DNA of 64,000 bases from Comamonadaceae bacterium (GTDB lineage: Bacteria; Pseudomonadota; Gammaproteobacteria; Burkholderiales; Burkholderiaceae_C): NCBI GenBank assembly GCA_947475685.1, contig CANJNC010000011.1, positions 12,361-76,360 of the forward strand, written 5' to 3'. A program made the position numbers and the translations under genes. Positions 1 through 64,000 of the stretch are shown here, one piece after another. The notes under the pieces were generated by a model. That model was not told the origin of the DNA and ran no database searches. It worked only from the letters and a program-made list of their open reading frames with translations. Numbering within the stretch: the first letter of the stretch is position 1; every line of letters starts with the position of its first letter.

Positions 1-1703
1 AGCAGGTCCACTGCACGGCCGTATTCAGGCTTGGCCGTGCCTTCCATGATGCCCTTGATCTCTCGAAATTGGCGGCGAACCTCTTCAACCACAGCGCTTG
101 CAGAGCGACCGACCGCTTCCATGGCCATCGCACCAAAGAGATAAGGAATCATGCCACCAATGAAGAGGCCCACGATCACCAACGGATCTGATAAATCAAA
201 GGTGATGTCTTGACCTGCGTTTTCAAGCTTGTGGGTGTAGTCTGCAAAGAGCACCAATGCTGCAAGACCCGCAGAACCAATGGCATAGCCTTTGGTCACG
301 GCCTTGGTGGTGTTGCCCACAGCGTCCAATGGATCGGTGACATCGCGAACGCTAGAGGGCAATTCAGCCATCTCAGCAATGCCGCCCGCGTTGTCGGTGA
401 TCGGGCCATAAGCGTCAAGTGCCACGATGATGCCAGCCATGCTGAGCATGGCGGTGGCGGCAATGGCCACGCCATAAAGCCCTGCCAATGCGTGAGCGGC
501 CAAGATGGCCAAACAAACAGACAAGACAGGGTAAGCGGTTGATTTCATCGACACACCAATGCCGGCAATGATGTTGGTGGCATGTCCAGTGGTGGACGCT
601 TGTGCGACATGCTTGACGGGGGCATAGTCGGTTCCAGTGTAATACTCGGTGATCCAAACCAAGGCGGCTGTCAGCAACAGACCGACCACGCATGAACCAA
701 ACAAGGCCATGCGAGAGCCGCTGGCTTTGATGGCATCGTCAGGCATCATGTTCCAGGTCACAAAAGCGAAAGCGATCAAGCTTAAAACCCCCGCCACAAT
801 CAAGCCCTTGTACAAAGCAGGCATGACGTTTTTCATGCCTGGCGAGGCTTTGACGAAAAAGCACCCAATGATCGAGGCGATGATGGACACGCCACCCAAG
901 ACCAAGGGGTAAAGAACCGCTTGCGTGGGTGCAGCGGTCACGACCAATGCACCTAAGAGCATGGTTGCAATCAAGGTGACGGCGTAGGTTTCAAAGAGAT
1001 CGGCTGCCATGCCTGCGCAGTCGCCCACATTGTCGCCCACATTGTCAGCGATCACCGCAGGATTGCGAGGATCGTCCTCAGGAATGCCGGCCTCGACTTT
1101 GCCCACCAAGTCAGCACCCACGTCTGCACCTTTGGTGAAAATGCCGCCTCCCAGTCTAGCGAAGATGGAGATGAGAGATGAGCCAAAGGCCAATCCAATC
1201 ATGGGATCTAAAAGATCAGAGAGATGCTTGTCAGCAGACAACGTGCCAGTACCCACTAAAAACCAATAAAAGCCGCCCACGCCCAGCAAGCCCAATCCAA
1301 CGACCAGCATGCCGGTGATGGCGCCTCCTTTGAATGCAACATCCAAGGCGGGGCCAATGCCACCGGTTGCGGCTTGCGCAGTTCTCACGTTGGCTTTGAC
1401 CGAGACGTTCATGCCAATAAAGCCGCAGGCACCGGAAAGCACTGCACCAACGACAAAGCCCAAGGCCGTCGTGGTGCTTAAAAAGAGACCAATCAAGATC
1501 GTCAAGATCACGCCCACCATGGCGATGGTTCTGTACTGGCGAGCAAGATAAGCGGCCGCACCTTGTTCGATGGCGGCTGCAATTTCTTGCATCCGAGCAT
1601 TGCCTGGGTCCATGGCCAGAATTGATGAGCGGGCCCAAAAGCCGTAAATAACGGCAATGATCCCACAAGCTAGCGCGAAAAGTAGCGCTGAGTTGGCTGA
1701 CAT
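1..1703 (-). CDS. hppA: Membrane-bound H+-translocating pyrophosphatase, K+-independent type (3' end runs off the window)
   Basis: Manual translation from ATG at 1703 ([16 protein letters not shown]...) gives the hallmark motifs [44 protein letters not shown] and [10 protein letters not shown]; multi-TM hydrophobic pattern. Absent from the ORF track because no stop falls inside the window. Confidence 0.97.
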
Positions 1704-1955
1704 AATTTCTCCTCTGTGTGTGTCGAATTTTTTTTCTTGAATCGCTTGCCCATTGCAAGCTTTCGAATAAAAAAGCTGATTGTATCAAGCAGTCATTGGA
1801 TCTTCCGAGTCTAAAAAGATTTGTAAACCAAACAAAAGCAAGATTCATTTGTAAATGTAAGTGATATATGAAGCGCCTCGAAGAAGATTTGCCCTAAGAA
1901 GGGCTTAAAATAGGGGTTAATCCTGAGTTTAATTTCATTTGAGAAACGAACAACC

Positions 1956-2489
1956 ATGTCTTTAGATAACGTCACTCCTGGTAAAGAGGCGCCCAACTTT
2001 TTCAACGTCATCATTGAAATTCCCATGAATGCCGATCCTGTGAAATACGAAGTGGACAAGGAGTCTGGTGCCATTTTTGTGGATCGCTTCATGAGCACGT
2101 CCATGCACTATCCAACCAATTACGGTTATGTACCTCAGACCATCAGTGGAGATGGGGATCCAGTGGACGTGTTGGTGATCACCCCTGTTCCTTTGATCCC
2201 TGGTGTGGTGGTGACTTGCCGGCCCATCGGTATTTTAAAGATGGAAGACGAGGCTGGTCTCGATGGAAAAGTGTTGGCTGTGCCCACCGATAAAATCTTA
2301 TCCATTTACACGCAGTGGCAAAAGCCTGAGGATTTGAATCCCTTGCGTCTTAAAACCATTGCCCACTTTTTTGAGCATTACAAAGATTTGGAAGTTGGTA
2401 AATGGGTCAAAATCATTGGTTGGGACGGTCCAGATGCGGCAAGAGCTGAGGTGCTTGAAGGTATGAACAATTATAAAAAATCCAAGTAA
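1956..2489 (+). CDS. ppa: Soluble inorganic pyrophosphatase, family I
   Basis: [27 protein letters not shown] and DGDPVDVLV motifs; 177 aa. Confidence 0.97.
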
Positions 2490-3035
2490 TTAAAAGCACC
2501 CTTTAGAGGTACACGCCGTTTGTTCAATCCAATGTGTCATGCCCTAGTGTATAGGTTCATAAAACTTCTGCAAAATACGTTCAGCCTACTTGGTAAAGAT
2601 CTGAATTGCATGCCCATGAAATCATCATCATATTAATTGTCAAAGTGGGTTGGAGATTTGACCCCTTTAAAACGGTTGCGTTAAGATCCATCTAAGCCGC
2701 AATTGACGCATTTTTTTAAGGGAAAAAGCAATATAGGGCTATAAAAAAAAGATTGCTGTGTTCATTAAAGGCAATTCGCCTTTTAACTAAGCCTTCAATA
2801 ATTTCACGATATTGAATCGTGGTTGTTGAGATGTCTATTTTTGGGCTAAAACTAAAATCCTGGCTCATATTTACGCACTGGCATATCTCAGACTAATTTA
2901 TTTCAAAAATATAATTCTAATGAGGCACAAAGCAGTTTTTTTTATAGAATTAAACTTGAATCATGCTAAAGTGAATCCTCACAAACAAACCTCAGCTTAG
3001 CAGTCTATTGATTGAAGCTGTTTGAAAGGTAAAAA

Positions 3036-3287
3036 ATGCGAGCAGTCAAGAAGTTAAAAAACATCATCAAAGACGACCCATCGACCATGCAATCCAAAAT
3101 TTATACAAAATTGATTTTGATGCTGGAGTCTGATGAAGGCAATCCAATTCAAGACTTGTACAAGCTTGATCAGCAGGAGTTTGACCTTGCTATTTCCCTT
3201 TTGAAAGAGTGGCGAATTGATCGGTTTTATGTTGGTAAATCCAAGGTTTTTGATGTGGCATTTCAAGCCAATCAAATCAATGCTTGA
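3036..3287 (+). CDS. Small conserved-looking hypothetical protein (83 aa)
   Basis: SD-like GAAAGGT 5 nt upstream of ATG; helical, protein-like composition (LYKLDQQEFDLAISLLKEWRIDRFY). No function assignable. Confidence 0.7.
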   Translation: MRAVKKLKNIIKDDPSTMQSKIYTKLILMLESDEGNPIQDLYKLDQQEFDLAISLLKEWRIDRFYVGKSKVFDVAFQANQINA

Positions 3288-3329
3288 GTTGATTTGATTG
3301 AGTTTCAATTGAAATAAAAAAGAATCGGA

Positions 3330-3358
3330 TTGTCATTGTTTAGTCATTGAATTGTCAT
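3330..3358 (+). promoter_or_regulatory. Three-unit PhoB-box-like direct repeat
   Basis: TTGTCAT-tgtt-TAGTCAT-tgaa-TTGTCAT with exact 11-bp period; CATAAT (-10-like) at 3356-3361. Confidence 0.65.
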
Positions 3359-3751
3359 AATGGAGTGTTCACGTTCTCTTTATATTGAAAAAAATGCATT
3401 GGATTGAGCCATCAATTTTTTATACTTTTGATCACCTAGTCCATTGCTGGCAACACTGACAATGCGTTGAGCATTCTTGTGATTGCTCAACTACAGGAGC
3501 CATCGTCTCAAAATTGCTGAATATCTATATTAAAAGTTGATTCAGCGGTTTCATTTGTTTTGTTTATACCTATCCTAGGGCACATCTCTGATATCAGTCC
3601 TAAACGCAGAAAGATGTTGGGCGCTAAGGTGCTAAAAACAGTTGCTTGTTTGCTTCTTTTGCTCAATGCACATCCCACTATTATTGCCAAGACAGCATTG
3701 ATAGGTAAGAGCAATCAACAAGGCGTGGTAAATTGAAAACTTATTTCACAA

Positions 3752-4471
3752 TTAGTCAGCAAAATCAGAGTACACCTTGGGTGTATATGTGTTAATGTTT
3801 TTCCATTCCTTTGGAGTGTCCTTGAGTGCTTGCGGGTTCAAGGTGATTTTAAGGCTGCGAGTTCCAATTAGATTTCCTCTTTCAATCGCCAACGGGATGG
3901 CATTTTTGAAGTCAATCAAAATTCGCAAATAATTTTCTTTATCGTCACCTTCATACCATTTTGCTTCGGCGTTGGAACTGTTTCTGGCACTTGGTTTTAG
4001 AGCTGCATACTCTTGGGGCGTCATCATGTAATAGGCTCTCTCCCAAGACCCATCAAAGCCAATGGATGGGTATTCAGATTTTGGAATACCGACTCTCACT
4101 TTTTCGTCGTGTTGTAGAAAACTCAATCTAAGTTGTCCCTTTTCAAGTTCAACCAATCTTGCTCCCTCCAAGGGGTCAAAGTGTTCATGATCAGAGCCAG
4201 ATTTATTTTTCTTCTTTGCAGGAACAATAGACGGAATCACTCTCTCAACCCAAGCAGCAGGCCCTTTTCTAATAAAGTGCTCTTCTAAAAAAGTTGTTCG
4301 AATCACTCCATCGTTGCCAATGACTTTCGTTTCGGTTTTCATTTTGACATCAAGATCAACCAATTTCGTAAAGCTAAATTTCCCATCTCCCTTGGATTGC
4401 GCCATGGAAATAGTAAAAATTGATAAAAATGAGAAGATAATAATTACAGTATTTTTGAAATAGACATTCAT
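3752..4471 (-). CDS. Exported hypothetical protein (239 aa) downstream of the phoA pair
   Basis: N-terminal signal peptide (…IFTISMAQ), His/acidic patch SDHEHFD; same strand as and downstream of two phoA genes. Confidence 0.85.
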   Translation of the reverse strand: MNVYFKNTVIIIFSFLSIFTISMAQSKGDGKFSFTKLVDLDVKMKTETKVIGNDGVIRTTFLEEHFIRKGPAAWVERVIPSIVPAKKKNKSGSDHEHFDPLEGARLVELEKGQLRLSFLQHDEKVRVGIPKSEYPSIGFDGSWERAYYMMTPQEYAALKPSARNSSNAEAKWYEGDDKENYLRILIDFKNAIPLAIERGNLIGTRSLKITLNPQALKDTPKEWKNINTYTPKVYSDFAD

Positions 4472-4493
4472 GATTGAAACCGATTTAAATACG

Positions 4494-4529
4494 AAAAAAA
4501 GGTACCCCTCGTATGAGGGATACCTTTTT
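4494..4529 (-). terminator. Rho-independent terminator after phoA1
   Basis: On the minus strand AAAAAGGTATCCCTC-ATAC-GAGGGGTACC followed by T7; A/T tracts on both sides. Confidence 0.75.
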
Positions 4530-4547
4530 GTGGATAAGAAGAATATT

Positions 4548-5999
4548 TTATAAACCGAAAGCAGTTTTTAAAATGCTGTACACATTGATATTGGGCATCG
4601 TTCCTTTGAAGTTTTGTGCCCCAGCACCAGTCGCAAAAAGCATCACATCTCCTGAGCCGTGAGTCTCTCCGCCAGCGCTTGATCTGACAACGCCTTCTTG
4701 GAAGTAACCACCGCCATCGCTGAACACGTTGGCTGACTTGTAAGTACCAATGCTCTTGGTTTGAGCTGAGGTGAGGTTCGATCGAACTTTAGGTCTATTT
4801 GGACTTTGTCCAAACACCAGTGTCGTGTAAGAGTTGCCATCTGAGTCAAGAACAGGCTTGTCGTCGGTTCCTGTCACCACATCAAGCATATTATTGCCAC
4901 GTTTGGAGTAACCATTGAAGGCCATGGTGTGGTCATGGTCTGCGGTAACCACGATCAAAGTGTTGCTCAAGTCAACTTTGCTCAAAGCCATTTTGACTGC
5001 ATTGTCAAAGGCCAGAGTGTCCGTCAAAGCGCGAGCTGCGTTTGTGCCGTGAAGAGCGTGATCAATTCTTCCACCTTCAACCATCAAAAAATAGCCATTG
5101 GTGTTTTTTGACAATACGTCAATCGCCTTGGATGTCATTTCGGCAATGCTAGGTTCAATGGCTGGATTTCTGTCCAATTCGTAACTCATGTGAACATCGT
5201 CGGTGGCTTGATCAAATAGGCCCAATAGCTTTGAGCCGGTTGTTGCAGGTGCAGCTAAAAGCTCCGTCTTGTTCGTGACATAGGTATATCCATTGGACTT
5301 CATCAATCCCACCATGTCACTTCCATCTGGGCGGCCGGCTTGTTGCTCATTCGTTCCATTTGGATTGACAGGCACAAAGTAGCGACTGTTTCCACCCAAA
5401 ATAACATCGACTCCTTTACCCAAAGCCGTATTGAAGCTTTTACTTCCAGGAGTCAATTGAGCAGCTATTTCGTACTCTGCGTTGCGATTACAAACGTGTG
5501 CGTAATTAACCGCTGGTGTGGCATGGGTAATTCTGGCTGTACTCACAACTCCAGTTGATTTCCCTTTAGCAATTGCTTGCTCAAGAAGCGTGGGAACAGA
5601 CTTTCCGTTGCTGCCATCCGTTTTGCAGTTGTTGATCCAAGAGCCACTCTTTGGAAATGCGGGGTCCGTTGAGGGAGAGGTTGGATTGGTCTCTGGCGTC
5701 ATAGAAATGACATTGTTTTTCATTCGAACACCTGTGATGTATCCGGCCATACCGGGTGCAGAGTCGGTTGTTTGAGCATCGGCTGCATAGGTTCTAATTT
5801 TGGCTGCATAGGGGAGCGTGTCCATGGTCAATTTACCAGCTTCGCCATAGCCATAAATTCGAGCCGCTGTGACCACCACTGGCCCCATCCCATCTCCCAG
5901 AAAGAAGATCACATTTTTGGCCTCACCTGCAGCCTGAGCATTGAAATACATGGCGTTGATGGTGAGTGCCAAAAGGCTAGCAATTATTTTCTTGTTCAT
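4548..5999 (-). CDS. phoA: Alkaline phosphatase, PhoA family (soluble, Sec signal)
   Basis: GDGMG, TDSA (catalytic Ser), THATPA, EGGRIDHALH, TADHDH, ETHG; signal peptide ending AQA. Confidence 0.95.
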   Translation of the reverse strand: MNKKIIASLLALTINAMYFNAQAAGEAKNVIFFLGDGMGPVVVTAARIYGYGEAGKLTMDTLPYAAKIRTYAADAQTTDSAPGMAGYITGVRMKNNVISMTPETNPTSPSTDPAFPKSGSWINNCKTDGSNGKSVPTLLEQAIAKGKSTGVVSTARITHATPAVNYAHVCNRNAEYEIAAQLTPGSKSFNTALGKGVDVILGGNSRYFVPVNPNGTNEQQAGRPDGSDMVGLMKSNGYTYVTNKTELLAAPATTGSKLLGLFDQATDDVHMSYELDRNPAIEPSIAEMTSKAIDVLSKNTNGYFLMVEGGRIDHALHGTNAARALTDTLAFDNAVKMALSKVDLSNTLIVVTADHDHTMAFNGYSKRGNNMLDVVTGTDDKPVLDSDGNSYTTLVFGQSPNRPKVRSNLTSAQTKSIGTYKSANVFSDGGGYFQEGVVRSSAGGETHGSGDVMLFATGAGAQNFKGTMPNINVYSILKTAFGL

Positions 6000-6019
6000 G
6001 ATTTTCTCCGCGTATCAAT

Positions 6020-7492
6020 TTATAAACCGAGTGCTTTAACGATCAATGGAAAAACTTCGATGTTTTCTAATGATCCCTTGAATAAATTGGAATTCATGCC
6101 AATGGCACCCAACCAAACATCTCCACCCCCATGCGTTTCACTCTCTCCTGAGAGTCGAATCGCGGATTCTTGTTGGTAGTTGTCTGCGCCAGTGATGGCG
6201 TCTGTCAATGGCGACATGGCCGCTCTGTCAGAAACTCGGTTAGGTCCATTACCAAAAGCCAATACACTGAAAGTCGCACCATCTGCATCTTTTGCAGGCG
6301 TTGTGGGTGTCAGCCATTGTTTCAAAACGCCTAGGATGCCAGGACTTTCTTTGGTCGTTTTTCCAGTCAATGCAGAGTATCCTTGCATGACCATCGTGTG
6401 ATCGTGATCGGCTGTCACCACAATCAATGTATTCGTCAGGTTGGGATCCGTTTGACGAACTTTGGCGATTGCAGCAGCAATGGCGTTGTCAAAAGCAATC
6501 GTATCTTGCAAGGCGCGTTTGGCATTGGTGGCGTGGAGGGCATGGTCGATTCTTCCGCCTTCAACGACCAAGGTATAGCCTTTGTTCTTTTTTGCCGACA
6601 AGATGTCCATGGCCTTGGTCGTCATCTCTGCCAAACTAGGCTCAACGGCTGGATTTCTGTCCAAGTCATAAGACATGTGGCCACCAGAGAAAGATGCATC
6701 CAATACGCCTTGATCAAACAAGGCAAAAAGTTTTGTCGAGGGATTGATAGCGACTGAGTTTAGACTTGGCAAGTCGTTTGCAAACGCATAGCCTTGGGTT
6801 TTCATCTCGGTGATCAAGTTTCTGCCGTCAGGGCGACCGGCCTTTTCAAGCGCAGAGCCAGTGCCATTGAAGGGGATGAAATATTTGCTGTTGCCACCCA
6901 TCAAGACATCTACGCCGTTACCAAGAGCAGCGTTGAAGCCCGCGCCACCTGGAACGGCTTGTCTGGCGATGTCATACTCAGCATTTCTGTTGCAAATGTG
7001 AGAGAAGGTTGCCGCTGGCGTGGCGTGGGTCAGTCTGGCCGTGGTGACGATACCCGTTCCCATGTTATTGGCTTTTGCCAATTCCAAGAGGGTTTGGACT
7101 GGCTTGCCGTTGGTAGACGCGCAATTGTTCACTGAATTTGAAACACCTGTTGTTGCGTCTTTGCCAGGGCTCACAGAGGTGGTGTCAGAAGACATGGAAA
7201 CCACGTCTGAGTTCATCTTCACACCCGTCATGTAAGCGGACATGGATGCAGCGCTCTCGGTGACTTGAAAATTTTGAGAAAATGTTTTGACGAATGCGGT
7301 GTCGGGTAAGGTGTCCATGGTCAATTGACCATCCTCTCCATAACCGTAAATTCGTGCTGCAGTTTGAACAGTGACGCCCATGCCATCCCCTAAGAAGAAG
7401 ATGACGTTTTTTGGAGGGCTGTCACTTGATGAGCAAGCGCTTAACAAACCAATTGAAACCAAAGATAATAAAACTGATAAATATTTTTTCAT
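6020..7492 (-). CDS. phoA: Alkaline phosphatase, PhoA family (lipoprotein)
   Basis: Lipobox LLSA-C; GDGMG, TESA, THATPA, EGGRIDHALH, TADHDH, ETHG. Confidence 0.95.
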   Translation of the reverse strand: MKKYLSVLLSLVSIGLLSACSSSDSPPKNVIFFLGDGMGVTVQTAARIYGYGEDGQLTMDTLPDTAFVKTFSQNFQVTESAASMSAYMTGVKMNSDVVSMSSDTTSVSPGKDATTGVSNSVNNCASTNGKPVQTLLELAKANNMGTGIVTTARLTHATPAATFSHICNRNAEYDIARQAVPGGAGFNAALGNGVDVLMGGNSKYFIPFNGTGSALEKAGRPDGRNLITEMKTQGYAFANDLPSLNSVAINPSTKLFALFDQGVLDASFSGGHMSYDLDRNPAVEPSLAEMTTKAMDILSAKKNKGYTLVVEGGRIDHALHATNAKRALQDTIAFDNAIAAAIAKVRQTDPNLTNTLIVVTADHDHTMVMQGYSALTGKTTKESPGILGVLKQWLTPTTPAKDADGATFSVLAFGNGPNRVSDRAAMSPLTDAITGADNYQQESAIRLSGESETHGGGDVWLGAIGMNSNLFKGSLENIEVFPLIVKALGL

Positions 7493-7535
7493 GTTCGCCC
7501 TTTAAAATAAACCATCCCAACAATAATTGAAAATG

Positions 7536-7553
7536 ATGTAAGTTCTGTGACAT
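7536..7553 (-). promoter_or_regulatory. PhoB-box-like site for the phoA-phoA unit
   Basis: Minus strand ATGTCAC-agaa-CTTACAT, then a 10-bp spacer and TATTGT (-10-like, 7525-7520). Confidence 0.65.
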
Positions 7554-7585
7554 CGATATGTTTAATAAAAACCAAGGGTCGTTGG

Positions 7586-7603
7586 TTGTCATGAAAATGT
7601 CAT
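7586..7603 (+). promoter_or_regulatory. PhoB-box-like site for ppk2
   Basis: TTGTCAT-gaaa-ATGTCAT, then a 10-bp spacer and TATGCT (7614-7619). Confidence 0.8.
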
Positions 7604-7649
7604 CTGCTCCATTTATGCTAAAAAATTATTTATTATTTAATGACTGACC

Positions 7650-8561
7650 ATGTCCAAGCAGCAAAACCTAGACGCCACACAGATACTGCGCTTAAGAGAC
7701 GATATTATGGATAGCTTGGATGAAGAGCTAGAAAATGAATTTGAGGATGTGGGTTTTGGAAATCCCGAAAACTATTCTTCCAAAGCCATTGAATTTAGGC
7801 GCTTTTATTTTCGTGAATTGATCAAGCTACAAGGCGAATTGGTCAAGCTGCAAGACTGGGTGGTTGCGAACAAGCACAGAATGGTTATTATTTTTGAAGG
7901 CAGAGATGCTGCGGGCAAGGGTGGCGTCATCAAGCGAATTACGCAGCGCTTAAATCCTCGCATATGCAGAGTAGCGGCCCTACCTGCTCCCAATGACCGG
8001 GAAAGAACTCAATGGTACTTTCAGCGCTATGTTTCCCATTTGCCGGCTGCAGGCGAAATCGTCTTATTTGATAGAAGCTGGTACAACCGTGCAGGCGTGG
8101 AAAGAGTCATGGGTTTTTGCTCAGACGAAGAATACGAGGAGTTTTTTAAATCCGCGCCTGAGTTTGAAAAAATGCTAACAAGAAGCGGTATTCAAATCAT
8201 CAAGTATTGGTTCTCTATTACAGATGATGAGCAGTATGCAAGGTTTTTAGGTCGCATCCATGATCCTTTGAAACAGTGGAAACTCAGTCCCATGGATTTA
8301 GAGAGTCGTCGTCGCTGGGAAGATTACACACGAGCGAAAGAGACGATGATTGAAAGAACGCACATCTTGGAAGCACCTTGGTGGGTTGTTCAAGCGGTGG
8401 ACAAGAAAAAAGCCCGACTCAATTGCATCAGTCACTTGTTGTCTCAAGTCAAGTACACGGAAGTCAATCCACCGGAAATTGTCATGCCCGATCGTGTTAG
8501 AAATCCGAACTACATTCGCCACGCCATGCCCCAAGGGATGATCGTGCCAGAGAACTATTGA
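7650..8561 (+). CDS. ppk2: Polyphosphate kinase 2 (single domain)
   Basis: Walker A EGRDAAGKGG, FDRSWYNRAGVERVMGF, WKLSPMD. Confidence 0.96.
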   Translation: MSKQQNLDATQILRLRDDIMDSLDEELENEFEDVGFGNPENYSSKAIEFRRFYFRELIKLQGELVKLQDWVVANKHRMVIIFEGRDAAGKGGVIKRITQRLNPRICRVAALPAPNDRERTQWYFQRYVSHLPAAGEIVLFDRSWYNRAGVERVMGFCSDEEYEEFFKSAPEFEKMLTRSGIQIIKYWFSITDDEQYARFLGRIHDPLKQWKLSPMDLESRRRWEDYTRAKETMIERTHILEAPWWVVQAVDKKKARLNCISHLLSQVKYTEVNPPEIVMPDRVRNPNYIRHAMPQGMIVPENY

Positions 8562-8562
8562 G

Positions 8563-9753
8563 CTATTTGCTTTTGGGGGCAAATTTATAGGGACTTCGTT
8601 GCTCAAGGTGCTCTACATACTGATTAACATGTTGTCCCTCTTGAATTAAAAACTCATCAACTGCTTTTGCAAATGAAGGGTGGGCCAGCCAATGGGCACT
8701 TTGAGTCATGACCGGTAAAAGAGCTCGAGCCATCTTATGCTCTCCTTGAGCACCACCTTCAAAGCGCTCAACACCTTTTTCAATGCACCAAACAATGGGC
8801 TGGTAGTAACAGGCTTCAAAGTGTAGACAGTCAACTCGCTCTAAGGCGCCCCAATAGCGACCATAAGCGACCACGGCCTTTTGGTCTTCACCCCTTTGAA
8901 TGGCCACCAAACTGCAAGCGATGGGATTGCCTTGCCGATAGGCAATGAACATCACCCAATTTTCCGTCATTTCCGTTTTCATAAGATTGAAAAATGAAGG
9001 GGTTAAATACGGCGCGTTTCCGTGTTCTAAATAAGTTTGTTGGTAGCAGCGGTAAAAGAAATCCCACTCTTCATCCTTGATTTCAGTGCCCTCAAAGGTC
9101 TTGAAGGACACCTCGGCTTGGGATACTTTTTTTCGCTCTTGTTTGATCTTTTTTCTCTTCTCTTGATTCATTGAGAGTAAGAAAGCGTCGAAATGTTCAA
9201 AAGGTTGACCCTCAGAATCTGTATTTTGCCAATGAAACTGAACAGTGTGGCGCTCAAGCATGTGGCACTCTTGAGCAGCGTGTATATCTTGTGGGCTTGC
9301 ATACAGCATGTGAAGTGAGGATACGCCCCAAGATAAGCATTGATCCAAGACGGCTTTGAGAAGCGGTGTTTTAAGAGCCTGGGATTTTGCAAGCAAACGC
9401 GTGCCTGGTACGGGGCTAAAAGGGGGGGCGATGAGGGCTTTGGGATAGTAATGCAGTCCATGGCGCTCGTAGGCTTGCGCCCAAGCCCAGTCAAAGACAT
9501 ATTCTCCATAAGAATGTGTCTTCAAATAAAGGGGGCAGGCTGCAAAAAGCTCTCCCTCAGAGCTTAGGGTGATGAATTTGCAGGTCCAGCCTGTGTTGCT
9601 GGTTGCACTCGCGCTTTCGTGCATGGCATTCAAGTATTCATAGCGCAAAAAGGGCGTTGGGACAGAATCAGACAATAAAAGTCCATTCCATTGGGTTTTT
9701 TCGATGCTCTGCATCGAATCATGCACCTCAATGACATAATTGGATTGATTCAT
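8563..9753 (-). CDS. FemAB-like GNAT family protein (DUF482 type)
   Basis: YLKTHSYGEYVFDWAWA, YGRYWG, HFEACYYQ, FEGGAQGEHK motifs; divergent from nadE as commonly seen in proteobacteria. Confidence 0.9.
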   Translation of the reverse strand: MNQSNYVIEVHDSMQSIEKTQWNGLLLSDSVPTPFLRYEYLNAMHESASATSNTGWTCKFITLSSEGELFAACPLYLKTHSYGEYVFDWAWAQAYERHGLHYYPKALIAPPFSPVPGTRLLAKSQALKTPLLKAVLDQCLSWGVSSLHMLYASPQDIHAAQECHMLERHTVQFHWQNTDSEGQPFEHFDAFLLSMNQEKRKKIKQERKKVSQAEVSFKTFEGTEIKDEEWDFFYRCYQQTYLEHGNAPYLTPSFFNLMKTEMTENWVMFIAYRQGNPIACSLVAIQRGEDQKAVVAYGRYWGALERVDCLHFEACYYQPIVWCIEKGVERFEGGAQGEHKMARALLPVMTQSAHWLAHPSFAKAVDEFLIQEGQHVNQYVEHLEQRSPYKFAPKSK

Positions 9754-9767
9754 AACCGTATTTTTAT

Positions 9768-11799
<2,032 letters not shown>

Positions 11800-11833
11800 T
11801 TGGCTTTGCCAAAAGCCCATAGATTGGGGCTCG

Positions 11834-12235
11834 CTAGCTTGTCCATGGATCAATGTGTTGCCAAAGGGCGCAAGACCAAGCGGCTATACAAAAAATTAAA
11901 CTCAACAAGACCGCAGCAGAGCCTAGATCTTTGGCCCTTTTAGAGAGTGCGTGCCAGTCAGCGCCATGTCGATCGATGGCTGATTCGATGGCTGTATTTA
12001 AGAGTTCCACCACCATCACCAAAATGAGCGTGCCAATGAGAAAGCACACCTCAAGCCAATTGGAGCCGAGCCAAAACGCACAGGGCAACAAGGCAACGAA
12101 TACCCAAGCTTCTTGTTGAAACGCGGGCTCATACCAGCCCGCTTTTAATCCTGCCAGTGAAAACCCAAGGGCATGGTAAACACGGCTAAACCCTCGGCGT
12201 TTTTTTTGTGGGTTGAAGTTGTCAGTTTCTTTCAT
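11834..12235 (-). CDS. dgkA: Diacylglycerol kinase
   Basis: EPAFQQE, VELLNTAIESAID, SKRAKDLGSAAV; three TM segments. Confidence 0.95.
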   Translation of the reverse strand: MKETDNFNPQKKRRGFSRVYHALGFSLAGLKAGWYEPAFQQEAWVFVALLPCAFWLGSNWLEVCFLIGTLILVMVVELLNTAIESAIDRHGADWHALSKRAKDLGSAAVLLSLIFCIAAWSCALWQHIDPWTS

Positions 12236-12257
12236 CTCTCAATTTTTACCCAGATGT

Positions 12258-12275
12258 ATGACAAATGTATGATGC
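12258..12275 (-). promoter_or_regulatory. PhoB/OmpR-type box upstream of dgkA
   Basis: Minus strand GCATCAT-acat-TTGTCAT-acat (11-bp period); TAAAAA(T) -10-like 9 bp further. Confidence 0.45.
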
Positions 12276-12288
12276 TTGTGTGAAGCTC

Positions 12289-12810
12289 TCAAGACTCTTT
12301 GGGATGATGCTCAACCAATTGAGTCTGAGACCATACATCGTGCCAAAACTGTTGATGCAGTTGAAAGCGGGCCAAGGTGGCCCAAACCGATATCCATCCC
12401 AGACACAAGACTGCACGCTCGGGCATGCTCAATGAAAAAGGCACGAGTGCCATCAACGGGGGAATGAACCAAACCCAAGAGCATACCCAACGTTTGAGGG
12501 CCAAGCTAGTGCTCAAGTGTTGTCCATTGAGGTCAAGCAACTCAATGCGCCAAGTTTTCATGGCCAGCGTTTGGCCACGTCTCCAAAAGTAGATAAAGTA
12601 GCTCGTTAAAACGCAAAATATGAAAGATTGAAAGATGGAGCGATAGGCCAATGATTTTGAGACCGTGTCTGTGGCGGCGCTGGGCATCAAAGCGTCAAGA
12701 ACGATGGTGAAAAGTAAGCCTGATACAAAAACCACGCCAAAAATTAAAATTCCCTCATAGATAAAGCAAGCCATTCGCTTAAGGATTGAAGGAGTTTTTT
12801 GAGGGGTCAT
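12289..12810 (-). CDS. RDD family membrane protein
   Basis: LKRMACFIYEG, GQTLAMKTWRI, QFWHDVWSQT. Confidence 0.9.
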   Translation of the reverse strand: MTPQKTPSILKRMACFIYEGILIFGVVFVSGLLFTIVLDALMPSAATDTVSKSLAYRSIFQSFIFCVLTSYFIYFWRRGQTLAMKTWRIELLDLNGQHLSTSLALKRWVCSWVWFIPPLMALVPFSLSMPERAVLCLGWISVWATLARFQLHQQFWHDVWSQTQLVEHHPKES

Positions 12811-12897
12811 GAAAAAGTGGGGGCTTGGAGAACTAAAAACAAAGCGTCAGGGTCTTCTTTGTACTTGCCAGCCATGTGCTGCTTGTAGGCGAGGGAG

Positions 12898-13725
12898 TCA
12901 GGGTGCAGGACTGTTGCGCTTAGGGGGTAAAAGCGTTTGAGAGGCTATTTGATCGACTTGCAGTCGGGTGTGGCTGGGTTCGGTAGCTGGTTTGTACAAG
13001 GTCGTATTGTTAGCGCCAACGGCTTTGGGCTTGGGTGAGATGGCTGCGCTGTTGGGCATGATGTTTAAGTTTTGAGCGAGTTCATTCTTTTTGGCGGGAT
13101 CCAAAGCTTGGTACTCTTGCCACTTGTTGAGTCGCTCATCGCCTTGAAATTGCTGAACTTGGGCAAAGATCACGCGAGCTTGAACTCTTTGTTGTGGGCT
13201 CAATAGGCTCCATTGTGTCATTCTGGCTTGAAGTTTTTCTTGGTCACTTGCAGTCAACTCGGAAAAGTTAGCAGACAGTGAAAGCCATTTTCTCTTTTGT
13301 GTCTCGCTCATTTTTGGCCACAATTCAACCAAAGGGCGCAGCGCCAACTTTTGCTTGGCATTCAGATCTGACCATTTGGGGTAAGCTGTCGAGGAAGTGG
13401 GATTGGACACAGGTGCTTTGCTGCTTTGCACCTTGTCTGAGGGGGTATTTTCTGATGAAGGGCTTGGCGTTTTGCCAATTGGGTTGCTGGGTATGGTGAC
13501 AAGACCAGGTGCTTCAGTTGAGGGTGCTTCGGGACTTGGGGCCTGGGCTTGGACTGCAAGTGGCCAATGCAAGCCCAAAGTTAGGAGAAAAAGTAATATA
13601 AAAGAATTAATTTCTCGAAAAGCAATGAAGCCTGCTCTTTTTAATTGCAAAGCAATGCATTTTGAGAGCGTCAGAGTCTCAAAGTGAGGGCATAAAGCTT
13701 TCCAACTAAAAAGGCTCAAACTCAT
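12898..13725 (-). CDS. DUF3106-type protein
   Basis: WSDLNAKQKLALRPL…W…MSETQKRKW…RMTQWSLLSPQQRVQAR repeats; follows the ECF sigma/DUF3619 pair. True start probably downstream of the ORF-track start. Confidence 0.8.
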   Translation of the reverse strand: MSLSLFSWKALCPHFETLTLSKCIALQLKRAGFIAFREINSFILLFLLTLGLHWPLAVQAQAPSPEAPSTEAPGLVTIPSNPIGKTPSPSSENTPSDKVQSSKAPVSNPTSSTAYPKWSDLNAKQKLALRPLVELWPKMSETQKRKWLSLSANFSELTASDQEKLQARMTQWSLLSPQQRVQARVIFAQVQQFQGDERLNKWQEYQALDPAKKNELAQNLNIMPNSAAISPKPKAVGANNTTLYKPATEPSHTRLQVDQIASQTLLPPKRNSPAP

Positions 13726-13727
13726 TG

Positions 13728-14177
13728 CTATTGCGGGCCTTCAATGGATTCCCTTGGAACACTTAAAAATTTCAAAAAGCCTGGATCTGTATAGGCATCA
13801 GGGGGGAGATCATCAAGCAACAAAGCTTGATCAACATCGGCGAGCTCACGAGCCCTAAAGTCGTTTTGATGTTCGTAAATGAACATAAGTCCCAGCAAAA
13901 GCACCAAAAGGGGAAGAAAAGAGACCATCTTTTCCCACAATTGCCCTGTACCAGGCCCTGCACCTAGGGTGGCGACTCCATTTTGGATGTGAATGCTCGC
14001 GCTGTAGACCGCGACAGGGGCCTTTTGCTTGCGAAGAGTCAGCGCACGCACCCTAGCGGCCCGGAGTCTTTCGCTCACATGGTGAGGGACGTCCTCCAAA
14101 GAGGTGTCCAGTTTGGTCACAATTCGTCTGGCGAAGATGTCTTGCGAGCTGAATGATTGTTCTAATCCATGGGTCAT
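13728..14177 (-). CDS. DUF3619-type membrane protein (putative anti-sigma)
   Basis: VSERLRAARVRAL, single TM, ADVDQALLLDDLPPDAYTDPGF; overlaps the sigma stop by 4 bp. Confidence 0.85.
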   Translation of the reverse strand: MTHGLEQSFSSQDIFARRIVTKLDTSLEDVPHHVSERLRAARVRALTLRKQKAPVAVYSASIHIQNGVATLGAGPGTGQLWEKMVSFLPLLVLLLGLMFIYEHQNDFRARELADVDQALLLDDLPPDAYTDPGFLKFLSVPRESIEGPQ

Positions 14178-14740
14178 GGTTTAAGTCCTTTGGCGCTTAG
14201 TGCTAAATGTAGTGCTTGAATGGCTCTTGAGCAATGTGTTTTTACACTTCCCTCTGAACATCCCATTGCCGAAGCGGTTTCAGAAACGTCAAGCTCTTCC
14301 CAATAACGCAGCAGGAAGGCTTCTCGTTGACGTGCAGGGAGTTTTTTTATCTCTTCCTCGATTTCTAGGACATTTTGGGTGTGAGAAAAATTCTGTTCAG
14401 CACTTTCACCCATCATTGTGTCGTGTTCAGGCACCTTGATGTCCAAAAAATCCATCTCATCGGAGCCGGACTCAGATTCAAAATCGTTGAAATTGGAGAA
14501 AAGGGCGTTTTTTGTTTTTTGCCGCCTGAACCAATCTAGGGTGGTATTGGACAAAATCCTTTGAAACAGCATGGGGAGTTCGTTGGCGGGCTTGTCTGCA
14601 TAGTGCTCCGCCAATTTCATCATGCTGTCTTGGACGATATCAAGTGCAGCCTCCTCGTCTCTCACGTGGTAGACAGAGCGCTTAAAAGCTCGTTTTTCAA
14701 CGCTTTTTAGAAAGTCGGAGAGTTCTTTTTCTGTGGCCAA
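14174..14740 (-). CDS. ECF RNA polymerase sigma factor
   Basis: ALDIVQDSMMK (region 2), LPARQREAFLLRYWEELDVSETASAMGCSEGSVKTH (region 4). Confidence 0.93.
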   Translation of the reverse strand: MATEKELSDFLKSVEKRAFKRSVYHVRDEEAALDIVQDSMMKLAEHYADKPANELPMLFQRILSNTTLDWFRRQKTKNALFSNFNDFESESGSDEMDFLDIKVPEHDTMMGESAEQNFSHTQNVLEIEEEIKKLPARQREAFLLRYWEELDVSETASAMGCSEGSVKTHCSRAIQALHLALSAKGLKP

Positions 14741-15018
14741 GGCGGGGCTGAGTCCAAATGCTGCTCTTTAAGCAAGGTTCGCAATGTATTTTCAACAATT
14801 ATTAAACCATATTTATAACAAAACGTCGCTAAGTATTTCACTCTAAGGAAAAAAATGAGATAATCATAGGTTGTGTTCATTCGGCACATAAAAAAAACGG
14901 GTCTGGGTTTGACGTATCAACGTTTATGGCTACAGGTCTTAAGTCTTGACGTGATTTCACAAGAATGCACGAAGAGGCACCCAAGGTTTTTCAGTCAGAA
15001 ATTCACTAAGGTTCAAAA

Positions 15019-16806
15019 ATGGATTCCAATCAATCGCAACCCATTGGCGTTGCTACAAATCCACTTCACGCATACAACGCGTCTCCAGTTGAGCTGATGG
15101 GCTCTGAAGTGATGGTCAAAGCCCTACAGGCCGAGGGCGTTAAGTACGTCTGGGGATACCCTGGTGGGGCTGTTTTATACATCTACGACGCACTGTACAA
15201 ACAAGACACGATTCAACACGTTCTGGTGCGCCATGAGCAAGCGGCAGTGCATGCGGCTGATGGTTATGCCAGAGCAACAGGCGATGTGGGTGTTGCCTTG
15301 GTGACCTCTGGCCCAGGAGTGACCAACGCAGTCACTGGTATTGCAACTGCGTACATGGACAGCATTCCATTGGTAGTGATCACGGGCCAAGTACCCACAC
15401 ACGCCATCGGTTTGGATGCATTCCAAGAATGTGACACCGTCGGAATTACTCGGCCCATAGTGAAGCACAATTTTTTGGTCAAAGACGTCAAAGACTTGGC
15501 CGTGACCATGAAAAAAGCGTTTCACATTGCCAGAACAGGCCGCCCTGGGCCTGTGGTGGTGGACATTCCAAAGGATGTCTCGTTCAATAAGACCATGTAC
15601 CATGGGTACCACGAGAGCATTGAGATGCGCTCCTACATCCCGGTTAAAAAAGGTCACTCCGGTCAAATTAAAAAAGCCCTTCAGCTCTTACAAAACGCCA
15701 AGCGCCCCTTTATCTATACGGGTGGGGGCGTTTTGATGAGTGAGGCGTCTGATGAGTTGAGAACCTTGGTGGACATGCTGGGCGTGCCTTGCACCAGCAC
15801 GCTCATGGGATTGGGCGCCTACCCGGCCTCGGACAGAAAGTTTTTAGGCATGCTGGGCATGCACGGCACAATTGAAGCCAACAACGCGATGCAAAACTGT
15901 GATGTGCTCCTCGCTGTGGGCGCTCGCTTTGATGACCGAGTGATTGGCAACCCCAAGCATTTCGCTCAAAACGAGAGAAAAATCATTCACATCGATATCG
16001 ATCCTTCAAGCATTTCTAAACGCGTGAAAGTTGATATCCCCATCGTTGGCGATGTCAAGGACGTTTTGACAGAAATGATTGGAATGATTCGCGAGAGCGG
16101 TCATAAATCTGACCGCACTGCATTGGCCGCTTGGTGGGAGACTTTGGAGTTGTTGCGATCAAGAGACTGTTTGAAATACGACCGCAAAAACACCTCCGTC
16201 ATCAAACCTCAATATGTGGTTGAAACACTGTGGGAAATGACCAAAAATTCTGATGCCTACGTGACCTCTGATGTGGGTCAACACCAAATGTGGGCCGCTC
16301 AATACTACCGTTTTGACGAACCAAGACGTTGGATCAATTCAGGTGGTTTGGGCACGATGGGCGTTGGCATTCCCTATGCCATGGGGATCAAGTTGGCCAA
16401 ACCGGAGTCGGAGGTCTTTTGCGTGACAGGCGAAGGCTCGGTACAAATGTGTATTCAAGAGCTCTCAACTTGTTTGCAGTACAACACCCCCATTAAAGTC
16501 GTGGCGCTGAACAACCGCTACCTGGGCATGGTGCGTCAGTGGCAAGAAATTGAGTACTCAGGTCGTTATAGTCACAGTTACATGGATGCGTTGCCGGATT
16601 TTGTGAAGTTGGCGCAAGCCTATGGTCACGTGGGCATGCTCATTGAGCGTCACGAAGACGTGGAGCCTGCTTTGAGAGAGGCCAGAGCGCTCAAAGACAG
16701 GACCGTTTTTATGGACTTTAGAACCGACCCCACGGAGAATGTTTTTCCCATGGTGCAAGCCGGCAAGGGCATCACCGAGATGCTTTTAGGTAGCGAGGAT
16801 CTTTGA
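15019..16806 (+). CDS. ilvI: Acetolactate synthase large subunit
   Basis: GYPGGAVL, RHEQAAVHAADGYAR, TSGPG, SDVGQHQMWAAQ, NSGGLGTMG, TGEGS…NN…GMVRQWQ. Confidence 0.97.
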   Translation: MDSNQSQPIGVATNPLHAYNASPVELMGSEVMVKALQAEGVKYVWGYPGGAVLYIYDALYKQDTIQHVLVRHEQAAVHAADGYARATGDVGVALVTSGPGVTNAVTGIATAYMDSIPLVVITGQVPTHAIGLDAFQECDTVGITRPIVKHNFLVKDVKDLAVTMKKAFHIARTGRPGPVVVDIPKDVSFNKTMYHGYHESIEMRSYIPVKKGHSGQIKKALQLLQNAKRPFIYTGGGVLMSEASDELRTLVDMLGVPCTSTLMGLGAYPASDRKFLGMLGMHGTIEANNAMQNCDVLLAVGARFDDRVIGNPKHFAQNERKIIHIDIDPSSISKRVKVDIPIVGDVKDVLTEMIGMIRESGHKSDRTALAAWWETLELLRSRDCLKYDRKNTSVIKPQYVVETLWEMTKNSDAYVTSDVGQHQMWAAQYYRFDEPRRWINSGGLGTMGVGIPYAMGIKLAKPESEVFCVTGEGSVQMCIQELSTCLQYNTPIKVVALNNRYLGMVRQWQEIEYSGRYSHSYMDALPDFVKLAQAYGHVGMLIERHEDVEPALREARALKDRTVFMDFRTDPTENVFPMVQAGKGITEMLLGSEDL

Positions 16807-16857
16807 TTCATGTCTCTTTGAGGCATGAGGATTGATTTATTTTTTTGTTGAATCTAT

Positions 16858-16912
16858 TGACCGCCAAGCCCAAGAATAACCCATTCATCGGCGAGGGCCT
16901 CAAAAAGAGGAA
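16858..16912 (+). ncRNA. Candidate structured cis element in the ilvI-ilvH spacer (ilvH-motif-like)
   Basis: CGCC(16862-65)/GGCG(16890-93) and GCCC(16868-71)/GGGC(16895-98) give crossing pairings just upstream of the SD. A conserved RNA motif upstream of betaproteobacterial ilvH is recalled from the literature; no covariance search was run. Confidence 0.4.
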
Positions 16913-16918
16913 GCCATT

Positions 16919-17410
16919 TTGAAACACATCATATCTGTACTTTTAGAAAATGAGCCTGGCGCTTTATCGCGTGTGGTGGGATTGTTCTCAGCTCGAGGTT
17001 ACAACATTGAGTCGCTGACGGTTGCTCCCACCGAGGACCCGAGCTTGTCTAGGATGACACTGCAAACTGCGGGTTCGGATGATGTCATTGAGCAAATCAC
17101 CAAGCACTTGAACCGCTTGATTGAAGTGGTCAAGGTCGTTGATTTGACGGAGGGCCCCTATACGGAGCGAGAATTGATGCTTGTCAAAGTTCGCGCCGTT
17201 GGAAAAGAACGTGAAGAGATGAAGAGAATGGCCGATATCTTTCGCGGTCGCATCATCGATGTGACAGACAAGAGCTATACCCTTGAGCTGACGGGCGACC
17301 AAGCCAAGAACGATGCATTTTTGCAAGCCGTTGACAGTACCGCAATTCTTGAGACCGTTCGAACCGGTCCATGTGGTATTGGCAGAGGTGAGCGGATCTT
17401 AAGAGTTTGA
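16919..17410 (+). CDS. ilvH: Acetolactate synthase small regulatory subunit
   Basis: ACT domain LENEPGALSRVVGLFSARGYNIESL; TTG start. Confidence 0.97.
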   Translation: MKHIISVLLENEPGALSRVVGLFSARGYNIESLTVAPTEDPSLSRMTLQTAGSDDVIEQITKHLNRLIEVVKVVDLTEGPYTERELMLVKVRAVGKEREEMKRMADIFRGRIIDVTDKSYTLELTGDQAKNDAFLQAVDSTAILETVRTGPCGIGRGERILRV

Positions 17411-17415
17411 ATTAA

Positions 17416-18459
<1,044 letters not shown>

Positions 18460-18463
18460 TTGC

Positions 18464-18477
18464 CCTTAAGTGTTTGA
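18464..18477 (+). repeat. Left copy of 14-bp direct repeat CCTTAAGTGTTTGA
   Basis: Exact match to 32244-32257; lies 4 bp after the ilvC stop. Confidence 0.85.
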
Positions 18478-18482
18478 CATCC

Positions 18483-18527
18483 AACCCTCTGACTGGCTGC
18501 AAAAGATAGCTGGCTAGAGGGTTTTTT
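18483..18527 (+). terminator. Rho-independent terminator after ilvC
   Basis: AACCCTCT…AGAGGGTT stem extended by G-U pairs, followed by a T tract. Confidence 0.7.
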
Positions 18528-18875
18528 ATGGCCTATTGGTTTTAGATGCAAAGTGTTGTGTAGGTCTGTCGTGCGTTGCAGGAGTTGACATTCCAATGCA
18601 AATGATCGCAAAAGGCGCTCATCCTGATTTATAAACCCGGGGTTGACAGTTGTTTGGATTTGGCCACTCAGCAAACATCAACCAACAAGCACGCAGAAAC
18701 AATTCCAGCCTTGAATGTCAGAGCTTGCTTCGTTCTCTATGGGCGCTTCAAAAAAGACTTGTCAGTATTGACTTCGCCATTTTGTCTGAATGAATAGAGA
18801 GAACCAGACAGGCCGAGTCTGATCAGTATGACGTCCATCGCACTTATATAGAGAAAATATTAACCCTGCCATGTC

Positions 18876-20195
18876 TTAAATGAAAAGCAGCACGGCAATC
18901 ATCGCTCCTGATAAACAGGTCGAAAGCGTTCCAATCAGCAGGGACTTCGCGCCCATTTGAACGATCTCCCTTTGCCGATCAGGTGCCATGGAGCCTATTC
19001 CTGCAATGACAATGCCTAGACTGCCAAAGTTGGCAAAACCACATAGCAGATAAGTCATTAAAACTCTTGAGTGCTCACTCATTGCATTGGGATTTAATTG
19101 AGAGAGGTCTAGATAAGCGATGAACTCATTCAAGACCAACTTGGTGCCCATCAGTTGCCCTGCAATTTGCGTGTCCTTCCACTCGATTCCAAGGGTCCAT
19201 GAGAAGGGCTGCATCACCCAGCCGATGACGCGTTGGATGGTTAAAGCAGAGCCGTCAAGGTAAGGTAAAAATTCAAGAATGCTATTGCCAAGGGACACCA
19301 GGGCCACCAAAACAATCAACATGGCAATGACACTTGCCAGCAAACGCATGCCTTGAAAGGTGCCATCACTGATGGCATCCATGGTGCTTTGGTATTTTCT
19401 ATGTTTGTCCGTGCTCTGGATCAACGCCATGATGTATGTTTTCAAGCCATGGTTCTTAAGTTCTTGCGCCTCAGATCCTGAGGACGGGCTTTCTTGTAAA
19501 GGAATTTTTGGAATTGCAACCAGACTCAAGACAATGGCCCCTGGCGCACTGATCAAGGATGCGATGATCAAGTGGGTGACCACGTTGGGGACTGAGCTTT
19601 GTAGAAAGCTTGCATAAATCACCAGCACGGTGCCTGAAATGGTTGACATGCCGGTGCTCATGACAACAAACAATTCGGATCTAGAGAGCCCAGCCAAATA
19701 AGGCCTGATAAGTAGAGGTGCCTCAACGATGCCCACAAAAACGGTTGCAATGCTTGCAAAGGATGTAGCGCCCGATACGTTCAGTATCTTGCCAAGCAAC
19801 CAAGCAAAACAACCGATGATCACGGGTAAAACTCGCCAGTAATAAAGGAGTGCTGACAATGCACTGAATATTAAAATCATCGGCAATGCTTGCAAGCCCA
19901 AGATAAAGGACATGCCAGGAGACTTTTCTTCAAAGGGCAGGGGTCCTCCGCCCAAATATCCAAATACAAGCGACGTGCCTGCTTGGGTGGCTTTTTGAAG
20001 TTGAAGGACAGTTTCGTTCAAGGAACTCAAAAAACTTTGGATGAAGGGGACCTTTAAAAGCAGCACAGCCAATACAAATTGAAACAGCAGTCCTTTGAGC
20101 AAGCTGATGAAGTCAATGTGTGAGCGGTTTTCAGACACGCCAATAGTGATCAGTAAGATGATCACAATACCAATCAAAGATTGATAATTTTCCAT
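18876..20195 (-). CDS. nupC: Concentrative nucleoside transporter (NupC/CNT family)
   Basis: FVGIVEAPLLIRPYL, TISGTVL, KLVLNEFIAY, LCGFANFGSLGI. Confidence 0.93.
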   Translation of the reverse strand: MENYQSLIGIVIILLITIGVSENRSHIDFISLLKGLLFQFVLAVLLLKVPFIQSFLSSLNETVLQLQKATQAGTSLVFGYLGGGPLPFEEKSPGMSFILGLQALPMILIFSALSALLYYWRVLPVIIGCFAWLLGKILNVSGATSFASIATVFVGIVEAPLLIRPYLAGLSRSELFVVMSTGMSTISGTVLVIYASFLQSSVPNVVTHLIIASLISAPGAIVLSLVAIPKIPLQESPSSGSEAQELKNHGLKTYIMALIQSTDKHRKYQSTMDAISDGTFQGMRLLASVIAMLIVLVALVSLGNSILEFLPYLDGSALTIQRVIGWVMQPFSWTLGIEWKDTQIAGQLMGTKLVLNEFIAYLDLSQLNPNAMSEHSRVLMTYLLCGFANFGSLGIVIAGIGSMAPDRQREIVQMGAKSLLIGTLSTCLSGAMIAVLLFI

Positions 20196-20236
20196 GTGCA
20201 GGCCTTCGCTTAAAACGATTGAAATTCACCCGTCGC

Positions 20237-21280
20237 TCAAGCGCCCAACCGAATTAAATCATCGTGGGTCAAATGCTCTGTTTGTTGTCCTATCCAACCA
20301 AGCAGTCTAGATTTCCAGTTTAAAAAAGAGGCGGGCGCTTTGACAGCAGTATACTCAAGTCGGCTTTGAGCGCCACGTTTTCGCTTAAAGTCACCTGCAC
20401 CAGAGCTGTAATTGAGCAAAAGTTGGTGCTCTAAAGTGTACTGATAGATGCTAGCAAATAACAGTCGATAGATCCCTGGCTTTGTCTCGCTTTCAAAATA
20501 ACCCAAAGCTGGAACAGTTAAAGTATCCCCAATTTGGTGCAGTAAAGCAAAGGCTACTATCTCCCCTTCTTCATTGATCAAATTCAAACAAGACATCCAT
20601 TTGGTATTGATCATGTCTTTAAAGAATGCGGGTGTGTAATTGGCATTGTAGACACTGTGTTTTTTGATGTAAATGAGTTCATACAAAGACTGAAGGCGCT
20701 CAGCTTGTAGGTCATCAATCAAGTCCATCGATGAGACTTTGAGTTTGGATTTCTTTAAGGCACTTAAGTCTCTTGTGAGATGTGAAGGTTTTACTTTCAT
20801 GCCCATTCGAAGATCGAATTCATAAACTACGCGTGCTGGCAAAGCCACAAAACCTATTTTTTTAAGATCGAGAATCAGTTGCTGGTGTTTATACATCAGC
20901 AAATTTCGAACAAATATAAAAGAACTTAAATGTTGATGTTTAAAAGATTGACACGTCTGAAATAAAGCAGTGTCGTCAGCTGTACGCCATACATTGGTTG
21001 AGATTGGAAAGTTTCCAACAATTGCGTTGTCACTCATGCCAATCGAGTTGGCCAAGTGCGAGAAGATCTTAAGGAGTGCTTTTAAAAAGCAATGGCCTTG
21101 TAGTTCATCTGCTGCGTAGTCAAACCACGCAATTTTTGGCGAAGTGATGTAGCAAGATGCAAAGGGCTTTTGTTTGTGAGTGATGGTGATCGGCAAGGCG
21201 CCAGGCTCCCAGTGGAGTTCTGCGCCCGCATTCACCATCCACTCTTGGAGCGAATGAGCCCAGGGGGCTATTTTCTTCAA
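20237..21280 (-). CDS. Uncharacterised FemAB-like tandem-GNAT protein (347 aa)
   Basis: LYELIYIKKHSVYNANYTPAFF, GEIVAFALL, LGY…GIYRLL and NYSSGAGDFKRKRGA resemble FemAB/DUF482-type GNAT motifs; TTG start overlaps the btaA stop (TTGA). Fold inferred, not searched. Confidence 0.7.
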   Translation of the reverse strand: MKKIAPWAHSLQEWMVNAGAELHWEPGALPITITHKQKPFASCYITSPKIAWFDYAADELQGHCFLKALLKIFSHLANSIGMSDNAIVGNFPISTNVWRTADDTALFQTCQSFKHQHLSSFIFVRNLLMYKHQQLILDLKKIGFVALPARVVYEFDLRMGMKVKPSHLTRDLSALKKSKLKVSSMDLIDDLQAERLQSLYELIYIKKHSVYNANYTPAFFKDMINTKWMSCLNLINEEGEIVAFALLHQIGDTLTVPALGYFESETKPGIYRLLFASIYQYTLEHQLLLNYSSGAGDFKRKRGAQSRLEYTAVKAPASFLNWKSRLLGWIGQQTEHLTHDDLIRLGA

Positions 21281-22518
21281 TGGTTGAATCTATACAAATG
21301 CAACGCGCCATAGATTCCTGAGCGATCTTGCGGACCCAAGGAGTCAGAGATTTGATGGTCTCTTGTCCACTGATCGGCCAGGGGTCCTGTCAAACAAGCA
21401 TCAACAGGCGATTGAGAGCCAGCCGTTCTGAAGATGACCCTTGCACCTGGTTTGGCCGCTTGGGTGATGGCTGTCCATACGGCAGTCAATTCATGAGGTG
21501 TCATCCAATCTTGAGCATCTAAAAGGTTCACAATATCAACTGATTGGGGGCCTAGGTTGATCAGCTTATCTCTGATGTTGTTGTGCTCAATTGAAATTTT
21601 GTGAACGCAGTCACGTAAAAAAGCATAATTTTCTTTAACCAAATATGGCGGAAGCGCACTTTGACCCGACTCATCGTATTTTCTTGCATAGGCTTGCCAA
21701 GCAAAATAGTTGTCCTTGATTGGTACAACAGTGGCCAATTGTCTAGCTCTTTGTTTTAAGATTTCTGACATTTGTTCTGGCTTGTTGTCACACAAAGCCA
21801 AGTGCTGACTTGGAGGAATACCAAGGTTGTACAAAGCGTAAGGACTGCTGCAAATTTTAGTAACCAGTCTAGAGTCGAAAATCTTAGCGACTTTTTGGTC
21901 AAACCAAATCTTTTGATCTTCAACAGTTTTTTGCTCTAAAAGTTCAGACAATTTCACGCCATGTAATTTTGCCCCCATGTGGATAATTCCAATGATCTGA
22001 CCGAGCAGACCGTATTTGTAAAAACCTTTGGCAAACATTTGAATCCTCTTGGATCCAAACGGTCCGCTTTCCCAGTACGCTCGGCTTTCTTGATCCAATT
22101 GAGGTGAAATGATCGCATTGTAGATTCTGACATTGCTCGTTGATTTTGCAATGCCAAAAAATCTAAAGAAGTCTTCGTGGTACTCCAGTGTTTTGAGCGC
22201 TGCAATTTTCAAGTGATTCAAAGCAATGTGAGCATGATTGAGATCCACAACGGAAATTTTTGCGGGATTTGCCATCAAATAGGACAAGGCGTTGCACCCG
22301 CCAGAGGCAATGGTGAGCATGTGATCGGTGCTTTTGATCTGTAAGGCATTCATGTCCACCATAGGGTCTTCCCAAATTTGTGTATAAACCAAGCGATCGA
22401 ACCACATTGCAAAAATTTTATCTTTCAGCGTTGTTTTGGATTTGTGTCCAAAAACTGCGTTGTTCAACAGTACTTTTGATTTCTTTAGGCTGAGTGTTGG
22501 ACTTGAAGTTGTATTCAT
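21277..22518 (-). CDS. btaA: BtaA: SAM:diacylglycerol 3-amino-3-carboxypropyltransferase (DUF3419)
   Basis: LVYTQIWEDP, TIASGGCNALSYL, NYFAWQAYAR, LLDAQDWM, ARVIFRTA, DRSGIYGALHLY; 413 aa, full length relative to alphaproteobacterial BtaA. Confidence 0.88.
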   Translation of the reverse strand: MNTTSSPTLSLKKSKVLLNNAVFGHKSKTTLKDKIFAMWFDRLVYTQIWEDPMVDMNALQIKSTDHMLTIASGGCNALSYLMANPAKISVVDLNHAHIALNHLKIAALKTLEYHEDFFRFFGIAKSTSNVRIYNAIISPQLDQESRAYWESGPFGSKRIQMFAKGFYKYGLLGQIIGIIHMGAKLHGVKLSELLEQKTVEDQKIWFDQKVAKIFDSRLVTKICSSPYALYNLGIPPSQHLALCDNKPEQMSEILKQRARQLATVVPIKDNYFAWQAYARKYDESGQSALPPYLVKENYAFLRDCVHKISIEHNNIRDKLINLGPQSVDIVNLLDAQDWMTPHELTAVWTAITQAAKPGARVIFRTAGSQSPVDACLTGPLADQWTRDHQISDSLGPQDRSGIYGALHLYRFNH

Positions 22519-22594
22519 GAGTGAAAAAAATCCCTATGGATGAAGATATGTATCCAATTGTGGATCACTAATATTTCATTTGAATGTTACTTTT

Positions 22595-22612
22595 ATTACT
22601 TTTTAGTGACTT
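22595..22612 (-). promoter_or_regulatory. Weak PhoB-box-like site upstream of btaA
   Basis: Minus strand AAGTCAC-taaa-AAGTAAT; no clean -10 at 10 bp. Confidence 0.35.
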
Positions 22613-22696
22613 AACAATTTTTATCAACTTCAACATTCAAGGCTTGGACAGATCGTTGCGATCGTTTTTTTAAAATTTAAGCACATAAGATTCAAA

Positions 22697-22714
22697 ATGT
22701 CACAAACCTTTAAT
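22697..22714 (+). promoter_or_regulatory. PhoB-box-like site for the TPAT-NPP operon
   Basis: ATGTCAC-aaac-CTTTAAT, then a 10-bp spacer and TAATAT (22725-22730). Confidence 0.7.
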
Positions 22715-22742
22715 GTGCAAAAGGTAATATATTTGCAAAATA

Positions 22743-23654
22743 ATGGACACAAAAATGTCAAATTCAGTTGTAAAAAAAAGCATCTTTATTTTCTGGGCAA
22801 TGACTGTACTTTTAGCAACGCCTGGTTGTGCAATCAACACCTTTGTAGTCGATCAAGTGGCAAAGAACCTTGTATCAGAGGATGACCATGAACAAGATCT
22901 ATTTTTAGCTCGGGATGCCAGTCCTTTTTATTTAAAGTTGACAGAAAATTTATTGATCCGTTCGCCCGCAAATTTAAACTTGGCACAAGCCGTTTGCAGT
23001 GGTTTTACACAGTATGCATATACATTTATTGCATTTGAAGCAGAAAAAATTGAAGGCAGTGACTACAAGCGTGCAGAGGTCTTAAGAGAGAGGGCCTCCA
23101 AGATGTATGCGCGTGCATTCAATCATGGGATGAAAGCATTGGATTTGAAGTTCAGTGGTTTTGGTGCAAAGCTTAAAGCCTCAGGCAATATGGACCCTAA
23201 AGTTATACCATCAACAGATGTAGGACTTCTTTATTGGACGGCGGCTTCTTTGGGCGGTTGGATATCAACCGCCAAGGACATGCCGGACTTGGTTGCAGAT
23301 TTCCCCATTGCCCTTCGTTTAGCGCATTTGGCGTGGCAAATAGATCCGTCCTATTCTCAAGGTTCTTTGGCAAGCCTCATGGGTAACTTTGAGTGGGCCA
23401 ACCCGAACGGATCAAAGCCATTGGCAACACAATATTTCGATTGGGCAATTCAATATTCAAAAGATCAAAATGCAGGTCCCTTTGTCTCCAAAGCAGAAAA
23501 GGTTGCTGTGGCAATGAAAGACAGGCGAATGTTTGAAAAACTTCTCAATCAAGCAAAAGAGATCGCTCAAAAATACCCAAATTTACAAAATGAGGCCATG
23601 CGTTTGCGTGCACAATGGTTACTTGAAAACGAAGACGAGCTTTTTGAAAGTTGA
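22743..23654 (+). CDS. TRAP-associated TPR lipoprotein (TatT component of a TPAT system)
   Basis: Lipoprotein-like signal (…LATPG-C), AVCSGFTQYAYTF, LLYWTAASLGGWIS helical TPR-like repeats; immediately upstream of DctP. Start may be ATG 22755. Confidence 0.85.
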   Translation: MDTKMSNSVVKKSIFIFWAMTVLLATPGCAINTFVVDQVAKNLVSEDDHEQDLFLARDASPFYLKLTENLLIRSPANLNLAQAVCSGFTQYAYTFIAFEAEKIEGSDYKRAEVLRERASKMYARAFNHGMKALDLKFSGFGAKLKASGNMDPKVIPSTDVGLLYWTAASLGGWISTAKDMPDLVADFPIALRLAHLAWQIDPSYSQGSLASLMGNFEWANPNGSKPLATQYFDWAIQYSKDQNAGPFVSKAEKVAVAMKDRRMFEKLLNQAKEIAQKYPNLQNEAMRLRAQWLLENEDELFES

Positions 23655-24673
23655 AGATGAACTTAAACCGATTGGTCCGAATTTTTTCATGTTTGGTTTT
23701 TCTTGCTTTTGCAAGTTCAAGCTTTGCAGCGGACAAGCCCTTGAGGATGGGGACACTGGCACCCAAGAACTCTCTTTATTACAGACAACTCATTGAAGTC
23801 GCTGAGGCGTGGAAAGGTGCCGCAGGGGGTAATTCAAAGTACACCGTGTACGCAGACGGTAGCCAAGGAGGAGAGACAGAGCTTGCCAGAAGGATGCGAA
23901 TTGGGCAACTGCAAGGCGCGCTCTTGTCAGTGGTGGGTTTGAAGGAAATTGAACCCTCTATCAGTGCATTGCAGTCCATGCCCTTGCTTTTTAAAAGCTG
24001 GGAAGAGCTTGATTTCGTTCGGGAAAAGATGCGTCCTGGCATGGAGAAGAAATTTCTTGAAAAGGGATTTGTTGTCTTGGCTTGGGGAGATGCAGGCTGG
24101 GTCAGGTTCTTTTCAAAGGAGCCGGCTTTTAAGCCAGATGATTATAAAAAGATGAAGTTTTTTTCCTGGGGAGGGGAGCCCGAACAGCAAGAGATCATGA
24201 AGAGCTTGGGCTATACGCCCGTTCCTTTGGAGACGACAGATATTTTACCGTCTATACAAACGGGCATGATTTCTGTGGTTCCCTCTACACCGTATTTTGC
24301 AATGGCCAGTCAAATCTACAACACAGCCAACAACATGCTTGAGATCAATTGGGCACCGGTCGTTGGAGCTTTGGTGATCACTAAAAAAGCATGGGATGAG
24401 ATGAGTCCTTCAACCCAAGAAGCGGTTCGATCGGCTGGCGACAAGGCGGGAGATCAAATCAGGATCAAAGCCCGCCTAGAAGTTGAAGAGGCGGTAGAGG
24501 CCATGAAAAAGAGAGGTTTGATTGTGAACAAACCCTCGCCAGAGCAAATGAAAGAGTGGAACACCCTTGCTGCAAACTTGTACCCCAGGATTAGGGGAGC
24601 AATGGTCCCGGCAGAAACGTTTGATGAAGTTTTCAAACATTTAAATACATACAGAGCTGGCAAGCAAAAGTGA
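23651..24673 (+). CDS. dctP: TRAP solute-binding protein (DctP/TatP type)
   Basis: LRMGTLAPKNS, RMRIGQLQGALL, PVPLETTDILPSIQTGMI; 4-bp overlap with TatT. Confidence 0.92.
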   Translation: MKMNLNRLVRIFSCLVFLAFASSSFAADKPLRMGTLAPKNSLYYRQLIEVAEAWKGAAGGNSKYTVYADGSQGGETELARRMRIGQLQGALLSVVGLKEIEPSISALQSMPLLFKSWEELDFVREKMRPGMEKKFLEKGFVVLAWGDAGWVRFFSKEPAFKPDDYKKMKFFSWGGEPEQQEIMKSLGYTPVPLETTDILPSIQTGMISVVPSTPYFAMASQIYNTANNMLEINWAPVVGALVITKKAWDEMSPSTQEAVRSAGDKAGDQIRIKARLEVEEAVEAMKKRGLIVNKPSPEQMKEWNTLAANLYPRIRGAMVPAETFDEVFKHLNTYRAGKQK

Positions 24674-26451
24674 AATTGAATCAAATCAAACTGGATGAAA
24701 TTATTTCATCCCTAGCCTTGATTTTAATGGCAATCATTCCAGTGATTGAAATCCTTGCCCGTCCAGTACTTGGCAAAGGTATTGAAAACGCTCCAATTTT
24801 GGTTCAACACTTTGGGCTTGTGATGTCCATGTTTGGGGCCATTGCAGCTTATCGTTTTGGACATCTTTCAAGTATTGGCGTTATATTCAACTCGTTTAAG
24901 ATTCCTGCACGAATCTTATCGAGTTTAATCTGTGGCTTATTGTGCTGGGCGTGTTGGCATTTTGTGAGCACTGAAAGATCGGCCAATCAAATGTTGGCTT
25001 ATTCAATACCTTTGTGGATTTTACAATTGGTCATGCCAATTGGATTCTTGCTCTTGAGTTGGCAAATCGTCTCTGAGGGTTTGAATTTATTTTTATCTAA
25101 AGCCGTTGCAATTTTAAGCGTGAGCGTCATTAGTTATTTGCTTTTTCAGTTTTTTGAATCAAATGCAACGTCGATATGGCCCATGCTGTTGATTTTGGTG
25201 GTTATGTTTTTAGGCGGTGCACCCATATTTTCCATCATTGCCGCTTTGGCTTTGGGATTGTTTTTGCAAGATGGTTTGCCACTGTCCTCTGTGGCTTTGT
25301 CGCATTATCAAATCACGGTCAACCCATCGTTGCCTGCGTTGCCCTTATTTACGCTGGCTGGGTTGGTTTTTGCATCGACCGGGTCGGCCAAGCGTTTAGG
25401 GCTGTTATTCATGGCTGTGTTTGGCACGGGTGTCAGAGGGACCGTGTTTGCAACAACCGTTTTATGCTCATTTTTCACGGCCTTTACTGGAGGCAGTGGG
25501 GTGACCATTTTGGCGCTTGGAGGCTTGTTGCTCCAACTGTTAAGTGACACTGGATATTCGAAAAAAAGAGGGATTAGTCTTGTGACCAGTGCGAGTGCCC
25601 TTGGTGTTTTATTGGCACCTTCTGTACCACTGATCATGTATGCGATTATTGCTCGCGTACCGATCAACGATATGTTTTTGGCAGGTCTTGTGCCAGCATT
25701 GGTCATGGTCTTGTCATTGTTGGTATTTGGTGGATATCTAAAGAAGGAAAATCAATTTGAAGCAAAAGAGCATGTCCATGCTTTTTCATGGTTGAGATTA
25801 AAGCAGGCGAGTTGGGATGCAAAATGGGAAATTTTGACGCCATTTGTTGCTATAGGTTCCCTGGTCAGTGGGTTTGCAACGCCTACTGAAAGCGCTGCGA
25901 TTACAGCCGTTTATGCCATCGTCACTCAAATGATCTTTAACCGAGAATTGAGTTTGGAGCAATTTAAACACTCATTGCTTAAGTGCACACAAATTATTGG
26001 GGGTGTCATGTTGGTCCTTGGCATGGCATTGGGCATGACCAATTACTTAATTGATGCGGGAATTCCTGACCTGGCAATCCAATGGGTTCAGGGCATCACG
26101 AGCAATAGATATGTTTTCTTGCTTGCGCTTAATGTATTTTTATTTTTTGCTGGTGCGCTGATGGAAATTTACGCAGCCATCGTTGTATTGGTGCCCTTGT
26201 TGTTGCCCTTGGCGCTGTCTTATGATATTCATCCGATTCATTTTGGCATTATCTTTTTGGCCAATATGGAGATGGGATTTTTATGTCCACCTGCGGGCAT
26301 GAATATATATTTCGCATCCGCTGTATTTAACCAACCTTTAAAGGATGTGGCCCTCTCCATTTGGCCAGCATTGATTGCTATTTTTATCGGAACTGTTATT
26401 ATTTCTTGGCTTCCGTTACTGAGCACTGGCTTGCCTCAGTTTTTCAAATGA
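24670..26451 (+). CDS. dctM: Fused TRAP small+large permease (DctQM)
   Basis: 593-aa polytopic protein; ALPLFTLAG, AFTGGSGVT, LLAPSVPLIMYAI, ATPTESAA, HPIHFGIIFLANME…CPP. Confidence 0.92.
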   Translation: MKLNQIKLDEIISSLALILMAIIPVIEILARPVLGKGIENAPILVQHFGLVMSMFGAIAAYRFGHLSSIGVIFNSFKIPARILSSLICGLLCWACWHFVSTERSANQMLAYSIPLWILQLVMPIGFLLLSWQIVSEGLNLFLSKAVAILSVSVISYLLFQFFESNATSIWPMLLILVVMFLGGAPIFSIIAALALGLFLQDGLPLSSVALSHYQITVNPSLPALPLFTLAGLVFASTGSAKRLGLLFMAVFGTGVRGTVFATTVLCSFFTAFTGGSGVTILALGGLLLQLLSDTGYSKKRGISLVTSASALGVLLAPSVPLIMYAIIARVPINDMFLAGLVPALVMVLSLLVFGGYLKKENQFEAKEHVHAFSWLRLKQASWDAKWEILTPFVAIGSLVSGFATPTESAAITAVYAIVTQMIFNRELSLEQFKHSLLKCTQIIGGVMLVLGMALGMTNYLIDAGIPDLAIQWVQGITSNRYVFLLALNVFLFFAGALMEIYAAIVVLVPLLLPLALSYDIHPIHFGIIFLANMEMGFLCPPAGMNIYFASAVFNQPLKDVALSIWPALIAIFIGTVIISWLPLLSTGLPQFFK

Positions 26452-26476
26452 TCTCACTCTACCTTAGGCATTTAGA

Positions 26477-27709
26477 TTGATTAGTCGGCGCTCACTTCAA
26501 CACTTGTTGATTATTTGTTTAGTCAACTGCATGTGCACTTTGGCTTTAAATAGCTTTGCACAAAGTAAAACTCCTCCAAAACCGCTGGTGCTTCTCATTG
26601 GAATTGATGGTTTTAAACCAAGTTACTTGACACTGGGTGTGACACCTCGATTAAAGTCCTTGGCGCAATCTGGCGTTCTTGCAAAGGGTTCTATTTCTGC
26701 ATTTCCATCTTTGACGTTTCCAAACTTTGTGAGTTTGGTGACGGGTCTAACGCCTGATCACCATGGAATTGTGAACAACACCATGACCGATCCAGCAACC
26801 GATCAACTCTTTACTTTGAGTTCAAGAGAGGCCGTTGAGAATCCCTTTTGGTGGACGAAAACCACTCCCATTTGGACCAACTTGAGACAACAAGGCGGTA
26901 TAGCCTCTGCTATGTTTTGGCCTGGTTCTGAGGTTGAAATCAACGGCAGTCGCCCCAACGACTGGGTGCGATATGAGCATGGCATGTCACACGAAAGAAG
27001 GCTTGAATATTTGGTGTCTTGGTTGTCCAGAGGAGAGACTTTAAGACCCAATCTTGCAACACTTTATCTCTCTGATGTTGACTCTGCTGGGCATGAGTTT
27101 GGGCCAGACAGTGAACAAGTTAGGGATGCAGTTGCAAAGGTCGATCAGACTATTGGAGCATTAATCGATGCAATTTCAAACTTGGGATTAAAGGAGAGAA
27201 CGACCTTTGTACTTGTTTCTGACCATGGTATGGCCAGTACGCCTGCGGCCAAGTCCATCGATGTCAGTCAATTACTAAAAGATTTTCCAAAAGCCAAATG
27301 GGAGTGGCAAGGTGCAACTTCTGCTGTCAGACTCAATGGTGAAAATGGATTGCAAGTTCTAAATGTACTGTCTCAGCAATCCAATCTTGATTGTTATGAG
27401 AAAGGTAAGTTGCCGCAAAGCTTTAAGTTTGGTACCCACCCAAGAATTCCAGAGATCGTTTGCGTGTCCAAAATGGGTTACACCGTTACAGCCAACCCTT
27501 ACCGCAAGGGGCCGCTTGGTCAACATGGGTTTGACCCTCTGTTGACTGAAATGCATGGACTCTTTTTGGCATCAGGCCACCGGATCAAACCTGGCGAATT
27601 GGGCTTGATCGAGAACATCGAGGTTTACCCACTCTTATGCCAACTGCTCGGTATTCTTGAGCAAAAAAACGATTCCAAGCACCTCTTAAAAGACATCGTT
27701 TTGAATTAA
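26477..27709 (+). CDS. Nucleotide pyrophosphatase/phosphodiesterase (NPP, alkaline phosphatase superfamily), exported
   Basis: GIDG, PSLTFPN (Thr nucleophile), DVDSAGH, SDHGM, GQHGFD; N-terminal signal with SRRSL. Confidence 0.92.
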   Translation: MISRRSLQHLLIICLVNCMCTLALNSFAQSKTPPKPLVLLIGIDGFKPSYLTLGVTPRLKSLAQSGVLAKGSISAFPSLTFPNFVSLVTGLTPDHHGIVNNTMTDPATDQLFTLSSREAVENPFWWTKTTPIWTNLRQQGGIASAMFWPGSEVEINGSRPNDWVRYEHGMSHERRLEYLVSWLSRGETLRPNLATLYLSDVDSAGHEFGPDSEQVRDAVAKVDQTIGALIDAISNLGLKERTTFVLVSDHGMASTPAAKSIDVSQLLKDFPKAKWEWQGATSAVRLNGENGLQVLNVLSQQSNLDCYEKGKLPQSFKFGTHPRIPEIVCVSKMGYTVTANPYRKGPLGQHGFDPLLTEMHGLFLASGHRIKPGELGLIENIEVYPLLCQLLGILEQKNDSKHLLKDIVLN

Positions 27710-27730
27710 TCCTTGTTTAGTTTATCAGTT

Positions 27731-27757
27731 AAAAAGGCACCAAATGAGTGCCTTTTT
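27731..27757 (+). terminator. Terminator after NPP
   Basis: AAAAAGGCAC-caaatga-GTGCCTTTTT. Confidence 0.8.
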
Positions 27758-27865
27758 CTATTTGCGAGAAAAATTATTTAATTTGATATTAAAGTTTTAT
27801 TTATTTTTGTGGTTTTTGTGTTTTTGACTTTAAGAATGAATTATTTTAACTAGGGTAATCCATGG

Positions 27866-27883
27866 ATGTCACAAGAATGTAAC
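27866..27883 (+). promoter_or_regulatory. PhoB-box-like site for exbD-tonB-TBDR-exbB
   Basis: ATGTCAC-aaga-ATGTAAC, then a 10-bp spacer and CACAAT (27894-27899). Confidence 0.8.
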
Positions 27884-27905
27884 TTAGTTTTCGCACAATG
27901 ACTTG

Positions 27906-28355
27906 ATGCGCAGATTCCCTTACCAAGCTAGGAAAAAGTCACGAATTGAAATCATTCCAATGATTGATGTGATGATGTTTTTACTGGTTTTCTTTGTGCT
28001 CATTAGCATCAATGTGATTCCCGCTTTGGGCATCAAGATGAATTTGCCCAGCTCCAATTCTGTCAAAGAGGAGCATCCACCCATTCGTGTCATCTTAAGC
28101 ATATCAGCTGATGGGTCTTATCAGCTTGATGGGCAAAGCTTTGCTTCGCTTGAGAGCTTAAAGTCGGCCTTATTGGGTCTTAAACATCAAAACGAAGCCA
28201 AGTCCAGTCAAAACGCCTTGATCAATTCAAGTCCCCGCCTCGCAGTCATTATCAATGGAGATGAGCAGTCTCCACTACAGCGTTTGGTGGATGTCATGGA
28301 CATGCTCAAGTCAAGTGGCATTGATTCAATGACCATTGCGTCAAAGAAAAAATAA
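27906..28355 (+). CDS. exbD: ExbD/TolR biopolymer transport protein
   Basis: IEIIPMIDVMMFLLVFFVL (TM Asp), VIINGD…LVDVMDML. Confidence 0.93.
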   Translation: MRRFPYQARKKSRIEIIPMIDVMMFLLVFFVLISINVIPALGIKMNLPSSNSVKEEHPPIRVILSISADGSYQLDGQSFASLESLKSALLGLKHQNEAKSSQNALINSSPRLAVIINGDEQSPLQRLVDVMDMLKSSGIDSMTIASKKK

Positions 28356-28360
28356 AAGAT

Positions 28361-29062
28361 ATGAATGCGGCGCTTCAATGGACTTATGAAAAAAGAGACC
28401 CCATCTCTTTTGTCAGCGCATTTCTTTTGGGATTGTTGGTTTTGTTGCTGATTCAAGTATCTGCAATCAATTTTTCAAAAAACGCTGATGTTGAAATGAC
28501 GGCTTTCATTGAATCGCCTCCTGTGCCTGAAATCATCAAACCACTCGAACCCATTAAGAAGGTGATCGAGAAACAAGAAATCCAAAAGAGAGCGGAGCCT
28601 GTGATGCCAAAGCAGGTCACCTCTCCTTTTGCAACCGAAGCGCCCAAAGAAGCCAAGCACGTCGAGACCCCAGTGCCCCTGGAAAAACCTCAAGTCCTTC
28701 AAGCACCTCAACACATCACGCCTCCTGCGCCTGTTCCATCTGCTCAACCTGTACCTTCAACTGCAAGTATTTACGAAGCTCAGTTGAGATCTTATTTGGA
28801 GAAGATCAAACGCTATCCCACCATTCGAGAGGCGCGACTCACCAGACCACAGGGTGCTGTTCGTGTTTGGTTGGAGATTTCTAGAAACGGGCAGGTCCTA
28901 GGCGTGGGTGTCATGACGTCATCGGGCTCGAATTTATTGGATGGAGAGGCTTTGAAAACCTTGAAAACCGGTTCGTATCCTGCTTTTCCTGAGGATGCGT
29001 ATGTTGGTGAAAATGCCCATAAGTTTTCTGCAACCCTTAATTACACCCTTGAGCCTCAATGA
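28361..29062 (+). CDS. tonB: TonB energy transducer
   Basis: N-terminal TM, Pro/Glu/Lys-rich linker, C-terminal RYP…PQGAVRVWLEISRNG…SSGSNLLD. Confidence 0.92.
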   Translation: MNAALQWTYEKRDPISFVSAFLLGLLVLLLIQVSAINFSKNADVEMTAFIESPPVPEIIKPLEPIKKVIEKQEIQKRAEPVMPKQVTSPFATEAPKEAKHVETPVPLEKPQVLQAPQHITPPAPVPSAQPVPSTASIYEAQLRSYLEKIKRYPTIREARLTRPQGAVRVWLEISRNGQVLGVGVMTSSGSNLLDGEALKTLKTGSYPAFPEDAYVGENAHKFSATLNYTLEPQ

Positions 29063-29130
29063 ATTGAGGGTTTGGTTGCAACAGTTTTGTTTTTTGAGAT
29101 TTTAAAGTTCAATTATTTTTAGGAGAAAAA

Positions 29131-31524
29131 ATGAAGAAGTCGAATCGTGTTTTCCAACTGTCCTTGTTGAGCATTGCTCTTTTGAGCACGGGATATTTTT
29201 CATCCGCCATGGCGCAAAAGGCGCCTACCGATGTGGGTACCGTCAAAATCACGGGTGAGGGTGATGCATTGGGCAATGGGCTTTTGATTGATGAAGACGG
29301 TGTAAAAACAAAAAGCACTGTTACAAAAGCTTCGATTGACAAAGAGCGTCCAACCGCCAATGCATATCAAGTTTTGAACTTGATGCCCAGTGTCAATGCA
29401 TCGAGCTACGATGCCACAGGACTTTTTGGCGGGAATTTAAGAGTGAGAGGTTTTAACAGTGATCAAATGGGTTTCACCATCAATGGCGCTCCTGTCAATG
29501 ACTCTGGTAACTTTGCCATCTATCCACAAGAGTATTCTGATATTGAGAACATGTGCGAAGTCTTCATTACACAAGGATCTGTGGACACCGATGCACCCCA
29601 TGTAGGCGCCTCAGGCGGTAATGTTGGCATGGTGAGTTGTTCACCCAAGGACAAATTTGGCGGTAAGTTTTCCGGCTCATTGGGCGATTTGAACTTCAAG
29701 CGTTCCTTTTTGCGACTTGATACCGGTTTAATAGGCAAGGAGCATCCCTTTAAAGCCTTTATCTCCTACTCGGCTGCTTCAGTTGATAAATTCAAAGGGC
29801 TTGGTGGCGCCAATCGCCATCACACAGATGTTGGTTTAGATTGGAAGCTGACCGATAACACAACATTGACATCCAACTTACTTTACAACTTTGCTGTAAA
29901 TAATAATTTTTTGACTCTGACCAAAGCGGAGTTTGCTCAAAATCAAAACCTTGATTTCAGCTCCACGGTACCTCAGCACCTGGCATCGGGCTCGGAGAAC
30001 ACCACTGCCAATTTTGGTACCAGCAGCGCTGGTGCAACGCCAAGAACCAAGTTGGCTTACTACAACTACTCTTTGAATCCATTTGAGAACTATCTCTTCA
30101 CCTCACGTTTGCAAACTCGAGTTGATGATAAATTGACCCTGAGTGCAGAGCCCTATTTTTGGTACGGTTATGGCACTGGTGGTACTCAGCAGACAACGCT
30201 TGCCGAATCAAGCACTGGATTTCGCGCAGGGATTGCAGATATCAACAAAAATGGCAATACAACCGACACAGTCGGTATCTACAGAGGAAGTGTGACCGAG
30301 ACGAACCGCCCAGGCATTACATTCAAAGCCAATTACGACCTAGGCGATCACAAGATTTTGGCCGGATTGTGGATGGAGCAAGCTCGTCATCGTCAAACTC
30401 AGCCTGCGACCACCATGGACAACAGTGGAACTGTTTCTGACCTTTGGCTAAGAAATAATTTATTGAAATACAACGATGGTAGTTTGTATGAGGGTAGAAA
30501 TTACAAAACCGTATCCACTGCTTACTCCTTGTTCTTACAAGACACGATTTCCATGGGTCGCTTGGACGTCGTTCCTGGTGTGAGATTTTCTTCCATCAAG
30601 CGTGACTTTACCAACTACGCATCAAGTGGATCTGGCTTAGGAGCAGATTATTCTACTGACAGAACATTCACCAAACCTTTGATGTCTTTAGGTGCGCGTT
30701 ACAAAATCGACGACTCATTGCAAGCTTACGCAAACGTTTCACAAAATTTGCGTGCCCCGTCTAATTTTGTCTTGGCAGGCTGGGTCACTGGCGGAACGTA
30801 TGCCAATGGCGCATTGACTGGATATAAACTTGTTGCTAACAACTCCATTCAAGCTGAGACATCGGTTGCGACTGAGGCTGGTCTGCGTATCACTGAGGGA
30901 GATGTCAAAGGATCAGTTTCATTGTTCCAAGTCAACTTCAAGAATCGAATTGCTCAAGGATTCAATCCTGACACGGCCACTTACACTGACTACAACGTTG
31001 GGGACTCGACCATCAAGGGTTTAGAGCTGCAAATGGGCACCAAGCCCGTCAACGGTTGGAGTGTGTTTGGTTCTGCAACGTACACGCAAAGCACAATCTC
31101 TAACAACTTTCCCGCAACGGCAACAAGCACCTTGCCCACTGCTGGCGCCACGTTCCCTGACACACCTCAGTGGATGTATGCTGCCTCTGTGCAATACGCT
31201 TCTGGCCCTTATCTCGCGTCCTTGTCTGGTAAGTACACGGGCAAGCGTTACACCACACTGGTCAACGACGAGTTCTTAGATGCCTATACGGTGTTTGACT
31301 TGAATGCGGGCTATCGCTTTGACAATGGTGCTTTCTTCAAGAGCCCAACAGTGCGTTTGAATGTGAGTAATTTGTTCAACAAGAACTATTTGATTGCCAA
31401 TTCTGGAAGTGGCTCAAACATCACCACCTCCACAACGGCAGCCAGTTCACAAGGCGGTGGTTTTCCAAGCTACTATGTTGGAGCGCCCAGGTTTGTCAGC
31501 ATGTCTTTTAGCTCAGACTTCTAA
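29131..31524 (+). CDS. TonB-dependent outer membrane receptor (797 aa)
   Basis: Signal peptide, TonB-box-like DVGTVKITG, plug NLRVRGF…DGFTING-like segment, beta-barrel periodicity, terminal Phe (SSDF). Confidence 0.94.
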   Translation: MKKSNRVFQLSLLSIALLSTGYFSSAMAQKAPTDVGTVKITGEGDALGNGLLIDEDGVKTKSTVTKASIDKERPTANAYQVLNLMPSVNASSYDATGLFGGNLRVRGFNSDQMGFTINGAPVNDSGNFAIYPQEYSDIENMCEVFITQGSVDTDAPHVGASGGNVGMVSCSPKDKFGGKFSGSLGDLNFKRSFLRLDTGLIGKEHPFKAFISYSAASVDKFKGLGGANRHHTDVGLDWKLTDNTTLTSNLLYNFAVNNNFLTLTKAEFAQNQNLDFSSTVPQHLASGSENTTANFGTSSAGATPRTKLAYYNYSLNPFENYLFTSRLQTRVDDKLTLSAEPYFWYGYGTGGTQQTTLAESSTGFRAGIADINKNGNTTDTVGIYRGSVTETNRPGITFKANYDLGDHKILAGLWMEQARHRQTQPATTMDNSGTVSDLWLRNNLLKYNDGSLYEGRNYKTVSTAYSLFLQDTISMGRLDVVPGVRFSSIKRDFTNYASSGSGLGADYSTDRTFTKPLMSLGARYKIDDSLQAYANVSQNLRAPSNFVLAGWVTGGTYANGALTGYKLVANNSIQAETSVATEAGLRITEGDVKGSVSLFQVNFKNRIAQGFNPDTATYTDYNVGDSTIKGLELQMGTKPVNGWSVFGSATYTQSTISNNFPATATSTLPTAGATFPDTPQWMYAASVQYASGPYLASLSGKYTGKRYTTLVNDEFLDAYTVFDLNAGYRFDNGAFFKSPTVRLNVSNLFNKNYLIANSGSGSNITTSTTAASSQGGGFPSYYVGAPRFVSMSFSSDF

Positions 31525-31530
31525 AAGTTC

Positions 31531-32091
31531 ATGACTGAGTTTTTACACCAAGCCTCATTTGGGCTGATGATCATCTCTGCCATCATTGCAACCGTGGTGA
31601 GTGTGGAGAGGATCATCTTCTCCAGTATGAATCTCAAGCGTGCAAAACTTTTGACAGCCAGCATCGACACACAAAGAGGCTCTATGGGGTCTTTGTTGGG
31701 CCAAGATGTGGTGTCTGAAATGGTGCAAAAACTCTTGGACGATAAGGCTCAAAACTTTGCACCTGCTGTTCAACAAGACAGGGCTGACGCCGCATTTATT
31801 CACGCAAAAGATGAATTGGGCGATAGACTTTGGATGCTTGACACGATTGTGACCGCAGCGCCATTGATGGGGCTCTTGGGGACCATTTTTGGCATTGTGG
31901 ATACCTTCTTGGCACTTTCCAAGTCCGGTATGTCTGACCCCGCGGGGGTCAGTGCAGGCATTGGAACGGCTCTTTACGCCACAGCTCTGGGGATTTCTAT
32001 TGCTTTGATAGGCCTTTTTGCCTTTAACTTTTTGAGTGACCGCAATGAGAGAATAGGTGAGCATTTGAAGATGTTGATTTTGCGTCTTTAA
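31531..32091 (+). CDS. exbB: ExbB/MotA/TolQ proton channel
   Basis: TIVTAAPLMGLLGTIFGI, GIGTALYATALGI. Confidence 0.92.
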   Translation: MTEFLHQASFGLMIISAIIATVVSVERIIFSSMNLKRAKLLTASIDTQRGSMGSLLGQDVVSEMVQKLLDDKAQNFAPAVQQDRADAAFIHAKDELGDRLWMLDTIVTAAPLMGLLGTIFGIVDTFLALSKSGMSDPAGVSAGIGTALYATALGISIALIGLFAFNFLSDRNERIGEHLKMLILRL

Positions 32092-32117
32092 GCTTCAACC
32101 TTTGATGAGGCACACCC

Positions 32118-32157
32118 GCCGCTAACTGGATCTTGAGCCAGTTGGCGGCCTTTTTTT
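32118..32157 (+). terminator. Terminator after exbB
   Basis: GCCGCTAACTGG-atcttgag-CCAGTTGGCGGC then T7. Confidence 0.85.
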
Positions 32158-32243
32158 ATGTGTTCGATCAGCCCATTCCTTCATTGGGGTGAGTTTTCTG
32201 CGCTTTGTGCTCAATGGGGTTCCCTTTGAGGGCTTCAAATTTA

Positions 32244-32257
32244 CCTTAAGTGTTTGA
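32244..32257 (+). repeat. Right copy of 14-bp direct repeat CCTTAAGTGTTTGA
   Basis: Exact match to 18464-18477; 94 bp upstream of the psd start. Confidence 0.85.
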
Positions 32258-32351
32258 TTTCATTTGAGAAAAACTCATTTTTTGAAATGAATTAAAAAGT
32301 TCTCTTAGCCCATTACAATCAAAGGCAACAAGATTTACCAAAGGTGCTGCC

Positions 32352-33002
32352 TTGAATTATCCACATCCTATTTTGGCAAGAGAAGGTTGGCCTTATATTG
32401 CCATGAGTTTGATTGCAGCCTTTGTGGCCCACTGGCAGGGAGGGTGGGCCTGGGGTTTGCTCTTTGATCTGATGGGTGTTTTTGTCATCCAGTTTTTTCG
32501 TGACCCTCCCAGAGAAATTCCCCGTGAAGAGGATGCGGTTTTGTCGCCCGCAGATGGTCGAGTGATCAAGGTCGAGCGGGCTTTTGATCCTTACGCCAAT
32601 CGAGAAGCGATTTTGATCAGTGTATTCATGAATGTGTTCAATGTTCATAGCAACCGAGTGAGCGTGAACGGCACCGTCAGCAAGATTGAGTATTTTCCGG
32701 GTAAGTTTTTCAATGCAGATTTAGACAAGGCCTCTACAGAAAATGAGCGCAATGCCATGGTCATTGAAGCTGAATTTGCCGGGCACTCCAAAACCATCAC
32801 TTTGGTGCAGGTTGCAGGCCTGATTGCCAGAAGAATCCTTTGCTATGTCCAAGTTGGAGATCAGCTTCAAAAAGGTCAGCGTTATGGGTTCATTCGTTTC
32901 GGCTCTAGAGTGGACGTGTATTTACCCATCGACGCGATCGTGAAAGTTTCTCCTGGAGATAAAGTCTCTGCGACCATGACCATTTTGGCTAAATTAAGCT
33001 GA
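32352..33002 (+). CDS. psd: Phosphatidylserine decarboxylase proenzyme
   Basis: [31 protein letters not shown] (GS autocleavage site). Confidence 0.96.
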
Positions 33003-33038
33003 TGGGCTTTGAGCATTTAAGTACTTGTATTTTAAGGA

Positions 33039-33893
33039 TTGAAACAGATGAATTCCCTTGAGCCCTCTGAGGTGAAGCACAGCGCTAGAAAGCCCCGCAA
33101 AGGGATTTACATGTTGCCCAATTTGGTGACATTGGCTGCTTTGTTTGGTGGTTTTTACTCCATCGTGATGGCGATGAACGATCGCTTTGACGCGGCCACC
33201 ATGGGTGTTTTTTGCGCCATGATTTTGGACAGCTTAGATGGCCGTGTTGCTCGCATGACCAATACGCAAAGTGCGTTTGGTGAGCAAATGGATTCTTTGG
33301 CCGATATGGTGTCCTTTGGAGCAGCTCCTGCCTTGATCTCTTATGAATGGGCCCTAAAGGGCTTGGGTCGCTGGGGCTGGATAGCTGCATTTTTGTACTG
33401 TGCCTGCGCTGCGCTGCGTTTGGCCAGGTTCAATGTGAACACGAGCGTGGTAGACAAGCGATTTTTTCAGGGCTTGCCTTCCCCAGCTGCCGCGGCGGTC
33501 ATCGCGGGTTTTATTTGGCTGATCAACGACGCGGGTATAGAGGGCCCAACGGTTGCTTGGGGGATGTTTGCGCTTAGTTTATTCGCAGGTTTGAGCATGG
33601 TGACCAATGCGCCTTATTACAGTTTCAAAGATATTCAAATGAAGCAAAGCGTCCCCTTTGCAACCATTGTTTTATTGGCCTTGATCATTGCCGTCATCAA
33701 TATCCATCCGCCCACCGTCTTGTTTGCTTTGTTTGTCGGGTACGCTTTATCTGGTTACCTCATTTACGCTTGGCGAAAGGCCAGCGGCTTACAAACAAGC
33801 GTGATCAGCACTTCAACGCATGAACCCGAAGAGTCTGGGCTTCACGACTTGGAGCCGGAAAAAGACGATCAACCCAAACAGCCGCAACGCTAA
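33039..33893 (+). CDS. pssA: CDP-diacylglycerol--serine O-phosphatidyltransferase
   Basis: LPNLVT, DSLDGRVARMTNTQSAFGEQMDSLADMVSFG (CDP-alcohol phosphotransferase motif). Confidence 0.96.
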   Translation: MKQMNSLEPSEVKHSARKPRKGIYMLPNLVTLAALFGGFYSIVMAMNDRFDAATMGVFCAMILDSLDGRVARMTNTQSAFGEQMDSLADMVSFGAAPALISYEWALKGLGRWGWIAAFLYCACAALRLARFNVNTSVVDKRFFQGLPSPAAAAVIAGFIWLINDAGIEGPTVAWGMFALSLFAGLSMVTNAPYYSFKDIQMKQSVPFATIVLLALIIAVINIHPPTVLFALFVGYALSGYLIYAWRKASGLQTSVISTSTHEPEESGLHDLEPEKDDQPKQPQR

Positions 33894-33954
33894 AAAACAA
33901 CGCTGCAAAATCCTTCCAATTTGCCCTCAAGATAATTGTGTTAAACTTCATATC

Positions 33955-34005
33955 ATGAACAAATTGCTGTCTCTGCTATTGCTGCGCTTTAACGGGCGGA
34001 GTTAG
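33955..34005 (+). CDS. leuL: leu leader peptide MNKLLSLLLLRFNGRS
   Basis: Six Leu in seven codons (TTG CTG tct CTG CTA TTG CTG), upstream of leuA. Confidence 0.85.
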   Translation: MNKLLSLLLLRFNGRS

Positions 34006-34059
34006 ACGCGAGCGTTCAAACCCCAAAGAAGCCCGTATGCAGTCGCAACGGGCTTTTTT
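33955..34059 (+). promoter_or_regulatory. Leucine transcription attenuator
   Basis: Terminator AAGCCCGT…ACGGGCTT + T tract (34029-34059); ACGGGC (33992-97) can pair with GCCCGT (34031-36) as antiterminator; 1:2 pause hairpin across the leader. Confidence 0.88.
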
Positions 34060-34119
34060 GTTGTGCGGCTCGGGTGAATTGGGAAAAGTCAAAAGAAATT
34101 AATTGCTAAGGAGTATTTC

Positions 34120-35658
34120 ATGGCCGACAAATTGATCATTTTTGATACCACATTAAGAGATGGTGAGCAGTCCCCCGGGGCCTCTATGACCAAAGACGAG
34201 AAGTTGCGCATTGCTCGTCAACTGGAGCGCTTGAAGGTGGATGTGATTGAGGCAGGCTTTGCGGCGAGCTCCAATGGTGACTTTGAAGCCGTGCAATCCA
34301 TTGCAAAAACCATCAAGGACTCCATTGTTTGCTCGCTCTCAAGGGCAAATGATCGAGATATCAGTCAAGCTGCTTTGGCTCTTAAGAGTGCTCAGCAAGG
34401 ACGAATTCACACCTTCATTGCAACCTCGGCGCTTCACATGGAGAAGAAGCTTCGCATGACGCCTGAACAAGTGCTCGAGCAAGCAAAACTCTCGGTTCGA
34501 TTTGCCAAAAATTTGGTCGCCGATGTTGAGTTCAGTCCAGAAGATGGCTACAGAAGCGACGAGGATTTTTTGTGCAGAGTCATTGAAGCTGTGATTGCCG
34601 AAGGGGCAACGACCATCAATGTGCCTGACACGGTAGGTTATGCGGTGCCTGAGTTGTACGGCCAGTTCATTAAAAATTTACGACAACGCGTGCCCAACAG
34701 CGACAAGGCCATTTGGTCCGTTCATTGTCACAATGACTTAGGCATGGCTGTGGCCAATTCCTTGGCCGGCGTGATGATTGGAGGCGCAAGGCAAGTGGAG
34801 TGCACCATCAATGGCTTGGGCGAGCGTGCAGGTAACTGCTCACTTGAGGAGATTGTGATGGCGGTCAAAACCCGCAAGGACTACTACGGTTTGGAGATCG
34901 GCATCGATGCCAAGCACATTGTGGCGACCAGTAAAATGGTGAGTCAAACCACGGGCTTTGTGGTGCAACCCAACAAAGCGGTGGTGGGCGCGAACGCGTT
35001 TGCGCATGCCTCAGGTATTCACCAAGACGGTGTTCTAAAAGCTCGCGACACCTATGAGATCATGCGAGCAGAGGACGTGGGTTGGAGTGCCAATAAGATT
35101 GTCTTGGGCAAGTTAAGCGGTCGCAATGCGTTCAAGCAAAGGCTGCAAGACTTGGGCGTTCAACTCGAGAGTGAGACGGATATCAATACCGCGTTTTCAA
35201 AATTCAAAGAATTGGCTGATCGCAAAAGCGACATCTTTGATGAAGACATTTTGGCCTTGGTCAGTGATGACAGCGTGACTCAGGGCCAAGAGCAGTTCTC
35301 CTTTGTGTCTTTGTCTCAACGAAGTGAGACCGGGGAAAAGCCGTTTGCTAGCATTGTCTTTAAAGTGCAAGGTCAAGAGGTCAAAAGCGAGTCTGAGGGC
35401 AACGGCCCTGTGGACGCTTCACTTAAAGCCATTGAAAGCTTTGTCAAAAGCGGGGCCGAGATGGTTCTGTATTCTGTCAACGCCATCAGTGGTTCAACCG
35501 AGTCCCAAGGGGAGGTGACTGTTCGTTTGCAAAACAGTGGGCGTGTGGTCAATGGCGTTGGATCTGACCCCGATATTGTGGTGGCTTCGAGCAAGGCCTA
35601 TTTGAGTGCTTTAAACAAACTGCAAAGTAAATCCGATCGCGTTGCCGCCCAAGGGTAA
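34120..35658 (+). CDS. leuA: 2-isopropylmalate synthase
   Basis: [32 protein letters not shown]-terminal regulatory GNGPVDA. Confidence 0.98.
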
Positions 35659-35778
35659 ATACTGAGTGGATTGCTTAGGCTGGACTTTGACACCCAGTAA
35701 GCCTGGAGAGTTTGGTTAAATTTCAGTTTTTTTAAATAAAATCCTAAACTTGGATCGTGGTTATTTAAGCAACTTTAC

Positions 35779-35814
35779 AAAAATCATGCAAGTCTTTGAT
35801 CTTGCATGATTTTT
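35779..35814. repeat. Perfect 14-bp inverted repeat (terminator or operator) between leuA and pbpG
   Basis: AAAAATCATGCAAG-tctttgat-CTTGCATGATTTTT. Confidence 0.7.
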
Positions 35815-35994
35815 TATTTCTTGATACACTCGCACTCATCTTGAAGGCAACGCATGGGTTGTGTATCGACCTTTTGCACCGATAGCGTGCAAAAGCTCCA
35901 AGCTTTGGCCCAAGATCTGCGTGTACAGTTTACAAGCGACCTGTCGATCATTGAAAGGTGTTTGGCGGAGTTGGCTGACCTCTCTAGGAGAAAT

Positions 35995-36978
35995 GTGTTG
36001 ATCAAACTAATTTGGATCTCTTGTGTGCTTTGCTTGCTTGGCGGATTGGCTCAGGCGAAAGTGTCCTCTGCGGATGATCAAAAGGTGACAGTGGTCAAAT
36101 ACAAAGATGGCACCGTGAGGCACAGGTCCATCAAAATGAAAAGGGCCGTCAAGCGCGTATCTATACCGTCCAAACCCTCTTTTGGTCAATTGGCGGGCTT
36201 GCATCAATTGTCGGATGACTTGTCGCTCAAATCAAGCGTTGCCTACGTCATCGATCAAGAAACGCATGAAGTTTTATTGAGTAAAAACGATCAAGTTGTT
36301 TTGCCTATTGCATCCATCACAAAGCTCATGACGGGATTGATTGTGAGCGAGAACAAGTTGGATTTGTCTCAACCCATCACCATCACAGATGAAGATGTGG
36401 ACACTGAGAAAGGCAGCTCTTCAAGACTGAGGGTCGGCACCACATTGACCCGTGGTGAAATGCTTCATTTGGCCTTGATGGCCAGTGAGAACCGAGCGGC
36501 ACACGCCTTGGGTCGCACCTATCCCGAAGGGGGCCTTGGTGGGTTTGTGCAAAAGATGAACGAAAAAGCCCTTCAATTGGGCATGAAGGACACGAGCTAC
36601 TACGAGCCCACAGGCTTGTCCAGTAAAAATCAGTCCAGTGCGAAAGATTTGGCAACTTTGGTGGGCCATGCCTATCAAGACGCTTTGCTCAGAGAGTACT
36701 CAACCTCTGCAAGTCACTCCGTTGAAGTGGGCTCCAGGTTGATGAATTTTCACACGACCAATCGTTTGGTCAAAAACCCCAATTGGGAAATTGGTCTTCA
36801 AAAGACGGGCTATATTTCTGAGGCGGGACAATGCCTGGTGATGCAAGCCAAAATTGCGGGTCGTCAGCTGATCATGGTGTTCTTGGACTCTGCAGGCAAA
36901 CTCAGTCGAATTGCTGACGCCGAGCGTGTAAGGCATTGGGTTGAGGCGCAACAAAAATTCATCGTACCCCAAAGCTAA
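35995..36978 (+). CDS. pbpG: D-alanyl-D-alanine endopeptidase (PBP7 type)
   Basis: SxxK (ASITK), SEN, KTG; AGGAG SD at 35986-90 favours GTG35995/TTG35998 over the ORF-track start 35854. Confidence 0.9.
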   Translation: MLIKLIWISCVLCLLGGLAQAKVSSADDQKVTVVKYKDGTVRHRSIKMKRAVKRVSIPSKPSFGQLAGLHQLSDDLSLKSSVAYVIDQETHEVLLSKNDQVVLPIASITKLMTGLIVSENKLDLSQPITITDEDVDTEKGSSSRLRVGTTLTRGEMLHLALMASENRAAHALGRTYPEGGLGGFVQKMNEKALQLGMKDTSYYEPTGLSSKNQSSAKDLATLVGHAYQDALLREYSTSASHSVEVGSRLMNFHTTNRLVKNPNWEIGLQKTGYISEAGQCLVMQAKIAGRQLIMVFLDSAGKLSRIADAERVRHWVEAQQKFIVPQS

Positions 36979-37037
36979 GAGGTCTCGGACTTTGTTCGGT
37001 ACGTCTGTGCTTTAAAGCACACTTACAGAGTTTTTGT

Positions 37038-37820
37038 TCATTGGGCGTCGCCAAGAGCCTTTGAGATCTCTAGTGCGGTACTTTGAAGATGAGCAAGCCA
37101 CTGCGCATCCAGTCTATCTGCTGGCGCTGAGATGGACAAACCAGCGACCAATTGATGTTCATCGTCATAAATTCCACAAGCCATGCACCTCACACCCAGT
37201 TCCAATTCTTCGTTGTCCCTGGCGACTCCACTTTGTTTGACCTTTGACAACTCAAGCTCTAAAGCATCAAGGTGGGTGATGCTGTTGGTGGTGTTGCCAA
37301 ACAGCTTGGTTCTTTGAGCATACGCTCTCATTTTCACGGGATCTTCAGCGGCTAAAAAAAGCTTTCCCACCGAGGTCAAATGCAAGGGGGCCCGTCCGCC
37401 AATCGCTCTAACGACTTGCATGCCAGAGCGTTCACTGTAAGCGCGCTCGATGTAGACGATCTCGTCTCCTTGCCTGAGACTTAAATTGACAGACTGCTCA
37501 ATCAGGTGGTGCAGGTTTCTCATGGGCTCAAGTGCCGCATCGCGGACATTCAAACGCGCTTTGACCAAATTGCCCAACTCCAAAAACCGCATGCCCAATC
37601 TGTAGGTGCCCGATTCGGGTCGATCAATGTAGTGACCAAGGGCCAAGTCGTTCAAAATACGGTGGGCAGTCGAGGGGTGGAGTTGCGTTTTTTCGCTGAT
37701 TTCTTTAAGGCTCATGGCCTCTTGTCTAGAGGCCAGCAAGTCCATGAGTTTGAAGATTCTCTCAATGACTTGAATGGCGGGTGTCTGAGAGCTTGGGTCT
37801 GAGGGGTGCGTGTTTGCCAT
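37038..37820 (-). CDS. IclR family transcriptional regulator
   Basis: HTH LHPSTAHRILNDL, GGRAPLHLTSVGK, EELELGVRC. Confidence 0.94.
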   Translation of the reverse strand: MANTHPSDPSSQTPAIQVIERIFKLMDLLASRQEAMSLKEISEKTQLHPSTAHRILNDLALGHYIDRPESGTYRLGMRFLELGNLVKARLNVRDAALEPMRNLHHLIEQSVNLSLRQGDEIVYIERAYSERSGMQVVRAIGGRAPLHLTSVGKLFLAAEDPVKMRAYAQRTKLFGNTTNSITHLDALELELSKVKQSGVARDNEELELGVRCMACGIYDDEHQLVAGLSISAPADRLDAQWLAHLQSTALEISKALGDAQ

Positions 37821-37860
37821 GACGCAATCTTAACTGTTTAATGACCCTGGGCCTGCAAAC

Positions 37861-38610
37861 TTAGGCCACATCAACCCATTGCCCATGTTCCAGGACTTGG
37901 AAAGGTTTAAACAAAGACTTGTATCTCATCTTTGCACTTTCGTTGATCAAGTAGCCTAAATAGACATAGGGCAAGTTCATTTGACGCGCTTGTTCGATTT
38001 GCCACATGACACTAAAGACGCCAAAACTGCTTTGACTCTCGGGTTCAAAAAACGTGTACACCGCTGACAAGCCGTCATTCAAAACATCCAAAATCGAGAC
38101 CATTTTCACCTCTGAGAGGCCCGTTTGGGGATCGGTTTGTCTGAACTCAACCAGTCTGGAGTTGACCCTTGATTGCAGGAGAAACTGCGCGTACTGCTCC
38201 ACGCTGTCTTGATCCATGCCGCCGCCTTCGTGGCGACTGATTTGATAGCGCAGGTACAAGTCGTAATGCGCTTGAACAAAATTCAATCGCATGGTGCGAA
38301 CCTCAAGGGCAAGGTGGGCTTTGTAGGCTCTTTTTTGGCTGCGATTGGGTTGGTACAAGTCGGCTTTGATCCGAAGGGGAAGGCAGGCTTGGCAATCATC
38401 GCAATGGGGTCGATAGGTGAACAAGCCCGAACGTCTAAAGCCCTGGGTGACCAGGTCTGAATACACATCGCTGTTGATCAAGTGTCCGGGAGAGGCGACT
38501 TGTGACCTTGCGTCGCGATCGCTCAAGTAACTGCACGGATAAGGGGCCGTGGAGTAGTACTGTAAGCTTTGAAGGGGGAGGTCCTTTAAGTGCGTCACGA
38601 TCAGGTTCAA
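37861..38610 (-). CDS. bpt: Aspartate/glutamate leucyltransferase (ATE1-like, often annotated arginyltransferase)
   Basis: PYPCSYL, GFRRSG…[23 protein letters not shown]…KMRYK. Confidence 0.92.
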
Positions 38611-39383
38611 GAGGGTGATGAAAGGCGAGGGTGTATCAATATCTCTTGCCAGTATATCGGCTTAAAAATCCAAAGAGGCGCTTTTTGATTCAATTGTGGT
38701 GAAATTCTATTTAAAAAATCCGCTCTATCGATCGTCTGCCCTCCTAGTGAACTCAAATGGGCTGTTTTTTGTTGACAGTCAATGAGCTCAATTCGGTGGT
38801 GCTTGGCAAATGCCACCAAAGCACTGAGTGCAATTTTTGAGGCATCGGTTTGCAAAGTGAACATGGATTCTCCAAAAATGGCGCGCCCTATGTTGACCAA
38901 GTAAAGCCCGCCCACCAAAACACCGTCTTGCCAAGTCTCTATGCTATGGGCGAGACCCGCCAAATGCAGTTGATGGTAAGCATCTAACATTTCGGGCGTG
39001 ATCCAAGTTCCCCCCTGTCCCTCTCGCTCCATGCCAGCGCAGTGTTCAATGACCCTTAAAAAAGCGCTGTCCACCTTGATTTCACAACCGGGCTTTTGAA
39101 TGAAGCGTTTGAGGCTTTTTTTGAGCGACGCGCTCAACTTGAATTTGACAGGTTCCAACACCATTCTGGGGTCGGTGCTCCACCAAAGGACGGGCTGCCC
39201 CGAGCTGTACCATGGGAATATGCCTTTTGTGTAGGCCTCTTGAAGTCGTTTCACGCTCAAGCCCCCACCGGCCGCCAACAAGCCTGGAGCACTTGAATCC
39301 TTTCCCCATGCTTGATCGAGCGATGGAAAAGGCGTGTTGTCCTCTAAGACGACGATTGAAGGGCGTGGAGATTGACTCAGCAT
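38607..39383 (-). CDS. aat: Leucyl/phenylalanyl-tRNA--protein transferase
   Basis: [21 protein letters not shown]…FGESMF, DASKIAL. Confidence 0.96.
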
Positions 39384-39577
39384 GACATTGGAGAGGGGCT
39401 TGGACTGGATTTTTATTGGTTTTCATGGCATGATAGAGGGTTTTTGGACGTCAATCAACGCCAGTGATTGAGCGCTTCAGTAAAGCTTAGGGCAAAGCCA
39501 CTCAAAAGCCACAAATTCAACCAGCCTGTTCAAGAGCAAGTTGTCTCAAAAGCAAATGCAAAGGGAAAAAAGCAGTC

Positions 39578-40669
39578 GTGTCTAGATTTTGGATCATCGA
39601 TGTATTGAAGTTATTGGGTGCCCAATGCATCTTGCTCCATCATGTGTCAATTTATGGCCCGATTGCGCAAGAGATCGGCATTGATTACCCCATTTTCTTG
39701 GATGAGTTCTCTGATCTGACTCGCTTGGCTGTTCAGATATTTTTGGTGACCTCGGGCTACTTGGTGGCCAAGTCCATCAGCACAATGAGAGAGGTTCACT
39801 TTGGCGTTTTGTTGCTCAAACGGTTTTCACGTTTGGCACCGTTTTACTTCCTGAGCTTGTGCATGTGTGTGATTGCTGGCGTTTTATTGCACGAGTATTT
39901 ATGGGGTTCATGGGTGCCGGAGGTGCCCACTTGGGGCGGCTTTATCGCGCACGCGCTGTTTTTGCAAGGCTTGCTGGGTGTGCCCTCTATCTCATCAGGT
40001 GTGTGGTATGTGGCCATTGATTTTCAGTTGTTTGCATTGACCATTTTCATGGCCTATTTCTTTTCTTCAAGAGAAAAAATCCGCGTTGACAATGCCAAGC
40101 TCAAACTGAGTTTGGCCCTTTTGGCGTTGCTCTCCTTGTGGGTCTTTAATCGCTTTGAGTCCTTGGACAATTGGGCGATTTACTTTATGGGTTCCTACGT
40201 TTTGGGCATGCTTGCAAATTGGGCGCATGAAGCCGTCATCAATAAAAAACTTTTCTTCTTGGTTTGGATCTTGGGTTGGCTCTCCGTGTTTTATGAGCCA
40301 CGCATTCGCATTGTTTTTGCCTTGTGTCTGTCCATGGGACTGTTTCTCTGGGCGCAAGACAGGGGTGAGTTTTTATCCCAACGTTTCAAATCCGTCTTGT
40401 CCATGTTGGGCGACTCGGCCTACGCCGTCTTTTTAAACCACTTTGTCTTGATTTTGGTGTGGAGTTCAGTCTGGGATTACTTTGAAATGGAAGGTCTCAA
40501 GAGCGCAATTGCCATGGTCCTTTTTTATTGGGTCACATGCGTGGCTTGGGGGCTGTTTTTGCATCTCAAAATTGAATCCTACATCTCAACGCTTCAATGG
40601 ACGCCATTGGTCAACCTGTTTCTTCGATTGCGCTCTCAAAACGCAACGGAGCTGTACAAAGCCATTTGA
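39578..40669 (+). CDS. Membrane acyltransferase (Acyltransferase-3/OafA family)
   Basis: IDVLK…ILLHH, AVQIFLVTSGY, KRFSRLAPFY, GVWYVAIDFQL; about 10 TM. Confidence 0.88.
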   Translation: MSRFWIIDVLKLLGAQCILLHHVSIYGPIAQEIGIDYPIFLDEFSDLTRLAVQIFLVTSGYLVAKSISTMREVHFGVLLLKRFSRLAPFYFLSLCMCVIAGVLLHEYLWGSWVPEVPTWGGFIAHALFLQGLLGVPSISSGVWYVAIDFQLFALTIFMAYFFSSREKIRVDNAKLKLSLALLALLSLWVFNRFESLDNWAIYFMGSYVLGMLANWAHEAVINKKLFFLVWILGWLSVFYEPRIRIVFALCLSMGLFLWAQDRGEFLSQRFKSVLSMLGDSAYAVFLNHFVLILVWSSVWDYFEMEGLKSAIAMVLFYWVTCVAWGLFLHLKIESYISTLQWTPLVNLFLRLRSQNATELYKAI

Positions 40670-40944
40670 TGCAAGCCCTGGGCTTTTGGATTTCATTTTT
40701 GTAGGAATGAAAACCCTCTTTGTCAATGCCACTAGGTGCTAGCAGCTTTAGACGACTGACAAAACTTGGGTAATTCCTTATAAGACTGCTCACATATATA
40801 GAGACTTAAGTCATAAGTAGCGTTTATACTGCGCAAGGGGTGAAGACGTGTGGTCATTTGTTCTCAATTCATCGGTTTGAGAGTCTTAGACGATTCATCA
40901 AGTCAGTCATGTTCAAGTTAATTCGAGTTGGGGTGCGCTTTTCA

Positions 40945-42240
40945 ATGAAGATCAAAACAGTTCTCATAGGCTTGGTGACCTTAGGGGTCCTTGGTGGCTT
41001 GGTTTATTATCGTTTGAACCCCAAGGAGGACGAGACTGCCAAAGGCCCCAATGAACCCGCTGTCACGCTTCAAACCGTTGTGCCCAAAGACGTGGCCGTT
41101 AACTTAAATCTCAATGGAACGGTCACCTCGATCAGAACGGTGGATGTCAGATCGCAAATCACCAACACCGTCAAAGAGGTGAGGGTTCGGGAGGGTCAAT
41201 TTGTCAATCAAGGCGACGTTCTTTTTGTTTTAGATACCAGGAGCGATAAAGCCAATGTTGAAAAGTTGACCGCTCAATTGTTGCGTGACAAAGCGTTGGC
41301 CGCAGACCAAGATCGTCAATATGCCAGAGCACAAGAGTTAAGGCTCAAGAACTTTGTCTCTCAAGGCTCGGTCGACACCAACATGAGTCAGCGCGATGCG
41401 CAAGTGGCCTTGGTCGCGTCCGATGAAGCAGCGCTTGAAGCGGCCAAAGTGGCGCTGGATTTCAACACCATCCGAGCCCCTATTTCTGGGCGTACTGGGG
41501 TGATCAATATTTTCCCTGGCACTTTGGTGCTTCCCCAAACAGTCAGCCTGCTTACGATCACACAGCTTGACCCCATCAGTGTCCAGTTCTCTGTGCCCGA
41601 GACCCAGTTGGTCAAGTTACAAGCTGCATTGAAATCGTCCTCCTTGTCTCAAGGCGCCAGCAACGTAGAGGTCAAAGTACCCAATACCAACAAAAGCGTT
41701 TCCGGACATCTGTATTTTGTAGACAATTTGGTCGACCCAAGCTCTGGCACCATCAAAGCCAAAGCCAGGTTTGAAAATAAAAACAGCGATTTGTGGCCTG
41801 GACAATTTGTGCAAACCAGGATCAGTTTGGGCGTGATCAAGGATGCCTTGTCCATTCCCTCCAAGTCCATTGTCAACAGCCCAAATGGCAAGTTTGTCTA
41901 TGTTGTGGGTGAAGACCGCATTGCAAAACAAAAGCCGATCAAAGAGCTTTATGTATATGGTGAGTCCATGGCGGTTGAAGGGCTCAGTGAAAACGATGCA
42001 GTGGTTGTAGAGGGCAAACAAAACGTCAGGCCAGATGCCAAGGTCAGAGTCATCACGCCAGGCGCGCCTAAGCCTGGTGGGGCCGATGCCAAGGGTGCTT
42101 CCGATGCCAAAGGCGCTCCCGCCAGTCCCACTGAAGCGCAGTCCAAAGAAAAGACAGCCCCTGGCTCAGTGCAGAGTGCTGAAAAGGAGAAAACGCCCCC
42201 CGGTGCAAAGCCCAGCGAAGTGCCCTCCACGGCGAAATAA
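40945..42240 (+). CDS. RND efflux periplasmic adaptor (MdtA-like)
   Basis: VDVRSQITN…EGQFVNQGDVLF, IRAPISGRTG, VDPSSGTI, LWPGQFV; ATG 40945 preferred; low-complexity C-terminal tail. Confidence 0.92.
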   Translation: MKIKTVLIGLVTLGVLGGLVYYRLNPKEDETAKGPNEPAVTLQTVVPKDVAVNLNLNGTVTSIRTVDVRSQITNTVKEVRVREGQFVNQGDVLFVLDTRSDKANVEKLTAQLLRDKALAADQDRQYARAQELRLKNFVSQGSVDTNMSQRDAQVALVASDEAALEAAKVALDFNTIRAPISGRTGVINIFPGTLVLPQTVSLLTITQLDPISVQFSVPETQLVKLQAALKSSSLSQGASNVEVKVPNTNKSVSGHLYFVDNLVDPSSGTIKAKARFENKNSDLWPGQFVQTRISLGVIKDALSIPSKSIVNSPNGKFVYVVGEDRIAKQKPIKELYVYGESMAVEGLSENDAVVVEGKQNVRPDAKVRVITPGAPKPGGADAKGASDAKGAPASPTEAQSKEKTAPGSVQSAEKEKTPPGAKPSEVPSTAK

Positions 42241-42252
42241 GCCAAGTCCAGT

Positions 42253-45200
42253 ATGAACATTCCACAGCTTTGTATTCAGCGCCCGGTGATGACGGTGCTT
42301 TTGAGCGTGTCTACCGTTCTGGCGGGCATGCTTGCTTACTCGAAGATCCCCATCTCCGCCTTGCCAAGTTACAACACACCCGTGATCAGTGTGGGCGCCA
42401 GTTTCCCGGGCGCCAGCCCCGAGACCATGGCGGCCTCGGTGGCCTTGCCTCTTGAGAAACAATTCTCCACGATTGATGGCATCAACGTGATCAGTTCGAC
42501 CAGCATTTTAGGTTCGACCACCATCACCCTTGAGTTCAATTCAGACAAGAATATTGACCTGGTCGCCGTAGACGTGCAAGCCGCTTTGTTGCGCGCCCAA
42601 AGAAGTTTGCCCATTGAGATGACCACGCCTCCAAGCTACAGGAAGGTCAATCCAGCGGATGCGCCGGTCCTCTTTGTCGCCTTGACCTCTCCTTCATTGA
42701 GCTTTTCCGAGCTCAACGATTATGCGGAAAACTTGATTGCGCCCACCATCTCCACCATCAATGGCGTGGCGTTGGTCAATGTCTATGGGCAAAAGCGATT
42801 TGCCGTTCGAGTCAAGGCCAATCCCCAGTCTCTTGCCAGTTATGGACTCACCATGGATGATGTGTTGACCGCTGTCAATTCGGCCAACTCCAATACCCCG
42901 GTCGGTATTTTGGACGGCCCCAAGCAACTCTTGACCATCACCTCCAACAAGCAATTGACCAAGTCCAGTGAGTTTGCCAATTTGGTCATCAGTACACGCG
43001 CCAACGGCGTGGTCAGACTCAGGGATGTGGCAAGTGTTCAAGACAGTTATGAGTCGGTTCGAACGCAGGCCAGTTACATGGGCAAAACCTCCATCATTTT
43101 GGCCATTCAGCGGCAGCCCAAAGCCAATACGGTTGAAGTGATTGACAACGTTCAAAAGCTTTTACCAGGCTTAAAAGCACAAATGCCGTCCTCGGTGGAT
43201 ATCTTGCCCTTGAACGACAGATCTATTTCAATTCGAGAGGCCATTCACGACGTGAAGTTGTCTTTGGCCTTGACGGTGGTTTTGGTGATTTTGGTGATTT
43301 TGATGTTCATCAGGCGCGCTGTGGCCACCATCATCCCAACGCTCAGTTTGCCAGTCTCCTTGATCGGAGCCATTGGTTTACTGTATGCACTTGGCTATAG
43401 CTTGGACAATATTTCACTCTTGGGCATTACCTTGGCCGTGGGTTTGGTGGTGGACGATGCGATTGTGATGCTTGAGAACATTGTGCGCCACATTGAGGAC
43501 GGCATGTCGCCCATGGAGGCCTCACTCAGAGGCGGCAAGGAGATGGCCTTTACCATCATCTCTATCTCGGTCTCCTTGGTGGCTGTGTTCATTCCCATTT
43601 TCTTCATGCCCGGTGTGATTGGACTGCTCTTTCACGAGTTCGCCGTGGTCGTGGGCTTGTCGGTTTTGGTTTCGGCTGTCGTGTCTTTGACTTTGGTGCC
43701 CATGTTGTGCAGTCGTTTCTTGCCTGCGCATCACTCGGCTCACGGCGCTCACGAACAAGAGAACGCGTTTGGGCGTTGGTTTGAAAATGCTTTTAAGTCC
43801 TTGCTCAATGCCTACACCAGCAGCCTGGACGTGGCTTTGCATCACCGCAGATGGGTGCTGTTTGTGGCTTTCATCACCTTTGTGTTGACTGCATGGCTCT
43901 TTGCCATCAGTCCCAAGGGTTTCTTTCCCGAAGAGGACATTGGTCAAATTCAAGTGACCACTGAAGCATCTGAAGATATTTCATTCACGGAGATGGTCCG
44001 TATTCAAAATTTGATCGCTTTGCGCTTGCAAGAAGACCCCAATGTGGCTTACGTGTCCACCTTTGTGGGTTCAGGCTCATTTTCTTCCTCCCCCCTTAAT
44101 TCGGGACGCATGTTCATCTCGCTCAAGCCTTTGAGTCAGAGACCTAAAATCCAAGAAGTGATTGAAGGGCTTAGAAAAAGAGCGCGTTATCCTGGATTTG
44201 CCGTTTACATGCGACCGGTTCAAAACTTGCAGCTCGGTGGCAAGGTCAGTAAGTCCAGATACCAATACGTCCTTCAAAGTGTGAGTGCGGATTCTTTGAA
44301 CGAGTGGTCCAACAAGCTTCAACAAAAGATGCGTGGGGACCCCACTTTTAGAGATGTCACGAGTGACTCGCAACTCAGAGGTCTTCAAGCCAATGTGATC
44401 TTTGACCGGGACAAGGCCGGACAACTCGGTGTGCAAACCCAAGACATCCGCTCTGCCTTGTACAGTGCCTTTGGAGACCGTCAGATATCGACCATCTTCA
44501 CCCCAGTCAGCAGTTACTTGGTGATCATGGAGGCGCCAGAGGACTTTAGGAAGTTTGAAGATCAAATTGGTAATATTTTTGTGAGATCGAAGTTGACTCA
44601 GCAAGTCATTCCATTGTCCAGCTTGGTCACGGTCAGCAGAGGTGTTGGCCCCACCGCGGTCAATCACCAAGGTCAATTACAAGCGGTCACGATTTCCTTT
44701 AATTTGGCGCCCGATGTCCCACTTGGGGATGCCACGAAAAAGATCTCCGAGTTCACACAAGACATTCAGATGCCGGCTTCCATCATGACCAAGTACGGTG
44801 GCGATGCGGCCGTGTTCCAAGACACCCAGTCCAGTCAGGTGGTCTTGCTCGTGGCGGCGGTTTTGGTGATCTATGTGCTCTTGGGGGTTTTGTATGAAAG
44901 TTATATCCATCCCTTGACGATTTTGGCGGGCTTGCCCTCTGCGGCTGTGGGGGCCTTGCTCTTTCTTTGGTATTTTAAAATTGACCTGACCTTGATTGCG
45001 ACGATTGGTATTTTGATGCTCATAGGGATCGTCAAGAAAAACGCCATCATGATGATTGACTTTGCATTGGATGCGCAAAGAAACAGGGGCTTGGAGCCTG
45101 AGCTTGCCATTCGCCAAGCTTGTAAGCTGCGTTTCAGACCGATTTTGATGACCACCTTTGCCGCACTCATGGGCGCTTTGCCCATCTCATTGGGACTGGG

Positions 45201-45360
45201 TGCCGGGGCTGAGTTGCGTGCCCCACTGGGCATTGCCGTGGTGGGAGGCTTGTTGTTCTCTCAGGTCATTACCTTGTACATCACGCCTGTGATTTATTTG
45301 TACCTTGACAAGTGGGCTGGCAAAGGCCCCTTGGTGATTCAAGAAGACTTGGAAATTTAA
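42253..45360 (+). CDS. RND efflux permease (MdtB/C-like)
   Basis: 1035 aa; proton relay VVDDAIV, KKNAI, RFRPILMT intact. Confidence 0.95.
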   Translation: MNIPQLCIQRPVMTVLLSVSTVLAGMLAYSKIPISALPSYNTPVISVGASFPGASPETMAASVALPLEKQFSTIDGINVISSTSILGSTTITLEFNSDKNIDLVAVDVQAALLRAQRSLPIEMTTPPSYRKVNPADAPVLFVALTSPSLSFSELNDYAENLIAPTISTINGVALVNVYGQKRFAVRVKANPQSLASYGLTMDDVLTAVNSANSNTPVGILDGPKQLLTITSNKQLTKSSEFANLVISTRANGVVRLRDVASVQDSYESVRTQASYMGKTSIILAIQRQPKANTVEVIDNVQKLLPGLKAQMPSSVDILPLNDRSISIREAIHDVKLSLALTVVLVILVILMFIRRAVATIIPTLSLPVSLIGAIGLLYALGYSLDNISLLGITLAVGLVVDDAIVMLENIVRHIEDGMSPMEASLRGGKEMAFTIISISVSLVAVFIPIFFMPGVIGLLFHEFAVVVGLSVLVSAVVSLTLVPMLCSRFLPAHHSAHGAHEQENAFGRWFENAFKSLLNAYTSSLDVALHHRRWVLFVAFITFVLTAWLFAISPKGFFPEEDIGQIQVTTEASEDISFTEMVRIQNLIALRLQEDPNVAYVSTFVGSGSFSSSPLNSGRMFISLKPLSQRPKIQEVIEGLRKRARYPGFAVYMRPVQNLQLGGKVSKSRYQYVLQSVSADSLNEWSNKLQQKMRGDPTFRDVTSDSQLRGLQANVIFDRDKAGQLGVQTQDIRSALYSAFGDRQISTIFTPVSSYLVIMEAPEDFRKFEDQIGNIFVRSKLTQQVIPLSSLVTVSRGVGPTAVNHQGQLQAVTISFNLAPDVPLGDATKKISEFTQDIQMPASIMTKYGGDAAVFQDTQSSQVVLLVAAVLVIYVLLGVLYESYIHPLTILAGLPSAAVGALLFLWYFKIDLTLIATIGILMLIGIVKKNAIMMIDFALDAQRNRGLEPELAIRQACKLRFRPILMTTFAALMGALPISLGLGAGAELRAPLGIAVVGGLLFSQVITLYITPVIYLYLDKWAGKGPLVIQEDLEI

Positions 45361-45609
45361 AGCGTCTTGATCGATTGAAAAACCCTTTTTTTTTATGGTT
45401 TTTGCCGCACCAAGGGGGGTTCCAAATTGCTGTGACAGGGGATTGCTGTTTTCAACGAAACATCCTCTGCTCTCGAAGGAGAGGGGCTGATTTCTTACAA
45501 ATTGTGCGCGCGAATCGAGTAGACCTAGATAGAGGCATGGGTTAACCCTAGGGAGGCCAAATCATAAGAGTGATAAGCTTCAAAAAGATTTTTTTTACAG
45601 TGGAAAACC

Positions 45610-46068
45610 ATGAAAATAACCGTCAATGAAAAAGCCCGAGAACTCGATGTTGAGCCAGACATGCCCCTATTGTGGGCGTTAAGAGATGAGCTAGATATCA
45701 AGGGGCCCAAATACGGCTGTGGCATTGCGCAGTGCGGGGCCTGTACTGTTTTACTCAATGGAGAGCCCGTTCGCTCATGCGCCTATCCGGTCTCTTCTGC
45801 GGTGGGCCAACAAGTGGTGACCTTGGAGGGCTTGGAGAAGAAGGGCAAGTTGCATCCCGTTCAGCAAGCATGGATTGATCATGAAGTGCCCCAGTGTGGC
45901 TACTGCCAGGGGGGGCAAATTTTGGCGGCGGTGGCGTTGTTGAAGAAAAAACCCAAACCAAGCGACGAGGACATCGATGCTGCGATGACCAATATTTGCC
46001 GTTGTGGTACCTACGCCAGAATCCGTTCAGCCATTCACGCTGTAGCAGCCAAGGGAGTTAAAGCATGA
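45610..46068 (+). CDS. 2x[2Fe-2S] small subunit, IorA/CoxS family (locus 1)
   Basis: [14 protein letters not shown]…C, QCGYCQ…NICRC. Confidence 0.95.
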
Positions 46069-48299
46069 GTGAGCATCAAATCAATTCTTCCTCTGAAGTC
46101 TCGACTGCCCAAGACGGTGCTTCGCGTCGAGATTTTCTAAAAATTGGTGCCTCTGTGAGCGCAAGCGCTGGTGCCTTTAGCATGGCGTTTTTTGTGCCCG
46201 AGCGCGCAAGCGCTGCAGACCCCAAGGGCATGACCCCTGCGAACAACGACCCACAAAAGATCAACGCCTGGATTGAAATCCGTCCTGATGAGACGGTGAT
46301 CATTCGCTACGCCCGCTCAGAGATGGGGCAAGGCTCACGCACCTCTGCACCCATGCTGATCGCTGAAGAGTTGGAAGTGGATTGGAAGAGGGTCAAAGTT
46401 GAATATGCCTTGGCGCATGACAATTTGAAACAAAAGCGCGTCTACGGAGACATGGCATCGGTTGGCAGTCGCACGATTCGACTCTCGCAAGAGTACTTGA
46501 GAAAAGCCGGCGCGACTGCACGTGAGATGCTGATCGTGGCGGGTTCTCAGGCCATGAATGTGCCGTCCTCTGAATGCATTGCCAAGTTGGGCATGGTGAT
46601 TCACCCAGGCAGCAAGAAAAGCATCAGCTACGGCAAGGTGGCCTTGAAAGCGGCCGAATTGACGCCCCCAGCCACTGTCGTCTTGAAGGACCCCAAAGAT
46701 TGGACTTTGGCGGGTAAATCCATCAAGCGGGTAGACATTCCTGACATCGTCACTGGAAGAATTCGTTATGGCGTGGACACACAACTGCCTGGAATGCTTC
46801 ACGCAGCGATTGCTCAAAGCCCCGTCTTCAATGGCAAAGTCAAGTCCATGGACGGCTCCAAGGTGCAAAACCGAAGAGGCATTGTCAAGGTCTTGAACAT
46901 GGGTAACTTTGTCGCTGTGGTGGCAGACAACTTTTGGCGTGCAAAAGAGGCGCTCAAAGAGGTCAACATTGAGTGGGATGTGGCCCCTGAGCACACCAAG
47001 CTGAACAATGCCTCTTTGCATGCCTTCTTCAAAGAGGGCTTGAGCCAGACTGAATTGGCTGTGGCCAGAAACGATGGCGATACCCCCAAAGCATTGGCTG
47101 CAGGCAAGGTCATCGAAGCCGAGTACTTCACGCCTTTCTTGGCCCACTCGACCATGGAGCCCATGGTGTGTACCGCATGGCTTCAAGGCGAGATCCTAGA
47201 GATTTGGCCGTCCACGCAAAATGCCGAGAATTCTTTGGCCGCTGCTTCAACTGCCTCGGGTGTCAAGCAAGAGAACGTGAGGGTCTATCCCACGCAGCTT
47301 GGTGGCGGTTTGGGTCGCAAGAGTCCTCAAGACTTTACCGTCCAAGCCGTTCGCATTGCAAAGGAAATGGCGGGCAAACCCGTCAAACTCCTGTGGACTC
47401 GAGAGGAAGACATGCAGCACGATTTTTATCGTCCCGCATCTTTGGTCAAGTTGTCGGCCACTCAAAAAGCCGATGGCAACATCGATGCCTTGCACATTCG
47501 AGTGAGTGCGCCTTCAATCATTGCGTCCCTTTTGAAGCTGCCCCTGCCTAAAGGAGTGGATCCTCAAGCGGTGGCTGCTTTTGAAGACCACCCTTATGCC
47601 ATCTCCAATTCATTGGTCGATTACGCCCAACGCAACTCCAACATCCCAGTGGGTTTTTGGAGAACGGTTGGGCACTCACAAAACCCCTTTGTGCGTGAGT
47701 CGTTCATCGATGAGTTGGCCCATGCGGCAGGGAAAGATCCATTGGCATATCGCCTGGCCAATTTGCCTGAGAAAAATTTCAGGGACATTGCCATTTTGAA
47801 AGCGGTCACCAAGGCGGCCAACTACTCAGCCCCTTTGCCCAAAGGTGTCTTCAGAGGGATTGCCGAGACCGAGGGATACGGCAGCTGGACGGCCTGCGTG
47901 TGTGAGCTCTCTGTCAATGACCGTCAAGAGGTGAAGATTCACCGCATCGTGATTGGGATTGATCCCGGTTATGCGGTCAATCCCGATAACATTGCAGCTC
48001 AGTTGCAAGGCAGTGTGGTGCACGGTTTGAGTGCGATTTTCTGGGGCGAGATGATCGTCAAAGAAGGCCGCATTGACAATTCCAATTTCCACGATTACCG
48101 TCTCATGCGTTTGAATGAGATGCCCAATGTGGAGACGGTCGTTGCGCCCACTGGGGGATTTTGGGGTGGTGTGGGTGAGCCCGCACAAGCGCCATTGGCG
48201 GGTGCAGTGGCCAACGCCCTCTTTAATGCCACGGGCAAGCGCGTGCGTTCTTTGCCATTTAAAAATCACGGCTTCTCACTAGCCCGAGTAAGAACCTGA
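46065..48299 (+). CDS. Molybdopterin-binding large subunit, IorB/xanthine dehydrogenase family, Tat-exported (locus 1)
   Basis: [35 protein letters not shown]. Confidence 0.94.
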
Positions 48300-48531
48300 G
48301 CGTTGAATCCCTCTTTGCATGGAAGTGACATTCTTCTGTGTTGAGCATTTTCAACTCATGGACCCCAGATTGTGTGGAGCAGCCTGGGGTTCATGTCTTT
48401 GGGGCTTGAGTCGCGGGAGGAAATCCCTTTGAGACCTTGGTTTATTGCAGGCGTTCAGGCGCCCTGGTTCCCCGAATACTTTAAACTTAAGATGTTTAAT
48501 CAGGTGATGTCAAAATGTTTTTCATGGTTTT

Positions 48532-49026
48532 GTGATGAGTGTATTGTCAACTTCTAAAAGAAAGCTCTTGCTGGGTTTGTCTCTGGGTGGATGGGTCTGG
48601 TCTCAAATCACGCATGCACAAAACATGACCTCAGGGCGTTTGAGGTCCATGGAGGAAATGTTGCGTGGCGTTGAGAGCTACCCCAGAGCGCTTAAAACGC
48701 CCCTAGAGACCAAGGTGAAGTTGTACATCCCCTTGCTTGCAGACAATGGCAACTCGGTACCTGCCAACGTTTTGGTTGACTCTGCCATGACTCAATCTGA
48801 TCACGTCGAGTCTTTGTATCTCTTGTCTCAAAGAAATCCGGTTTTGATCATGGCGCATTTTCACATGGGGCCTTGGTGCGGCCGGGCTGAGGTCAATACG
48901 CGTCTGAGGCTTGCTGGCAGTCAAAAGGTCATGGCCTTGGCGAAAATGTCCAACGGCAATTGGCACTACCACATGGCGGAGGTGATTGCGACCGAGTCGG
49001 CCTGTGTAGACGCTTCTGAGAGCTAA
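48532..49026 (+). CDS. SoxY-paralogous carrier with non-canonical C-terminal arm (…TESACVDASES)
   Basis: ADNGNSVP, SQRNP, VNTRLRLAGSQKVMALAKMSNG fit the SoxY fold; lacks the canonical GGCGG end but keeps a Cys. Confidence 0.85.
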   Translation: MMSVLSTSKRKLLLGLSLGGWVWSQITHAQNMTSGRLRSMEEMLRGVESYPRALKTPLETKVKLYIPLLADNGNSVPANVLVDSAMTQSDHVESLYLLSQRNPVLIMAHFHMGPWCGRAEVNTRLRLAGSQKVMALAKMSNGNWHYHMAEVIATESACVDASES

Positions 49027-49028
49027 GG

Positions 49029-49358
49029 ATGAGTTTGCAAATGAATGCCCGATTGACCTGGCCGCAGAACATCAACAGTGGAGATGTGATCAAGTTGCGC
49101 CTTTTGATTCAGCATCCCATGGAGACGGGTTATTTACAAGACTTCACGGGCCACTACATTCCTAGAAACGTCATTCAGTGGGTCAAGGCCACCTACGATC
49201 AAAGGGAAGTGTTTCATGTCCAAACCTCTTCAGGTATTGCGGCCAATCCATTTTTTGAGTTCTATCTAAAGGCCAGTGTCAGTGGCCTCATTGTGGTCAA
49301 TTGGTTGGACGACTTGGGCAACGAGGGTGAACTCAAGCAACTCCTGCCAGTGAAATGA
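49029..49358 (+). CDS. soxZ: SoxZ-like protein
   Basis: LLIQHPMETG, GIAANPFFEFYL, WLDDLG. Confidence 0.88.
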   Translation: MSLQMNARLTWPQNINSGDVIKLRLLIQHPMETGYLQDFTGHYIPRNVIQWVKATYDQREVFHVQTSSGIAANPFFEFYLKASVSGLIVVNWLDDLGNEGELKQLLPVK

Positions 49359-50320
49359 AAACAGTTCGACTGGCCCTCGCTTTCATCTACGCGTTCTTGG
49401 CCATTGAACTTCTCGCACAGGACCATTACCCTTCTAAATCCATCAAGTTGATTGTGGGTTTCTCTCCAGGGGGCGCTGCCGATGGCGTTGGACGAGCTTT
49501 GGCTGAGAGCTTGACGCAACGCTTGGGGCAACCCGTTGTGGTGGAGAACCGAGCGGGTGCCAATGGCAACATTGCTGCAGAAGCGGTTGCCAAATCCTTG
49601 GGCGATGGTTATACGCTTTATTTCCCCTCCATCGGTCATGCAGTCAATCCGGCTTTGTACAAAGGTTTGAACTTTGACCCTCTCTTAGACTTCACCCCCA
49701 TTGGAGGCGTTTTATCAGCGCCCAATATGCTGGTGGTTCCCAGCAGCTCGGCATTTAAAAATTTGAGTGAACTCATCGCGTACGCCAAAGTCAATCCCTC
49801 TAAATTGACATTTGCTTCAAGTGGAAATGGCACCTCGGTGCATTTATCGGCGGAGTTGTTTGCAAGAATGGCAAACATCTCTCTTTTGCACATCCCCTAC
49901 AAGGGCACGGGAAGCGCGATGCCGGACTTGATTTCAGGTCAGGTGGATATGAGTTTTCCAAATATTCCTAGTGCCTTGGTGCAGGTCAAGGCCGGGAATC
50001 TTCGAGCCTTGGGCGTGACATCGGCTTTGCGTTCAAGTGCGGCGCCTCAAATTCCCACACTCGCTGAGTCGGGTGTTGCTGGGTACGAAATGTCGACTTG
50101 GTACGGACTCTTGGCGCCTGCCAAATTGCCGTCTTTCATTCGAACACGGCTCAACAGCGAGTTGCAGTTGATTTTAAGCAACCCTCAGTTCAAAACCAAA
50201 CTGCAATCCCAAGGCGCAGACCCCATGCCTGGAAGCGCAGAGCAGTTTGAAGGTTTTATCAAGTCTGAGATGGAGCGGTGGAAAAAAATCATCGAACAAG
50301 CCAAAATTTCAATCGACTAG
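49355..50320 (+). CDS. Bug/TctC tripartite tricarboxylate transporter substrate-binding protein
   Basis: IVGFSPGGAADG, VENRAGANGNI, HIPYKGTG; 4-bp overlap with soxZ. Confidence 0.95.
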   Translation: MKTVRLALAFIYAFLAIELLAQDHYPSKSIKLIVGFSPGGAADGVGRALAESLTQRLGQPVVVENRAGANGNIAAEAVAKSLGDGYTLYFPSIGHAVNPALYKGLNFDPLLDFTPIGGVLSAPNMLVVPSSSAFKNLSELIAYAKVNPSKLTFASSGNGTSVHLSAELFARMANISLLHIPYKGTGSAMPDLISGQVDMSFPNIPSALVQVKAGNLRALGVTSALRSSAAPQIPTLAESGVAGYEMSTWYGLLAPAKLPSFIRTRLNSELQLILSNPQFKTKLQSQGADPMPGSAEQFEGFIKSEMERWKKIIEQAKISID

Positions 50321-50362
50321 TTTCATTGCATTGAGCCGCCGCTCAATTGAGCTTATGGGGGT

Positions 50363-51562
50363 TTAGAGTTCAAATATTTTTTGTGGAAACGCGTGCAGTC
50401 TCTCTGACGCATCTCGCTCACCCACCAAGAAATCATCACAAGACCAACTGTAGGTTCTGTCTGTGGTGTAAGTAGGGTGAGCGGACATGACCATGTTTTT
50501 GGCAATTTTCATGGTCTCATCCATTCTGACCAAAGGTCTCTCTACCATGTCATAGCCTTGTCCATGGCTGTGGAGTCTTTTCTCCTCAGGGCGCCCATTT
50601 TCTCGCATGTATTGATTGTATGCATGCCAGATGTCTGCACAGTCGGCGCCGGGTTTGAGGAGTGAGGCGGTGAACTGTTGTGCTTTGAGGACAAACTCAT
50701 ACTCCTCTTTCATCTCGCTTGATGCTTGGCCTAACACACAAGTTCTGCCAAGCTCGGTGTAATAACCACCCGCCCCAGAGTTCTCAATCAAGAGGGTGAA
50801 TTGATCGCCCTCTTGGATCATGCGGTTTTGCTGATGTCGGTTGGCAAAAACGGGAGGCACGCCCATGGGGCTTGAGGCGCACAGGAAAAGCCCCTGTTCG
50901 CTGCCGTGCTCGTGACCCACGTGTTCTGCAATGGCAGCCACTTGAAGGTCTGTCATGCCAGGGCGTATTTGGTCAAAGACGGCTTGCATGGCGGTGTCTT
51001 GCATATGGGCTGCACGGCGTAAAAAGGAGATTTCTTCCTCGCTTTTGATGCATTTGATCTGATCCACCAGGTCAGACTCGTCACTGAAAATGGCGTTGGC
51101 CAAAGAGCCTTTTTGCAGGGTATCGATCAAAGCGTAAGAGATGGCTGAAACACCGAGCATGCCAATTCTTGCGTGTGCGTATTTTGCGAGTGCTTTTTCT
51201 GCAAGCTTGGCATCATAGGACGCTGTGAAGTGGGCCGATGCATAGCTGGGTGTGCCCATGAATGTAGATACACCACGGCGCAAGAGGTCATCTTCATGGG
51301 CAAATTCGCGCACCATGTTGAACGGGCCTTGGCCAATCACGGTCATGCGATCATCAACTGGAAAAATCACCGTCACACAGTAGCCGTTGGTGGCAGGCAC
51401 GTCGGTGAAGTATTTGACGTAGCCGCCCATGAAGTCGTTGTTGGCTTGCATCAGCAGCACATCGATGCGTCGCTCTCGCATGGCGGCCCTCACCGCATCC
51501 CACCTTCTTTGAAGTTCGGCGCTTGAAATGGGGGAGTTGATTTTTTCCAATAGATCGTTCAT
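50363..51562 (-). CDS. M24 (pita-bread fold) hydrolase with atypical metal site
   Basis: Creatinase_N-like N-terminus; IKSEEEI, GYYTELGRT, HSHGQG, SAHP. Confidence 0.85.
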   Translation of the reverse strand: MNDLLEKINSPISSAELQRRWDAVRAAMRERRIDVLLMQANNDFMGGYVKYFTDVPATNGYCVTVIFPVDDRMTVIGQGPFNMVREFAHEDDLLRRGVSTFMGTPSYASAHFTASYDAKLAEKALAKYAHARIGMLGVSAISYALIDTLQKGSLANAIFSDESDLVDQIKCIKSEEEISFLRRAAHMQDTAMQAVFDQIRPGMTDLQVAAIAEHVGHEHGSEQGLFLCASSPMGVPPVFANRHQQNRMIQEGDQFTLLIENSGAGGYYTELGRTCVLGQASSEMKEEYEFVLKAQQFTASLLKPGADCADIWHAYNQYMRENGRPEEKRLHSHGQGYDMVERPLVRMDETMKIAKNMVMSAHPTYTTDRTYSWSCDDFLVGERDASERLHAFPQKIFEL

Positions 51563-51601
51563 CTGAACCTGTCCTAAGAGTATGAAGGGGTGAGTTGGGT
51601 T

Positions 51602-52576
51602 TTAACTCGCACGGGGTTGGGCCACTTTCACCACATTGATCATGTGATCGAAGTCCCCTCGCTCAAAGCATTGAAGATTGGTTTGAATGACCGGAAGGGC
51701 TTCATACACATAGCCATCGTAAAAACCTCCTTGGTGAGGGGTCACGATCACATTGCGCATGCCCCAAAACACATGCTCGGCTGGCAAGGGCTCTTGCTCA
51801 AAGACGTCCAAGGCTGCTGCTCGGATGGTGTTGCTGTTCAAGGCTTTGATCAAATCGGCTTCATTGACGACGCCACCCCTTGCCAGGTTGATCAAGAAGC
51901 TGGAGCTTTTCATGACGGCGAAAGTGCTTTCATTGATGATGCCATGAGTCTGTGGGGTGTAGGGGGTGAGCAAGACCAAAAAATCTGCCTGAGCAATCGA
52001 GACCAAGGCGTTTTCGCGCGTGTGAACTTCATCAAATCCATGGATCTCGCGTGCGCTTGAGCTGATGCCAATGACGCGCATGCCAAGCGCCTTGCATTTG
52101 GGGGCCAATTCTGCAGCAATGACCCCTGTTCCATAGATCACGACTGTCTTGCCATGCAAGAGAGTGGGGGGGATTTTTTTCTCCCACTTGCCCAAACCTT
52201 GATTTTCATAAACCGTCCAAAGACCCCTGGAGAGGGCAAACATCATGGACAAAGCGGCCTCAGAAACAGGGGGCCCATGGATGCCATGCAAGTTGGTGAC
52301 CGTCACACCTTTGCCCAAAGATGCGCGGTTGGTGATGCCATCCACGCCGGTTCCCAGGGCTTGGATCCACTTGAGCTGCTTGGCTTTTTCAAGCACATGT
52401 TCAGCCATCATCGGACCAAAGGTGATCAAGACATCGGCGCTTTCAATGTAGGGGTCTACTTTGCTATGGTGGTCTACCAAGTTGACCTGTGTTTTCACAC
52501 TCAGGGCTTTGACGCCTTCTAGGTACTGTTGTCTGACCTGTTCGGGCAAGGTCAACAAGATGAGGATATTGATCAT
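51602..52576 (-). CDS. D-2-hydroxyacid dehydrogenase family protein
   Basis: GTGVIA, INLARGGVV, LDVFEQEP, VTPHQGG. Confidence 0.93.
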   Translation of the reverse strand: MINILILLTLPEQVRQQYLEGVKALSVKTQVNLVDHHSKVDPYIESADVLITFGPMMAEHVLEKAKQLKWIQALGTGVDGITNRASLGKGVTVTNLHGIHGPPVSEAALSMMFALSRGLWTVYENQGLGKWEKKIPPTLLHGKTVVIYGTGVIAAELAPKCKALGMRVIGISSSAREIHGFDEVHTRENALVSIAQADFLVLLTPYTPQTHGIINESTFAVMKSSSFLINLARGGVVNEADLIKALNSNTIRAAALDVFEQEPLPAEHVFWGMRNVIVTPHQGGFYDGYVYEALPVIQTNLQCFERGDFDHMINVVKVAQPRAS

Positions 52577-52855
52577 GAAGGGCTCAAGGCAAGTGAAGAC
52601 GAGAGGCTGAGGCTGAATGTTGGATTGTAGGGCCGCATGGTGCAGGCCGCTTGAGGATCAAGCAGGGGAATTTTAACGGCAACAAAGAAACGCAAACTCT
52701 CAAAGACACAAGTGTACACACTCCCTCCTCAAGGGGCACTGGTGGAAATACGGGTTTCACAAGAGGAGTGACACCAGACAATGAACAAAGAGACAGGATC
52801 ATTGCTTGACGTGAAAGGCACTGAAATTGAAAACCCATTGGCAAAGGCAAAGGAT

Positions 52856-53110
52856 TTAATTTTTAAAGTACTGCACCCATTTGATGATGTCTTTCATCTC
52901 CCCGCCCAAGGACTCCAAGGTGGTTTGGATTATGTTCAAAACAAACCAGCTCTGTGCCAAGACAGGGCCTACTTTGATGTCGGATGAAAACTCACCCGTT
53001 TGCCCAATGCGCAGAGCAGCGTCTTTGGAAATATCAGCAAAGCCTCTCACAATCAAGCCGCTCTCAGGCTCGACAGCGATCCCGCCTGATAAAAAGACAA
53101 AGTCATCGGC
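52856..53110 (-). pseudogene. RidA/YjgF-family remnant
   Basis: Frame reads *ADDFVFLSGGIAVEPESGLIVRG…GPVLAQSWFVLNIIQTTLESLGGEMKDIIKWVQYFKN*, with TGA at 53111-13 upstream and TAA where the C-terminal half should continue. Confidence 0.6.
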
Positions 53111-53128
53111 TCAAAATAAAGTCGTGTC

Positions 53129-54439
53129 TTAAAGCACAAGCGCATCACGAACAATCACTCTGGGCAGCGTTTGGGAGGGAAACCCGGTGGCATTGGCTTG
53201 GGTGAAGATGACCAAATTCGCCTGGGCACCGGGTTGCAGCGCATGGGCAGAGTCGCTTTCGTACTTGGACTGCAGCCAAGCGGTTTGGCAAATGCTTTGA
53301 GACCAATGATCAAAGGCCTGTCCGAGTTGCCCCATGGGCGTGCCAATGATCATGGCCTCCAAGGGGTCATAACTGCCCATCGCGCAAAAAGGATCTTGCA
53401 CATTGTCACTGCCCATGAGCACAGGAATGCCGCGAGCTCTGGCCTCTTTGATCAAGGTCATGCCCCGAAGACGAGGCGTTCGGTGGGGCGTGGCATCTTG
53501 CAGCCACAGGTTCGTCACAGGCAGCGTCACCAACGTGAGCCCAGATTGAGCGACTTGGTCCAAAATACCCAGCGCCTCTTTGTCGGACTTTTGCGCCAAC
53601 GCGCAGGTGTGTCCGCAGACCACGCGGCCAAGGAATCTCATCTCTGTCACCAAAGTTGCAATGCTTTGTAGGCCCTGCGCACTTGGTTGGAGTTCTTCAT
53701 CGACGTGCAAATCCACATCCAGCTCAAAGCGTTGAGCCGCTTCAAAGAGATGCTTCAAAGCCTGTGGATCCCAGTTTGAGGTGTGAATAAAACCGCCTAG
53801 ACAGGCACGGTGTGAGGGCGCATTGGACTGAGAGACCACTTTGGCCAATTCAAGTGCGGTGTTCAAATCTTTAAAAAGGGTGAGCGGAATGAGCGCAGAC
53901 CTGGACACTTGGATACGGCTGTGCCACTCTGTGGCCAAGTCTTTGAGGACCTCCCAAGCCAAGGGCGTGGTCGTGGGTTCCCACCAGTCACAATGGGTTC
54001 TGAGGTGGCACACGCCTGCAGCATGCGCCCATTGAAGTGCCTGGGTTGCGCGTGAGCGAATGTCTGAGGGACTCCACTGAGCTCGGTCAAGCATCATCGC
54101 TTGAATGGCATTCAAGAGGCCAGGCTTGACCTCTCCGATGCGCTGCAAGGTGAGGGTTTTGTCAATGTGGGTGTGCGCATCCATGAGGCCAGGTAAAACC
54201 AAGGCGCCTTTCAAGTCCAAGACCGTGTCATGGGTTTGCATCAAAGAGGGCGCTAAAGCGGGTGCGCTTGCAGACCTTGGGGATGAATTTTCAAACAAGG
54301 CGCTAGGCGTGATGCGATCGATCTTAGCGCCCTTGAATTCAATGTCTGCCAAAGCAATGTGAGAGCCTTGGCGAGGCCAGTCTTTGGGCAAGGCCCAAAG
54401 GGGGAGACGGGAATGGGTGACTTTTTGGAGTGTGTGCAT
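53129..54439 (-). CDS. Metal-dependent amidohydrolase, cytosine/pterin deaminase-like
   Basis: HTHIDK, DLHVDE, CGHT, GSDNVQDP correspond to the CodA metal and catalytic residues. Confidence 0.9.
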   Translation of the reverse strand: MHTLQKVTHSRLPLWALPKDWPRQGSHIALADIEFKGAKIDRITPSALFENSSPRSASAPALAPSLMQTHDTVLDLKGALVLPGLMDAHTHIDKTLTLQRIGEVKPGLLNAIQAMMLDRAQWSPSDIRSRATQALQWAHAAGVCHLRTHCDWWEPTTTPLAWEVLKDLATEWHSRIQVSRSALIPLTLFKDLNTALELAKVVSQSNAPSHRACLGGFIHTSNWDPQALKHLFEAAQRFELDVDLHVDEELQPSAQGLQSIATLVTEMRFLGRVVCGHTCALAQKSDKEALGILDQVAQSGLTLVTLPVTNLWLQDATPHRTPRLRGMTLIKEARARGIPVLMGSDNVQDPFCAMGSYDPLEAMIIGTPMGQLGQAFDHWSQSICQTAWLQSKYESDSAHALQPGAQANLVIFTQANATGFPSQTLPRVIVRDALVL

Positions 54440-54466
54440 GGTTTTTAAACAATCTTGTGCTGGCGT

Positions 54467-54658
54467 TTAAGCACTGAGGTTGCGCATTTTGAGTGCCACT
54501 TTGTCTTTGAATTTTTTCAAGGACTCAGGCGTCGCAATGTTCATGTGATAGCGCGCCAAATAGGTAAATTTCGCTTGTCCCTCACTTAAGAGGTTGAGGT
54601 CATCGGGGATCATTTTTCTGGGCGGATCCCCATGCACAGCGCCATTCACCAATGCCAC
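54467..54658 (-). pseudogene. C-terminal remnant resembling a flavodoxin-fold NAD(P)H oxidoreductase
   Basis: GDPPRKMI…TYLARYHMNIATPESLKKF recalls Flavodoxin_2 C-termini; no N-terminal part or SD. Recognition from memory only. Confidence 0.45.
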
Positions 54659-54685
54659 TGGGGAGTCCCTTTTTTGGTGCGTAAT

Positions 54686-55198
54686 CTATTTTGGTGCTGA
54701 CCAGAACCCAATATGAGGCGCTGTGGACTCTTCAACCAAAGCTGGGCCAATGCATTCAATGTCATGGGGGGAGGCTTTAAAGATATCGCGGCATGAGAGT
54801 TCAACATCTTTGGACGTTGCAACTTGGCCCCTGAAGACGCGCAGTCTCACGGCATCAATTCCAAAGACAACACGGCTCACACCCGACAAAAAGATCGATC
54901 CTGAGCACATGACGCAAGGCTCGCCGGATGAATAAATCGTCGCATGTTCAAGGGTGTTGCGGTCATATTTGGCACCTAAGTTTCTGACCGCAGTGGTTTC
55001 TGCATGACCAGTGATGTCACCGGTTTCTGCCGTGTTGTTATAGCCTTCGCTCAACAGTTGGCCTTCTTTGGATATGATGACCGCGCCAAAAGGGCGGTTG
55101 TGACCCGATCGCGCACGCTTGGACAATTCGATGGCTTGGCGCAAGTATTTGGCGTCGGTGTCGTTGAGTTGGACTTCATCAAGGGGGGCGTTGCTCAT
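54686..55198 (-). CDS. Zn-dependent nucleoside/nucleobase deaminase (GuaD/TadA fold)
   Basis: HAE and EPCVMC motifs; PFGAVI; ATG 55198 (MSNAPLDE) preferred over 55276. Confidence 0.92.
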   Translation of the reverse strand: MSNAPLDEVQLNDTDAKYLRQAIELSKRARSGHNRPFGAVIISKEGQLLSEGYNNTAETGDITGHAETTAVRNLGAKYDRNTLEHATIYSSGEPCVMCSGSIFLSGVSRVVFGIDAVRLRVFRGQVATSKDVELSCRDIFKASPHDIECIGPALVEESTAPHIGFWSAPK

Positions 55199-55286
55199 GG
55201 TGTTTTTTTGGATTGAATGAATGGTTAAAGAAAATGCCGCAAAAATCCAAGACAAGGGTGCTTGGACAGCCTGCAAGCGTTTGAGC

Positions 55287-56309
55287 TCAGGGCTTGAAGA
55301 CTTCGAGCTCTCCTGCCGCGGTCAATAGCCCCATGAGTCTTTTGCGAATCAATAGCCCCGGGCGGTCACTGGGCATAGAGAATTCAATGCCCAAGCGTTT
55401 TGAGTCGATCACTGCATCAGGGTTGGTCGACTCTAAGATGTCTTTGTCCTCACGGGTGATCACTTCATCAAAGTCGATGAGCATTTGAGCCGGGCAGTCT
55501 TCTTCTTTGTCATTTCTAAAGAGCCATTGGCACAGTTGAATGTGGCCGTCGTCGATGGGCGTGAACGCGTTGAAAATAATATGGCGAACGCCTGATGGGT
55601 ACTCGATGTCAAGGCGTCTGCAAAAGGGTTCAAAGTACGCATTTCTCATGTGACGAGTGGTCAGCGGGTTGGCGTCTCCGCTGATGCGTTGAAACTTTTG
55701 AGGATTGGTGGCTGGAACGACGGTTTCGGCATAAAACCCGTTTTCTGTATCGATCAACTCATAGCTGCTGGGTGTGGGCTGAGAGGCGATGCCAAAGGTT
55801 GCGCGGTGCACAAAGCTAAAGTGAGCGTTGTCAAACGAGTTCTCTAGCGCCCTCATCGGAGAGGTGGCCCAAGTCTCGTAGAACTGGAAAATGGTTCTGA
55901 ACTTGGGATCTTCAAACTCGGGGATCTCGGGGATGGGCGCCAAGGGCTCGGCCAAGCAGACCCAGGCATACCCATATTTGGCTTGTGCGTGGTAGGCCTT
56001 GGTACTCAATTGTTCGGGTATGGGTTTACCTTGCTCCCATTGGGGAATATCAACCACTTTGCCTTGCCTGTCATAGGTCCAACCATGGTAGCCGCATTGG
56101 ATACGCCCCTCCTTGCTCCAACCTTTGGACAATTTGGCTGTTCGGTGACAGCACCTGTCTTTCAAGGCCGCGGGCGCTCCTGTCTCGTCCAAAAACAGCA
56201 CCAAATCTTGTCCAAGCAACTTAAAGGGTTTGGGGCCGTCCTTGATCAGACTCAGGGGCATGACGGCATGCCAATAACGATGAAAGATGGGCTGATGGGT
56301 GGTGAGCAT
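55287..56309 (-). CDS. Rieske non-heme iron oxygenase alpha subunit, VanA/Ndm demethylase type
   Basis: CCH…CGYHG Rieske ligands; ENSFDNAHFSFVH and EDKDILES mononuclear Fe site. Confidence 0.93.
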   Translation of the reverse strand: MLTTHQPIFHRYWHAVMPLSLIKDGPKPFKLLGQDLVLFLDETGAPAALKDRCCHRTAKLSKGWSKEGRIQCGYHGWTYDRQGKVVDIPQWEQGKPIPEQLSTKAYHAQAKYGYAWVCLAEPLAPIPEIPEFEDPKFRTIFQFYETWATSPMRALENSFDNAHFSFVHRATFGIASQPTPSSYELIDTENGFYAETVVPATNPQKFQRISGDANPLTTRHMRNAYFEPFCRRLDIEYPSGVRHIIFNAFTPIDDGHIQLCQWLFRNDKEEDCPAQMLIDFDEVITREDKDILESTNPDAVIDSKRLGIEFSMPSDRPGLLIRKRLMGLLTAAGELEVFKP

Positions 56310-56332
56310 TTGAAAGTCCTTCTTTCCTACTT

Positions 56333-56348
56333 AGCAATTAGCATTCCA
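56333..56348 (-). promoter_or_regulatory. sigma54 (-24/-12) promoter for the Rieske operon
   Basis: TGGAATGCTAATTGCT = GG-N10-GC with TTGC; AGGA SD and ATG 56309 downstream. Confidence 0.7.
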
Positions 56349-56466
56349 AACCCCAATGGGTTTGCTGGTGAAACAGATCTGGCCATGACGTCCTTATGTC
56401 TGTTGGTGAGAGGCGCGTGAGAAAAGGGATGGTTTGAACGTCCGGCTTGGTTGGGCGGTGTTTTTT

Positions 56467-56484
56467 CTGTCACGAATTCATCAC
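56467..56484 (+). promoter_or_regulatory. PhoB-box-like site for the phoA3 operon
   Basis: CTGTCAC-gaat-TCATCAC, then a 10-bp spacer and TATCAT (56495-56500). Confidence 0.75.
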
Positions 56485-56622
56485 AATCATTGATTATCAT
56501 AGCCTCACTTTGAACCCTGAGTGGTATCTACTTGAGGATCACCCTCAAGCGATCAAGCGATCAAACTTTCAAGGGTTCGATTGACTTTTTCATTGGACTT
56601 TAGCGACTCTACACATTTTTTC

Positions 56623-57192
56623 ATGTTCACTCCAATTGTTTATCAAAGAGTTCTTGCCATGGTGGCGCTTGGAGTGTCTTGGGTGTGCGTTGCCTTTGCA
56701 CAAGCTCAAGACCCAGGGCCCTTCAAGCCCCCGGTGGCTGCGGTCAAGGTGGCTTTTGGCGAATTCTTTCAAATGCCTTTTGGTCCCAAGGGCCTCACCT
56801 TCACGCCCAAAGCCAAAGCTTTGGCCGGACAGTGGGTGAGCATCAAAGGGTACATGGTCAAAATGGAGCAGCCCCTTACAGGGCAGTTCATCTTGTCGCC
56901 TCGCCCAGTGGAGATCAATGACCATGCCGATGGGGATGCCAACGACTTGCCTGCCAATGCCGTTTTGGTTTTGTTGGACCCCACTCAGTCCGAGGCTTGG
57001 GTGACTCATCGCTCAGGACTCATTGAACTTCAAGGCCAATTGGAATTGGGCCGACAAGAAACCTCTCAAGCGCAAGTGTCTTGGATACGCATCAAATTGG
57101 ATCCCAAGGGCATTGTCTTGCAAGCGCATCCAACACCGCTGGCGCCCTTGAATCCAATGGGCCACACGACACCGATTGATTTGAAGCATTGA
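56623..57192 (+). CDS. Exported hypothetical protein (possibly DUF3299/OB-fold-like) upstream of phoA3
   Basis: Signal peptide ending AFAQA; LAGQWVSIKGYMV, FILSPRP, EINDHADGDANDLP. TTG 56581 is an alternative start. Confidence 0.8.
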   Translation: MFTPIVYQRVLAMVALGVSWVCVAFAQAQDPGPFKPPVAAVKVAFGEFFQMPFGPKGLTFTPKAKALAGQWVSIKGYMVKMEQPLTGQFILSPRPVEINDHADGDANDLPANAVLVLLDPTQSEAWVTHRSGLIELQGQLELGRQETSQAQVSWIRIKLDPKGIVLQAHPTPLAPLNPMGHTTPIDLKH

Positions 57193-57258
57193 TGGGTCAC
57201 TCCATCGAAGTCGATGTTTATCTTTTTATTTTTTTACGTTAACAGGATCCAAACTTGT

Positions 57259-59274
57259 ATGAAACCTCTTAATCAAATCAGTTGTTCAGTCATGGGTTTA
57301 TGGATGAGCCAGATGGTTTTGGCAGCACCCAGTGTGACGCGTTTAACGCCTCCGAGTGAAATGTTTTCAAGTGGGCGAGATGCACCGATCATCGCGCGTT
57401 TCTTGCCAGATCAACGCTTTGACTTGCAAGCGAGCATCCGACCCGATGACGACAGCAAAACCATCACCAAAGTGGAATTCGCCATCAACGGCAAGGTGCT
57501 CCTTGAGCCCCAGAGTTTGAGAGATTGTGCGCAGGGTTGTTTGCCCAATGTGGCCAAGAACACGGCCATTGCCAGTGTTCGGGCCTTGGGTGTGAAAAAG
57601 CCCGGTGTACATGTCTTTACCGTGAGCGCGACCCAAAGCGATGGCCAGACTGTACAAGCCAAGGGCAATTTTGAAGTGGTGGGTTTGACAAAGGGTGGAC
57701 AAAAGATCAAAAACATCATCATCATGCTAGGCGACGGCATGGGCGCGGCACAAAGAACGGCTGCTCGCATTGTGGGTGGGGGTTACGCTCAAGGCAAAGT
57801 GATCGAGCCTTTGGCCATGGATACCTTTCCGGTGACGGGGATGGTCAAGACCGCATCTTTGAACTCCATTGTGACGGATTCTGCACCGGGCATGTCGGCT
57901 TATGTGTCTGGCAACAAGAACAACAACAATGAAGAAGGCGTGTTTCCCGATGACACCGTGGATCCGTTTGACAATCCTCGCATTGAGTATTTGAGCGAGT
58001 ATTTGCATCGCACACAAGGCAAAGCACTTGGCGTGGTGACCACTTCTGATGTCTTTGATGCAACCCCAGCGGGCAATGCAGTGCACACCAGCAATCGGGG
58101 TGCAGGCACAGGGATCGTTGATCAATTCTTGGATGATCGTCACTTGTCGGGTCTGTCGGTGCTGATGGGTGGCGGGCGCAAGTGGTTTTTGCCCTCCACT
58201 GAAGCGGGCTCAGCCAGAAGTGACAAGAACGACTATGCATTTTCCAGCACCCAAGCCCATACCTCCTTGATCGTGTCTCAATGGGGTGCCAAGCCAGGCG
58301 GCTTGGACAAGGATAGAAATTTGATTGCGGACTTTCAAGCGGCTGGTTTTGCTTATGCATCGAACAAGTCTTCCTTGGACCAAATTGATGTCAATAAGAC
58401 CGATCAAGTCTTGGGGCTCTTTGCTTATTCAAACATGAACGTGGCTTTAGACAAGGTCGATGGCAGAAGAGCTGCGCTCAAAGGCCAAAAGGGCCGTGTG
58501 GTGGATGACTTTGGGCTGCCCGATCAACCCATGCTCGATGAGATGACAAAAAAGGCCATTGGTGTTTTGAACAGAAAGAAAAATGGCTTTGTCTTGATGG
58601 TGGAGGGCGCGTCCATTGACAAGCAAGCGCACAACATGGACACCGAGAGGTGGATCTTAGACACCTTGGAGTTTGACAAAGCCGTTCAAGTGGCCAAGGC
58701 TTATGCACAAAGTAGACGAGACACCTTGGTGATTGTGACCGCGGACCACGAGTGCTCGGGCGTAGCGTTGATTGGGGGCTCGATGGTGAGCGATGCTCGG
58801 TTGCAAGAGCTCACTCGCGCTGGAGGTGTTGAGAATTTGCGAAATCAAGTGGTGGGCCTTTACGAAAAAGCGGGTTTTCCAAAGTACGTGATCTCTGCAG
58901 ATGGTTACCCCCAAAGCACTGACATTGACAAGCGTTTGTTGGTTGGATATGGCGCCAACAGCGACCGCTTTGAGGACTGGAGAACCAATGAGCTGCCCTT
59001 GCAAGATGGGCAGCAGCCCTTTGTGTCCAAAGCCCCATTGAGTGCCCATCCTGCAGATCCCAGATTTAGAGATGTCGAGGGCCGCTTTGAGATCACCGGA
59101 CAAGTGCCAGGCAACAGTGGCGTGCACACAGCCACCGACATTCCCATCTCTGCATTTGGCCCAGGTGCTTGGGCTTTCACGGGGGTGATTGACAACACGG
59201 ATGTGTTCTTCAAGCTGGCACAGTCGGCAGTCGCTGGCGTGGTCACGCCTGACTTTGGCAATTGGCGAAAATAG
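57259..59274 (+). CDS. phoA: Alkaline phosphatase, PhoA family, with ~150-aa N-terminal extra domain
   Basis: GDGMG, TDSAPG, DATPA, EGASIDKQAH, TADHEC, VHTATD; ATG 57259 with AGGA SD (ORF-track start 57214). Confidence 0.93.
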   Translation: MKPLNQISCSVMGLWMSQMVLAAPSVTRLTPPSEMFSSGRDAPIIARFLPDQRFDLQASIRPDDDSKTITKVEFAINGKVLLEPQSLRDCAQGCLPNVAKNTAIASVRALGVKKPGVHVFTVSATQSDGQTVQAKGNFEVVGLTKGGQKIKNIIIMLGDGMGAAQRTAARIVGGGYAQGKVIEPLAMDTFPVTGMVKTASLNSIVTDSAPGMSAYVSGNKNNNNEEGVFPDDTVDPFDNPRIEYLSEYLHRTQGKALGVVTTSDVFDATPAGNAVHTSNRGAGTGIVDQFLDDRHLSGLSVLMGGGRKWFLPSTEAGSARSDKNDYAFSSTQAHTSLIVSQWGAKPGGLDKDRNLIADFQAAGFAYASNKSSLDQIDVNKTDQVLGLFAYSNMNVALDKVDGRRAALKGQKGRVVDDFGLPDQPMLDEMTKKAIGVLNRKKNGFVLMVEGASIDKQAHNMDTERWILDTLEFDKAVQVAKAYAQSRRDTLVIVTADHECSGVALIGGSMVSDARLQELTRAGGVENLRNQVVGLYEKAGFPKYVISADGYPQSTDIDKRLLVGYGANSDRFEDWRTNELPLQDGQQPFVSKAPLSAHPADPRFRDVEGRFEITGQVPGNSGVHTATDIPISAFGPGAWAFTGVIDNTDVFFKLAQSAVAGVVTPDFGNWRK

Positions 59275-59322
59275 AATCGCAATAGACTCGTGTAATAGTC
59301 TTTAAGGGCCGACTCAGAAAAG

Positions 59323-59365
59323 AAAACAACGCCAAGGGCTTATGCGGCCCACTGGCGTTGTGTTT
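59323..59365. terminator. Probable bidirectional terminator between phoA3 and IorB locus 2
   Basis: CAACGCCA/TGGCGTTG plus GGGC/GCCC stem between convergent genes. Confidence 0.6.
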
Positions 59366-59416
59366 ATTCTTGGACCCAAGCGCACAGGGGTCCTTTGCGC
59401 TTGAGTGTTCTCTTTC

Positions 59417-61702
59417 TTAGGTGTTGAGTGCTTTTTTAACCCGCTCTGCAACCAAGGGATAGCGCCTGATCCTGACCCCCGTGGCATCAAAGACCGCATT
59501 GGCAATGGCGGCTGGAAAGCAGACGATAGCAGGCTCTCCAGCGCCTCCCATGGGCTTGTCGGGCCGATTGATAAAGACCAAGTCGATCTCTTTTGGAAGG
59601 TCACTCAAATTGGCAATTTTGTAGGTGTTCCAGTCCACACTGGTGACCCTTTTTTCATTGAAGTGAACTTCCTCGTGCAGCGCGCGGCTAAGCCCTTGCA
59701 TGATTTGTCCTTCAAGTGCAGCTCGCACACCAATGGGGTTGACCATCAAGCCACAATCATGGGCGATGCTCACCTTTTTGACCCAGATGCGACCGCTCTC
59801 TTTGTTGACCTCCACCTCACAGGCGACTGCTGCATACGAGCCGTATCCCGCGTGCAAGGCCAAGCCCCAGCCGGTGGCAATTTTACCGGAGGACTTTTTG
59901 GTGGCCTTGTTGGGCCAACCCATTCTTTGGGCGGCGGTTTTGACGACCTCAATTTCTCTGGGGTCTTGCATGTGTTTGAGTCTGAAGTCCACCGGGTGCA
60001 TGCCTGCTGCATGGGCCACTTCGTCAATGAAGCACTCTTGTCCAAAGCGTGTCTGCATCTCTTGAGGAGCCCGCATGTGAGCGGTTCTCATGGGAGAGAC
60101 TTCCTGCAAATAAGGCGGCACGGTCTCCCACCAATGCACATGGTTGGCAAAGCGGTAGCTCTCCTCAGGTACATTGAAGTTGTAGGCGTTCCACTTTTTA
60201 TGACCCGTTTGCATGCCCACCAAGACGTGCTCTGGGCTCTCTCCCGTGAAGCGCACATCCCAGCCATTGAAGCCCTTGGCCTTGAAATACCAGCCTGTGA
60301 CTTCGTTGTTGGCATTCAAGCCCGCTTTCATGGAGATGATCGCCGCAGGCGCCTTGGGATCCCAGGCAATGCCTTCTTCTCGGCTCCACTGCATTCGGAC
60401 AGGTCGCCCAAATTCTTTGGACAAGAGGGCCGCTTCATAGGGGGCTTCATCGCCGTCGCTTCGGCCATAGGATCCCGCTCCATGCATCCATTTGACCTGC
60501 ACGTTTTCAGCAGGCACACCTAAAAACTTCGCGATGCCAACTCTCAAGAAGTGGGGTTTTTGTGTGTCGGCCCATATTTGCACTTGGTCGCCTCGCACAT
60601 CGACCACGCCGCAAGAGGGCGCCATGCGAGCGTGGGACTGAAAGGAGCACTCATACTCAGCCTCCAAGACTTTGGCCGAGCTTGACAAGGCGGCCATGGT
60701 CGGTTTGATGTCCCAGTCTTTCTTGCCCCCAAATGCGGGGATGGCATTGGCAGCAGTGGGGGTGGCTTGCCGGATGTAGTTAAAGGTGTTGTGTTCCCCA
60801 CCGCCCAGTGGGCCATTGACATTGGACCACTTGACTTTGAGAGCTCGCGAGGCCTTGATGGCTGCCCACTCGCTTTCTGCAACGACGGCCACAAAGCTGC
60901 CTTTGACAAAGGACTTTGCGCCTTTGATGTGCGCAATAGAGGACGCATCCACTTCAAGCGGCTCAGCACCCGCGATTTGGGGCCTCACAGCGCGTGCATG
61001 CAAGAGGTTATCAGGGCGGATGTGAGCGGTGTAGTGCTCCACGCCACTGACTTTGGCCTCAATGTCTTTTCTCTTAAAGCTTTTGCCCACAATTTTGTAT
61101 TCAGATGGATCCTTGGGCTTGGCTTGACCTTGCACATTCATGGCGTTGCCAATTTGATTGTTCCAAGTCAAGTTGGTTGAGAAGTTTTTCCCCCCAATGA
61201 GCTCCGCATAGGTCACGCTTTTGCTGGGGTTGCTGGTGATAAAAACTTTGCCATTGTCCACACTCAGTTGAGTGGCCAAGACGCCAAGATGGTTGGCGGC
61301 ATTCTCAACCAAGAGCCGCCTGGCTTCTGCCGCGGCGTTTCGAAGCGGCAGTGAGCCCAAGCGAAGCCCCGTGCTGCCACTGCCCCCTCCTTGGTTGGGG
61401 GACAAGCGGGTGTCGCCCAAGGAAACCTGCACTTTGTCGTGGCTCACATCGAGCTCCTCGGCCACAATTTGAGCGATCGCCACGTCAATGCCTTGGCCGC
61501 AATCCATTTTGCCAAAATTGGCCAAGACAGTGCCATCGGCATTGATTTTGATCCAAGTATCGAGCGCAGCGGGTGGAGGCCCGACCACGCTTGGAATGGC
61601 CTGTGCATGGGTCTCCCCCAAGAAGGCGCTTCCCGATGTGCCAACGATCAGGGCCACATTGGTTTGAATGAAATCACGGCGGTTGATGTTTGTAGGATTC
61701 AT
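59417..61702 (-). CDS. Molybdopterin-binding large subunit, IorB family, Tat-exported (locus 2)
   Basis: NRRDFIQ, GKMDCGQG, HARMAP, HGAGSYG, GAGEP. Confidence 0.93.
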   Translation of the reverse strand: MNPTNINRRDFIQTNVALIVGTSGSAFLGETHAQAIPSVVGPPPAALDTWIKINADGTVLANFGKMDCGQGIDVAIAQIVAEELDVSHDKVQVSLGDTRLSPNQGGGSGSTGLRLGSLPLRNAAAEARRLLVENAANHLGVLATQLSVDNGKVFITSNPSKSVTYAELIGGKNFSTNLTWNNQIGNAMNVQGQAKPKDPSEYKIVGKSFKRKDIEAKVSGVEHYTAHIRPDNLLHARAVRPQIAGAEPLEVDASSIAHIKGAKSFVKGSFVAVVAESEWAAIKASRALKVKWSNVNGPLGGGEHNTFNYIRQATPTAANAIPAFGGKKDWDIKPTMAALSSSAKVLEAEYECSFQSHARMAPSCGVVDVRGDQVQIWADTQKPHFLRVGIAKFLGVPAENVQVKWMHGAGSYGRSDGDEAPYEAALLSKEFGRPVRMQWSREEGIAWDPKAPAAIISMKAGLNANNEVTGWYFKAKGFNGWDVRFTGESPEHVLVGMQTGHKKWNAYNFNVPEESYRFANHVHWWETVPPYLQEVSPMRTAHMRAPQEMQTRFGQECFIDEVAHAAGMHPVDFRLKHMQDPREIEVVKTAAQRMGWPNKATKKSSGKIATGWGLALHAGYGSYAAVACEVEVNKESGRIWVKKVSIAHDCGLMVNPIGVRAALEGQIMQGLSRALHEEVHFNEKRVTSVDWNTYKIANLSDLPKEIDLVFINRPDKPMGGAGEPAIVCFPAAIANAVFDATGVRIRRYPLVAERVKKALNT

Positions 61703-61717
61703 GGATGTTGCCCTGGG

Positions 61718-62200
61718 TTATGCTTTGGCTGTGGACATTTTGTCGCGCGCGAGTTTGACCGCTTGCATGATGGCGATTTGCGTACCGCAACGACATTGGA
61801 CGTTGGCAAAGCCGTCCTTGATTTGTTGATCGGTGGCTTTGGGATTCTTTTCCAGCAAAGCCACTGCATGCATGATCCAGCCGTTTGCACAGTAGCCACA
61901 CTGAGCGGCCTGTTCGTCAACGAAGGCGACTTGCACCGGGTGAAGCTGACCATTTTTTGCCAAGCCATCCAAAGTTCGAATGGCTTTGTTCTCAAGGGAG
62001 GCGGTAGGCACGGAGCACGAGCGAATGGGTTGACCGTTCACCAAGACGGTGCAAGTGCCGCATTGAGCCAAACCACAACCAAACTTGGGACCTTTTAGTT
62101 TGAGTTTGTCGGTCAATGCATACAGCAAAGGTTCATCCACATCGGCCTCGACGCTTTTAATGGCGCCATCAATGTTGAGCTTATAAACGGGCATGTTCAC
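61718..62200 (-). CDS. 2x[2Fe-2S] small subunit, IorA family (locus 2)
   Basis: KFGCGLAQCGTCTV…C, QCGYC…CRC. Confidence 0.95.
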   Translation of the reverse strand: MNMPVYKLNIDGAIKSVEADVDEPLLYALTDKLKLKGPKFGCGLAQCGTCTVLVNGQPIRSCSVPTASLENKAIRTLDGLAKNGQLHPVQVAFVDEQAAQCGYCANGWIMHAVALLEKNPKATDQQIKDGFANVQCRCGTQIAIMQAVKLARDKMSTAKA

Positions 62201-62472
62201 TCCTGAGTTAAATCTTTCACTATCAGATCAAATCAGAAGGGTTTGAGCCATTGGGGTTAGCCCTTAATTGAGCGGGTTCGCGGTTCCTAGCGATTCTTAG
62301 CGATTGAGTGCATCACGTTCTCCCAGACCCCAAGCCTTCGCGCACTCACTCCTCATCCGTTTCAAACGCACTTGGGTTGCAAGTGGTCACTCAATGGATT
62401 TACAGAGTTACACTTAGACCTAGGGCTTGATAAGCTTGATCTTCCCACACCGATTTAACCCCTCATTTGGCT

Positions 62473-62919
62473 ATGCGCAGTTTTTGGCACATTTTATTTT
62501 TTTTGTCCTCACTCTTGACAGTGCAAGTTCAAGCGCAAAACTTGCAAAAGTTGTATGACCTGAGTGTCGACTCCAAAAAACGTTTGGACCAAGAAGAAAA
62601 GGATAAAAAGACCAAAACCGAGGATTTCTACACCGAGGCCAAGGCCAATGGGCAGTTTTGGAAATGCGATAAAAATTTGTTTATTTTTTACCGCGGCTAC
62701 GTCTTGGCGGGTGCCAAGGAGGACGGCAGCGATTTGGGCAAGTCCCCCTATGATTTGATTGGCAACTATCAGGTGGTGAAGAATCAGTTCATCAATTTCA
62801 ACTTTCCAACCCTACCCTATGACAATGTCTTTGAGCTCAATATTGCCAAAGGGGAGGCCGTGGTTTTCAAGAAATCCCTCAACCGTTTGGAAAAGTTGGC
62901 TTGCACGTTTCTGAAATAA
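62473..62919 (+). CDS. Exported hypothetical protein (~148 aa)
   Basis: Signal peptide ending VQA; charged helix then a beta-rich segment; no family recognised. Confidence 0.7.
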   Translation: MRSFWHILFFLSSLLTVQVQAQNLQKLYDLSVDSKKRLDQEEKDKKTKTEDFYTEAKANGQFWKCDKNLFIFYRGYVLAGAKEDGSDLGKSPYDLIGNYQVVKNQFINFNFPTLPYDNVFELNIAKGEAVVFKKSLNRLEKLACTFLK

Positions 62920-62994
62920 AGATTCGCTCAAAGAGGAGCTTGGCTCAATGCGCACCAAGGGTGCGCATGACTTGTTTCTTGAATCCATTGGCTT

Positions 62995-63558
62995 TCACGG
63001 CTTTTGTTGAAGGTACTGCTCTAAGCTTTGATCCATCGCTTTGGTGTAGGTCCACCACAAATACGGGAAATGCCCATAGCGCAAAGACAGCTGCTCCTTG
63101 GCCTTTGTTGCAGATTGCCCCAGGTCTACAAGCGACACGGCAGAGACGAGACCGCTTCGATCGGCGCCATCGGTGCAGTGAATCAACAAAGGTTTCGGGG
63201 CCTCACGAATCAATTTCAATAGGCCAAGGATTTGTTCGGTGTCAAGCACCGTGCCTGCTGAGAGGCTGACATCCATGTGCAAGAGGCCTAAATTTTGAGA
63301 GCTCTTTATTTCCTCTTGGTACCAAGGCGAGTCAAGATTGACCCCTCTTAAATTCAACACACTCTTGAGTCCTAACTCTTGAGTCTTTTGGCGAAACACC
63401 TCAGTGCTCAGTTGTCCTGAGCGATAGAGTTCACCTTTCACAACTTCGTGAAAATTGCCACCAAAGTGGATCCAAGAATACAAGCCCAAAAGGGCCATGA
63501 AGGGGGTCAATAGCAAGGTGCTCATGAGGGCAAGGATGCGTTTATAAAGCAAAGGCAT
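62995..63558 (-). CDS. Membrane-anchored cysteine phosphatase (PTP/dual-specificity family)
   Basis: N-terminal TM; LYRSGQ, VLNLRG, intact CX5R loop HCTDGADRSG. Confidence 0.9.
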   Translation of the reverse strand: MPLLYKRILALMSTLLLTPFMALLGLYSWIHFGGNFHEVVKGELYRSGQLSTEVFRQKTQELGLKSVLNLRGVNLDSPWYQEEIKSSQNLGLLHMDVSLSAGTVLDTEQILGLLKLIREAPKPLLIHCTDGADRSGLVSAVSLVDLGQSATKAKEQLSLRYGHFPYLWWTYTKAMDQSLEQYLQQKP

Positions 63559-63710
63559 GAGGGCAATGGGCGTTTAGAGGGAGAAAAGAACTCATGAAAG
63601 ATTTTTTTGAATAAAAAAGGGTTCAGTATTGGTGTTTGTCACAGTACTTTTTCTACTCAATCGTTGTTAGAGTTTAGCGTTTATTGAATCATAAGGGTTA
63701 AGGAGCCAAT

Positions 63711-64000
63711 ATGTCTATTACTTCGTTCAAGGTCGATGGACTCAATGTCCAAGTCGATGGGGATCCGCAGATGCCTTTGCTGTATGCATTGAGAGATGAC
63801 TTGCAGATGAACAACCCCAAATTTGGGTGTGGTGTGGCGCAGTGCGGCGCTTGTACGGTTCAATTGAATGGCGTTCCGATTCGTTCATGTGCCGTGCCTG
63901 TCTCGGCGGTGAGCAATCAGTCGGTCAAAACCCTCAAAAGCCTTGGCACCCCAGAAAAACCCCATCCTCTTCAAAGTGCTTTTGTTGAAGAGCAAGTCAC
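63711..64000 (+). CDS. 2x[2Fe-2S] small subunit, IorA family (locus 3; runs off the window)
   Basis: AGGAG SD; MSITSFKVDG…PLLYALRDDL…[14 protein letters not shown]…RSC…HPLQSAFVEEQV. Confidence 0.92.
   Translation, partial: MSITSFKVDGLNVQVDGDPQMPLLYALRDDLQMNNPKFGCGVAQCGACTVQLNGVPIRSCAVPVSAVSNQSVKTLKSLGTPEKPHPLQSAFVEEQV

Follow-up and report, generated by a model that had tools for sequence, protein, structure and literature searches.

An old, vertically inherited gene block between ilvC and psd and the short direct repeat at its borders

We analyzed a 13.8-kb block of 11 genes located between ilvC and psd and found it to be a genuine insertion relative to the genus-wide ilvC–psd adjacency, one that is old, vertically inherited, and fixed in the species. 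The 14-base direct repeat at its borders is a short DNA word that has been duplicated and is probably functional; it does not indicate that the block is mobile at present. The finding is mainly of value as a correction: an integrase-less block enclosed by a perfect direct repeat resembles a mobile or flexible island, and the comparative data point instead to an old, fixed insertion passed on by vertical descent. At this locus, the addition of three nutrient-scavenging operons to a core biosynthetic cluster can be dated within a freshwater betaproteobacterial clade, and a short cis-word has survived on either side of the insertion.

The repeat and the gene block

The 14-mer CCTTAAGTGTTTGA occurs in exact copies at positions 18464–18477 and 32244–32257, both on the plus strand, bracketing the block as the original prediction had stated; the 3,765,583-base (3.77 Mb) assembly contains these two exact copies and no others. 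With mismatches allowed, the repeat extends to 17 identical bases out of 19 (ATTGCCCTTAAGTGTTTGA vs. ATTTACCTTAAGTGTTTGA). One copy lies in each of the two spacers bounding the block, on the ilvC side and on the psd side. A repeat of this length is not rare per se: the window (the whole 64-kb stretch of DNA analyzed) contains 31 exact direct pairs of at least 14 bases, and our own arithmetic from this count gives p ~1.6e-3 for one of the 31 having its two copies in the left (416 bases) and right (260 bases) spacers, respectively. Genome-wide, we counted 5 near-copies of the 14-mer at one mismatch and 43 at two, numbers not enriched against and lying inside the range of 30 permuted controls, and we rejected the 14-mer itself as a dispersed motif. 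The pattern TAAGTNNTTGA was fitted by the two copies only; the TAAGTnnTTGA-like words near 14935 and 33015, earlier proposed as recurrences, are looser and do not fit it. A match to the word at the 3′ end of ilvH (TCTTAAGAGTTTGA, 17397–17410) was taken as chance, 0.63 such matches being expected.

The gene order is ilvB, ilvH, ilvC, followed by the block genes encoding NupC, a 347-aa protein, DUF3419, TAtT, DctP, DctQM, an NPP phosphodiesterase, ExbD, TonB, a TonB-dependent receptor, and ExbB, and then by psd, pssA, and leuA. Domains related to transport, lipids, or phosphodiesterases were assigned to ten of the 11 block open reading frames; for the 347-aa protein, Pfam gave no significant match, and its GNAT-like matches are weak. 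On the left flank, ilvC (ketol-acid reductoisomerase with Pfam KARI_N and KARI_C; 17443–18459, plus strand) is followed by the left 14-mer copy, starting 4 bases past the stop, and by an intrinsic terminator consisting of a hairpin and a U run (18483–18529, plus strand; predicted centroid fold of –21.2 kcal/mol). The alignment shows this terminator to be orthologous in all block-bearing lineages. The long left spacer (18530–18875) has no match elsewhere in the genome, and ~330 bases of it are missing from the sister lineages G074 and G096. Operon 1 (18876–22518, minus strand) encodes the BtaA-like DUF3419 protein, the 347-aa weakly GNAT-like protein, and the NupC nucleoside transporter; operon 2 (22743–27709, plus strand) the TAtT, DctP, and DctQM components of a TRAP transporter and the NPP-type phosphodiesterase; and operon 3 (27903–32091, plus strand) ExbD, TonB, the TonB-dependent receptor, and ExbB. 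An intrinsic terminator after exbB (32118–32158, plus strand) is followed by a poorly conserved spacer (32159–32243), presumably the block-side end, that barely aligns between sister lineages, and then by the right 14-mer copy and psd (phosphatidylserine decarboxylase; 32352–33002, plus strand).

We searched the block and its surroundings for signs of mobility. The domain search revealed no recombinase or transposase domain in the 11 block genes, bearing out their description as integrase-less, and no recombinase beside the block. Scans of the whole window gave no tRNA or tmRNA gene and no Rfam match. The block has no terminal inverted repeats, and no inverted pair joins its two ends. A BLAST search of the border spacers against the genome found no repeated element, with weak matches to the psd-upstream region only.

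Age and descent of the insertion

Among the genus members lacking the block, ilvC lies directly before psd in all species checked, more than 40 in number, with a gap of –1 to ~450 bases, and 10 of the 12 further families checked within the order show the same succession of the two genes. The arrangement assumed as normal in the original prediction is thus real, and the block is an insertion relative to it. The same 11 genes were found in the same order between ilvC and psd in G074, G096, G149, G092, G144, L250, and one further contig, placing the block in at least seven species-level lineages. In the tree of the flanking genes, these lineages form one clade (100/100), and the block genes yield an identical branching order, each fork being supported at 100%. 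The base composition of the block differs from that of its surroundings (G+C ~0.44 vs. ~0.49 in the flanks); nevertheless, the two trees are the same. Synonymous divergence (dS) from the nearest sisters G074 and G096 is 0.65–1.2 for the flanks and 0.9–1.7 for the block, all near saturation, and reaches 1 to >2 for the other block-bearing lineages. Given the agreement of the trees and the similar dS values, a re-acquisition of the block in this lineage was rejected.

Within the species, nupC follows ilvC in 18 of the 19 contigs with an identical IlvC, the remaining one ending right after ilvC and being uninformative, and block sequence precedes psd in all 23 contigs with an identical Psd. Conspecific junctions are at least 99.5% identical, and none of the 41 informative conspecific contigs contains an empty site. 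A scan of metagenomes with Psd for closer relatives returned one same-species fragment at 98% and nothing else above 76%. The block is thus part of the core genome of the clade and not of its flexible part: the absence of empty sites among those contigs, the constant gene content and order in all lineages, and the agreement of block and flank trees speak against recombinational gain and loss and against the replacement island suggested earlier.

Replacement and additive types of flexible genomic islands have been defined for aquatic bacteria (PMC10872708), and the present block shares with these a freshwater betaproteobacterial host, a cargo of transport and nutrient-scavenging genes, and a fixed chromosomal position. 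It differs from them in having identical content and order in all lineages and conspecific contigs and in lacking flanking tRNA genes or recurring tRNA-end repeats.

The border words across lineages

Both junctions could be read in seven lineages, including this genome, denoted G000. Counted by hand over orthologous alignment columns, the left and right words are identical at 14 of 14 positions in G000, 12 in G074, 11 in G096, 8 in L250, 8 in G144, 7 in G149, and 4 in G092. In four of the seven, the left border carries a degenerate repeat or none at all. Since dS of 0.7 to >2 has accumulated since the insertion, a scar still perfect over its 28 sites cannot be a passive relic. The 14/14 identity is a late, species-specific state and says nothing about present mobility; ~six changes are required for reaching it in G000.

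At positions 1 and 3, both copies have C and T in G000, while both have T and C in G074 and G096. A rough estimate of the chance of such parallel change is p ~0.005 or less. The pattern hints at concerted evolution, which the explanation that we favor below does not account for. If concerted evolution is the cause, the exact identity in one species after saturating divergence bears on the homogenization of short repeats.

The right copy occupies the 5′ edge of a conserved psd-upstream block (32252–32290, plus strand) that contains the 20-mer GTTTGATTTCATTTGAGAAA. Further downstream, TACAAT, a –10-like hexamer within CATTACAAT (32314–32319, plus strand), is kept in the block-bearing lineages and in five relatives with an empty site. 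The IHF binding site has the consensus WATCAANNNNTTR, and such sites are found in att arms and ahead of promoters. Read on the opposite strand, the right copy (AATCAAACACTTA) fits this consensus; five of the seven lineages match it exactly and the remaining two with a single mismatch, making the copy a candidate IHF site; as the genome contains 445 exact matches to WATCAANNNNTTR, a match alone is weak evidence. Also resembling IHF sites are the conservation of the TAAG and TGATT arms, the variation of the four bases between them, and the adjoining A/T-rich tract. The left copy departs from the consensus: in G000 a single core base is mismatched, and the other lineages show two to three mismatches.

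The left word is predicted to be single-stranded, just 5′ of the hairpin of the ilvC terminator. A promoter scan found none at the left copy, where TTGACA stands without a –10 partner. A 3′UTR-derived small RNA would be expected to show conservation of such an unpaired stretch ahead of the terminator, and this is seen in part of the lineages. At the orthologous position, G074 and G096 have TCCTGAGCGTTTGA, and the word is kept in the group formed by these and G000 and in some outgroups; G092, G149, and G144 have lost it and carry unrelated sequence. Any constraint on the left copy, as judged from these sequences, is therefore not universal.

The relatives with an empty site G023, G081, G036, G084, and L165–171 contain related words just after the ilvC stop. 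These include TTTAAGTCTTTGA beginning 11 bases past the stop in G023, TTCGAGTGTCTGA in G081, and CTGAGCGTTTGA in L165 and L170–171, which is identical to the left word of G074 at 12 of 12 bases (L169 differs by one base). Being 11- to 14-base words compared across saturated divergence, some of these correspondences may be due to chance. A related word right after the ilvC stop at empty sites is what a target duplication would predict, but the relatives are distant, and some carry two to three tandem copies instead of one, G084 having three tandem 11-base units.

Origin and maintenance of the repeat

The explanation that we favor, and to which we assign about an even chance, combines an old duplication with later constraint. 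The three nutrient-scavenging operons would have entered the ilvC–psd spacer in a single event, in the stem lineage of a small clade, and would have remained chromosomal since. An ancestral word, roughly YCYTRAGYNNTTGA, would already have been present just downstream of ilvC before the arrival of the block, and the two 14-mers would be its paralogous copies. The insertion may have duplicated the word, either by copying a target cut in staggered fashion or by crossing over at short homology; alternatively, the block may have landed between pre-existing tandem copies. Both copies would later have come under local constraint, the right one at the 5′ limit of the conserved sequence preceding psd, where it fits an IHF-type bending site, and the left one between the ilvC stop and its terminator. 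We propose that this constraint is the reason for the copies being still alike after saturating neutral divergence, the perfect match having been reached by a handful of transitions in this species.

The idea of an att-like or target-duplication scar survives in part in this explanation. The insertion is real, the 14-mer pair is unique, and a related word follows ilvC at empty sites, but a perfect neutral scar is incompatible with the divergence since the insertion and with the state of the left border in most lineages. The target-site duplications of insertion sequences and composite transposons likewise place a pre-existing target word as direct copies at both ends of the inserted DNA. Among known target-site duplications, a length of 14 bases is near the upper limit. 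The present locus differs in having no transposase and no terminal inverted repeats, and the tandem words in relatives with an empty site offer a route without transposition.

A less likely reading is that both copies are cis-regulatory or architectural sites bound by the same protein, IHF or another, and kept alike by selection, whether or not they arose by duplication. The regulatory motif raised as an alternative in the original prediction gains from the right copy opening a conserved region and fitting the IHF consensus, with a variable center, at an orthologous place in five of the seven lineages, and from related words elsewhere in the genome. The sequence TAAGTNTTTGATT has six exact genomic copies, two of them upstream of mraZ, whereas 40 permuted controls averaged 1.1 copies and never exceeded 3, and the 20-mer adjoining the right copy recurs upstream of ppa and one other gene, the controls giving no matches at two or fewer mismatches. 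The parallel changes at positions 1 and 3 are also in its favor. The left copy fits it poorly, with its core mismatch, its lack of a promoter-like site, and its loss from three lineages, and near-copies of the 14-mer itself are no more frequent genome-wide than in permuted controls.

Equally doubtful is coincidence, in which the two words are unrelated and their perfect match is a chance event surfaced by a very large scan. Repeats of this length are common within the window, events of p ~1e-3 are expected when very many windows are scanned, and the 4/14 identity in G092 is at the chance level. However, the left and right words agree at 8 or more positions in five of the seven lineages and at 11–12 in the two sisters, where ~3.5 would be expected; the copies fall exactly in the two border spacers; and the word is found at the ilvC-proximal place in relatives with an empty site.

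We consider it highly improbable that the border words are being held identical, either because a recombinase encoded elsewhere uses them for crossing over or because they are paired sites of one DNA-bending protein. Were they so held, the concerted change from T,C to C,T or the reverse would represent a continuing interaction between the two ends of an integrase-less phosphorus-scavenging island. Least probable of all are live att-like sites, at which a recombinase encoded elsewhere would excise and reinsert the block through the 14-mers, the cycles keeping the cores identical: the exact identity despite saturated divergence, the parallel changes, the uniqueness of the 14-mer, and the IHF-like site at one border would fit, but none of the 41 informative conspecific contigs is empty, every lineage of the clade has the block with a co-diverging tree, neither the block nor its surroundings contain a recombinase, and outside G000 the cores differ at 2–10 of their 14 bases.

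The block nonetheless shares several features with the genomic islands of tyrosine recombinases, being an accessory multigene block at the 3′ end of a conserved gene, with an exact, short, and genome-unique flanking repeat and a related word at empty sites. Unlike those islands, it lacks an integrase and a tRNA target, does not vary in presence between strains, has co-diverged with the chromosome over dS >1, and has a repeat that is degenerate in most lineages.

Parts of the gene content were also observed in other contexts. The gene pair encoding DUF3419 and the 347-aa protein is located elsewhere in the relatives with an empty site, and the four-gene cassette of operon 3 is also present in Limnohabitans, Curvibacter, and Polynucleobacter records.

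The insertion between ilvC and psd

Among the 139 species representatives of the genus, ilvC lay directly upstream of psd, with a gap of –1 to ~450 bases, in every species without the island in which psd was found, and most other families of the order share this adjacency. The original prediction had taken psd to follow ilvC normally, and the 11-gene block separating the two in the genome under study (G000) is a real insertion. In many genus members (loci L013 and L015–L023), the stop codon of ilvC abuts the start of psd or overlaps it (AACTGATGAAC), which makes co-transcription of psd with ilvBHC probable in them; in the clade under study, a terminator and a separate psd promoter have been acquired.

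The genes form three operons: DUF3419, a 347-aa weak GNAT-like protein, and NupC on the minus strand; TAtT, DctP, DctQM, and an NPP phosphodiesterase; and ExbD, TonB, a TonB-dependent receptor (TBDR), and ExbB. The island had been described as lacking an integrase, and indeed no recombinase is encoded among its 11 genes. The window contains no tRNA genes or Rfam matches, and no inverted repeats linking the island ends were found. Candidate Pho-box half-site pairs precede exbD (TGTCACAAGAATGTAAC, window 27866–27885) and the TAtT operon (TGTCACAAACCTTTAATG, window 22697–22720).

Parts of the gene set were also observed in other settings. The DUF3419 and 347-aa pair is present elsewhere in relatives with an empty site (L151–L153, from G036, G015, and G023), in G036 at 70 kb from ilvC-psd. 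On L260, a more distant metagenome contig, the pair adjoins TAtT TRAP genes, an OlsB-like acyltransferase, a metallophosphoesterase, a glycosyltransferase, ppk, and ppx, a setting of lipid-remodelling and phosphate-stress genes. Records from Limnohabitans, Curvibacter, and Polynucleobacter (L185–L192, L202, and L230) conserve the ExbD-TonB-TBDR-ExbB cassette as a whole, and TAtT-DctP-DctQM comes directly after it in two Limnohabitans genomes; the island modules thus travel as a group in other genera, arranged differently.

Age and fixation of the island

A block with the same 11 genes, gene order, and flanks occurs in the congeneric species G074, G096, G149, G092, and G144; it is also found in lineage L250 and one further contig, and partially in L257 and L258. 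A tree of IlvB, IlvH, IlvC, Psd, PssA, and LeuA grouped the island bearers into a single clade (100/100), with an empty sister clade (G036, G081, G015, G023, and G084). The tree of the 11 island proteins had the same topology, with the groups (G000,(G074,G096)), (G092,G149), G144, L250, and L257 and 100% support at all forks. Synonymous divergence of G000 from G074 and G096 was 0.65–1.2 in flank genes and 0.9–1.7 in island genes; from the other island lineages it was 1 to >2, or saturated.

Within the species, nupC followed ilvC in 18 of the 19 contigs with identical IlvC, the remaining one ending right after ilvC, and island sequence stood upstream of psd in all 23 contigs with identical Psd. 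The junctions were at least 99.5% identical, and no empty-site variant was seen among these contigs. The island is old, vertically inherited, and fixed. Recombinational gain and loss, as proposed earlier, has left no sign in the conspecific contigs or the co-diverging trees, and with gene set and order the same across lineages the island does not belong to the flexible or replacement islands in the sense of PMC10872708. A 1,196-base JGI metagenome contig with identical ilvC (L044) ends inside the left word (...TGATTGCCCTT), which may mark an assembly-graph fork at the border or simply a break in coverage.

The border repeat and its relatives at empty sites

The exact 14-bp direct repeat predicted at the borders was confirmed: CCTTAAGTGTTTGA occurs at 18464–18477 and 32244–32257 and nowhere else in the 3.77-Mb assembly. 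Allowing mismatches, the match grows to 17/19. The left copy begins four bases past the ilvC stop, immediately 5' of the ilvC terminator hairpin, while the right copy lies 85 bases past the exbB terminator and 56 bases upstream of the conserved CATTACAAT, itself upstream of psd. Such a repeat is common in itself, the window holding 31 exact direct pairs of 14 bases or more; by our own arithmetic, the probability of one pair hitting both border spacers is ~1.6e-3. A non-coding stretch of ~330 bases (window 18545–18870) separates the ilvC terminator from the nupC stop. It includes several TGTCA and TTGAC words, matches nothing else in the genome, and is missing from G074 and G096, where the spacer is 84 bases.

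We counted left-right identity by hand over orthologous columns; unrelated sequences are expected to agree at ~3.5 of 14 positions. Identity was 14/14 in G000 (CCTTAAGTGTTTGA on both sides), 12/14 in G074 (left TCCTGAGCGTTTGA, right TCCTAAGTGTTTGA), 11/14 in G096 (TCCTGAGCGTTTGA, TCCTAAGTATTTGA), 8/14 in both L250 (CGATCAGTTGTTGA, ACCTAAGTTTATGA) and G144 (TTTTCAGTTCTTGG, TGGTAAGTCATTGA), 7/14 in G149 (TGATCAGCAAGTAA, GCATAAGCTTATGA), and 4/14 in G092 (CGATCAGATCAAAA, GCCTAAGCCATTGA). The two words are thus related in most lineages and perfectly matched in G000 only.

Empty-site relatives also carry a related word downstream of the ilvC stop. In G023, the stop is followed by two tandem-type units and a terminator (TGA TCTGAGTCTGA TTTAAGTCTTTGA). 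In G084 (L160), TGA TTCGATGTTGA TTCGATGTTGA ATCGAGTTTGA TTTGAGTAAAG precedes a hairpin, giving three tandem 11-base units (TTCGATGTTGA, TTCGATGTTGA, and ATCGAGTTTGA) in the first 45 bases, of which the last, together with its extension, looks like the right copy and its downstream TTTCATTTGAG. Related words are TTCGAGTGTCTGA in G081 and TCCGAGTGTCTCA in G036. In the more distant L165 and L170–171, the ilvC stop forms part of the word (C TGA GCGTTTGA GCG), which is 12/12 identical to the left word of G074 (CTGAGCGTTTGA); L169 differs by one base. Short tandem duplications seem to arise readily at this site. Taken together, these short matches, some perhaps due to chance, place at least one copy of the word next to ilvC before the insertion. 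The flanking repeats could then have arisen by the insertion duplicating the word or by the island landing between existing tandem copies. Of the proposed att-like or target-duplication scar, the insertion and the ancestral word at the empty site hold up, but a neutral scar and current mobility do not.

Probable constraint on the two copies

Each lineage has accumulated ~0.5 or more neutral substitutions per site since the insertion, too many for 28 unconstrained sites to have remained unchanged, and the exact identity is therefore not a passive scar. Relative to the outgroups, the left copy of G000 has ~4 derived transitions and the right copy two, after which the two match exactly. Both copies of G000 have C at position 1 and T at position 3, and both copies of G074 and G096 have T and C there. 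A chance origin of this shared change is unlikely (~0.005 or less by our estimate, from a tiny sample selected for perfection); it could reflect selection for one binding specificity or very short conversion.

The right copy forms the 5' edge of a block that every lineage conserves, and the preceding 80 bases barely align. Within the word, TAAG and TGATT stay constant around a variable centre. Reverse-complemented, the right copy matches the IHF consensus WATCAANNNNTTR exactly in five of seven lineages and with one mismatch in two, yet the 445 exact matches in the genome (0.118 per kb) make a single match weak evidence. The left copy, unpaired 5' of the terminator in the predicted fold, is conserved in G000, G074, G096, and some outgroups; G092, G149, and G144 have not kept it.

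The alternative reading of the repeat as a regulatory motif fared partly well: words related to the right copy recur upstream of mraZ and ppa, but near-copies of the 14-mer are not enriched genome-wide. TAAGTNTTTGATT has six exact genome copies against a mean of 1.1 in permuted controls, two of them upstream of mraZ. The 20-mer GTTTGATTTCATTTGAGAAA (window 32252–32271, upstream of psd) overlaps the right copy. A one-mismatch copy of it stands immediately ahead of the ppa start codon (window 1927–1946) and a two-mismatch copy ahead of a 98-aa ORF on contig C32 of G000 (C32:3285–3304); 30 permuted controls gave no match at two or fewer mismatches, and four or five sister species retain the ppa copy. 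The locus is of an ordinary kind: an old insertion flanked by copies of a short cis-word and without current mobility, and the exact identity of both copies in G000 is its single small curiosity.

Upstream of mraZ-rsmH-ftsL, the division and cell-wall cluster, two copies of CTAAGTCTTTGATTT, a word of the right-copy type, lie 54 bases apart on contig C3 (25413–25425 and 25467–25479). Another contig of G000, C86, carries four copies of a ~50-base repeat (ATTACACG...TAAGTCGTTGATTTATAAGGGTTTTTGACGAGCC) within 10 kb, at 669, 1968, 4992, and 9626.

Follow-up and report, generated by a model that had tools for sequence, protein, structure and literature searches.

A 13.8-kb insertion with three phosphate-starvation gene modules in a freshwater Burkholderiales genome

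Three operons that are each reminiscent of phosphate starvation lie side by side in a 64,000-nucleotide stretch of a freshwater Burkholderiales genome (the window), raising the question of whether they work as one pathway. An earlier note had proposed just that and offered two competing models, nucleotide mining (Model A) and lipid remodelling (Model B). We addressed this question by locating the borders of the block, reassigning its genes and promoters, and following each unit through near relatives and an order-wide sample of 400 other Burkholderiales genomes.

The insertion and its gene modules

The 13.8-kb island carries nupC–orf347–btaA on the minus strand and tatT–dctP–dctQM–NPP followed by exbD–tonB–TBDR–exbB on the plus strand. 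Because ilvC directly adjoins psd without the island in 10 relatives (7 congeners and 3 from other families) and the GC content of the island is low (42–45% vs 47–50% in the flanks), we conclude that the block is a real insertion at the ilvC/psd junction. No integrase gene was found within it, and its borders are marked by an imperfect direct repeat:

18459–18477, plus strand: left repeat copy ATTGCCCTTAAGTGTTTGA, overlapping the ilvC stop codon
32239–32257, plus strand: right repeat copy ATTTACCTTAAGTGTTTGA, in the region upstream of psd

The copies agree at 17/19 positions around an exact 14-nt core, for which we estimate a chance expectation of about 0.5 exact 14-mer pairs in 17 kb. Among the relatives compared, the repeat is partly kept in L009 (where the left copy retains 12/14 core positions) and L047, both of which conserve the right copy, and is absent from L010, L011, and L044. 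The "repeat-bounded block" of the earlier note therefore stands as an insertion, with a repeat that is suggestive only. The full block occurs only in near relatives with 96–99% identical ilvC (L009, L010, L011, L044, L047, and L109–L111), and it is still intact across this sub-clade at an island protein identity of 64–76%.

The gene content described previously was borne out, and the operon layout changes at two points; the original observation is confirmed in part. The minus-strand operon comprises the following genes:

18876–20195, minus strand: nupC, nucleoside transporter of the concentrative (CNT) family (Pfam Nucleos_tra2_N, Gate, and Nucleos_tra2_C)
20237–21280, minus strand: orf347, a tandem-GNAT protein and partner of btaA
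21277–22518, minus strand: btaA-like gene (DUF3419; PF11899, E = 9e-98), overlapping orf347 by 4 nt

BtaAB lipid remodelling is known from Rhodobacter and rhizobia, and the island shares with it a homologue of BtaA, a putative S-adenosylmethionine:diacylglycerol 3-amino-3-carboxypropyl transferase. The btaA genes of G173, G257, and G370 are paired with a methyltransferase, which is btaB-like and follows btaA in G173 and G257 (40–43% identity to the island gene). Unlike these, the island lacks BtaB, no btaB-like gene is found anywhere in the genome, and its position is filled by a tandem GNAT of the Fem/aminoacyl-PG-synthase-like kind; the lipid product is therefore probably not DGTS. Homologues of orf347 adjoin DUF3419 genes in all contexts examined, and btaA and orf347 are a conserved pair in which orf347 occupies the place of btaB. 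Similar to the loci of phosphorus-stress lipid remodelling through PlcP/Agt and OlsBA (Sebastián et al. 2016, PMC4796936), this pair elsewhere adjoins olsB, PlcP-like metallophosphoesterase, glycosyltransferase (GT4), or MGDG-synthase genes and also PhoU or PPK2, with Pho boxes nearby. The genome studied here has its own olsB–plcP–GT4 operon on contig C10, where pst/ppk/ppx are its neighbours.

No Pfam family matches orf347 above threshold (Acetyltransf_6, E = 0.056; LPG_synthase_C, E = 0.15; PF09924 also below), and its homologues form 129 clusters, some matching PF13480. Its AF2 model (pLDDT 91.7) finds 4v36, 5vrv, 4v34, MprF, FemX, and Sbb17 as best Foldseek matches (probability 1.00, E about 1e-10, TM-score 0.5–0.6 over the whole protein), predicting an aminoacyl-PG-synthase/FemX-like fold. 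This tandem-GNAT fold is shared with FemX and the MprF/aminoacyl-phosphatidylglycerol synthase catalytic domain (4v36, 4v34, 5vrv, 7duw, and 1ne9), but orf347 is only 10–15% identical to these proteins, has no membrane flippase domain, and is partnered with BtaA instead of phosphatidylglycerol or peptidoglycan. The third gene, nupC, scores 304.6 against TIGR00804 (cut-off 442) and is not a separate unit as previously thought; lying 41 nt downstream of orf347, it is the final gene of the btaA operon. Its nearest homologues outside the clade (61% identity) have unrelated gene contexts, and linkage to island genes is seen only in this clade.

On the plus strand, the first operon encodes a TPAT-type TRAP transporter and a phosphodiesterase:

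22743–23654, plus strand: tatT, T component of the TPAT TRAP transporter (PF16811, E = 3e-46)
23651–24673, plus strand: dctP, TatP(T)-type periplasmic solute-binding protein (PF03480, NF037995)
24670–26451, plus strand: fused dctQM membrane component (DctQ plus DctM; TIGR00786 above cut-off)
26477–27709, plus strand: NPP, periplasmic nucleotide pyrophosphatase/phosphodiesterase (PF01663, E = 3e-80; signal peptide)
27732–27756, plus strand: hairpin and T-run at the operon end, read from the sequence and without an entry in the terminator consensus scan

Judged from the alignment, tatT likely starts at the conserved ATG at 22755. TatT carries a lipobox-like TPGC motif, and the solute-binding protein has a signal-peptidase-I-type signal with no obvious lipobox. 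The composition of TatT, TatP(T)-like protein, and fused QM is that of TPAT as known from Treponema pallidum (Tp0956/Tp0957/TatQM), with a fatty-acid-binding TatT also known from Enhygromyxa salina (PMC5812351, PMC11713862): Tp0956 is the sole PDB sequence match of TatT (E = 7e-15), and Tp0957 (3u65/4di3) is the best match of DctP (E = 3e-22). Unlike in these TPATs, the promoter carries a Pho box and the operon ends with an NPP gene; across freshwater Burkholderiales, moreover, the transporter is embedded in a pst/phoBR–ppk2–olsBA–plcP hub, a context that we did not find for TPAT in the literature searched. About 60% of TPAT loci lie inside this hub; among 41 well-flanked loci outside the clade, lipid genes (olsA, olsB, plcP, or btaA) lie within 10 kb of 25, and pst/phoUBR/ppk/ppx/ppk2 genes accompany 24.

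NPP had been placed differently before, but with a gap of only 25 nt it closes the TPAT operon. It matches Xanthomonas axonopodis NPP (2gsn, E = 8e-80) best in the PDB and over the full length, keeping the PSLTFPN motif of the catalytic Thr nucleophile, the metal-site motifs, and export. Different from that enzyme, it ends a TRAP operon and is directly followed by a Pho-box TonB cassette. Sequence similarity assigns it to the nucleotide type, nearest to the Xanthomonas enzyme and ENPP1/3/4/5 and not to the lipid-type ENPP2/6/7 (1e-38 to 1e-45 against 8e-80).

The last module is a complete TonB uptake cassette:

27903–28355, plus strand: exbD (PF02472)
28361–29062, plus strand: tonB (TonB_C)
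29131–31524, plus strand: TBDR, a TonB-dependent outer-membrane transporter (plug plus barrel domains)
31531–32091, plus strand: exbB (PF01618)
32118–32149, plus strand: strong intrinsic terminator of the cassette (12-pair stem with 8 GC pairs, T-run)

Every NCBIfam match of the TBDR falls far under its cut-off, and a PDB search at 1e-10 gave no match. Its homologues lie beside NPP, 5'-nucleotidase, or PhoD in 6/17 contexts (NPP in L097; 5'-nucleotidase in L096, L151, and L152; PhoD plus NPP in L153), and the cassette is found within or beside lipid-remodelling clusters in L095 and L147. Pho regulation of TonB functions is known from Pseudomonas aeruginosa exbB2–exbD2–tonB. Like other Pho-regulated TonB-dependent loci, including the P-regulated SusCD-like systems of Bacteroidetes with their periplasmic phosphatases (PMC8115612), the island combines a TBDR and its own ExbBD–TonB with a Pho box and an adjoining periplasmic phosphoesterase. 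It differs from them in the fixed exbD–tonB–TBDR–exbB order with an apparently leaderless first gene, and from the Bacteroidetes systems in having no SusD-like partner.

Pho boxes at the island promoters

The genome's own pstS and ppx boxes gave the motif WTGTCAY-N4-WTGTCAY, which has 3 perfect and 23 one-mismatch matches genome-wide. Three sites bear on the island:

22562–22612, no strand assigned: 11-bp-periodic array of degenerate Pho half-sites in the non-coding btaA–tatT spacer
22697–22730, plus strand: tatT promoter with Pho box ATGTCACAAACCTTTAAT (22697–22714), 10-nt spacer, and TAATAT (22725–22730)
27866–27899, plus strand: exbD promoter with Pho box ATGTCACAAGAATGTAAC (27866–27883), 10-nt spacer, and CACAAT (27894–27899)

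The exbD box has 1 mismatch and precedes the start codon by 38 nt throughout the clade as well as in L095; it is a strong box conserved beyond chance, and the transcript would begin at or near the start codon, apparently leaderless. At tatT, 3 mismatches leave the first half-site perfect, and the position is conserved. The geometry of box, 10 nt, and -10 element is common to the tatT, exbD, and pstS promoters, and 39/71 TPAT loci (55%) have a Pho site with at most 2 mismatches upstream compared to 97/2000 background windows (4.9%). No convincing box in the correct orientation was found at the btaA promoter: its best site, inside the periodic array, has 2 mismatches and the wrong orientation, and about 5% of random 340-nt windows contain a site of this kind. 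The array, strongly conserved in six clade sequences, is a candidate PhoB site for btaA, with best single sites of 2 mismatches on the plus strand (22573–22590) and 3 on the minus strand (22595–22612). The Pho-like boxes reported earlier thus hold up as a strong exbD box, a conserved tatT half-site, and a btaA box as weak as had been stated. Together, motifs and gene context point to Pho control of the island.

One pathway or parallel functions

Beyond the sub-clade, the units do not travel as a block. Among the 400 genomes of the order, the BtaA family is present in 36, TatT in 18, and the TBDR in 11, but all three units together in none. TatT and the TBDR never co-occur (a TBDR orthologue is likewise missing from all 16 extra-clade genomes that carry TPAT), and BtaA and the TBDR do so in 2/400 genomes of one genus, on separate contigs. 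BtaA family and TatT are associated (9/18 vs 27/382 genomes, Fisher p = 4e-6), though just 3 genera account for this effect and none of these genomes has the two genes side by side. The earlier note had named independent assortment and different signals together as speaking against one pathway: the former is what we find, but the latter is not, because two promoters have conserved Pho boxes and every unit elsewhere has Pho or lipid-remodelling genes as neighbours. Separately, unit pairs recur elsewhere, with TPAT adjoining btaA–orf347 in Limnohabitans L016 and L020, btaA–orf344 and the TBDR cassette being 9.5 kb apart in the L089/L147 lineage, and NPP being divergent from btaA in G173; like the weak btaA box and the association of BtaA family and TatT, this tells against a set of separate, co-regulated modules.

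Could a single pathway still account for the island? If diesters, exogenous or from the cell's own phospholipid, entered via the TBDR and were cleaved by NPP, TPAT would recover the lipid or fatty-acid moiety and BtaA with orf347 would rebuild a P-free lipid. The shared operon of NPP and TPAT, binding of long-chain fatty acids by TatT (PMC11713862), the lipid activity of some eukaryotic NPPs (ENPP2/6/7), the TPAT–btaA–orf347 neighbourhoods of Limnohabitans, and the TonB cassettes at lipid-remodelling clusters would all fit. We nevertheless consider this linear version of Model B improbable in view of the nucleotide-type NPP, which is beside TPAT in 0 of roughly 70 non-clade TPAT loci, and of the missing co-occurrence of TPAT and TBDR outside the clade. 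What stands of Model B are btaA–orf347 and TPAT with their lipid-remodelling contexts, but not the cleavage of phospholipid-derived diesters by NPP. A nucleotide-mining pathway, with nucleotide import by the TBDR, Pi release by NPP and PhoA, nucleoside uptake by NupC, and TPAT, btaA, and orf347 in subservient roles, draws on the NPP type, the phosphoesterase neighbours of TBDR homologues, the presence of nupC in the block, and a phoA pair with a perfect Pho box nearby. These PhoA enzymes are encoded outside the block (4548–7492). The deaminase operon proposed to receive the nucleoside is more than 20 kb away, and comparison with other genomes supports the proposed link neither to it nor to nupC. 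With TPAT and btaA–orf347 embedded in lipid-remodelling clusters elsewhere and BtaA so rarely in the same genome as the TBDR, this reading seems very unlikely, and only its assignments of NPP and TBDR survive.

Least probable of all appears a fortuitous cluster, with successive insertions at a permissive intergenic site that share an address without co-regulation. The missing integrase, the weak repeat, the weak btaA box, and independent assortment would agree with it, but it is at odds with positionally conserved exbD and tatT boxes of correct geometry, with the Pho or lipid-remodelling neighbourhoods of each unit in other lineages, and with a block that remained intact despite protein divergence. 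Models A and B each fit a subset of the genes and are therefore parallel under PhoB and not competing; one pathway finds no support. As other genomes carry the modules separately, the island resembles a co-regulated toolkit, and we regard as fairly probable a composite insertion at the ancestral ilvC/psd junction with two parallel functions whose three modules are separate PhoB-regulon members in other Burkholderiales. The operon wiring crosses these functions, pairing NPP with TPAT and nupC with btaA, which counts against this toolkit and could be real functional coupling beyond the reach of comparative genomics.

One function of the toolkit would be organophosphate and nucleotide scavenging. 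The leaderless, Pho-box-driven TonB cassette may move a large phosphoester excluded by porins across the outer membrane, where periplasmic NPP would cleave it and the PhoA pair encoded outside the block would release Pi; a possible salvage of the nucleoside by NupC is the weakest link. The other would be membrane renovation, with BtaA predicted to form diacylglyceryl-homoserine from diacylglycerol and S-adenosylmethionine. We infer that soluble orf347 modifies this lipid in place of BtaB methylation, most likely by acylating or aminoacylating its free amine. Because TatT is published to bind palmitate and because of its gene context, TPAT (TatT, TatP(T)-like protein, and DctQM) may import a hydrophobic carboxylate, e.g., a long-chain fatty acid. 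Both functions would be served in parallel by an insertion that is specific to one sub-clade.

Gene content and insertion site

The earlier note described three operons in one repeat-bounded block. ORF calling combined with Pfam and NCBIfam scans confirms three transcription units between ilvC and psd, but their composition differs: btaA-orf347-nupC, tatT-dctP-dctQM-NPP and exbD-tonB-TBDR-exbB. Here, tatT-dctP-dctQM encodes the TRAP transporter TPAT, NPP is a nucleotide pyrophosphatase/phosphodiesterase, orf347 is the tandem-GNAT gene beside btaA, and the TBDR is a TonB-dependent outer-membrane transporter.

Features of the island and its flanks
15019-18459, + strand: ilvB-ilvH-ilvC, left flank of the island
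18876-20195, - strand: nupC, last gene of unit 1, after a 41-nt gap from orf347
20237-21280, - strand: orf347, unit 1, 4-nt overlap with btaA
21277-22518, - strand: btaA-like gene (DUF3419), first gene of unit 1; PF11899, E=9e-98
22743-23654, + strand: tatT, first gene of unit 2; PF16811, E=3e-46
23651-24673, + strand: dctP, unit 2, 4-nt overlaps with both neighbours
24670-26451, + strand: fused dctQM, unit 2, 4-nt overlap with dctP
26477-27709, + strand: NPP, last gene of unit 2, after a 25-nt gap from dctQM; PF01663, E=3e-80
27732-27756: hairpin with T-run after NPP, unit 2
27903-28355, + strand: exbD, first gene of unit 3
28361-29062, + strand: tonB, unit 3
29131-31524, + strand: TBDR, unit 3
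31531-32091, + strand: exbB, last gene of unit 3
32118-32149: strong terminator, end of unit 3
Right flank of the island, in order: psd, pssA, leuA

The start of tatT is more likely the ATG at 22755, which is kept in all relatives, than the called ATG at 22743, which reads TTG in them.

Seven congeners and three genomes from other families have psd right after ilvC and lack the twelve island genes at this junction, the spacing being 0-280 nt in these congeners. The GC content is 42-45% inside the block versus 47-50% in its flanks. The block is therefore an insertion, showing both the empty site in relatives and the deviant composition that are hallmarks of mobile islands; gene calls and domain scans of 18460-32350 found no integrase, transposase or tRNA target. 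The bounding repeat (18459-18477 versus 32239-32257) is real, with 17 of 19 positions identical and an exact 14-nt core, but it is weak evidence because about 0.5 exact 14-mer pairs are expected by chance in 17 kb (our own estimate), because the two nearest relatives retain it in part and three others with the same island do not retain it, and because there is no integrase. We rejected it as a target-site duplication given this lack of conservation in three of five relatives and the missing integrase, though it is possibly a remnant.

Two gene groups that the earlier note had tied to the island stand apart from it. The PhoA enzymes lie outside the block, as a pair beside ppk2 (4548-7492, - strand), and the "deaminase operon" that the note suggested might be fed by it (53129-55276) encodes an amidohydrolase and a CDA-type deaminase for which we found no tie to the island. 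A perfect Pho box is located at 7586-7603 between the phoA pair and ppk2 (7650-8561, + strand). The window also encodes a third, long alkaline-phosphatase-family protein (686 aa; 57214-59274, + strand) that shares 28-32% identity with the phoA pair.

Distribution of the three units

A search of genome contigs anchored on dctQM yielded 80 loci that were then queried with all island proteins by tblastn. The entire block, inserted between ilvC and psd as in the window, is present in only 5 of these 80, all with an ilvC of 96-97% identity, and three metagenome contigs join this set. The remaining loci conserve tatT-dctP-dctQM alone and never have NPP, nupC or the TBDR cassette alongside. A metagenome search with NPP found three close relatives, all of the same clade, while other matches were 25-38% identical with uninformative context.

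We further surveyed 400 other genomes of the order, sampled evenly and covering 168 genera: 36 have the BtaA family, 18 have TatT and 11 have TBDR orthologues. No genome of this sample has all three units, and none combines TatT with the TBDR, which is absent from 16 TPAT-positive genomes outside the clade of near relatives bearing the full island. BtaA and the TBDR coincide in 2 of the 400 genomes, from one genus and on separate contigs. BtaA and TatT coincide in 9 genomes from three genera, never adjacent (Fisher p=4e-6 on raw genome counts that ignore phylogeny). The lack of any triple in 400 genomes, the strict separation of TatT and TBDR, and the 16 TPAT genomes without TBDR together mean that the units assort independently, contrary to the idea of one co-occurring block.

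What does recur are pairs. TPAT is found with btaA-orf347 at two Limnohabitans loci (L016 and L020), NPP with the TBDR at another (L097), and an NPP homologue of 47% identity lies divergent from btaA in genome G173. The L089/L147 lineage, whose BtaA is the closest outside the clade (77%) and whose TBDR (72%) ranks among the closest, has btaA-orf344 and the TBDR cassette about 9.5 kb apart. All three units together are found in one sub-clade only.

Predicted phosphate control and genomic neighborhoods

The Pho-box motif WTGTCAY-N4-WTGTCAY, followed 10 nt on by a -10 hexamer, was derived from the pstS and ppx promoters of this genome (contig C10); scanned across the genome, it matches perfectly at only 3 sites and with one mismatch at 23. 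The exbD box (27866-27883) has one mismatch and is followed 10 nt on by CACAAT, a position from which the transcript is predicted to start approximately at the start codon. All relatives with the island keep this box 38 nt ahead of the start codon, and it is present also at L095, an unrelated context with an exbD of 65% identity. The tatT site (22697-22714) consists of a perfect first and a degenerate second half-site with 3 mismatches, followed 10 nt on by TAATAT, and is kept in the clade; among 71 TPAT loci of other genera, 39 have a site of at most 2 mismatches within 340 nt upstream of tatT, compared to 4.9% of random windows. Both promoters share the geometry of the genome's own pstS promoter and show the arrangement characteristic of the PhoB regulon, i.e., two 7-nt direct repeats with an 11-bp period in place of the -35 element, about 10 nt from the -10 hexamer. 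From these boxes, exbD and tatT are predicted to be under Pho control. On the btaA-facing side, a strongly conserved array of degenerate half-sites with 11-bp period spans 22562-22612, and a scan of the btaA-tatT spacer found no convincing box in the correct orientation for the btaA promoter; good boxes are present at btaA genes of other lineages. Two one-mismatch matches were set aside, one upstream of tatT at L011 that overlaps the conserved start codon (a false positive) and one at 25700 within dctQM that we take as chance. Elsewhere in the window, three tandem Pho-box repeats at 3330-3358 (TTGTCATTGTTTAGTCATTGAATTGTCAT) contain two overlapping one-mismatch sites and lie in 1.2 kb of AT-rich DNA with few genes (GC 0.39) and no convincing + strand ORF downstream; a small RNA or small peptide under Pho control may be encoded here.

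The components of TPAT are all present in one operon, namely TatT (PF16811) with a lipobox-like ...ATPGC motif, a TatP(T)-type DctP with an SPI-type ...SFA|AD site, and fused DctQM. TPATs are further characterised by T and P lipoproteins that assemble into a complex and bind a hydrophobic ligand. The sole PDB match of TatT is Tp0956 of T. pallidum (E=7e-15), and the best match of DctP is Tp0957 of the same organism (E=3e-22). Within 10 kb of 41 well-flanked TPAT loci outside the clade, olsA, olsB, plcP or btaA are found at 25, and Pho-hub genes occur at 24 of the 41. ORF clustering across the 80 loci gives the typical Limnohabitans order as pstA-pstB-phoU-phoB-phoR, corA-dgkA-ppk2, tatT-dctP-dctQM, olsA and olsB-plcP-GT4, with ppk and ppx nearby. 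TPAT thus sits in a hub of Pho and lipid-remodelling genes, a context that our literature search did not find reported. To our knowledge, in-vitro fatty-acid binding is all that has been described for TPAT so far, without a physiological role. TatT proteins bind long-chain fatty acids, as summarised in PMC11713862 (Zhai et al. 2023). The core Pho hub of the genome itself lies on contig C10 (28656-42426: pstSCAB-phoU-phoB-phoR, ppx, a histidine phosphatase, ppk1, GT4, plcP-like and olsB); relatives such as Limnohabitans carry the TPAT operon inside their counterpart of this hub. At about 27 loci of the Limnohabitans type, TPAT has ppk2 as its divergent neighbor, along with dgkA and corA; the window has ppk2 and dgkA (11834-12235) 10-15 kb left of the island.

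The lipid module centers on btaA and orf347, which are a conserved pair: orf347 follows immediately downstream of 5 of the 8 nearest BtaA homologues of the sample and of none of the distant ones. In three independent contexts, btaA-orf347 is accompanied by OlsB-like (PF13444) and PlcP-like metallophosphoesterase genes, GT4 or MGDG-synthase, PhoU, PPK2 and CorA. Unlike in DGTS synthesis by BtaA and BtaB, the BtaA homologue (DUF3419) has no BtaB N-methyltransferase either adjacent or elsewhere in the genome, where a tblastn search using three btaB-like queries taken from btaA loci gave only a weak 43-residue match. The BtaA genes of G173 and G257 (42% identical) and of G370 do have a methyltransferase in the canonical btaB position, whereas in the window it is orf347 that lies downstream of btaA. 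The AlphaFold2 model of orf347 (pLDDT 91.7, pTM 0.90) has a tandem GNAT (DUF2156/FemABX) fold, and its top 30 Foldseek matches are dominated by L-PGS, A-PGS, MprF, FemX and Sbb17. The protein shares this fold with aminoacyl-PG synthases and Fem aminoacyl-tRNA transferases but misses the family thresholds (PF09924, E=0.15; PF13480, E=0.056; PF02388), though some homologues reach PF13480. All 129 homologue clusters are unnamed, and an invariant basic motif, SSGAGDFKRKRG, would be compatible with a CoA or tRNA-phosphate site. A second Fem-type GNAT near Pho genes, a FemAB_like/DUF482 protein (8563-9753, - strand; PF04339, E=3e-132), is convergent with ppk2. In the btaA lipid cluster of L089 (11106-11648) and L147 (17254-17796), a conserved 180-aa protein without Pfam family is encoded between orf344 and olsB.

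The genes exbD-tonB-TBDR-exbB form a conserved unit in that order. Across 17 contexts of this cassette or of 40-47% identical TBDRs, the TBDR is flanked by NPP in the window's clade and L097, by a 5'-nucleotidase in L096, L151 and L152, and by PhoD and an NPP-family protein in L153; L095 and L147 have lipid-remodelling clusters, and L149 a PhoBR-like two-component pair. Two of these are candidate organophosphate-uptake loci. In L153 (G306:C23), the cassette is followed by a PhoD-like phosphatase and then a 712-aa NPP-family protein, and in L152 (G044:C1), a TBDR without flanking exbBD-tonB precedes genes for a 5'-nucleotidase and a Sel1 protein, with ppk1 and phoR adjoining. We assign no substrate to the TBDR because a comparison with PDB sequences gave no match at 1e-10 and its NCBIfam matches, to siderophore and haem families, are sub-threshold.

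The closest match of the NPP is the Xanthomonas enzyme (2gsn, E=8e-80); the protein also resembles ENPP1/3/4/5 more than the lipid-type ENPP2/6/7. It has all features of a type I phosphodiesterase/nucleotide pyrophosphatase, i.e., PF01663, the catalytic Thr, the bimetallo site (with PSLTFPN and DxxGH kept in the alignment to 2gsn) and a signal peptide for export. Judged by sequence, it is an exported enzyme of the nucleotide type. NupC has all three CNT Pfam domains but scores 304.6 against TIGR00804 (cut-off 442). Its nearest extra-clade relatives (61% identity) adjoin ArnT-like and PAP2/TPR genes, contexts in which we found no Pho or lipid link, so that nupC was dropped as a conserved partner; it is linked to the island genes in this clade only. 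Handling of methylthioadenosine, the by-product of BtaA, was weighed as another role for NupC and found no support.

Two proposed parallel functions under phosphate starvation

The earlier note had proposed the island to be a single pathway, either for nucleotide mining (model A) or for lipid remodelling (model B). Each model fits one half of the genes, but the single-pathway idea does not hold. Boxes and gene neighborhoods suggest that every unit is a Pho-regulon satellite recurring near the same hub, and the most economical explanation is that the island serves as a toolkit of co-regulated genes for two functions running in parallel. A lipid renovation branch would comprise BtaA, orf347 and TPAT, and an organophosphate/nucleotide scavenging branch the TBDR cassette, NPP, the distant PhoAs and perhaps NupC; for both branches, the substrates are what we infer. 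The main observation that a toolkit does not explain is the operon wiring, which crosses the proposed functions by placing NPP with TPAT and nupC with btaA and leaves some room for real coupling.

A broader joint reading, which we regard as possible though rather doubtful, is that TPAT of freshwater Betaproteobacteria would be a core part of PhoB-controlled membrane renovation under phosphorus stress, importing fatty acids or lipid fragments, that BtaA and a soluble aminoacyl-PG-synthase/Fem-like transferase would make an undescribed aminolipid, and that these modules come packaged with a Pho-driven TonB nucleotide importer. The phosphorus-free aminolipid might then be an aminoacylated or N-acylated diacylglyceryl-homoserine, with the transferase replacing BtaB.

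The presence of TPAT in a Pho/lipid-remodelling hub of abundant lake bacteria (Limnohabitans, Comamonadaceae and Rhodocyclales) suggests phosphate starvation as the condition under which to search for its substrate. Similarly, btaA with an aminoacyl-PG-synthase/Fem-like enzyme in place of btaB predicts a new class of phosphorus-free lipids, and the repeated association of a Pho-boxed exbD-tonB-TBDR-exbB with NPP, 5'-nucleotidase or PhoD points to TonB-powered organophosphate uptake in Betaproteobacteria. Together, these three leads are relevant to the response of freshwater bacterioplankton to phosphorus limitation.

Follow-up and report, generated by a model that had tools for sequence, protein, structure and literature searches.

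A TPAT transporter operon with a predicted PhoB-type promoter among phosphorus-free-lipid genes of Burkholderiales, and its possible role in membrane-lipid renovation

What does a TPAT transporter import when it is placed behind a Pho-type promoter, and does the phosphodiesterase encoded directly after it belong to the same pathway? The locus that raises this question lies in a window of 64,000 nucleotides, the whole stretch of DNA that was analysed, from a Comamonadaceae bacterium. Replacement of phospholipids by phosphorus-free lipids is a major route by which bacteria survive phosphorus scarcity. To our knowledge, the known sets of lipid-renovation genes (plcP, agt, olsBA, btaAB) code for enzymes and include no transporter of lipids from the periplasm to the cytoplasm.

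A Pho-box promoter (22697-22730) and an intrinsic terminator (27731-27757) enclose four closely spaced genes, all on the + strand. tatT (22755-23654) codes for a TPR-like lipoprotein, the T component, and its open reading frame can also be read from 22743. It is followed by tatP (23651-24673), coding for a DctP-type periplasmic binding protein, by dctQM (24670-26451), in which the small and large TRAP permeases are fused, and by npp (26477-27709), coding for a putative exported nucleotide pyrophosphatase/phosphodiesterase (NPP) with the signal SFA/QS. Overlaps of 4 nt are found at tatT/tatP (GTTGA) and tatP/dctQM (GTGA), and 25 nt separate the end of dctQM from npp. ATG 22755 is most likely the true start of tatT, rather than ATG 22743, because the latter position is TTG in the related loci L006 and L007 and is followed there by an in-frame TAA. 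For tatP the alternative starts are TTG 23651 and ATG 23657, the second of which leaves a gap of 2 nt after tatT. The TTG start of npp aligns with ATG in L006 and L007. Inspection of the dctQM-npp junction for an internal promoter or terminator revealed none that was evident. The terminator on the + strand 3' of npp, a GGCAC..GTGCC hairpin with a T run (fold -15.2 kcal/mol, z -3.06), is kept in L006 and L007. The ORF layout and the hairpin after npp bear out the earlier observation of a four-gene unit with a single terminator.

The tatT Pho box (ATGTCACAAACCTTTAAT, 22697-22714, + strand) has two 7-mers, ATGTCAC-AAAC-CTTTAAT, as direct repeats with an 11-bp period, and the -10 hexamer TAATAT (22725-22730, + strand) stands 10 bp 3' of it. 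The box is kept in L006 and L007 amid flanks that have diverged. In most related loci it takes the form TGTCAY-N6-TTCAY, and the 10-bp spacing to a TAnnnT hexamer recurs across them. In the bacterium's own genome the box is near-identical to that of phoA2 (ATGTCACAGAACTTACAT), and boxes of this type are also present at pstS, ppx, ppk2 and phoD. A strict promoter pattern, [TA]GTCA[CT]N6[TG]T[CA]A[CT]N9-11TAnnnT, was composed after the tatT boxes had been seen, which makes its agreement with tatT in part circular and leaves only two parts of the test independent: the genome-wide specificity (six matches on both strands of the 3.77-Mb genome, five of them intergenic and upstream of pstS, ppx, ppk2, phoD and tatT) and the cross-locus enrichment (34 of 61 distinct tatT upstream regions against 4 of 842 upstream regions of other genes in the same loci). 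The pattern is present also in L008, L020 and L021.

It could be argued that the likeness to a Pho box is fortuitous and that the operon is free of phosphate regulation, for the second half-site (TTTAAT) is weak and two scans gave it little weight. The scan with the E. coli consensus (CTGTCATnnnnCTGTCAT), run at a threshold of 11 or more matches out of 14, did not detect the tatT site because it is too strict for second halves of the form TTCAY or TTAAT, and an organism-specific comparison was used instead. A PWM made from the nine strongest boxes gave tatT only 9 bits, its second half-site being TTTAAT and not TGTCAT, and this PWM was dropped as over-fitted to consensus-selected sites. A chance resemblance is nevertheless very unlikely, since the full architecture is specific across the genome, the box persists in dozens of loci that have diverged and whose flanks are unrelated, phoA2 carries nearly the same box and Pho-regulon genes surround the operon. 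Judged from the sequence, the tatT Pho box is beyond chance and forms a predicted PhoB-type promoter, as had been claimed, which is specific genome-wide and phylogenetically conserved. The operon would thus be induced at low Pi.

Pho-box units also flank the operon. On the - strand, a Pho-box-like site (AAGTCACTAAAAAGTAAT, 22595-22612), in a block kept in L006 and L007, precedes the divergent btaA-like operon, and L008 has an analogous CCGTCAC-GCCT-TTTTAAT before btaA (read by eye). On the + strand, the Pho box of an exbD-tonB-TBDR-exbB unit (ATGTCACAAGAATGTAAC, 27866-27883) is wholly kept in L006 and L007 and marks the 3' boundary of the tatT-npp operon. The window also codes for two PhoA enzymes, PPK2 and NupC.

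TatT matches PF16811 over profile positions 2-263 of 263 (E 3e-46) and Tp0956 of Treponema pallidum (PDB 3U64) with E 7e-15. The AlphaFold model of TatT (pLDDT 92) has 3U64, 4DI3 and 8G52 as its top Foldseek matches. The modelled fold is that of the Tp0956 lipoprotein (TM 0.76/0.84) and of Enhygromyxa salina TatT, a member of the same superfamily (8G52; Foldseek E 6e-6, TM 0.65/0.69), whereas sequence identity is only 22-23% to the former and 15% to the latter. TatT is predicted to be a membrane-anchored lipoprotein; its lipobox LATPG/C is replaced by LAISG/C in L006 and TLSG/C in L008, and C25 is invariant in 36 sequences. TatP matches PF03480 and NF037995 (E 3e-78), its best PDB match being Tp0957, TatP(T) (E 3e-22), and the next-best 4P1E and 4PFR. 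DctQM contains PF04290 and PF06808 and scores above the cut-off of TIGR00786. The order tatT-tatP-dctQM is repeated in about 60 related loci. With a PF16811 TatT, a DctP-type TatP and a fused DctQM in one unit, the identity of the system as a TPAT is supported. It shares with the T. pallidum TPAT (Tp0956/Tp0957/Tp0958) the four-part make-up and the order T, P, fused QM. Unlike Tp0957, TatP here has a Sec signal (AFA/AD) and no lipobox, and its R152 is Ser in Tp0957 in the pairwise alignment. Further differences from the T. pallidum system are the Pho box, the extra NPP gene, the location in a P-starvation and lipid-renovation island and the Burkholderiales genome.

The arginine of TRAP binding proteins limits most systems to carboxylate-containing substrates (PMC4646407), and R152 of TatP either coincides with the canonical Arg147 or comes directly after it, the pairwise alignments differing by one. 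In Tp0957 the equivalent of this arginine is Ala, according to Fischer et al. (PMC4646407). The TatT pore and the TatP cleft are hydrophobic (PMC5812351). PMC11713862 states, in its account of Zhai et al. 2023, that long-chain fatty acids are bound by TatT proteins, and also that the E. salina structure 8G52 is palmitate-bound; E. salina TatT is the source of the sole experimentally shown class of TatT ligand (PMC11713862). Neither phosphate regulation nor a lipid-renovation context is described for E. salina TatT in PMC5812351 or PMC11713862. The expectation that TPATs handle hydrophobic ligands has therefore become firmer with the binding of fatty acids by TatT proteins.

The neighbourhood of the transporter was compared across its orthogroup, defined by TatP at least 70% identical. 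Its members are frequent in genomes of Burkholderiales and in metagenomes, and 80 loci were retrieved from metagenomes. After clustering at 90% TatT identity, 31 clusters offered 12 kb or more of context and were counted; neighbour genes were delimited by crude ORF rules and took their names from BLAST against a small reference set. On these terms a lipid-renovation gene was found in 22 of the 31 clusters and a P-scavenging gene in 17, while 8 had neither and TonB/TBDR genes were nearby in 4. The TPAT occurs in at least four gene arrangements, beside plcP, olsB/olsA, an agt-like GT4 gene (with ugd and an MFS gene) or a btaA-like gene; ppk2, pst-phoBR and dgkA are other neighbours. Representatives were checked with Pfam as PF13444 OlsB-type, Metallophos PlcP-type, PlsC-type acyltransferase and GT4 proteins, and further as UDP-glucose dehydrogenase, DAG kinase and PPK2. 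The suggested link to the divergent btaA-like unit also holds, as L008 and L050, with TatT roughly 50% identical, again have the btaA-like gene and the 347-aa gene beside the TPAT. In the bacterium's own genome (G000) the olsB-plcP-GT4 set is located elsewhere, beside pst and ppx, which indicates that the TPAT moved and landed again beside a phosphorus-free-lipid gene, the btaA-like one. Distant TPAT paralogues of the same order, whose TatT is 31-40% identical, lack both TGTCAY and a Pho box upstream, and neither Pho nor lipid genes adjoin them; the link is thus specific to one orthogroup and not a general property of TPATs. Going by gene neighbourhood, the orthogroup has a conserved place in phosphate-starvation islands, among phosphorus-free-lipid genes. 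These islands resemble the PhoB-regulated lipid-renovation clusters described by Sebastian et al. 2016 (PMC4796936), which are Pho-box-marked and combine PlcP with phosphorus-free-lipid synthesis, plcP being found with agt, olsB/olsA or btaAB. The islands here also contain ppk2, dgkA and pst-phoBR. In the six plcP contexts of PMC4796936 no TRAP or TatT transporter is reported, and a text search of the paper for TRAP returned 'ion-trap' only.

This linkage bears on what the TPAT carries. Small organic acids are the cargo of most TRAP systems (PMC11713862), and with R152 near the canonical arginine position the TPAT might import a small hydrophilic carboxylate that is not a lipid, being merely parked in the Pho island. 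That is quite unlikely, because the TatT has the predicted fold of Tp0956 and Es_TatT, the TatP is nearest to Tp0957 and the linkage to lipid genes outlasts at least four rearrangements. A second candidate cargo is a phosphorus-containing amphiphile, a lysophospholipid or acylated organophosphate, which would enter through the adjacent Pho-regulated TBDR and from which PlcP-type enzymes would free phosphorus inside. In two different arrangements a TBDR/TonB module lies next to the TPAT, and in L090 and L102 it runs straight into tatT; this adjacency could be a sign of some other kind of exogenous substrate. The TBDR module of the window has its own Pho box, plcP is often a neighbour, and import of a P source would be a more direct account of Pho control. 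Set against this are the presence of TonB/TBDR genes near only 4 of the 31 clusters, the fatty acids that are the TatT ligands shown so far (PMC11713862), and the restriction of most TRAP systems to carboxylate-containing substrates by the arginine (PMC4646407). We regard import of such an amphiphile as rather improbable.

The remaining question is whether NPP acts on the same substrate. It matches PF01663 (E 3e-80) as a full-length domain with the Thr nucleophile and the two-metal site residues, and it resembles over its full length the single-domain bacterial NPP of Xanthomonas axonopodis (2GSN, E 8e-80). In the alignment with 2GSN, with residue numbers derived from the chain offset of that structure, the equivalents of the catalytic and metal-site residues D54, T90, N111, D210, H214, D257, H258 and H363 are kept, as are both aromatics F91 and Y174, which in Xac NPP form the slot for nucleotide-type substrates. 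The X. axonopodis enzyme differs from the present one in that npp is here the last gene of a Pho-box transporter operon.

The original prediction had joined NPP and the transporter in one substrate chain, in which NPP cleaves a periplasmic phosphodiester such as a lyso- or glycerophospholipid, the TPAT imports the organic or lipidic remainder and DAG may be passed to BtaA. Predicted co-transcription of npp with the TPAT across a 25-nt gap up to a single terminator, putative export signals on both proteins, and the lipid-acting NPP-superfamily members ENPP2, ENPP6 and ENPP7 among the PDB matches all fit such a chain. The comparison across loci does not fit it. NPP adjoins the TPAT solely in the window's own genus (the window, L006, L007 and L029), which amounts to 2 of the 31 non-redundant clusters that have 12 kb or more of context, and in other lineages the transporter loci show no phosphodiesterase gene in one transcription unit with the transporter. 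The genes conserved beside the transporter are those of lipid renovation and not phosphodiesterases. Moreover, NPP keeps Thr90, Phe91 and Tyr174, unlike lipid-type NPP, and its nearest relatives are the nucleotide-specific Xanthomonas enzymes; BtaA requires DAG, and TRAP systems are not known as DAG carriers. A single chain is therefore unlikely, and the interpretation first given to the locus is only partly supported. Since the nucleotide-stacking residues of the Xanthomonas enzyme are kept, NPP is probably a separate nucleotide-scavenging enzyme with PhoA and NupC as partners, and most simply a nucleotide-scavenging passenger on the TPAT operon. The exported enzyme would yield NMPs for the two PhoA enzymes, with Pst taking up the Pi that these release and the neighbouring NupC the nucleosides, and it would share its promoter with the TPAT in this genus only.

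With npp set apart as a separate arm, we hold with moderate confidence that this is a Pho-regulated TPAT importing fatty acids or lipid fragments for membrane-lipid renovation. We infer its ligand and physiological role as follows. From the PhoB-type promoter, in which the Pho box would stand for the -35 element 10 bp before the -10, one transcript tatT-tatP-dctQM-npp would be made, with a predicted start near 22737 and its end at the hairpin 27731-27757. At low phosphate TatT would capture a periplasmic hydrophobic carboxylate, either a long-chain fatty acid or some comparable piece of lipid, coming from phospholipids of the cell itself or of foreign origin. TatT could hand the cargo over to TatP, DctQM could import it, and the acyl chains might be recycled while betaine, ornithine or glyco-lipids replace phospholipids. 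A point against import of fatty acids is that its benefit to a P-starved cell is not obvious. More tentatively, and with some doubt, the TPAT orthogroup might be a dedicated PhoB-controlled lipid-salvage route, which during phosphate starvation returns acyl chains or lyso-lipid fragments through the inner membrane after their removal from phospholipids of the outer membrane or of exogenous origin. If this is true, their phosphorus could be mined and their fatty acids could go into new betaine, ornithine and glyco-lipids, and the route would supply a missing transport step of bacterial lipid renovation.

Searches of the literature turned up no description of a TPAT or TatT tied to P starvation, nor of its link to lipid renovation, and the tie of TatT and TPAT to fatty acids dates from 2023 only. 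A TPAT with a conserved Pho-box promoter, placed within lipid-renovation islands in dozens of lineages, offers a concrete and testable candidate both for the purpose of these transporters and for the movement of acyl chains during lipid renovation. As a separate observation, most of the related contigs appear, judging by name, to come from lake samples.

The window belongs to a 3.77-Mb genome of 47.8% GC (C11:12361-76360), and among public genomes it comes closest to uncultured Burkholderiales/Betaproteobacteria MAGs. Four open reading frames lie on the + strand between 22743 and 27709. They encode, in order, TatT (PF16811, E 3e-46), the DctP-type binding protein TatP (PF03480; NF037995, E 3e-78), a fused DctQ-DctM permease (TIGR00786, exceeding the cut-off) and an NPP, i.e. 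a nucleotide pyrophosphatase/phosphodiesterase (PF01663, E 3e-80). The families of all four proteins are already known. Of solved structures, TatT and TatP are most like Tp0956 and Tp0957, the TPAT pair of Treponema pallidum, and NPP is most like Xanthomonas 2GSN. The AlphaFold model of TatT (pLDDT 92) superposes on Tp0956 with TM 0.76/0.84 and with TM 0.65/0.69 on 8G52, the Enhygromyxa TatT, described as palmitate-bound in PMC11713862. A lipobox was predicted in TatT and Sec signals in TatP and NPP. Apart from the Arg-clamp of the binding protein, every membership feature that sequence or fold can address was found; alignments put R152 of TatP, the candidate carboxylate-clamp residue, either at the canonical Arg position or one residue past it. 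The tatT start is probably better placed at ATG 22755 than at 22743, because the codon at 22743 is not conserved and a stop follows in the related loci L006 and L007. tatT, tatP and dctQM overlap by 4 nt (2 nt apart if an alternative tatP start is used), npp follows after 25 nt, and the unit ends at 27731-27757, where a conserved hairpin is followed by a T run (-15.2 kcal/mol, z -3.06), so that the proposed anatomy of four + strand genes with one terminator was borne out.

The site ATGTCAC-AAAC-CTTTAAT (22697-22714) precedes tatT, followed after 10 bp by TAATAT. Both strands of the whole genome were scanned with the pattern [TA]GTCA[CT]N6[TG]T[CA]A[CT]N9-11TAnnnT, which gave six full matches, five of them intergenic, upstream of phoD, ppx, pstS, ppk2 and tatT. 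The pattern was composed after tatT-type boxes had been seen and therefore its tatT match is not independent; the independent evidence is that core Pho genes are its only other intergenic matches. Phylogenetic footprinting showed that L006 and L007 keep the box and the -10 amid a diverged spacer. In L008, where TatT identity is 51% and a corA gene is inserted upstream, tatT is preceded by CTGTCAC-TGAA-TCTTCAC, 10 bp and TAGAGT. The full pattern was present in 34 of 61 distinct tatT upstream regions but in 4 of the 842 regions upstream of other genes in these genome and metagenome loci, and TGTCAY was absent upstream of same-order TPAT paralogues (31-40% TatT identity). Genome-wide specificity and conservation across related loci thus uphold the Pho-type promoter of the original prediction, and Pho control of the tatT operon is very likely.

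The genome's own Pho regulon was located first and further boxes were then picked by an ad hoc half-site score. The promoter of the pstSCAB-phoU-phoBR cluster on contig C10 carries TAGTCATATGATTGTCAC, and the divergent ppx has a box of three half-sites. Two further genes, then olsB-plcP-GT4 (minus strand), complete this core P-stress cluster (C10:28656-42426). The half-site score placed boxes upstream of ppk2 (7586, + strand; TTGTCATGAAAATGTCAT), exbD (27866, + strand), a PhoD-like gene on contig C4, recognised by eye from its translation, and a gene for 476 aa on contig C1. The gene phoA2 (6020-7492, - strand) has a box (ATGTCACAGAACTTACAT, 10 bp, TATTGT) that is nearly the same as that of tatT and stands back-to-back with the ppk2 box in one 157-bp spacer (7485-7655). 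At 3329-3358 (+ strand), a low-GC spacer contains three consecutive half-sites at 11-bp spacing, TTGTCAT TGTT TAGTCAT TGAA TTGTCAT. Downstream of these there is no convincing gene, just ORFs of 24 to 58 aa before a convergent 239-aa gene (3752-4471). An orphan Pho promoter could drive a small RNA or peptide from here.

Metagenomes scanned with an alignment of TatP gave 80 loci at TatP identity of at least 70%, several with lake-type record names. Crude rules served to call the neighbouring ORFs; names were given by BLAST to a reference set from this analysis, and Pfam was used to check representatives. At least four arrangements were seen. In A, pstSCAB-phoU-phoBR and after it corA, dgkA and ppk2 (leftward) are followed by rightward tatT-tatP-dctQM, a leftward olsA-like gene, then rightward olsB-like, plcP-like, GT4, 127-aa, UDP-glucose dehydrogenase and MFS genes and a leftward GT4. 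B is tatT-tatP-dctQM-MFS-GT4 in a single direction. C is a 5'-nucleotidase-like gene and exbD-tonB-TBDR-exbB-tatT-tatP-dctQM, then convergent plcP and olsB. D (the window, L006, L007 and L029) has leftward nupC, 347-aa and btaA-like genes, then rightward tatT-tatP-dctQM-npp and exbD-tonB-TBDR-exbB. Among the 31 clusters at 90% TatT identity with at least 12 kb of context, 22 have a neighbouring gene for lipid renovation (exchange of phospholipids for phosphorus-free lipids), 17 a P-scavenging gene, four TonB/TBDR genes, four a btaA-like gene and two NPP. Therefore the lasting association, as gene order indicates, is of the transporter with the Pho regulon and lipid renovation, not with NPP. 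In the window's genome olsB-plcP-GT4 is on a different contig, adjoining pst and ppx; its single TPAT has moved, but once more lies beside a P-free-lipid gene.

The coupling of NPP and transporter in one substrate chain was the weakest part of the original prediction, given this rarity and the nucleotide-type residues of the enzyme. Aligned to 2GSN, NPP keeps the nucleophilic Thr and the metal-binding residues, as well as Phe91 and Tyr174, which hold the nucleotide base between them in the Xanthomonas enzyme. The lipid-acting ENPP2, ENPP6 and ENPP7 are far more distant matches. Because the nucleotide-slot residues are kept and genes for two PhoA enzymes, an inorganic pyrophosphatase, PPK2 and a nucleoside transporter of NupC type lie in the window, nucleotide scavenging would be a coherent and simpler role. 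NPP would convert NTPs, NAD or oligonucleotides to NMPs, and PhoA would split these into Pi and nucleoside, to be taken up by Pst and NupC respectively.

Published work shows binding of long-chain fatty acids by TatT from T. pallidum and from E. salina (PMC11713862). The pore of TatT and the cleft of TatP are both hydrophobic, and the ligand is passed from TatT to TatP (PMC5812351). On these grounds we propose that the TPAT is induced through Pho control and would import fatty acids or lipid fragments like them, either for lipid renovation or to salvage the acyl chains of phospholipids. Adjacency to TBDR genes in arrangements C and D hints that the substrate comes from outside rather than from the cell's own envelope. 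In the literature searched, nothing was found that links TPAT/TatT systems to phosphate starvation or to lipid renovation of the PlcP type; the sole related remark of the TatT authors (PMC11713862) concerns membrane remodelling by marine carriers under nutrient limitation.

The TonB unit of the window, exbD-tonB-TBDR-exbB (27866-32091, + strand), lies behind a near-consensus Pho box (ATGTCACAAGAATGTAAC, 10 bp, CACAAT) that is fully kept in L006 and L007. Its first gene, exbD, may be leaderless, since the ATG sits at the expected transcription start. In another lineage (L090:4958-12873 and L102), such a unit, preceded by the 5'-nucleotidase-like gene, continues straight into tatT-tatP-dctQM, which suggests an uptake route from outer membrane to cytoplasm. 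On the other side of the operon (20237-22518, - strand), the btaA-like gene (DUF3419) overlaps that for the 347-aa protein, whose similarity to GNAT, FemAB and LPG-synthase-C is no more than faint (E 0.03-0.15). In L008 and L050, where btaA-like occurs together with olsA, olsB and plcP, both genes of the pair are kept (48-67% identity). No methyltransferase of BtaB type turned up in the island. GC over btaA-TPAT-NPP (20001-28000) is 0.42-0.44 as against 0.47-0.53 over most of the remaining window, which would fit horizontal movement of an island that lies between ilvC and psd. In one clade (L064:5955-12672, L069, L078, L094 and L107), genes for an MFS transporter and an agt-like GT4 glycosyltransferase come after the TPAT in the same orientation, and all of these may form one operon uniting the transporter pair with glycolipid synthesis.

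Follow-up and report, generated by a model that had tools for sequence, protein, structure and literature searches.

An exbD-tonB-receptor-exbB cassette behind a Pho box: a candidate importer of nucleotides under phosphate starvation

The stretch of DNA analysed here (the window, 64,000 nucleotides from a Comamonadaceae bacterium) contains a TonB-dependent receptor (TBDR) gene lying among the genes of a Ton motor, and the question raised by this locus is which signal controls it and what it takes up. The four genes, exbD-tonB-TBDR-exbB, run from 27906 to 32091 on the forward strand with intergenic gaps of 5, 68 and 6 nt, in that order, and are flanked by two intrinsic terminators. ExbD (27906..28355, 149 amino acids) matches Pfam PF02472 with 98 bits, the TonB-family protein (28361..29062, 233 amino acids) matches PF03544 (TonB_C, 38 bits) and also TIGR01352, the receptor (29131..31524, 797 amino acids) has Pfam Plug and barrel domains, and ExbB (31531..32091, 186 amino acids, PF01618, 85 bits) is of the short type, its gene beginning 6 nt past the receptor stop codon. 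These domains bear out the reading of an earlier note on this DNA that the module is complete, with the receptor within the motor genes and exbB last. The note called this order scrambled; the order is real but is not a local rearrangement, since it is that of a conserved cassette present in 36 of the 69 related loci (Polynucleobacter, Limnohabitans, Uliginosibacterium, Telmatospirillum), and relatives of the cassette occur in many freshwater bacteria. TonB is composed of an N-terminal transmembrane helix, a Pro-rich linker and the TonB_C domain. Its transmembrane helix does not contain the SxxxH motif, which is essential in E. coli TonB, and this counts against the reading favoured below.

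The upstream terminator (27731..27763, forward strand) folds as AAAAAGGCAC...GUGCCUUUUU (-12.1 kcal/mol, z -2.8) and is followed by a T-run; it ends the adjacent TAtT-DctP-DctQM-NPP operon and parts that operon from the exbD unit. The single terminator previously placed at 32118 is recovered as a 12-bp stem (32118-32149) and T-run (32118..32157, forward strand, -25.2 kcal/mol, z -4.0), the only strong terminator past exbB, and its position is kept via compensatory changes in L001, L003, L004 and L013.

The Pho box TGTCACAAGAATGTAAC (27867..27883, forward strand) is formed by direct half-sites TGTCAC and TGTAAC with 11-bp periodicity and sits at the -35 position. A 10-nt spacer (27884..27893) separates it from the -10 hexamer CACAAT (27894..27899), which ends 6 nt (GACTTG) before the exbD ATG at 27906, so that a near-consensus box followed by CACAAT, as first described, is found with exactly 10 nt between the two. 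As a -10 hexamer CACAAT is weak. Exact TGTCAY-N5-TGTMAY sites are rare, with just five in the 3.77-Mb genome, and four of these lie at promoters of phosphorus genes (pstS/ppx, phoA/ppk2, pit and exbD). The exbD box ranked 7th of 29 genome-wide by a position weight matrix trained without it, and the arrangement of Pho box, 10 nt and -10 also precedes pstS, ppx, phoA2, ppk2, phoD and the TAtT operon. Within the window, the box followed by 10 nt and NANNNT (at most one mismatch) occurs three times against 0.19 expected, a count reached in 0 of 100 shuffles, and all three sites stand before phosphorus-related genes. A gene beside pstS, pstC and pstA codes for a PhoB equivalog, with a score of 320 bits that exceeds the cut-off.

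The promoter footprint was compared in five genomes, the window and its relatives L001, L002, L003 and L013. No change is seen among the five in the half-sites, ACAAT or the ATG; the spacers of 10 nt and 6-7 nt differ in sequence while keeping their length, the box-to-ATG distance is 22-23 nt, and upstream conservation is confined to the box, the -10 and the ATG. L005, L006 and L009 share the geometry of -10, 6 nt and ATG, the orthologous cassettes of Limnohabitans carry AGTAAC-N5-TGTCAC followed by 10 nt and TATGCT, and in some distant orthologues the upstream Pho box is weak or absent. No sequence upstream of exbD matches the Fur box better than 11/19, a score at background level, and no riboswitch, including cobalamin, was found at E<=1. 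The earlier assignment to Pho and not Fur, made with no Fur-box-like 19-mer in sight, therefore holds on the PhoB equivalog, the layout common to core Pho genes, the footprint in four further genomes and the lack of a Fur box. Judged from these sequence features, the exbD operon is very likely to be PhoB-dependent in vivo.

The exbD mRNA is probably leaderless with +1 at the ATG, as suggested before. The conserved distance from the -10 to an ATG present in every relative compared points in this direction, as does a 5' end that is unstructured over the first 60 nt (folding z +1.25), and the spacers, which vary in sequence but keep their length, lend further support. No Shine-Dalgarno sequence precedes ATG 27906, in agreement with the note, and this is not distinctive in itself because several neighbouring genes in the same genome likewise have no clear one. 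The exbD N terminus, MRRFP..RKKSRIEIIPMIDV, is kept in relatives, making a later start impossible, and a stop codon directly precedes the ATG in L001, so ATG 27906 is the conserved start. TTG 27903, the start in the open reading frame list, is window-specific and was rejected. It is doubtful that the operon is instead leadered, with transcription starting at another promoter (within 27760-27866) or reading through from the NPP operon, and ExbD translated without a Shine-Dalgarno sequence. Such translation would suit a region where several genes have no obvious ribosome site, and Limnohabitans-type orthologues do have leaders of 29-30 nt that contain a hairpin but no Shine-Dalgarno sequence; the NPP terminator is just moderately strong (-12.1 kcal/mol), and the weakness of CACAAT adds to this side. 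However, a consensus scan of 27760-27900 gave no forward-strand sigma-70 promoter, the position of the Pho box sets the -10 and hence +1, and the box-to-ATG distance is held in all five genomes with the sequence between free to vary. The only strong Shine-Dalgarno sequence in the operon, AGGAG (29121..29125, forward strand), precedes the receptor gene, and TTTTTAGGAGAAAAAATG at this site is conserved in L001-L003 and L013. Speculatively, the gene order may serve stoichiometry, with no or weak ribosome sites for exbD and tonB and a strong one for the receptor, and exbB, 6 nt behind the receptor, could yield more ExbB than ExbD.

The receptor belongs to an uncharacterised clade. It scores below cut-off for every NCBIfam TBDR family, its weak similarities being to siderophore and haem receptor models. 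An AF2 model (pLDDT 81.6, pTM 0.83) has its best Foldseek TM-scores with YncD and PqqU (TMt 0.84-0.85) and FecA (0.79-0.82) at 14-18% identity; Fiu and FhuA are also among the closest folds, and the structural matches include OprC, a copper transporter. As neither NCBIfam nor Foldseek gave a characterised close relative, the substrate call rests wholly on gene neighbourhood.

Directly upstream, an exported nucleotide pyrophosphatase/phosphodiesterase (NPP; 26477..27709, forward strand; PF01663, 271 bits) has Xanthomonas NPP as its best PDB match (2GSN, E 8e-80) and is a likely periplasmic partner enzyme of the cassette. Its gene is the last of the neighbouring Pho-box operon and fills the place held by a 5'-nucleotidase or PhoD-like gene in other genomes. 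That operon (22698..26451 for its promoter and TAtT-DctP-DctQM, forward strand) starts from a Pho box at 22698-22714 followed by 10 nt and TAATAT. TAtT-DctP-DctQM is a TPR-protein-associated TRAP transporter (TPAT) that is found beside the cassette in 12 loci and might serve as the inner-membrane leg; the DctP binding protein has T. pallidum TatP(T) (4DI3) as its nearest solved relative and is 73-76% identical between the window and Limnohabitans-type loci. The unexplained role of this transporter could hint at a different substrate, carboxylate-bearing or hydrophobic. A nucleoside transporter of the CNT family (NupC-like; 18876..20195, reverse strand; PF07662/PF01773), encoded at the island's far end, would probably carry the released nucleosides; CNT genes are nearby in five lineages, with homologues 2-3 kb upstream of exbD in L039, L040, L045 and L066. 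Two Pho-box alkaline phosphatases are encoded at 4548-7492. The island also contains lipid-remodelling btaA, and adjoins psd and pssA.

In 27 of the 31 evaluable loci, the cassette has a UshA-like 5'-nucleotidase, a PhoD-like enzyme or an NPP no more than 700 nt away. The UshA-type 5'-nucleotidase is the commonest direct neighbour, and three of these neighbouring enzymes have an S1/P1 nuclease fusion. In Uliginosibacterium, Aquabacterium and Rhizobacter the cassette occurs with deoA, a phosphopentomutase-like gene (deoB), a PNP-family phosphorylase, a putative nucleoside ABC transporter and an ExeM-like secreted nuclease, and a GCAAACGTTTGC palindrome (PurR-like operator) lies upstream.

It is moderately likely that the cassette, induced by PhoB and carrying its own energising motor, imports nucleotides or oligonucleotides as a phosphorus source, and the neighbourhood slightly favours a nucleotide-type substrate for the receptor itself. 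The organophosphorus uptake proposed earlier is supported by the neighbouring genes, which would narrow it to nucleotides or nucleic-acid fragments. At low phosphate, phosphorylated PhoB would bind the Pho box, standing in for a -35 element, and bring sigma-70 RNA polymerase to CACAAT, with transcription beginning at, or within one base of, the A of the exbD ATG and the leaderless four-gene mRNA ending at the 32118-32157 terminator. The products would form a self-contained Ton system of proton-driven ExbB/ExbD motor, cognate TonB and one receptor, and so be independent of the cell's other Ton motors. The receptor would most likely bring nucleotides or short oligonucleotides, as nucleic-acid-derived organic phosphate, into the periplasm, where NPP and the two alkaline phosphatases may free phosphate and nucleosides for uptake by PstSCAB and the CNT transporter, respectively. 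Mononucleotides, however, are of a size that porins admit and would not strictly require TonB, which counts against this scheme.

The receptor might take another phosphorus compound, such as polyphosphate/pyrophosphate, phytate, glycerophosphodiesters/phospholipid head groups or a phosphorylated carboxylate destined for inner-membrane transport by the neighbouring TPAT. Organic acids are the usual ligands of TRAP binding proteins, and the recurrence of this transporter beside the cassette, its highly conserved binding protein and the kinship of that protein with TatP(T) speak for another compound, as do btaA, psd and pssA, the Pho boxes of ppk2 and ppx, and the acceptance of many phosphodiesters by NPP and PhoD-type enzymes. 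Nevertheless, this is unlikely given that the commonest neighbour is a 5'-nucleotidase, sometimes fused to a nuclease, that the deo genes, phosphorylase, ABC and CNT transporters and ExeM-like nuclease point to nucleic acids, and that phytase, glpQ and phn were not among the genes seen beside the cassette. Import of a metal cofactor (Zn, Fe, Ca) for starvation-induced metallo-phosphatases and nucleases, with no phosphorus compound involved, is very unlikely: NPP, PhoA, PhoD-like, S1/P1 nuclease and UshA-like proteins are all metallo-enzymes, metal-ion TBDRs exist and OprC is a structural match, but no Zur- or Fur-type control was seen, the receptor sequence has no His- or Cys-rich loops, and the nucleoside catabolism genes and PurR-like operator of other genera would be left unexplained. 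Least probable is uptake of an iron-siderophore, haem or cobalamin by a TonB system of the ordinary kind, controlled by Fur or a riboswitch. The NCBIfam similarities and the Fiu, FecA and FhuA folds lean that way, but the family scores are far below cut-off, and in place of a Fur box or cobalamin riboswitch there are a Pho box and phosphorus-scavenging neighbours.

The nucleotide importer proposed here shares its protein families and, in the model, the 22-strand barrel and plug fold with E. coli TonB-ExbB-ExbD and its receptors. The nearest folds, YncD/PqqU and FecA, are transporters of small polyanionic ligands with just 14-18% identity to the present receptor. In contrast to the Fur-regulated receptors of E. 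coli, the cassette has predicted Pho control, the order exbD-tonB-receptor-exbB, a short ExbB (186 amino acids) and a TonB without SxxxH. We know of no TonB-dependent step in the V. cholerae pathway for phosphate from extracellular DNA and nucleotides, which reportedly involves PhoB control, particular phosphatases and NupC-type nucleoside uptake. V. cholerae is reported to use both phosphate sources via secreted endo-/exonucleases and phosphatases (PMC4714964). In Bacteroidales, the ddbABCDEF genes encode nucleases together with a TonB-dependent transporter whose presumed cargo is nucleic-acid breakdown products, to be hydrolysed in the periplasm, and the same study found DNA to be a poor phosphorus source (PMC12478041). 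The combination of nuclease or nucleotide-cleaving genes with a TonB transporter is a functional likeness, not one of family membership. The Bacteroidales transporter is of SusC type and is paired with a lid protein, DdbD; it lacks a motor of its own and is outside Pho control.

PhoB-regulated TonB receptors as such are already known. P. aeruginosa exbB2-exbD2-tonB4 (PA0693-PA0695) is an additional Ton motor, dedicated and uncharacterised, that is switched on in phosphate starvation (PhoB/sigma-VreI) (PMC7035377), and resembles the cassette by description as a dedicated motor with phosphate-starvation control, which is predicted here. It differs in its canonical exbB-exbD-tonB order with no receptor inside and in its control through an ECF sigma cascade in a virulence-associated locus, whereas here the receptor lies within the motor genes. 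In Caulobacter crescentus PhoB controls several TBDRs, reported together with exonucleases, a nucleotide pyrophosphatase and phosphatases (PMC11208175), a likeness to the regulation predicted here. The Caulobacter receptors stand alone and use the general Ton motor, whereas the receptor described here comes in one operon with an exbD, tonB and exbB of its own.

The 3.77-Mb genome surveyed (47.8% GC, 146 contigs), in which the window occupies C11:12361-76360, has freshwater Burkholderiales MAGs as its nearest named relatives, and the cassette is set in an ~14-kb stretch of lower GC bounded by ilvC and psd. Pfam searches identify four co-directional genes on the + strand with intergenic gaps of 5, 68 and 6 nt: exbD at 27906-28355 (PF02472, 98 bits), a tonB-family gene at 28361-29062 (PF03544, 38 bits against a cut-off of 24.6; TIGR01352, 35 bits), a TonB-dependent receptor with plug and barrel at 29131-31524 (PF07715 and PF00593) and a short exbB at 31531-32091 (PF01618, the MotA/TolQ/ExbB channel family, 85 bits). 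Intrinsic terminators delimit the unit on both sides, one following the upstream nucleotide pyrophosphatase/phosphodiesterase (NPP) gene (27731-27763, -12.1 kcal/mol, z -2.8) and a strong one 3' of exbB (32118-32157, -25.2 kcal/mol, z -4.0); four relatives have the latter at the same position, with compensatory changes in the stem. The gene content, gene order and 3' terminator described in an earlier note on this DNA are thereby confirmed. A terminator-like hairpin in the tonB/receptor gap (29054-29069) was dropped as a regulatory element since it is not conserved in the related genomes L001 and L002.

The earlier note had regarded the gene order as scrambled. Searches by tblastn with the window proteins place exbD 5' and exbB 3' of the receptor in 36 of the 69 related loci, including those of Polynucleobacter, Limnohabitans, Curvibacter, Uliginosibacterium, Sulfuricellaceae and the alphaproteobacterium Telmatospirillum, and clustering of ORFs reveals a divergent tonB between exbD and the receptor. 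The recurrence of the order means that exbD-tonB-receptor-exbB is a conserved cassette, so that the order stands and the scrambling does not. Distribution within the window's genus is patchy (3 of 36 other species), and cultured carriers are Polynucleobacter kasalickyi VK13, P. rarus MT-CBb6A5, Limnohabitans sp. MMS-10A-178, Uliginosibacterium aquaticum and Rhizobacter sp. Root404.

The exbD promoter is composed of TGTCACAAGAATGTAAC (27867-27883), a 10-nt spacer, CACAAT (27894-27899), GACTTG and the ATG at 27906, giving the two direct 7-bp repeats with 11-bp periodicity of a Pho promoter, located 10 bp 5' of the -10 with no -35; a promoter scan upstream of exbD finds no -35-type promoter on the + strand. 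A conserved AGGGTTATCC just 5' of the Pho box is out of phase with the half-sites. A PhoB equivalog (320 bits, over the curated cut-off) is encoded on the same contig as pstS, pstC and pstA. The whole genome has only five exact matches to TGTCAY-N5-TGTMAY, a count that is not in itself enriched because ~3.6 are expected from base composition; of the five sites, one is in the spacer of pstS and ppx, one in that of phoA and ppk2, one 5' of a DUF47-PiT pair and one in the exbD promoter. A 17-nt box followed by exactly 10 nt and a -10-like hexamer is common to pstS, ppx, phoA2, ppk2, the neighbouring TAtT-TRAP operon (TAtT-DctP-DctQM-NPP) and a phoD gene on contig C4. With a weight matrix trained on the other Pho sites, leaving the exbD target out, and combined with the spacing rule, the exbD promoter ranks 7th of 29 genome-wide, preceded by ppk2, an unexplained site on contig C33, ppx, phoA2, pstS and TAtT, and the composite box/10 nt/-10 pattern is observed three times in the window compared with 0.19 expected. 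The PhoB equivalog, the geometry shared with core Pho genes, the matrix rank and the enrichment in the window bear out the Pho-like promoter of the earlier note and show, at the level of sequence, a real PhoB promoter with predicted PhoB dependence in vivo.

With the -10 positioned by the Pho box and separated from the ATG by 6 nt, +1 is expected on the exbD ATG itself. A good ribosome-binding site is present in the cassette only at the receptor gene (AGGAG), exbD having none, as the earlier note had read it. Alignment of the window with four related genomes (L001, L002, L003 and L013; receptor 91-92% identical) shows both half-sites, ACAAT and the ATG to be invariant; the 10-nt spacer, like the 6-7 nt preceding the ATG, is constant in length and varies in sequence. 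The arrangement of -10, 6 nt and ATG is also found with weaker boxes in the related loci L005, L006 and Polynucleobacter L009, and the exbD start codon is ATG in every locus. A start at TTG 27903 is ruled out by a stop at that position in L001, directly before the ATG. The N-terminal tail of ExbD, MRRFP..RKKSRIEIIPMIDV, is conserved as protein, which excludes a later start; the internal ATG (Met19) would remove this conserved cytoplasmic tail and has its nearest AGGA >20 nt upstream. The first 60 nt of the predicted exbD mRNA are less structured than shuffled controls. The comparative evidence indicates that in the window's clade the cassette is probably expressed from a leaderless mRNA. Limnohabitans-type orthologues (L022:8822-8851, L050, L026-L029 and L060-L063) keep the Pho box, the 10-nt rule and TATGCT, yet have a leader of 29-30 nt (27-32 nt with loci L008 and L064 included). 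A single hairpin makes up nearly all of the leader and stops a few nt short of an SD-less ATG (e.g. CCGTTGATCAAATAACGG); in L008 and L064 it ends directly at the SD-less ATG. The predicted leaderlessness is consequently a feature of the clade and not of the whole family, and the hairpin may be a 5' stabiliser or a translational element.

Related geometries are seen elsewhere in the genome. The promoter of the TAtT-TRAP operon (22698-22745) has a -10, TAATAT (22725-22730), ending 12 nt before the annotated ATG at 22743, which would give an mRNA with an ~5-6-nt leader or else a start at ATG 22755. Two genes for ArsR-like regulators (C86:2253 and C45:26874) have a Pho-like box, a 10-nt gap, a good -10 (TACTAT and TATAAT, respectively) and an ATG 6 nt further on, the same leaderless geometry as exbD. 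An OlsB-like N-acyltransferase gene at C10:42486 (-), resembling the GNAT cluster beside the Limnohabitans cassette, has a Pho-like box in the 10-nt/-10 geometry, which suggests Pho-controlled ornithine-lipid synthesis. A perfect Pho box at C33:19020, TGTCATGAACTTGTCAT, has the second-best matrix score and no ORF of at least 80 aa within 200 nt downstream. Three phased half-sites at window positions 3331-3358 (+), TGTCAT TGTTT AGTCAT TGAAT TGTCAT, lack a convincing -10, and the + strand downstream of them contains no ORF of at least 120 aa; they might drive a small ORF or sRNA.

The predicted products have the components of a TonB-dependent transport system, with ExbB/ExbD, a TonB architecture and a plug-barrel receptor. 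The ExbD transmembrane segment IIPMIDVMMFLLVFF holds the conserved Asp and is near-invariant across relatives. The window TonB has an N-terminal transmembrane helix and a PxP-rich region followed by a C-terminal TonB_C domain. The SxxxH motif (His-20 of Escherichia coli TonB) is missing, with no His or Asn in the predicted transmembrane segment of the window TonB and 12 further cassette TonBs; these proteins have in common a conserved RDP-x-S motif just before the helix, and the missing SxxxH marks a divergent TonB subtype, leaving family membership unaffected. The receptor signal peptide is followed by a conserved, TonB-box-like DVGTVKITGEG (consensus TDVGxIxVTGEGD), a candidate TonB box; AF2 confidence is <50 over residues 1-47. 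The AF2 model as a whole has a pLDDT of 81.6 and a pTM of 0.83, and Pfam domains, the model and Foldseek agree on a 22-strand barrel with an N-terminal plug. The Foldseek matches are generic, to ~50 solved TonB-dependent transporters at probability 1.00 and 14-18% identity, the best superpositions being with YncD/PqqU and FecA at 14-18% identity. The receptor scores below the cut-off of all NCBIfam models, and a PDB sequence search gives a single weak match (9rvq, E 7e-7), so that the receptor falls into no characterized family, and neither the sequence nor the fold searches point to a substrate.

Iron- and cobalamin-related readings find no counterpart in the cassette. The best 19-mer match to a Fur box at the exbD promoter is 11/19, which thousands of positions equal in the genome-wide scan, in agreement with the earlier note, which had noticed no such 19-mer, and the same scan gives nothing over background at the second Ton cluster on C4. 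For the siderophore-receptor families TIGR01783 and TIGR01786, with cut-offs of 223 and 324, the receptor scores 117 and 109, respectively; the cassette does not match the Fur-regulon/siderophore type. No cobalamin riboswitch is found, an Rfam search at E<=1 over 18000-34200 giving only two weak matches near leuA, and a leaderless geometry would allow no room for a riboswitch; the cassette does not match the BtuB type for cobalamin uptake. The two weak matches lie upstream of leuA at 33978-34062 (Thr_leader, 26 bits, +; a Burkholderia sRNA model, -) and are probably a leucine leader-peptide attenuator.

The gene neighborhood gives clues to the substrate. Among the 31 loci with enough flanking sequence, 27 have a 5'-nucleotidase, a PhoD-like phosphatase or an NPP as a neighbor of the cassette. 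The UshA-like 5'-nucleotidases often carry a lipoprotein signal, and three genomes have this enzyme as a fusion with an S1/P1 nuclease. In Polynucleobacter the neighbor is a PhoD-like phosphatase. In the window clade it is the NPP (26477-27709 in the window), for which the best PDB match is 2GSN, the nucleotide pyrophosphatase/phosphodiesterase of Xanthomonas. A CNT nucleoside transporter is nearby in five lineages, the window's included. The cassettes of Uliginosibacterium, Aquabacterium and Rhizobacter sit among genes of nucleoside and nucleic-acid use: a pyrimidine-nucleoside phosphorylase (deoA), a PNP_UDP_1-family phosphorylase, a metalloenzyme-superfamily protein read as phosphopentomutase, a putative ABC transporter taken as a nucleoside importer by context only, an ExeM-like secreted nuclease (Exo_endo_phos + LTD + PKD) and an S1/P1-5'-nucleotidase fusion. 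In these three genera the cassette is preceded by perfect GCAAACGTTTGC palindromes (L041:8562 and 8740; L042:8586 and 8775; L035:8688 and 8712; L030:9937; and in L054, L057 and L067), which resemble a PurR/LacI-type operator, in particular that of PurR, and which we take as a lead. Control in these genera looks like that of a nucleic-acid catabolic regulon rather than the Pho regulon, and the cassette of the window lineage is predicted to be wired to phosphate starvation. The neighbors taken together make nucleic-acid-derived substrates the common denominator of the family, and the cassette probably imports nucleotides or oligonucleotides, which supports the organophosphorus uptake proposed in the earlier note and sharpens it to a predicted substrate class. 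A TPR-protein-associated TRAP transporter, whose binding protein is closest to Treponema pallidum TatP(T), adjoins the cassette in 12 loci and is the main reason for allowing for another substrate.

The whole genome encodes seven plug-domain receptors and four TonB_C proteins. Among these is a further complete Ton module with canonical gene order, at C4:54107-60363. There a Pho-box phoD, with a Tat signal and the promoter TGTCACCTTTTGGTCAC + 10 nt + TAAAGT, is directly followed by a 753-aa TonB-dependent receptor, which has a weaker box, GGTCACAGATTTGAAAT + 10 nt + TACCAT, and then by exbB, exbD and tonB. The window and C4 receptors are the only two found with an adjacent exbB-exbD-tonB set, and both are thus tied to Pho-box phosphatases.

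The cassette is a conserved, self-energized receptor cassette with predicted Pho control. A tentative joint reading, somewhat less likely than not, is that it represents the first Proteobacteria family of TonB-dependent transporters dedicated to nucleotide or oligonucleotide uptake. What it takes up would then be organic phosphorus in dissolved form or fragments of extracellular DNA, with "selfish" hydrolysis in the periplasm, and the cassette's own motor would let it work whatever the iron status. The cassette would have been rewired between the PhoB regulon, for phosphorus scavenging in the window lineage, Limnohabitans and Polynucleobacter (with a degenerate box), and, in Uliginosibacterium, Aquabacterium and Rhizobacter, a PurR-like regulon of nucleoside catabolism, and would be expressed from a leaderless mRNA in the window's clade. 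In phosphorus-limited lakes, dissolved nucleotides and extracellular DNA rank among the major pools of organic phosphorus, and we know of no established mechanism for their nanomolar capture at the outer membrane of abundant freshwater Betaproteobacteria such as Limnohabitans and Polynucleobacter; the cassette is a concrete, testable candidate for this step. If the joint reading is true, the cassette would provide clean natural examples of a PhoB-dependent leaderless promoter and of a dedicated Ton motor independent of the cell's other Ton motors; if the receptor is instead another PhoB-controlled receptor without known substrate, it would belong to a known regulon as one of its ordinary members.

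No published description of the cassette or its receptor turned up in literature searches. A DNA-utilization locus combining a nuclease with a TonB-dependent transporter is described in Bacteroidales (PMC12478041); no SusC-type transporter paired with a surface lid lipoprotein (SusD or DUF5689) is present in or beside the cassette, and the likeness to this Ddb/SusCD locus is one of functional analogy only. PhoB-controlled TonB receptors with unknown substrates are documented in Caulobacter (PMC11208175), and in Pseudomonas aeruginosa an uncharacterized exbB2-exbD2-tonB4 set is induced by phosphate starvation (PMC7035377).
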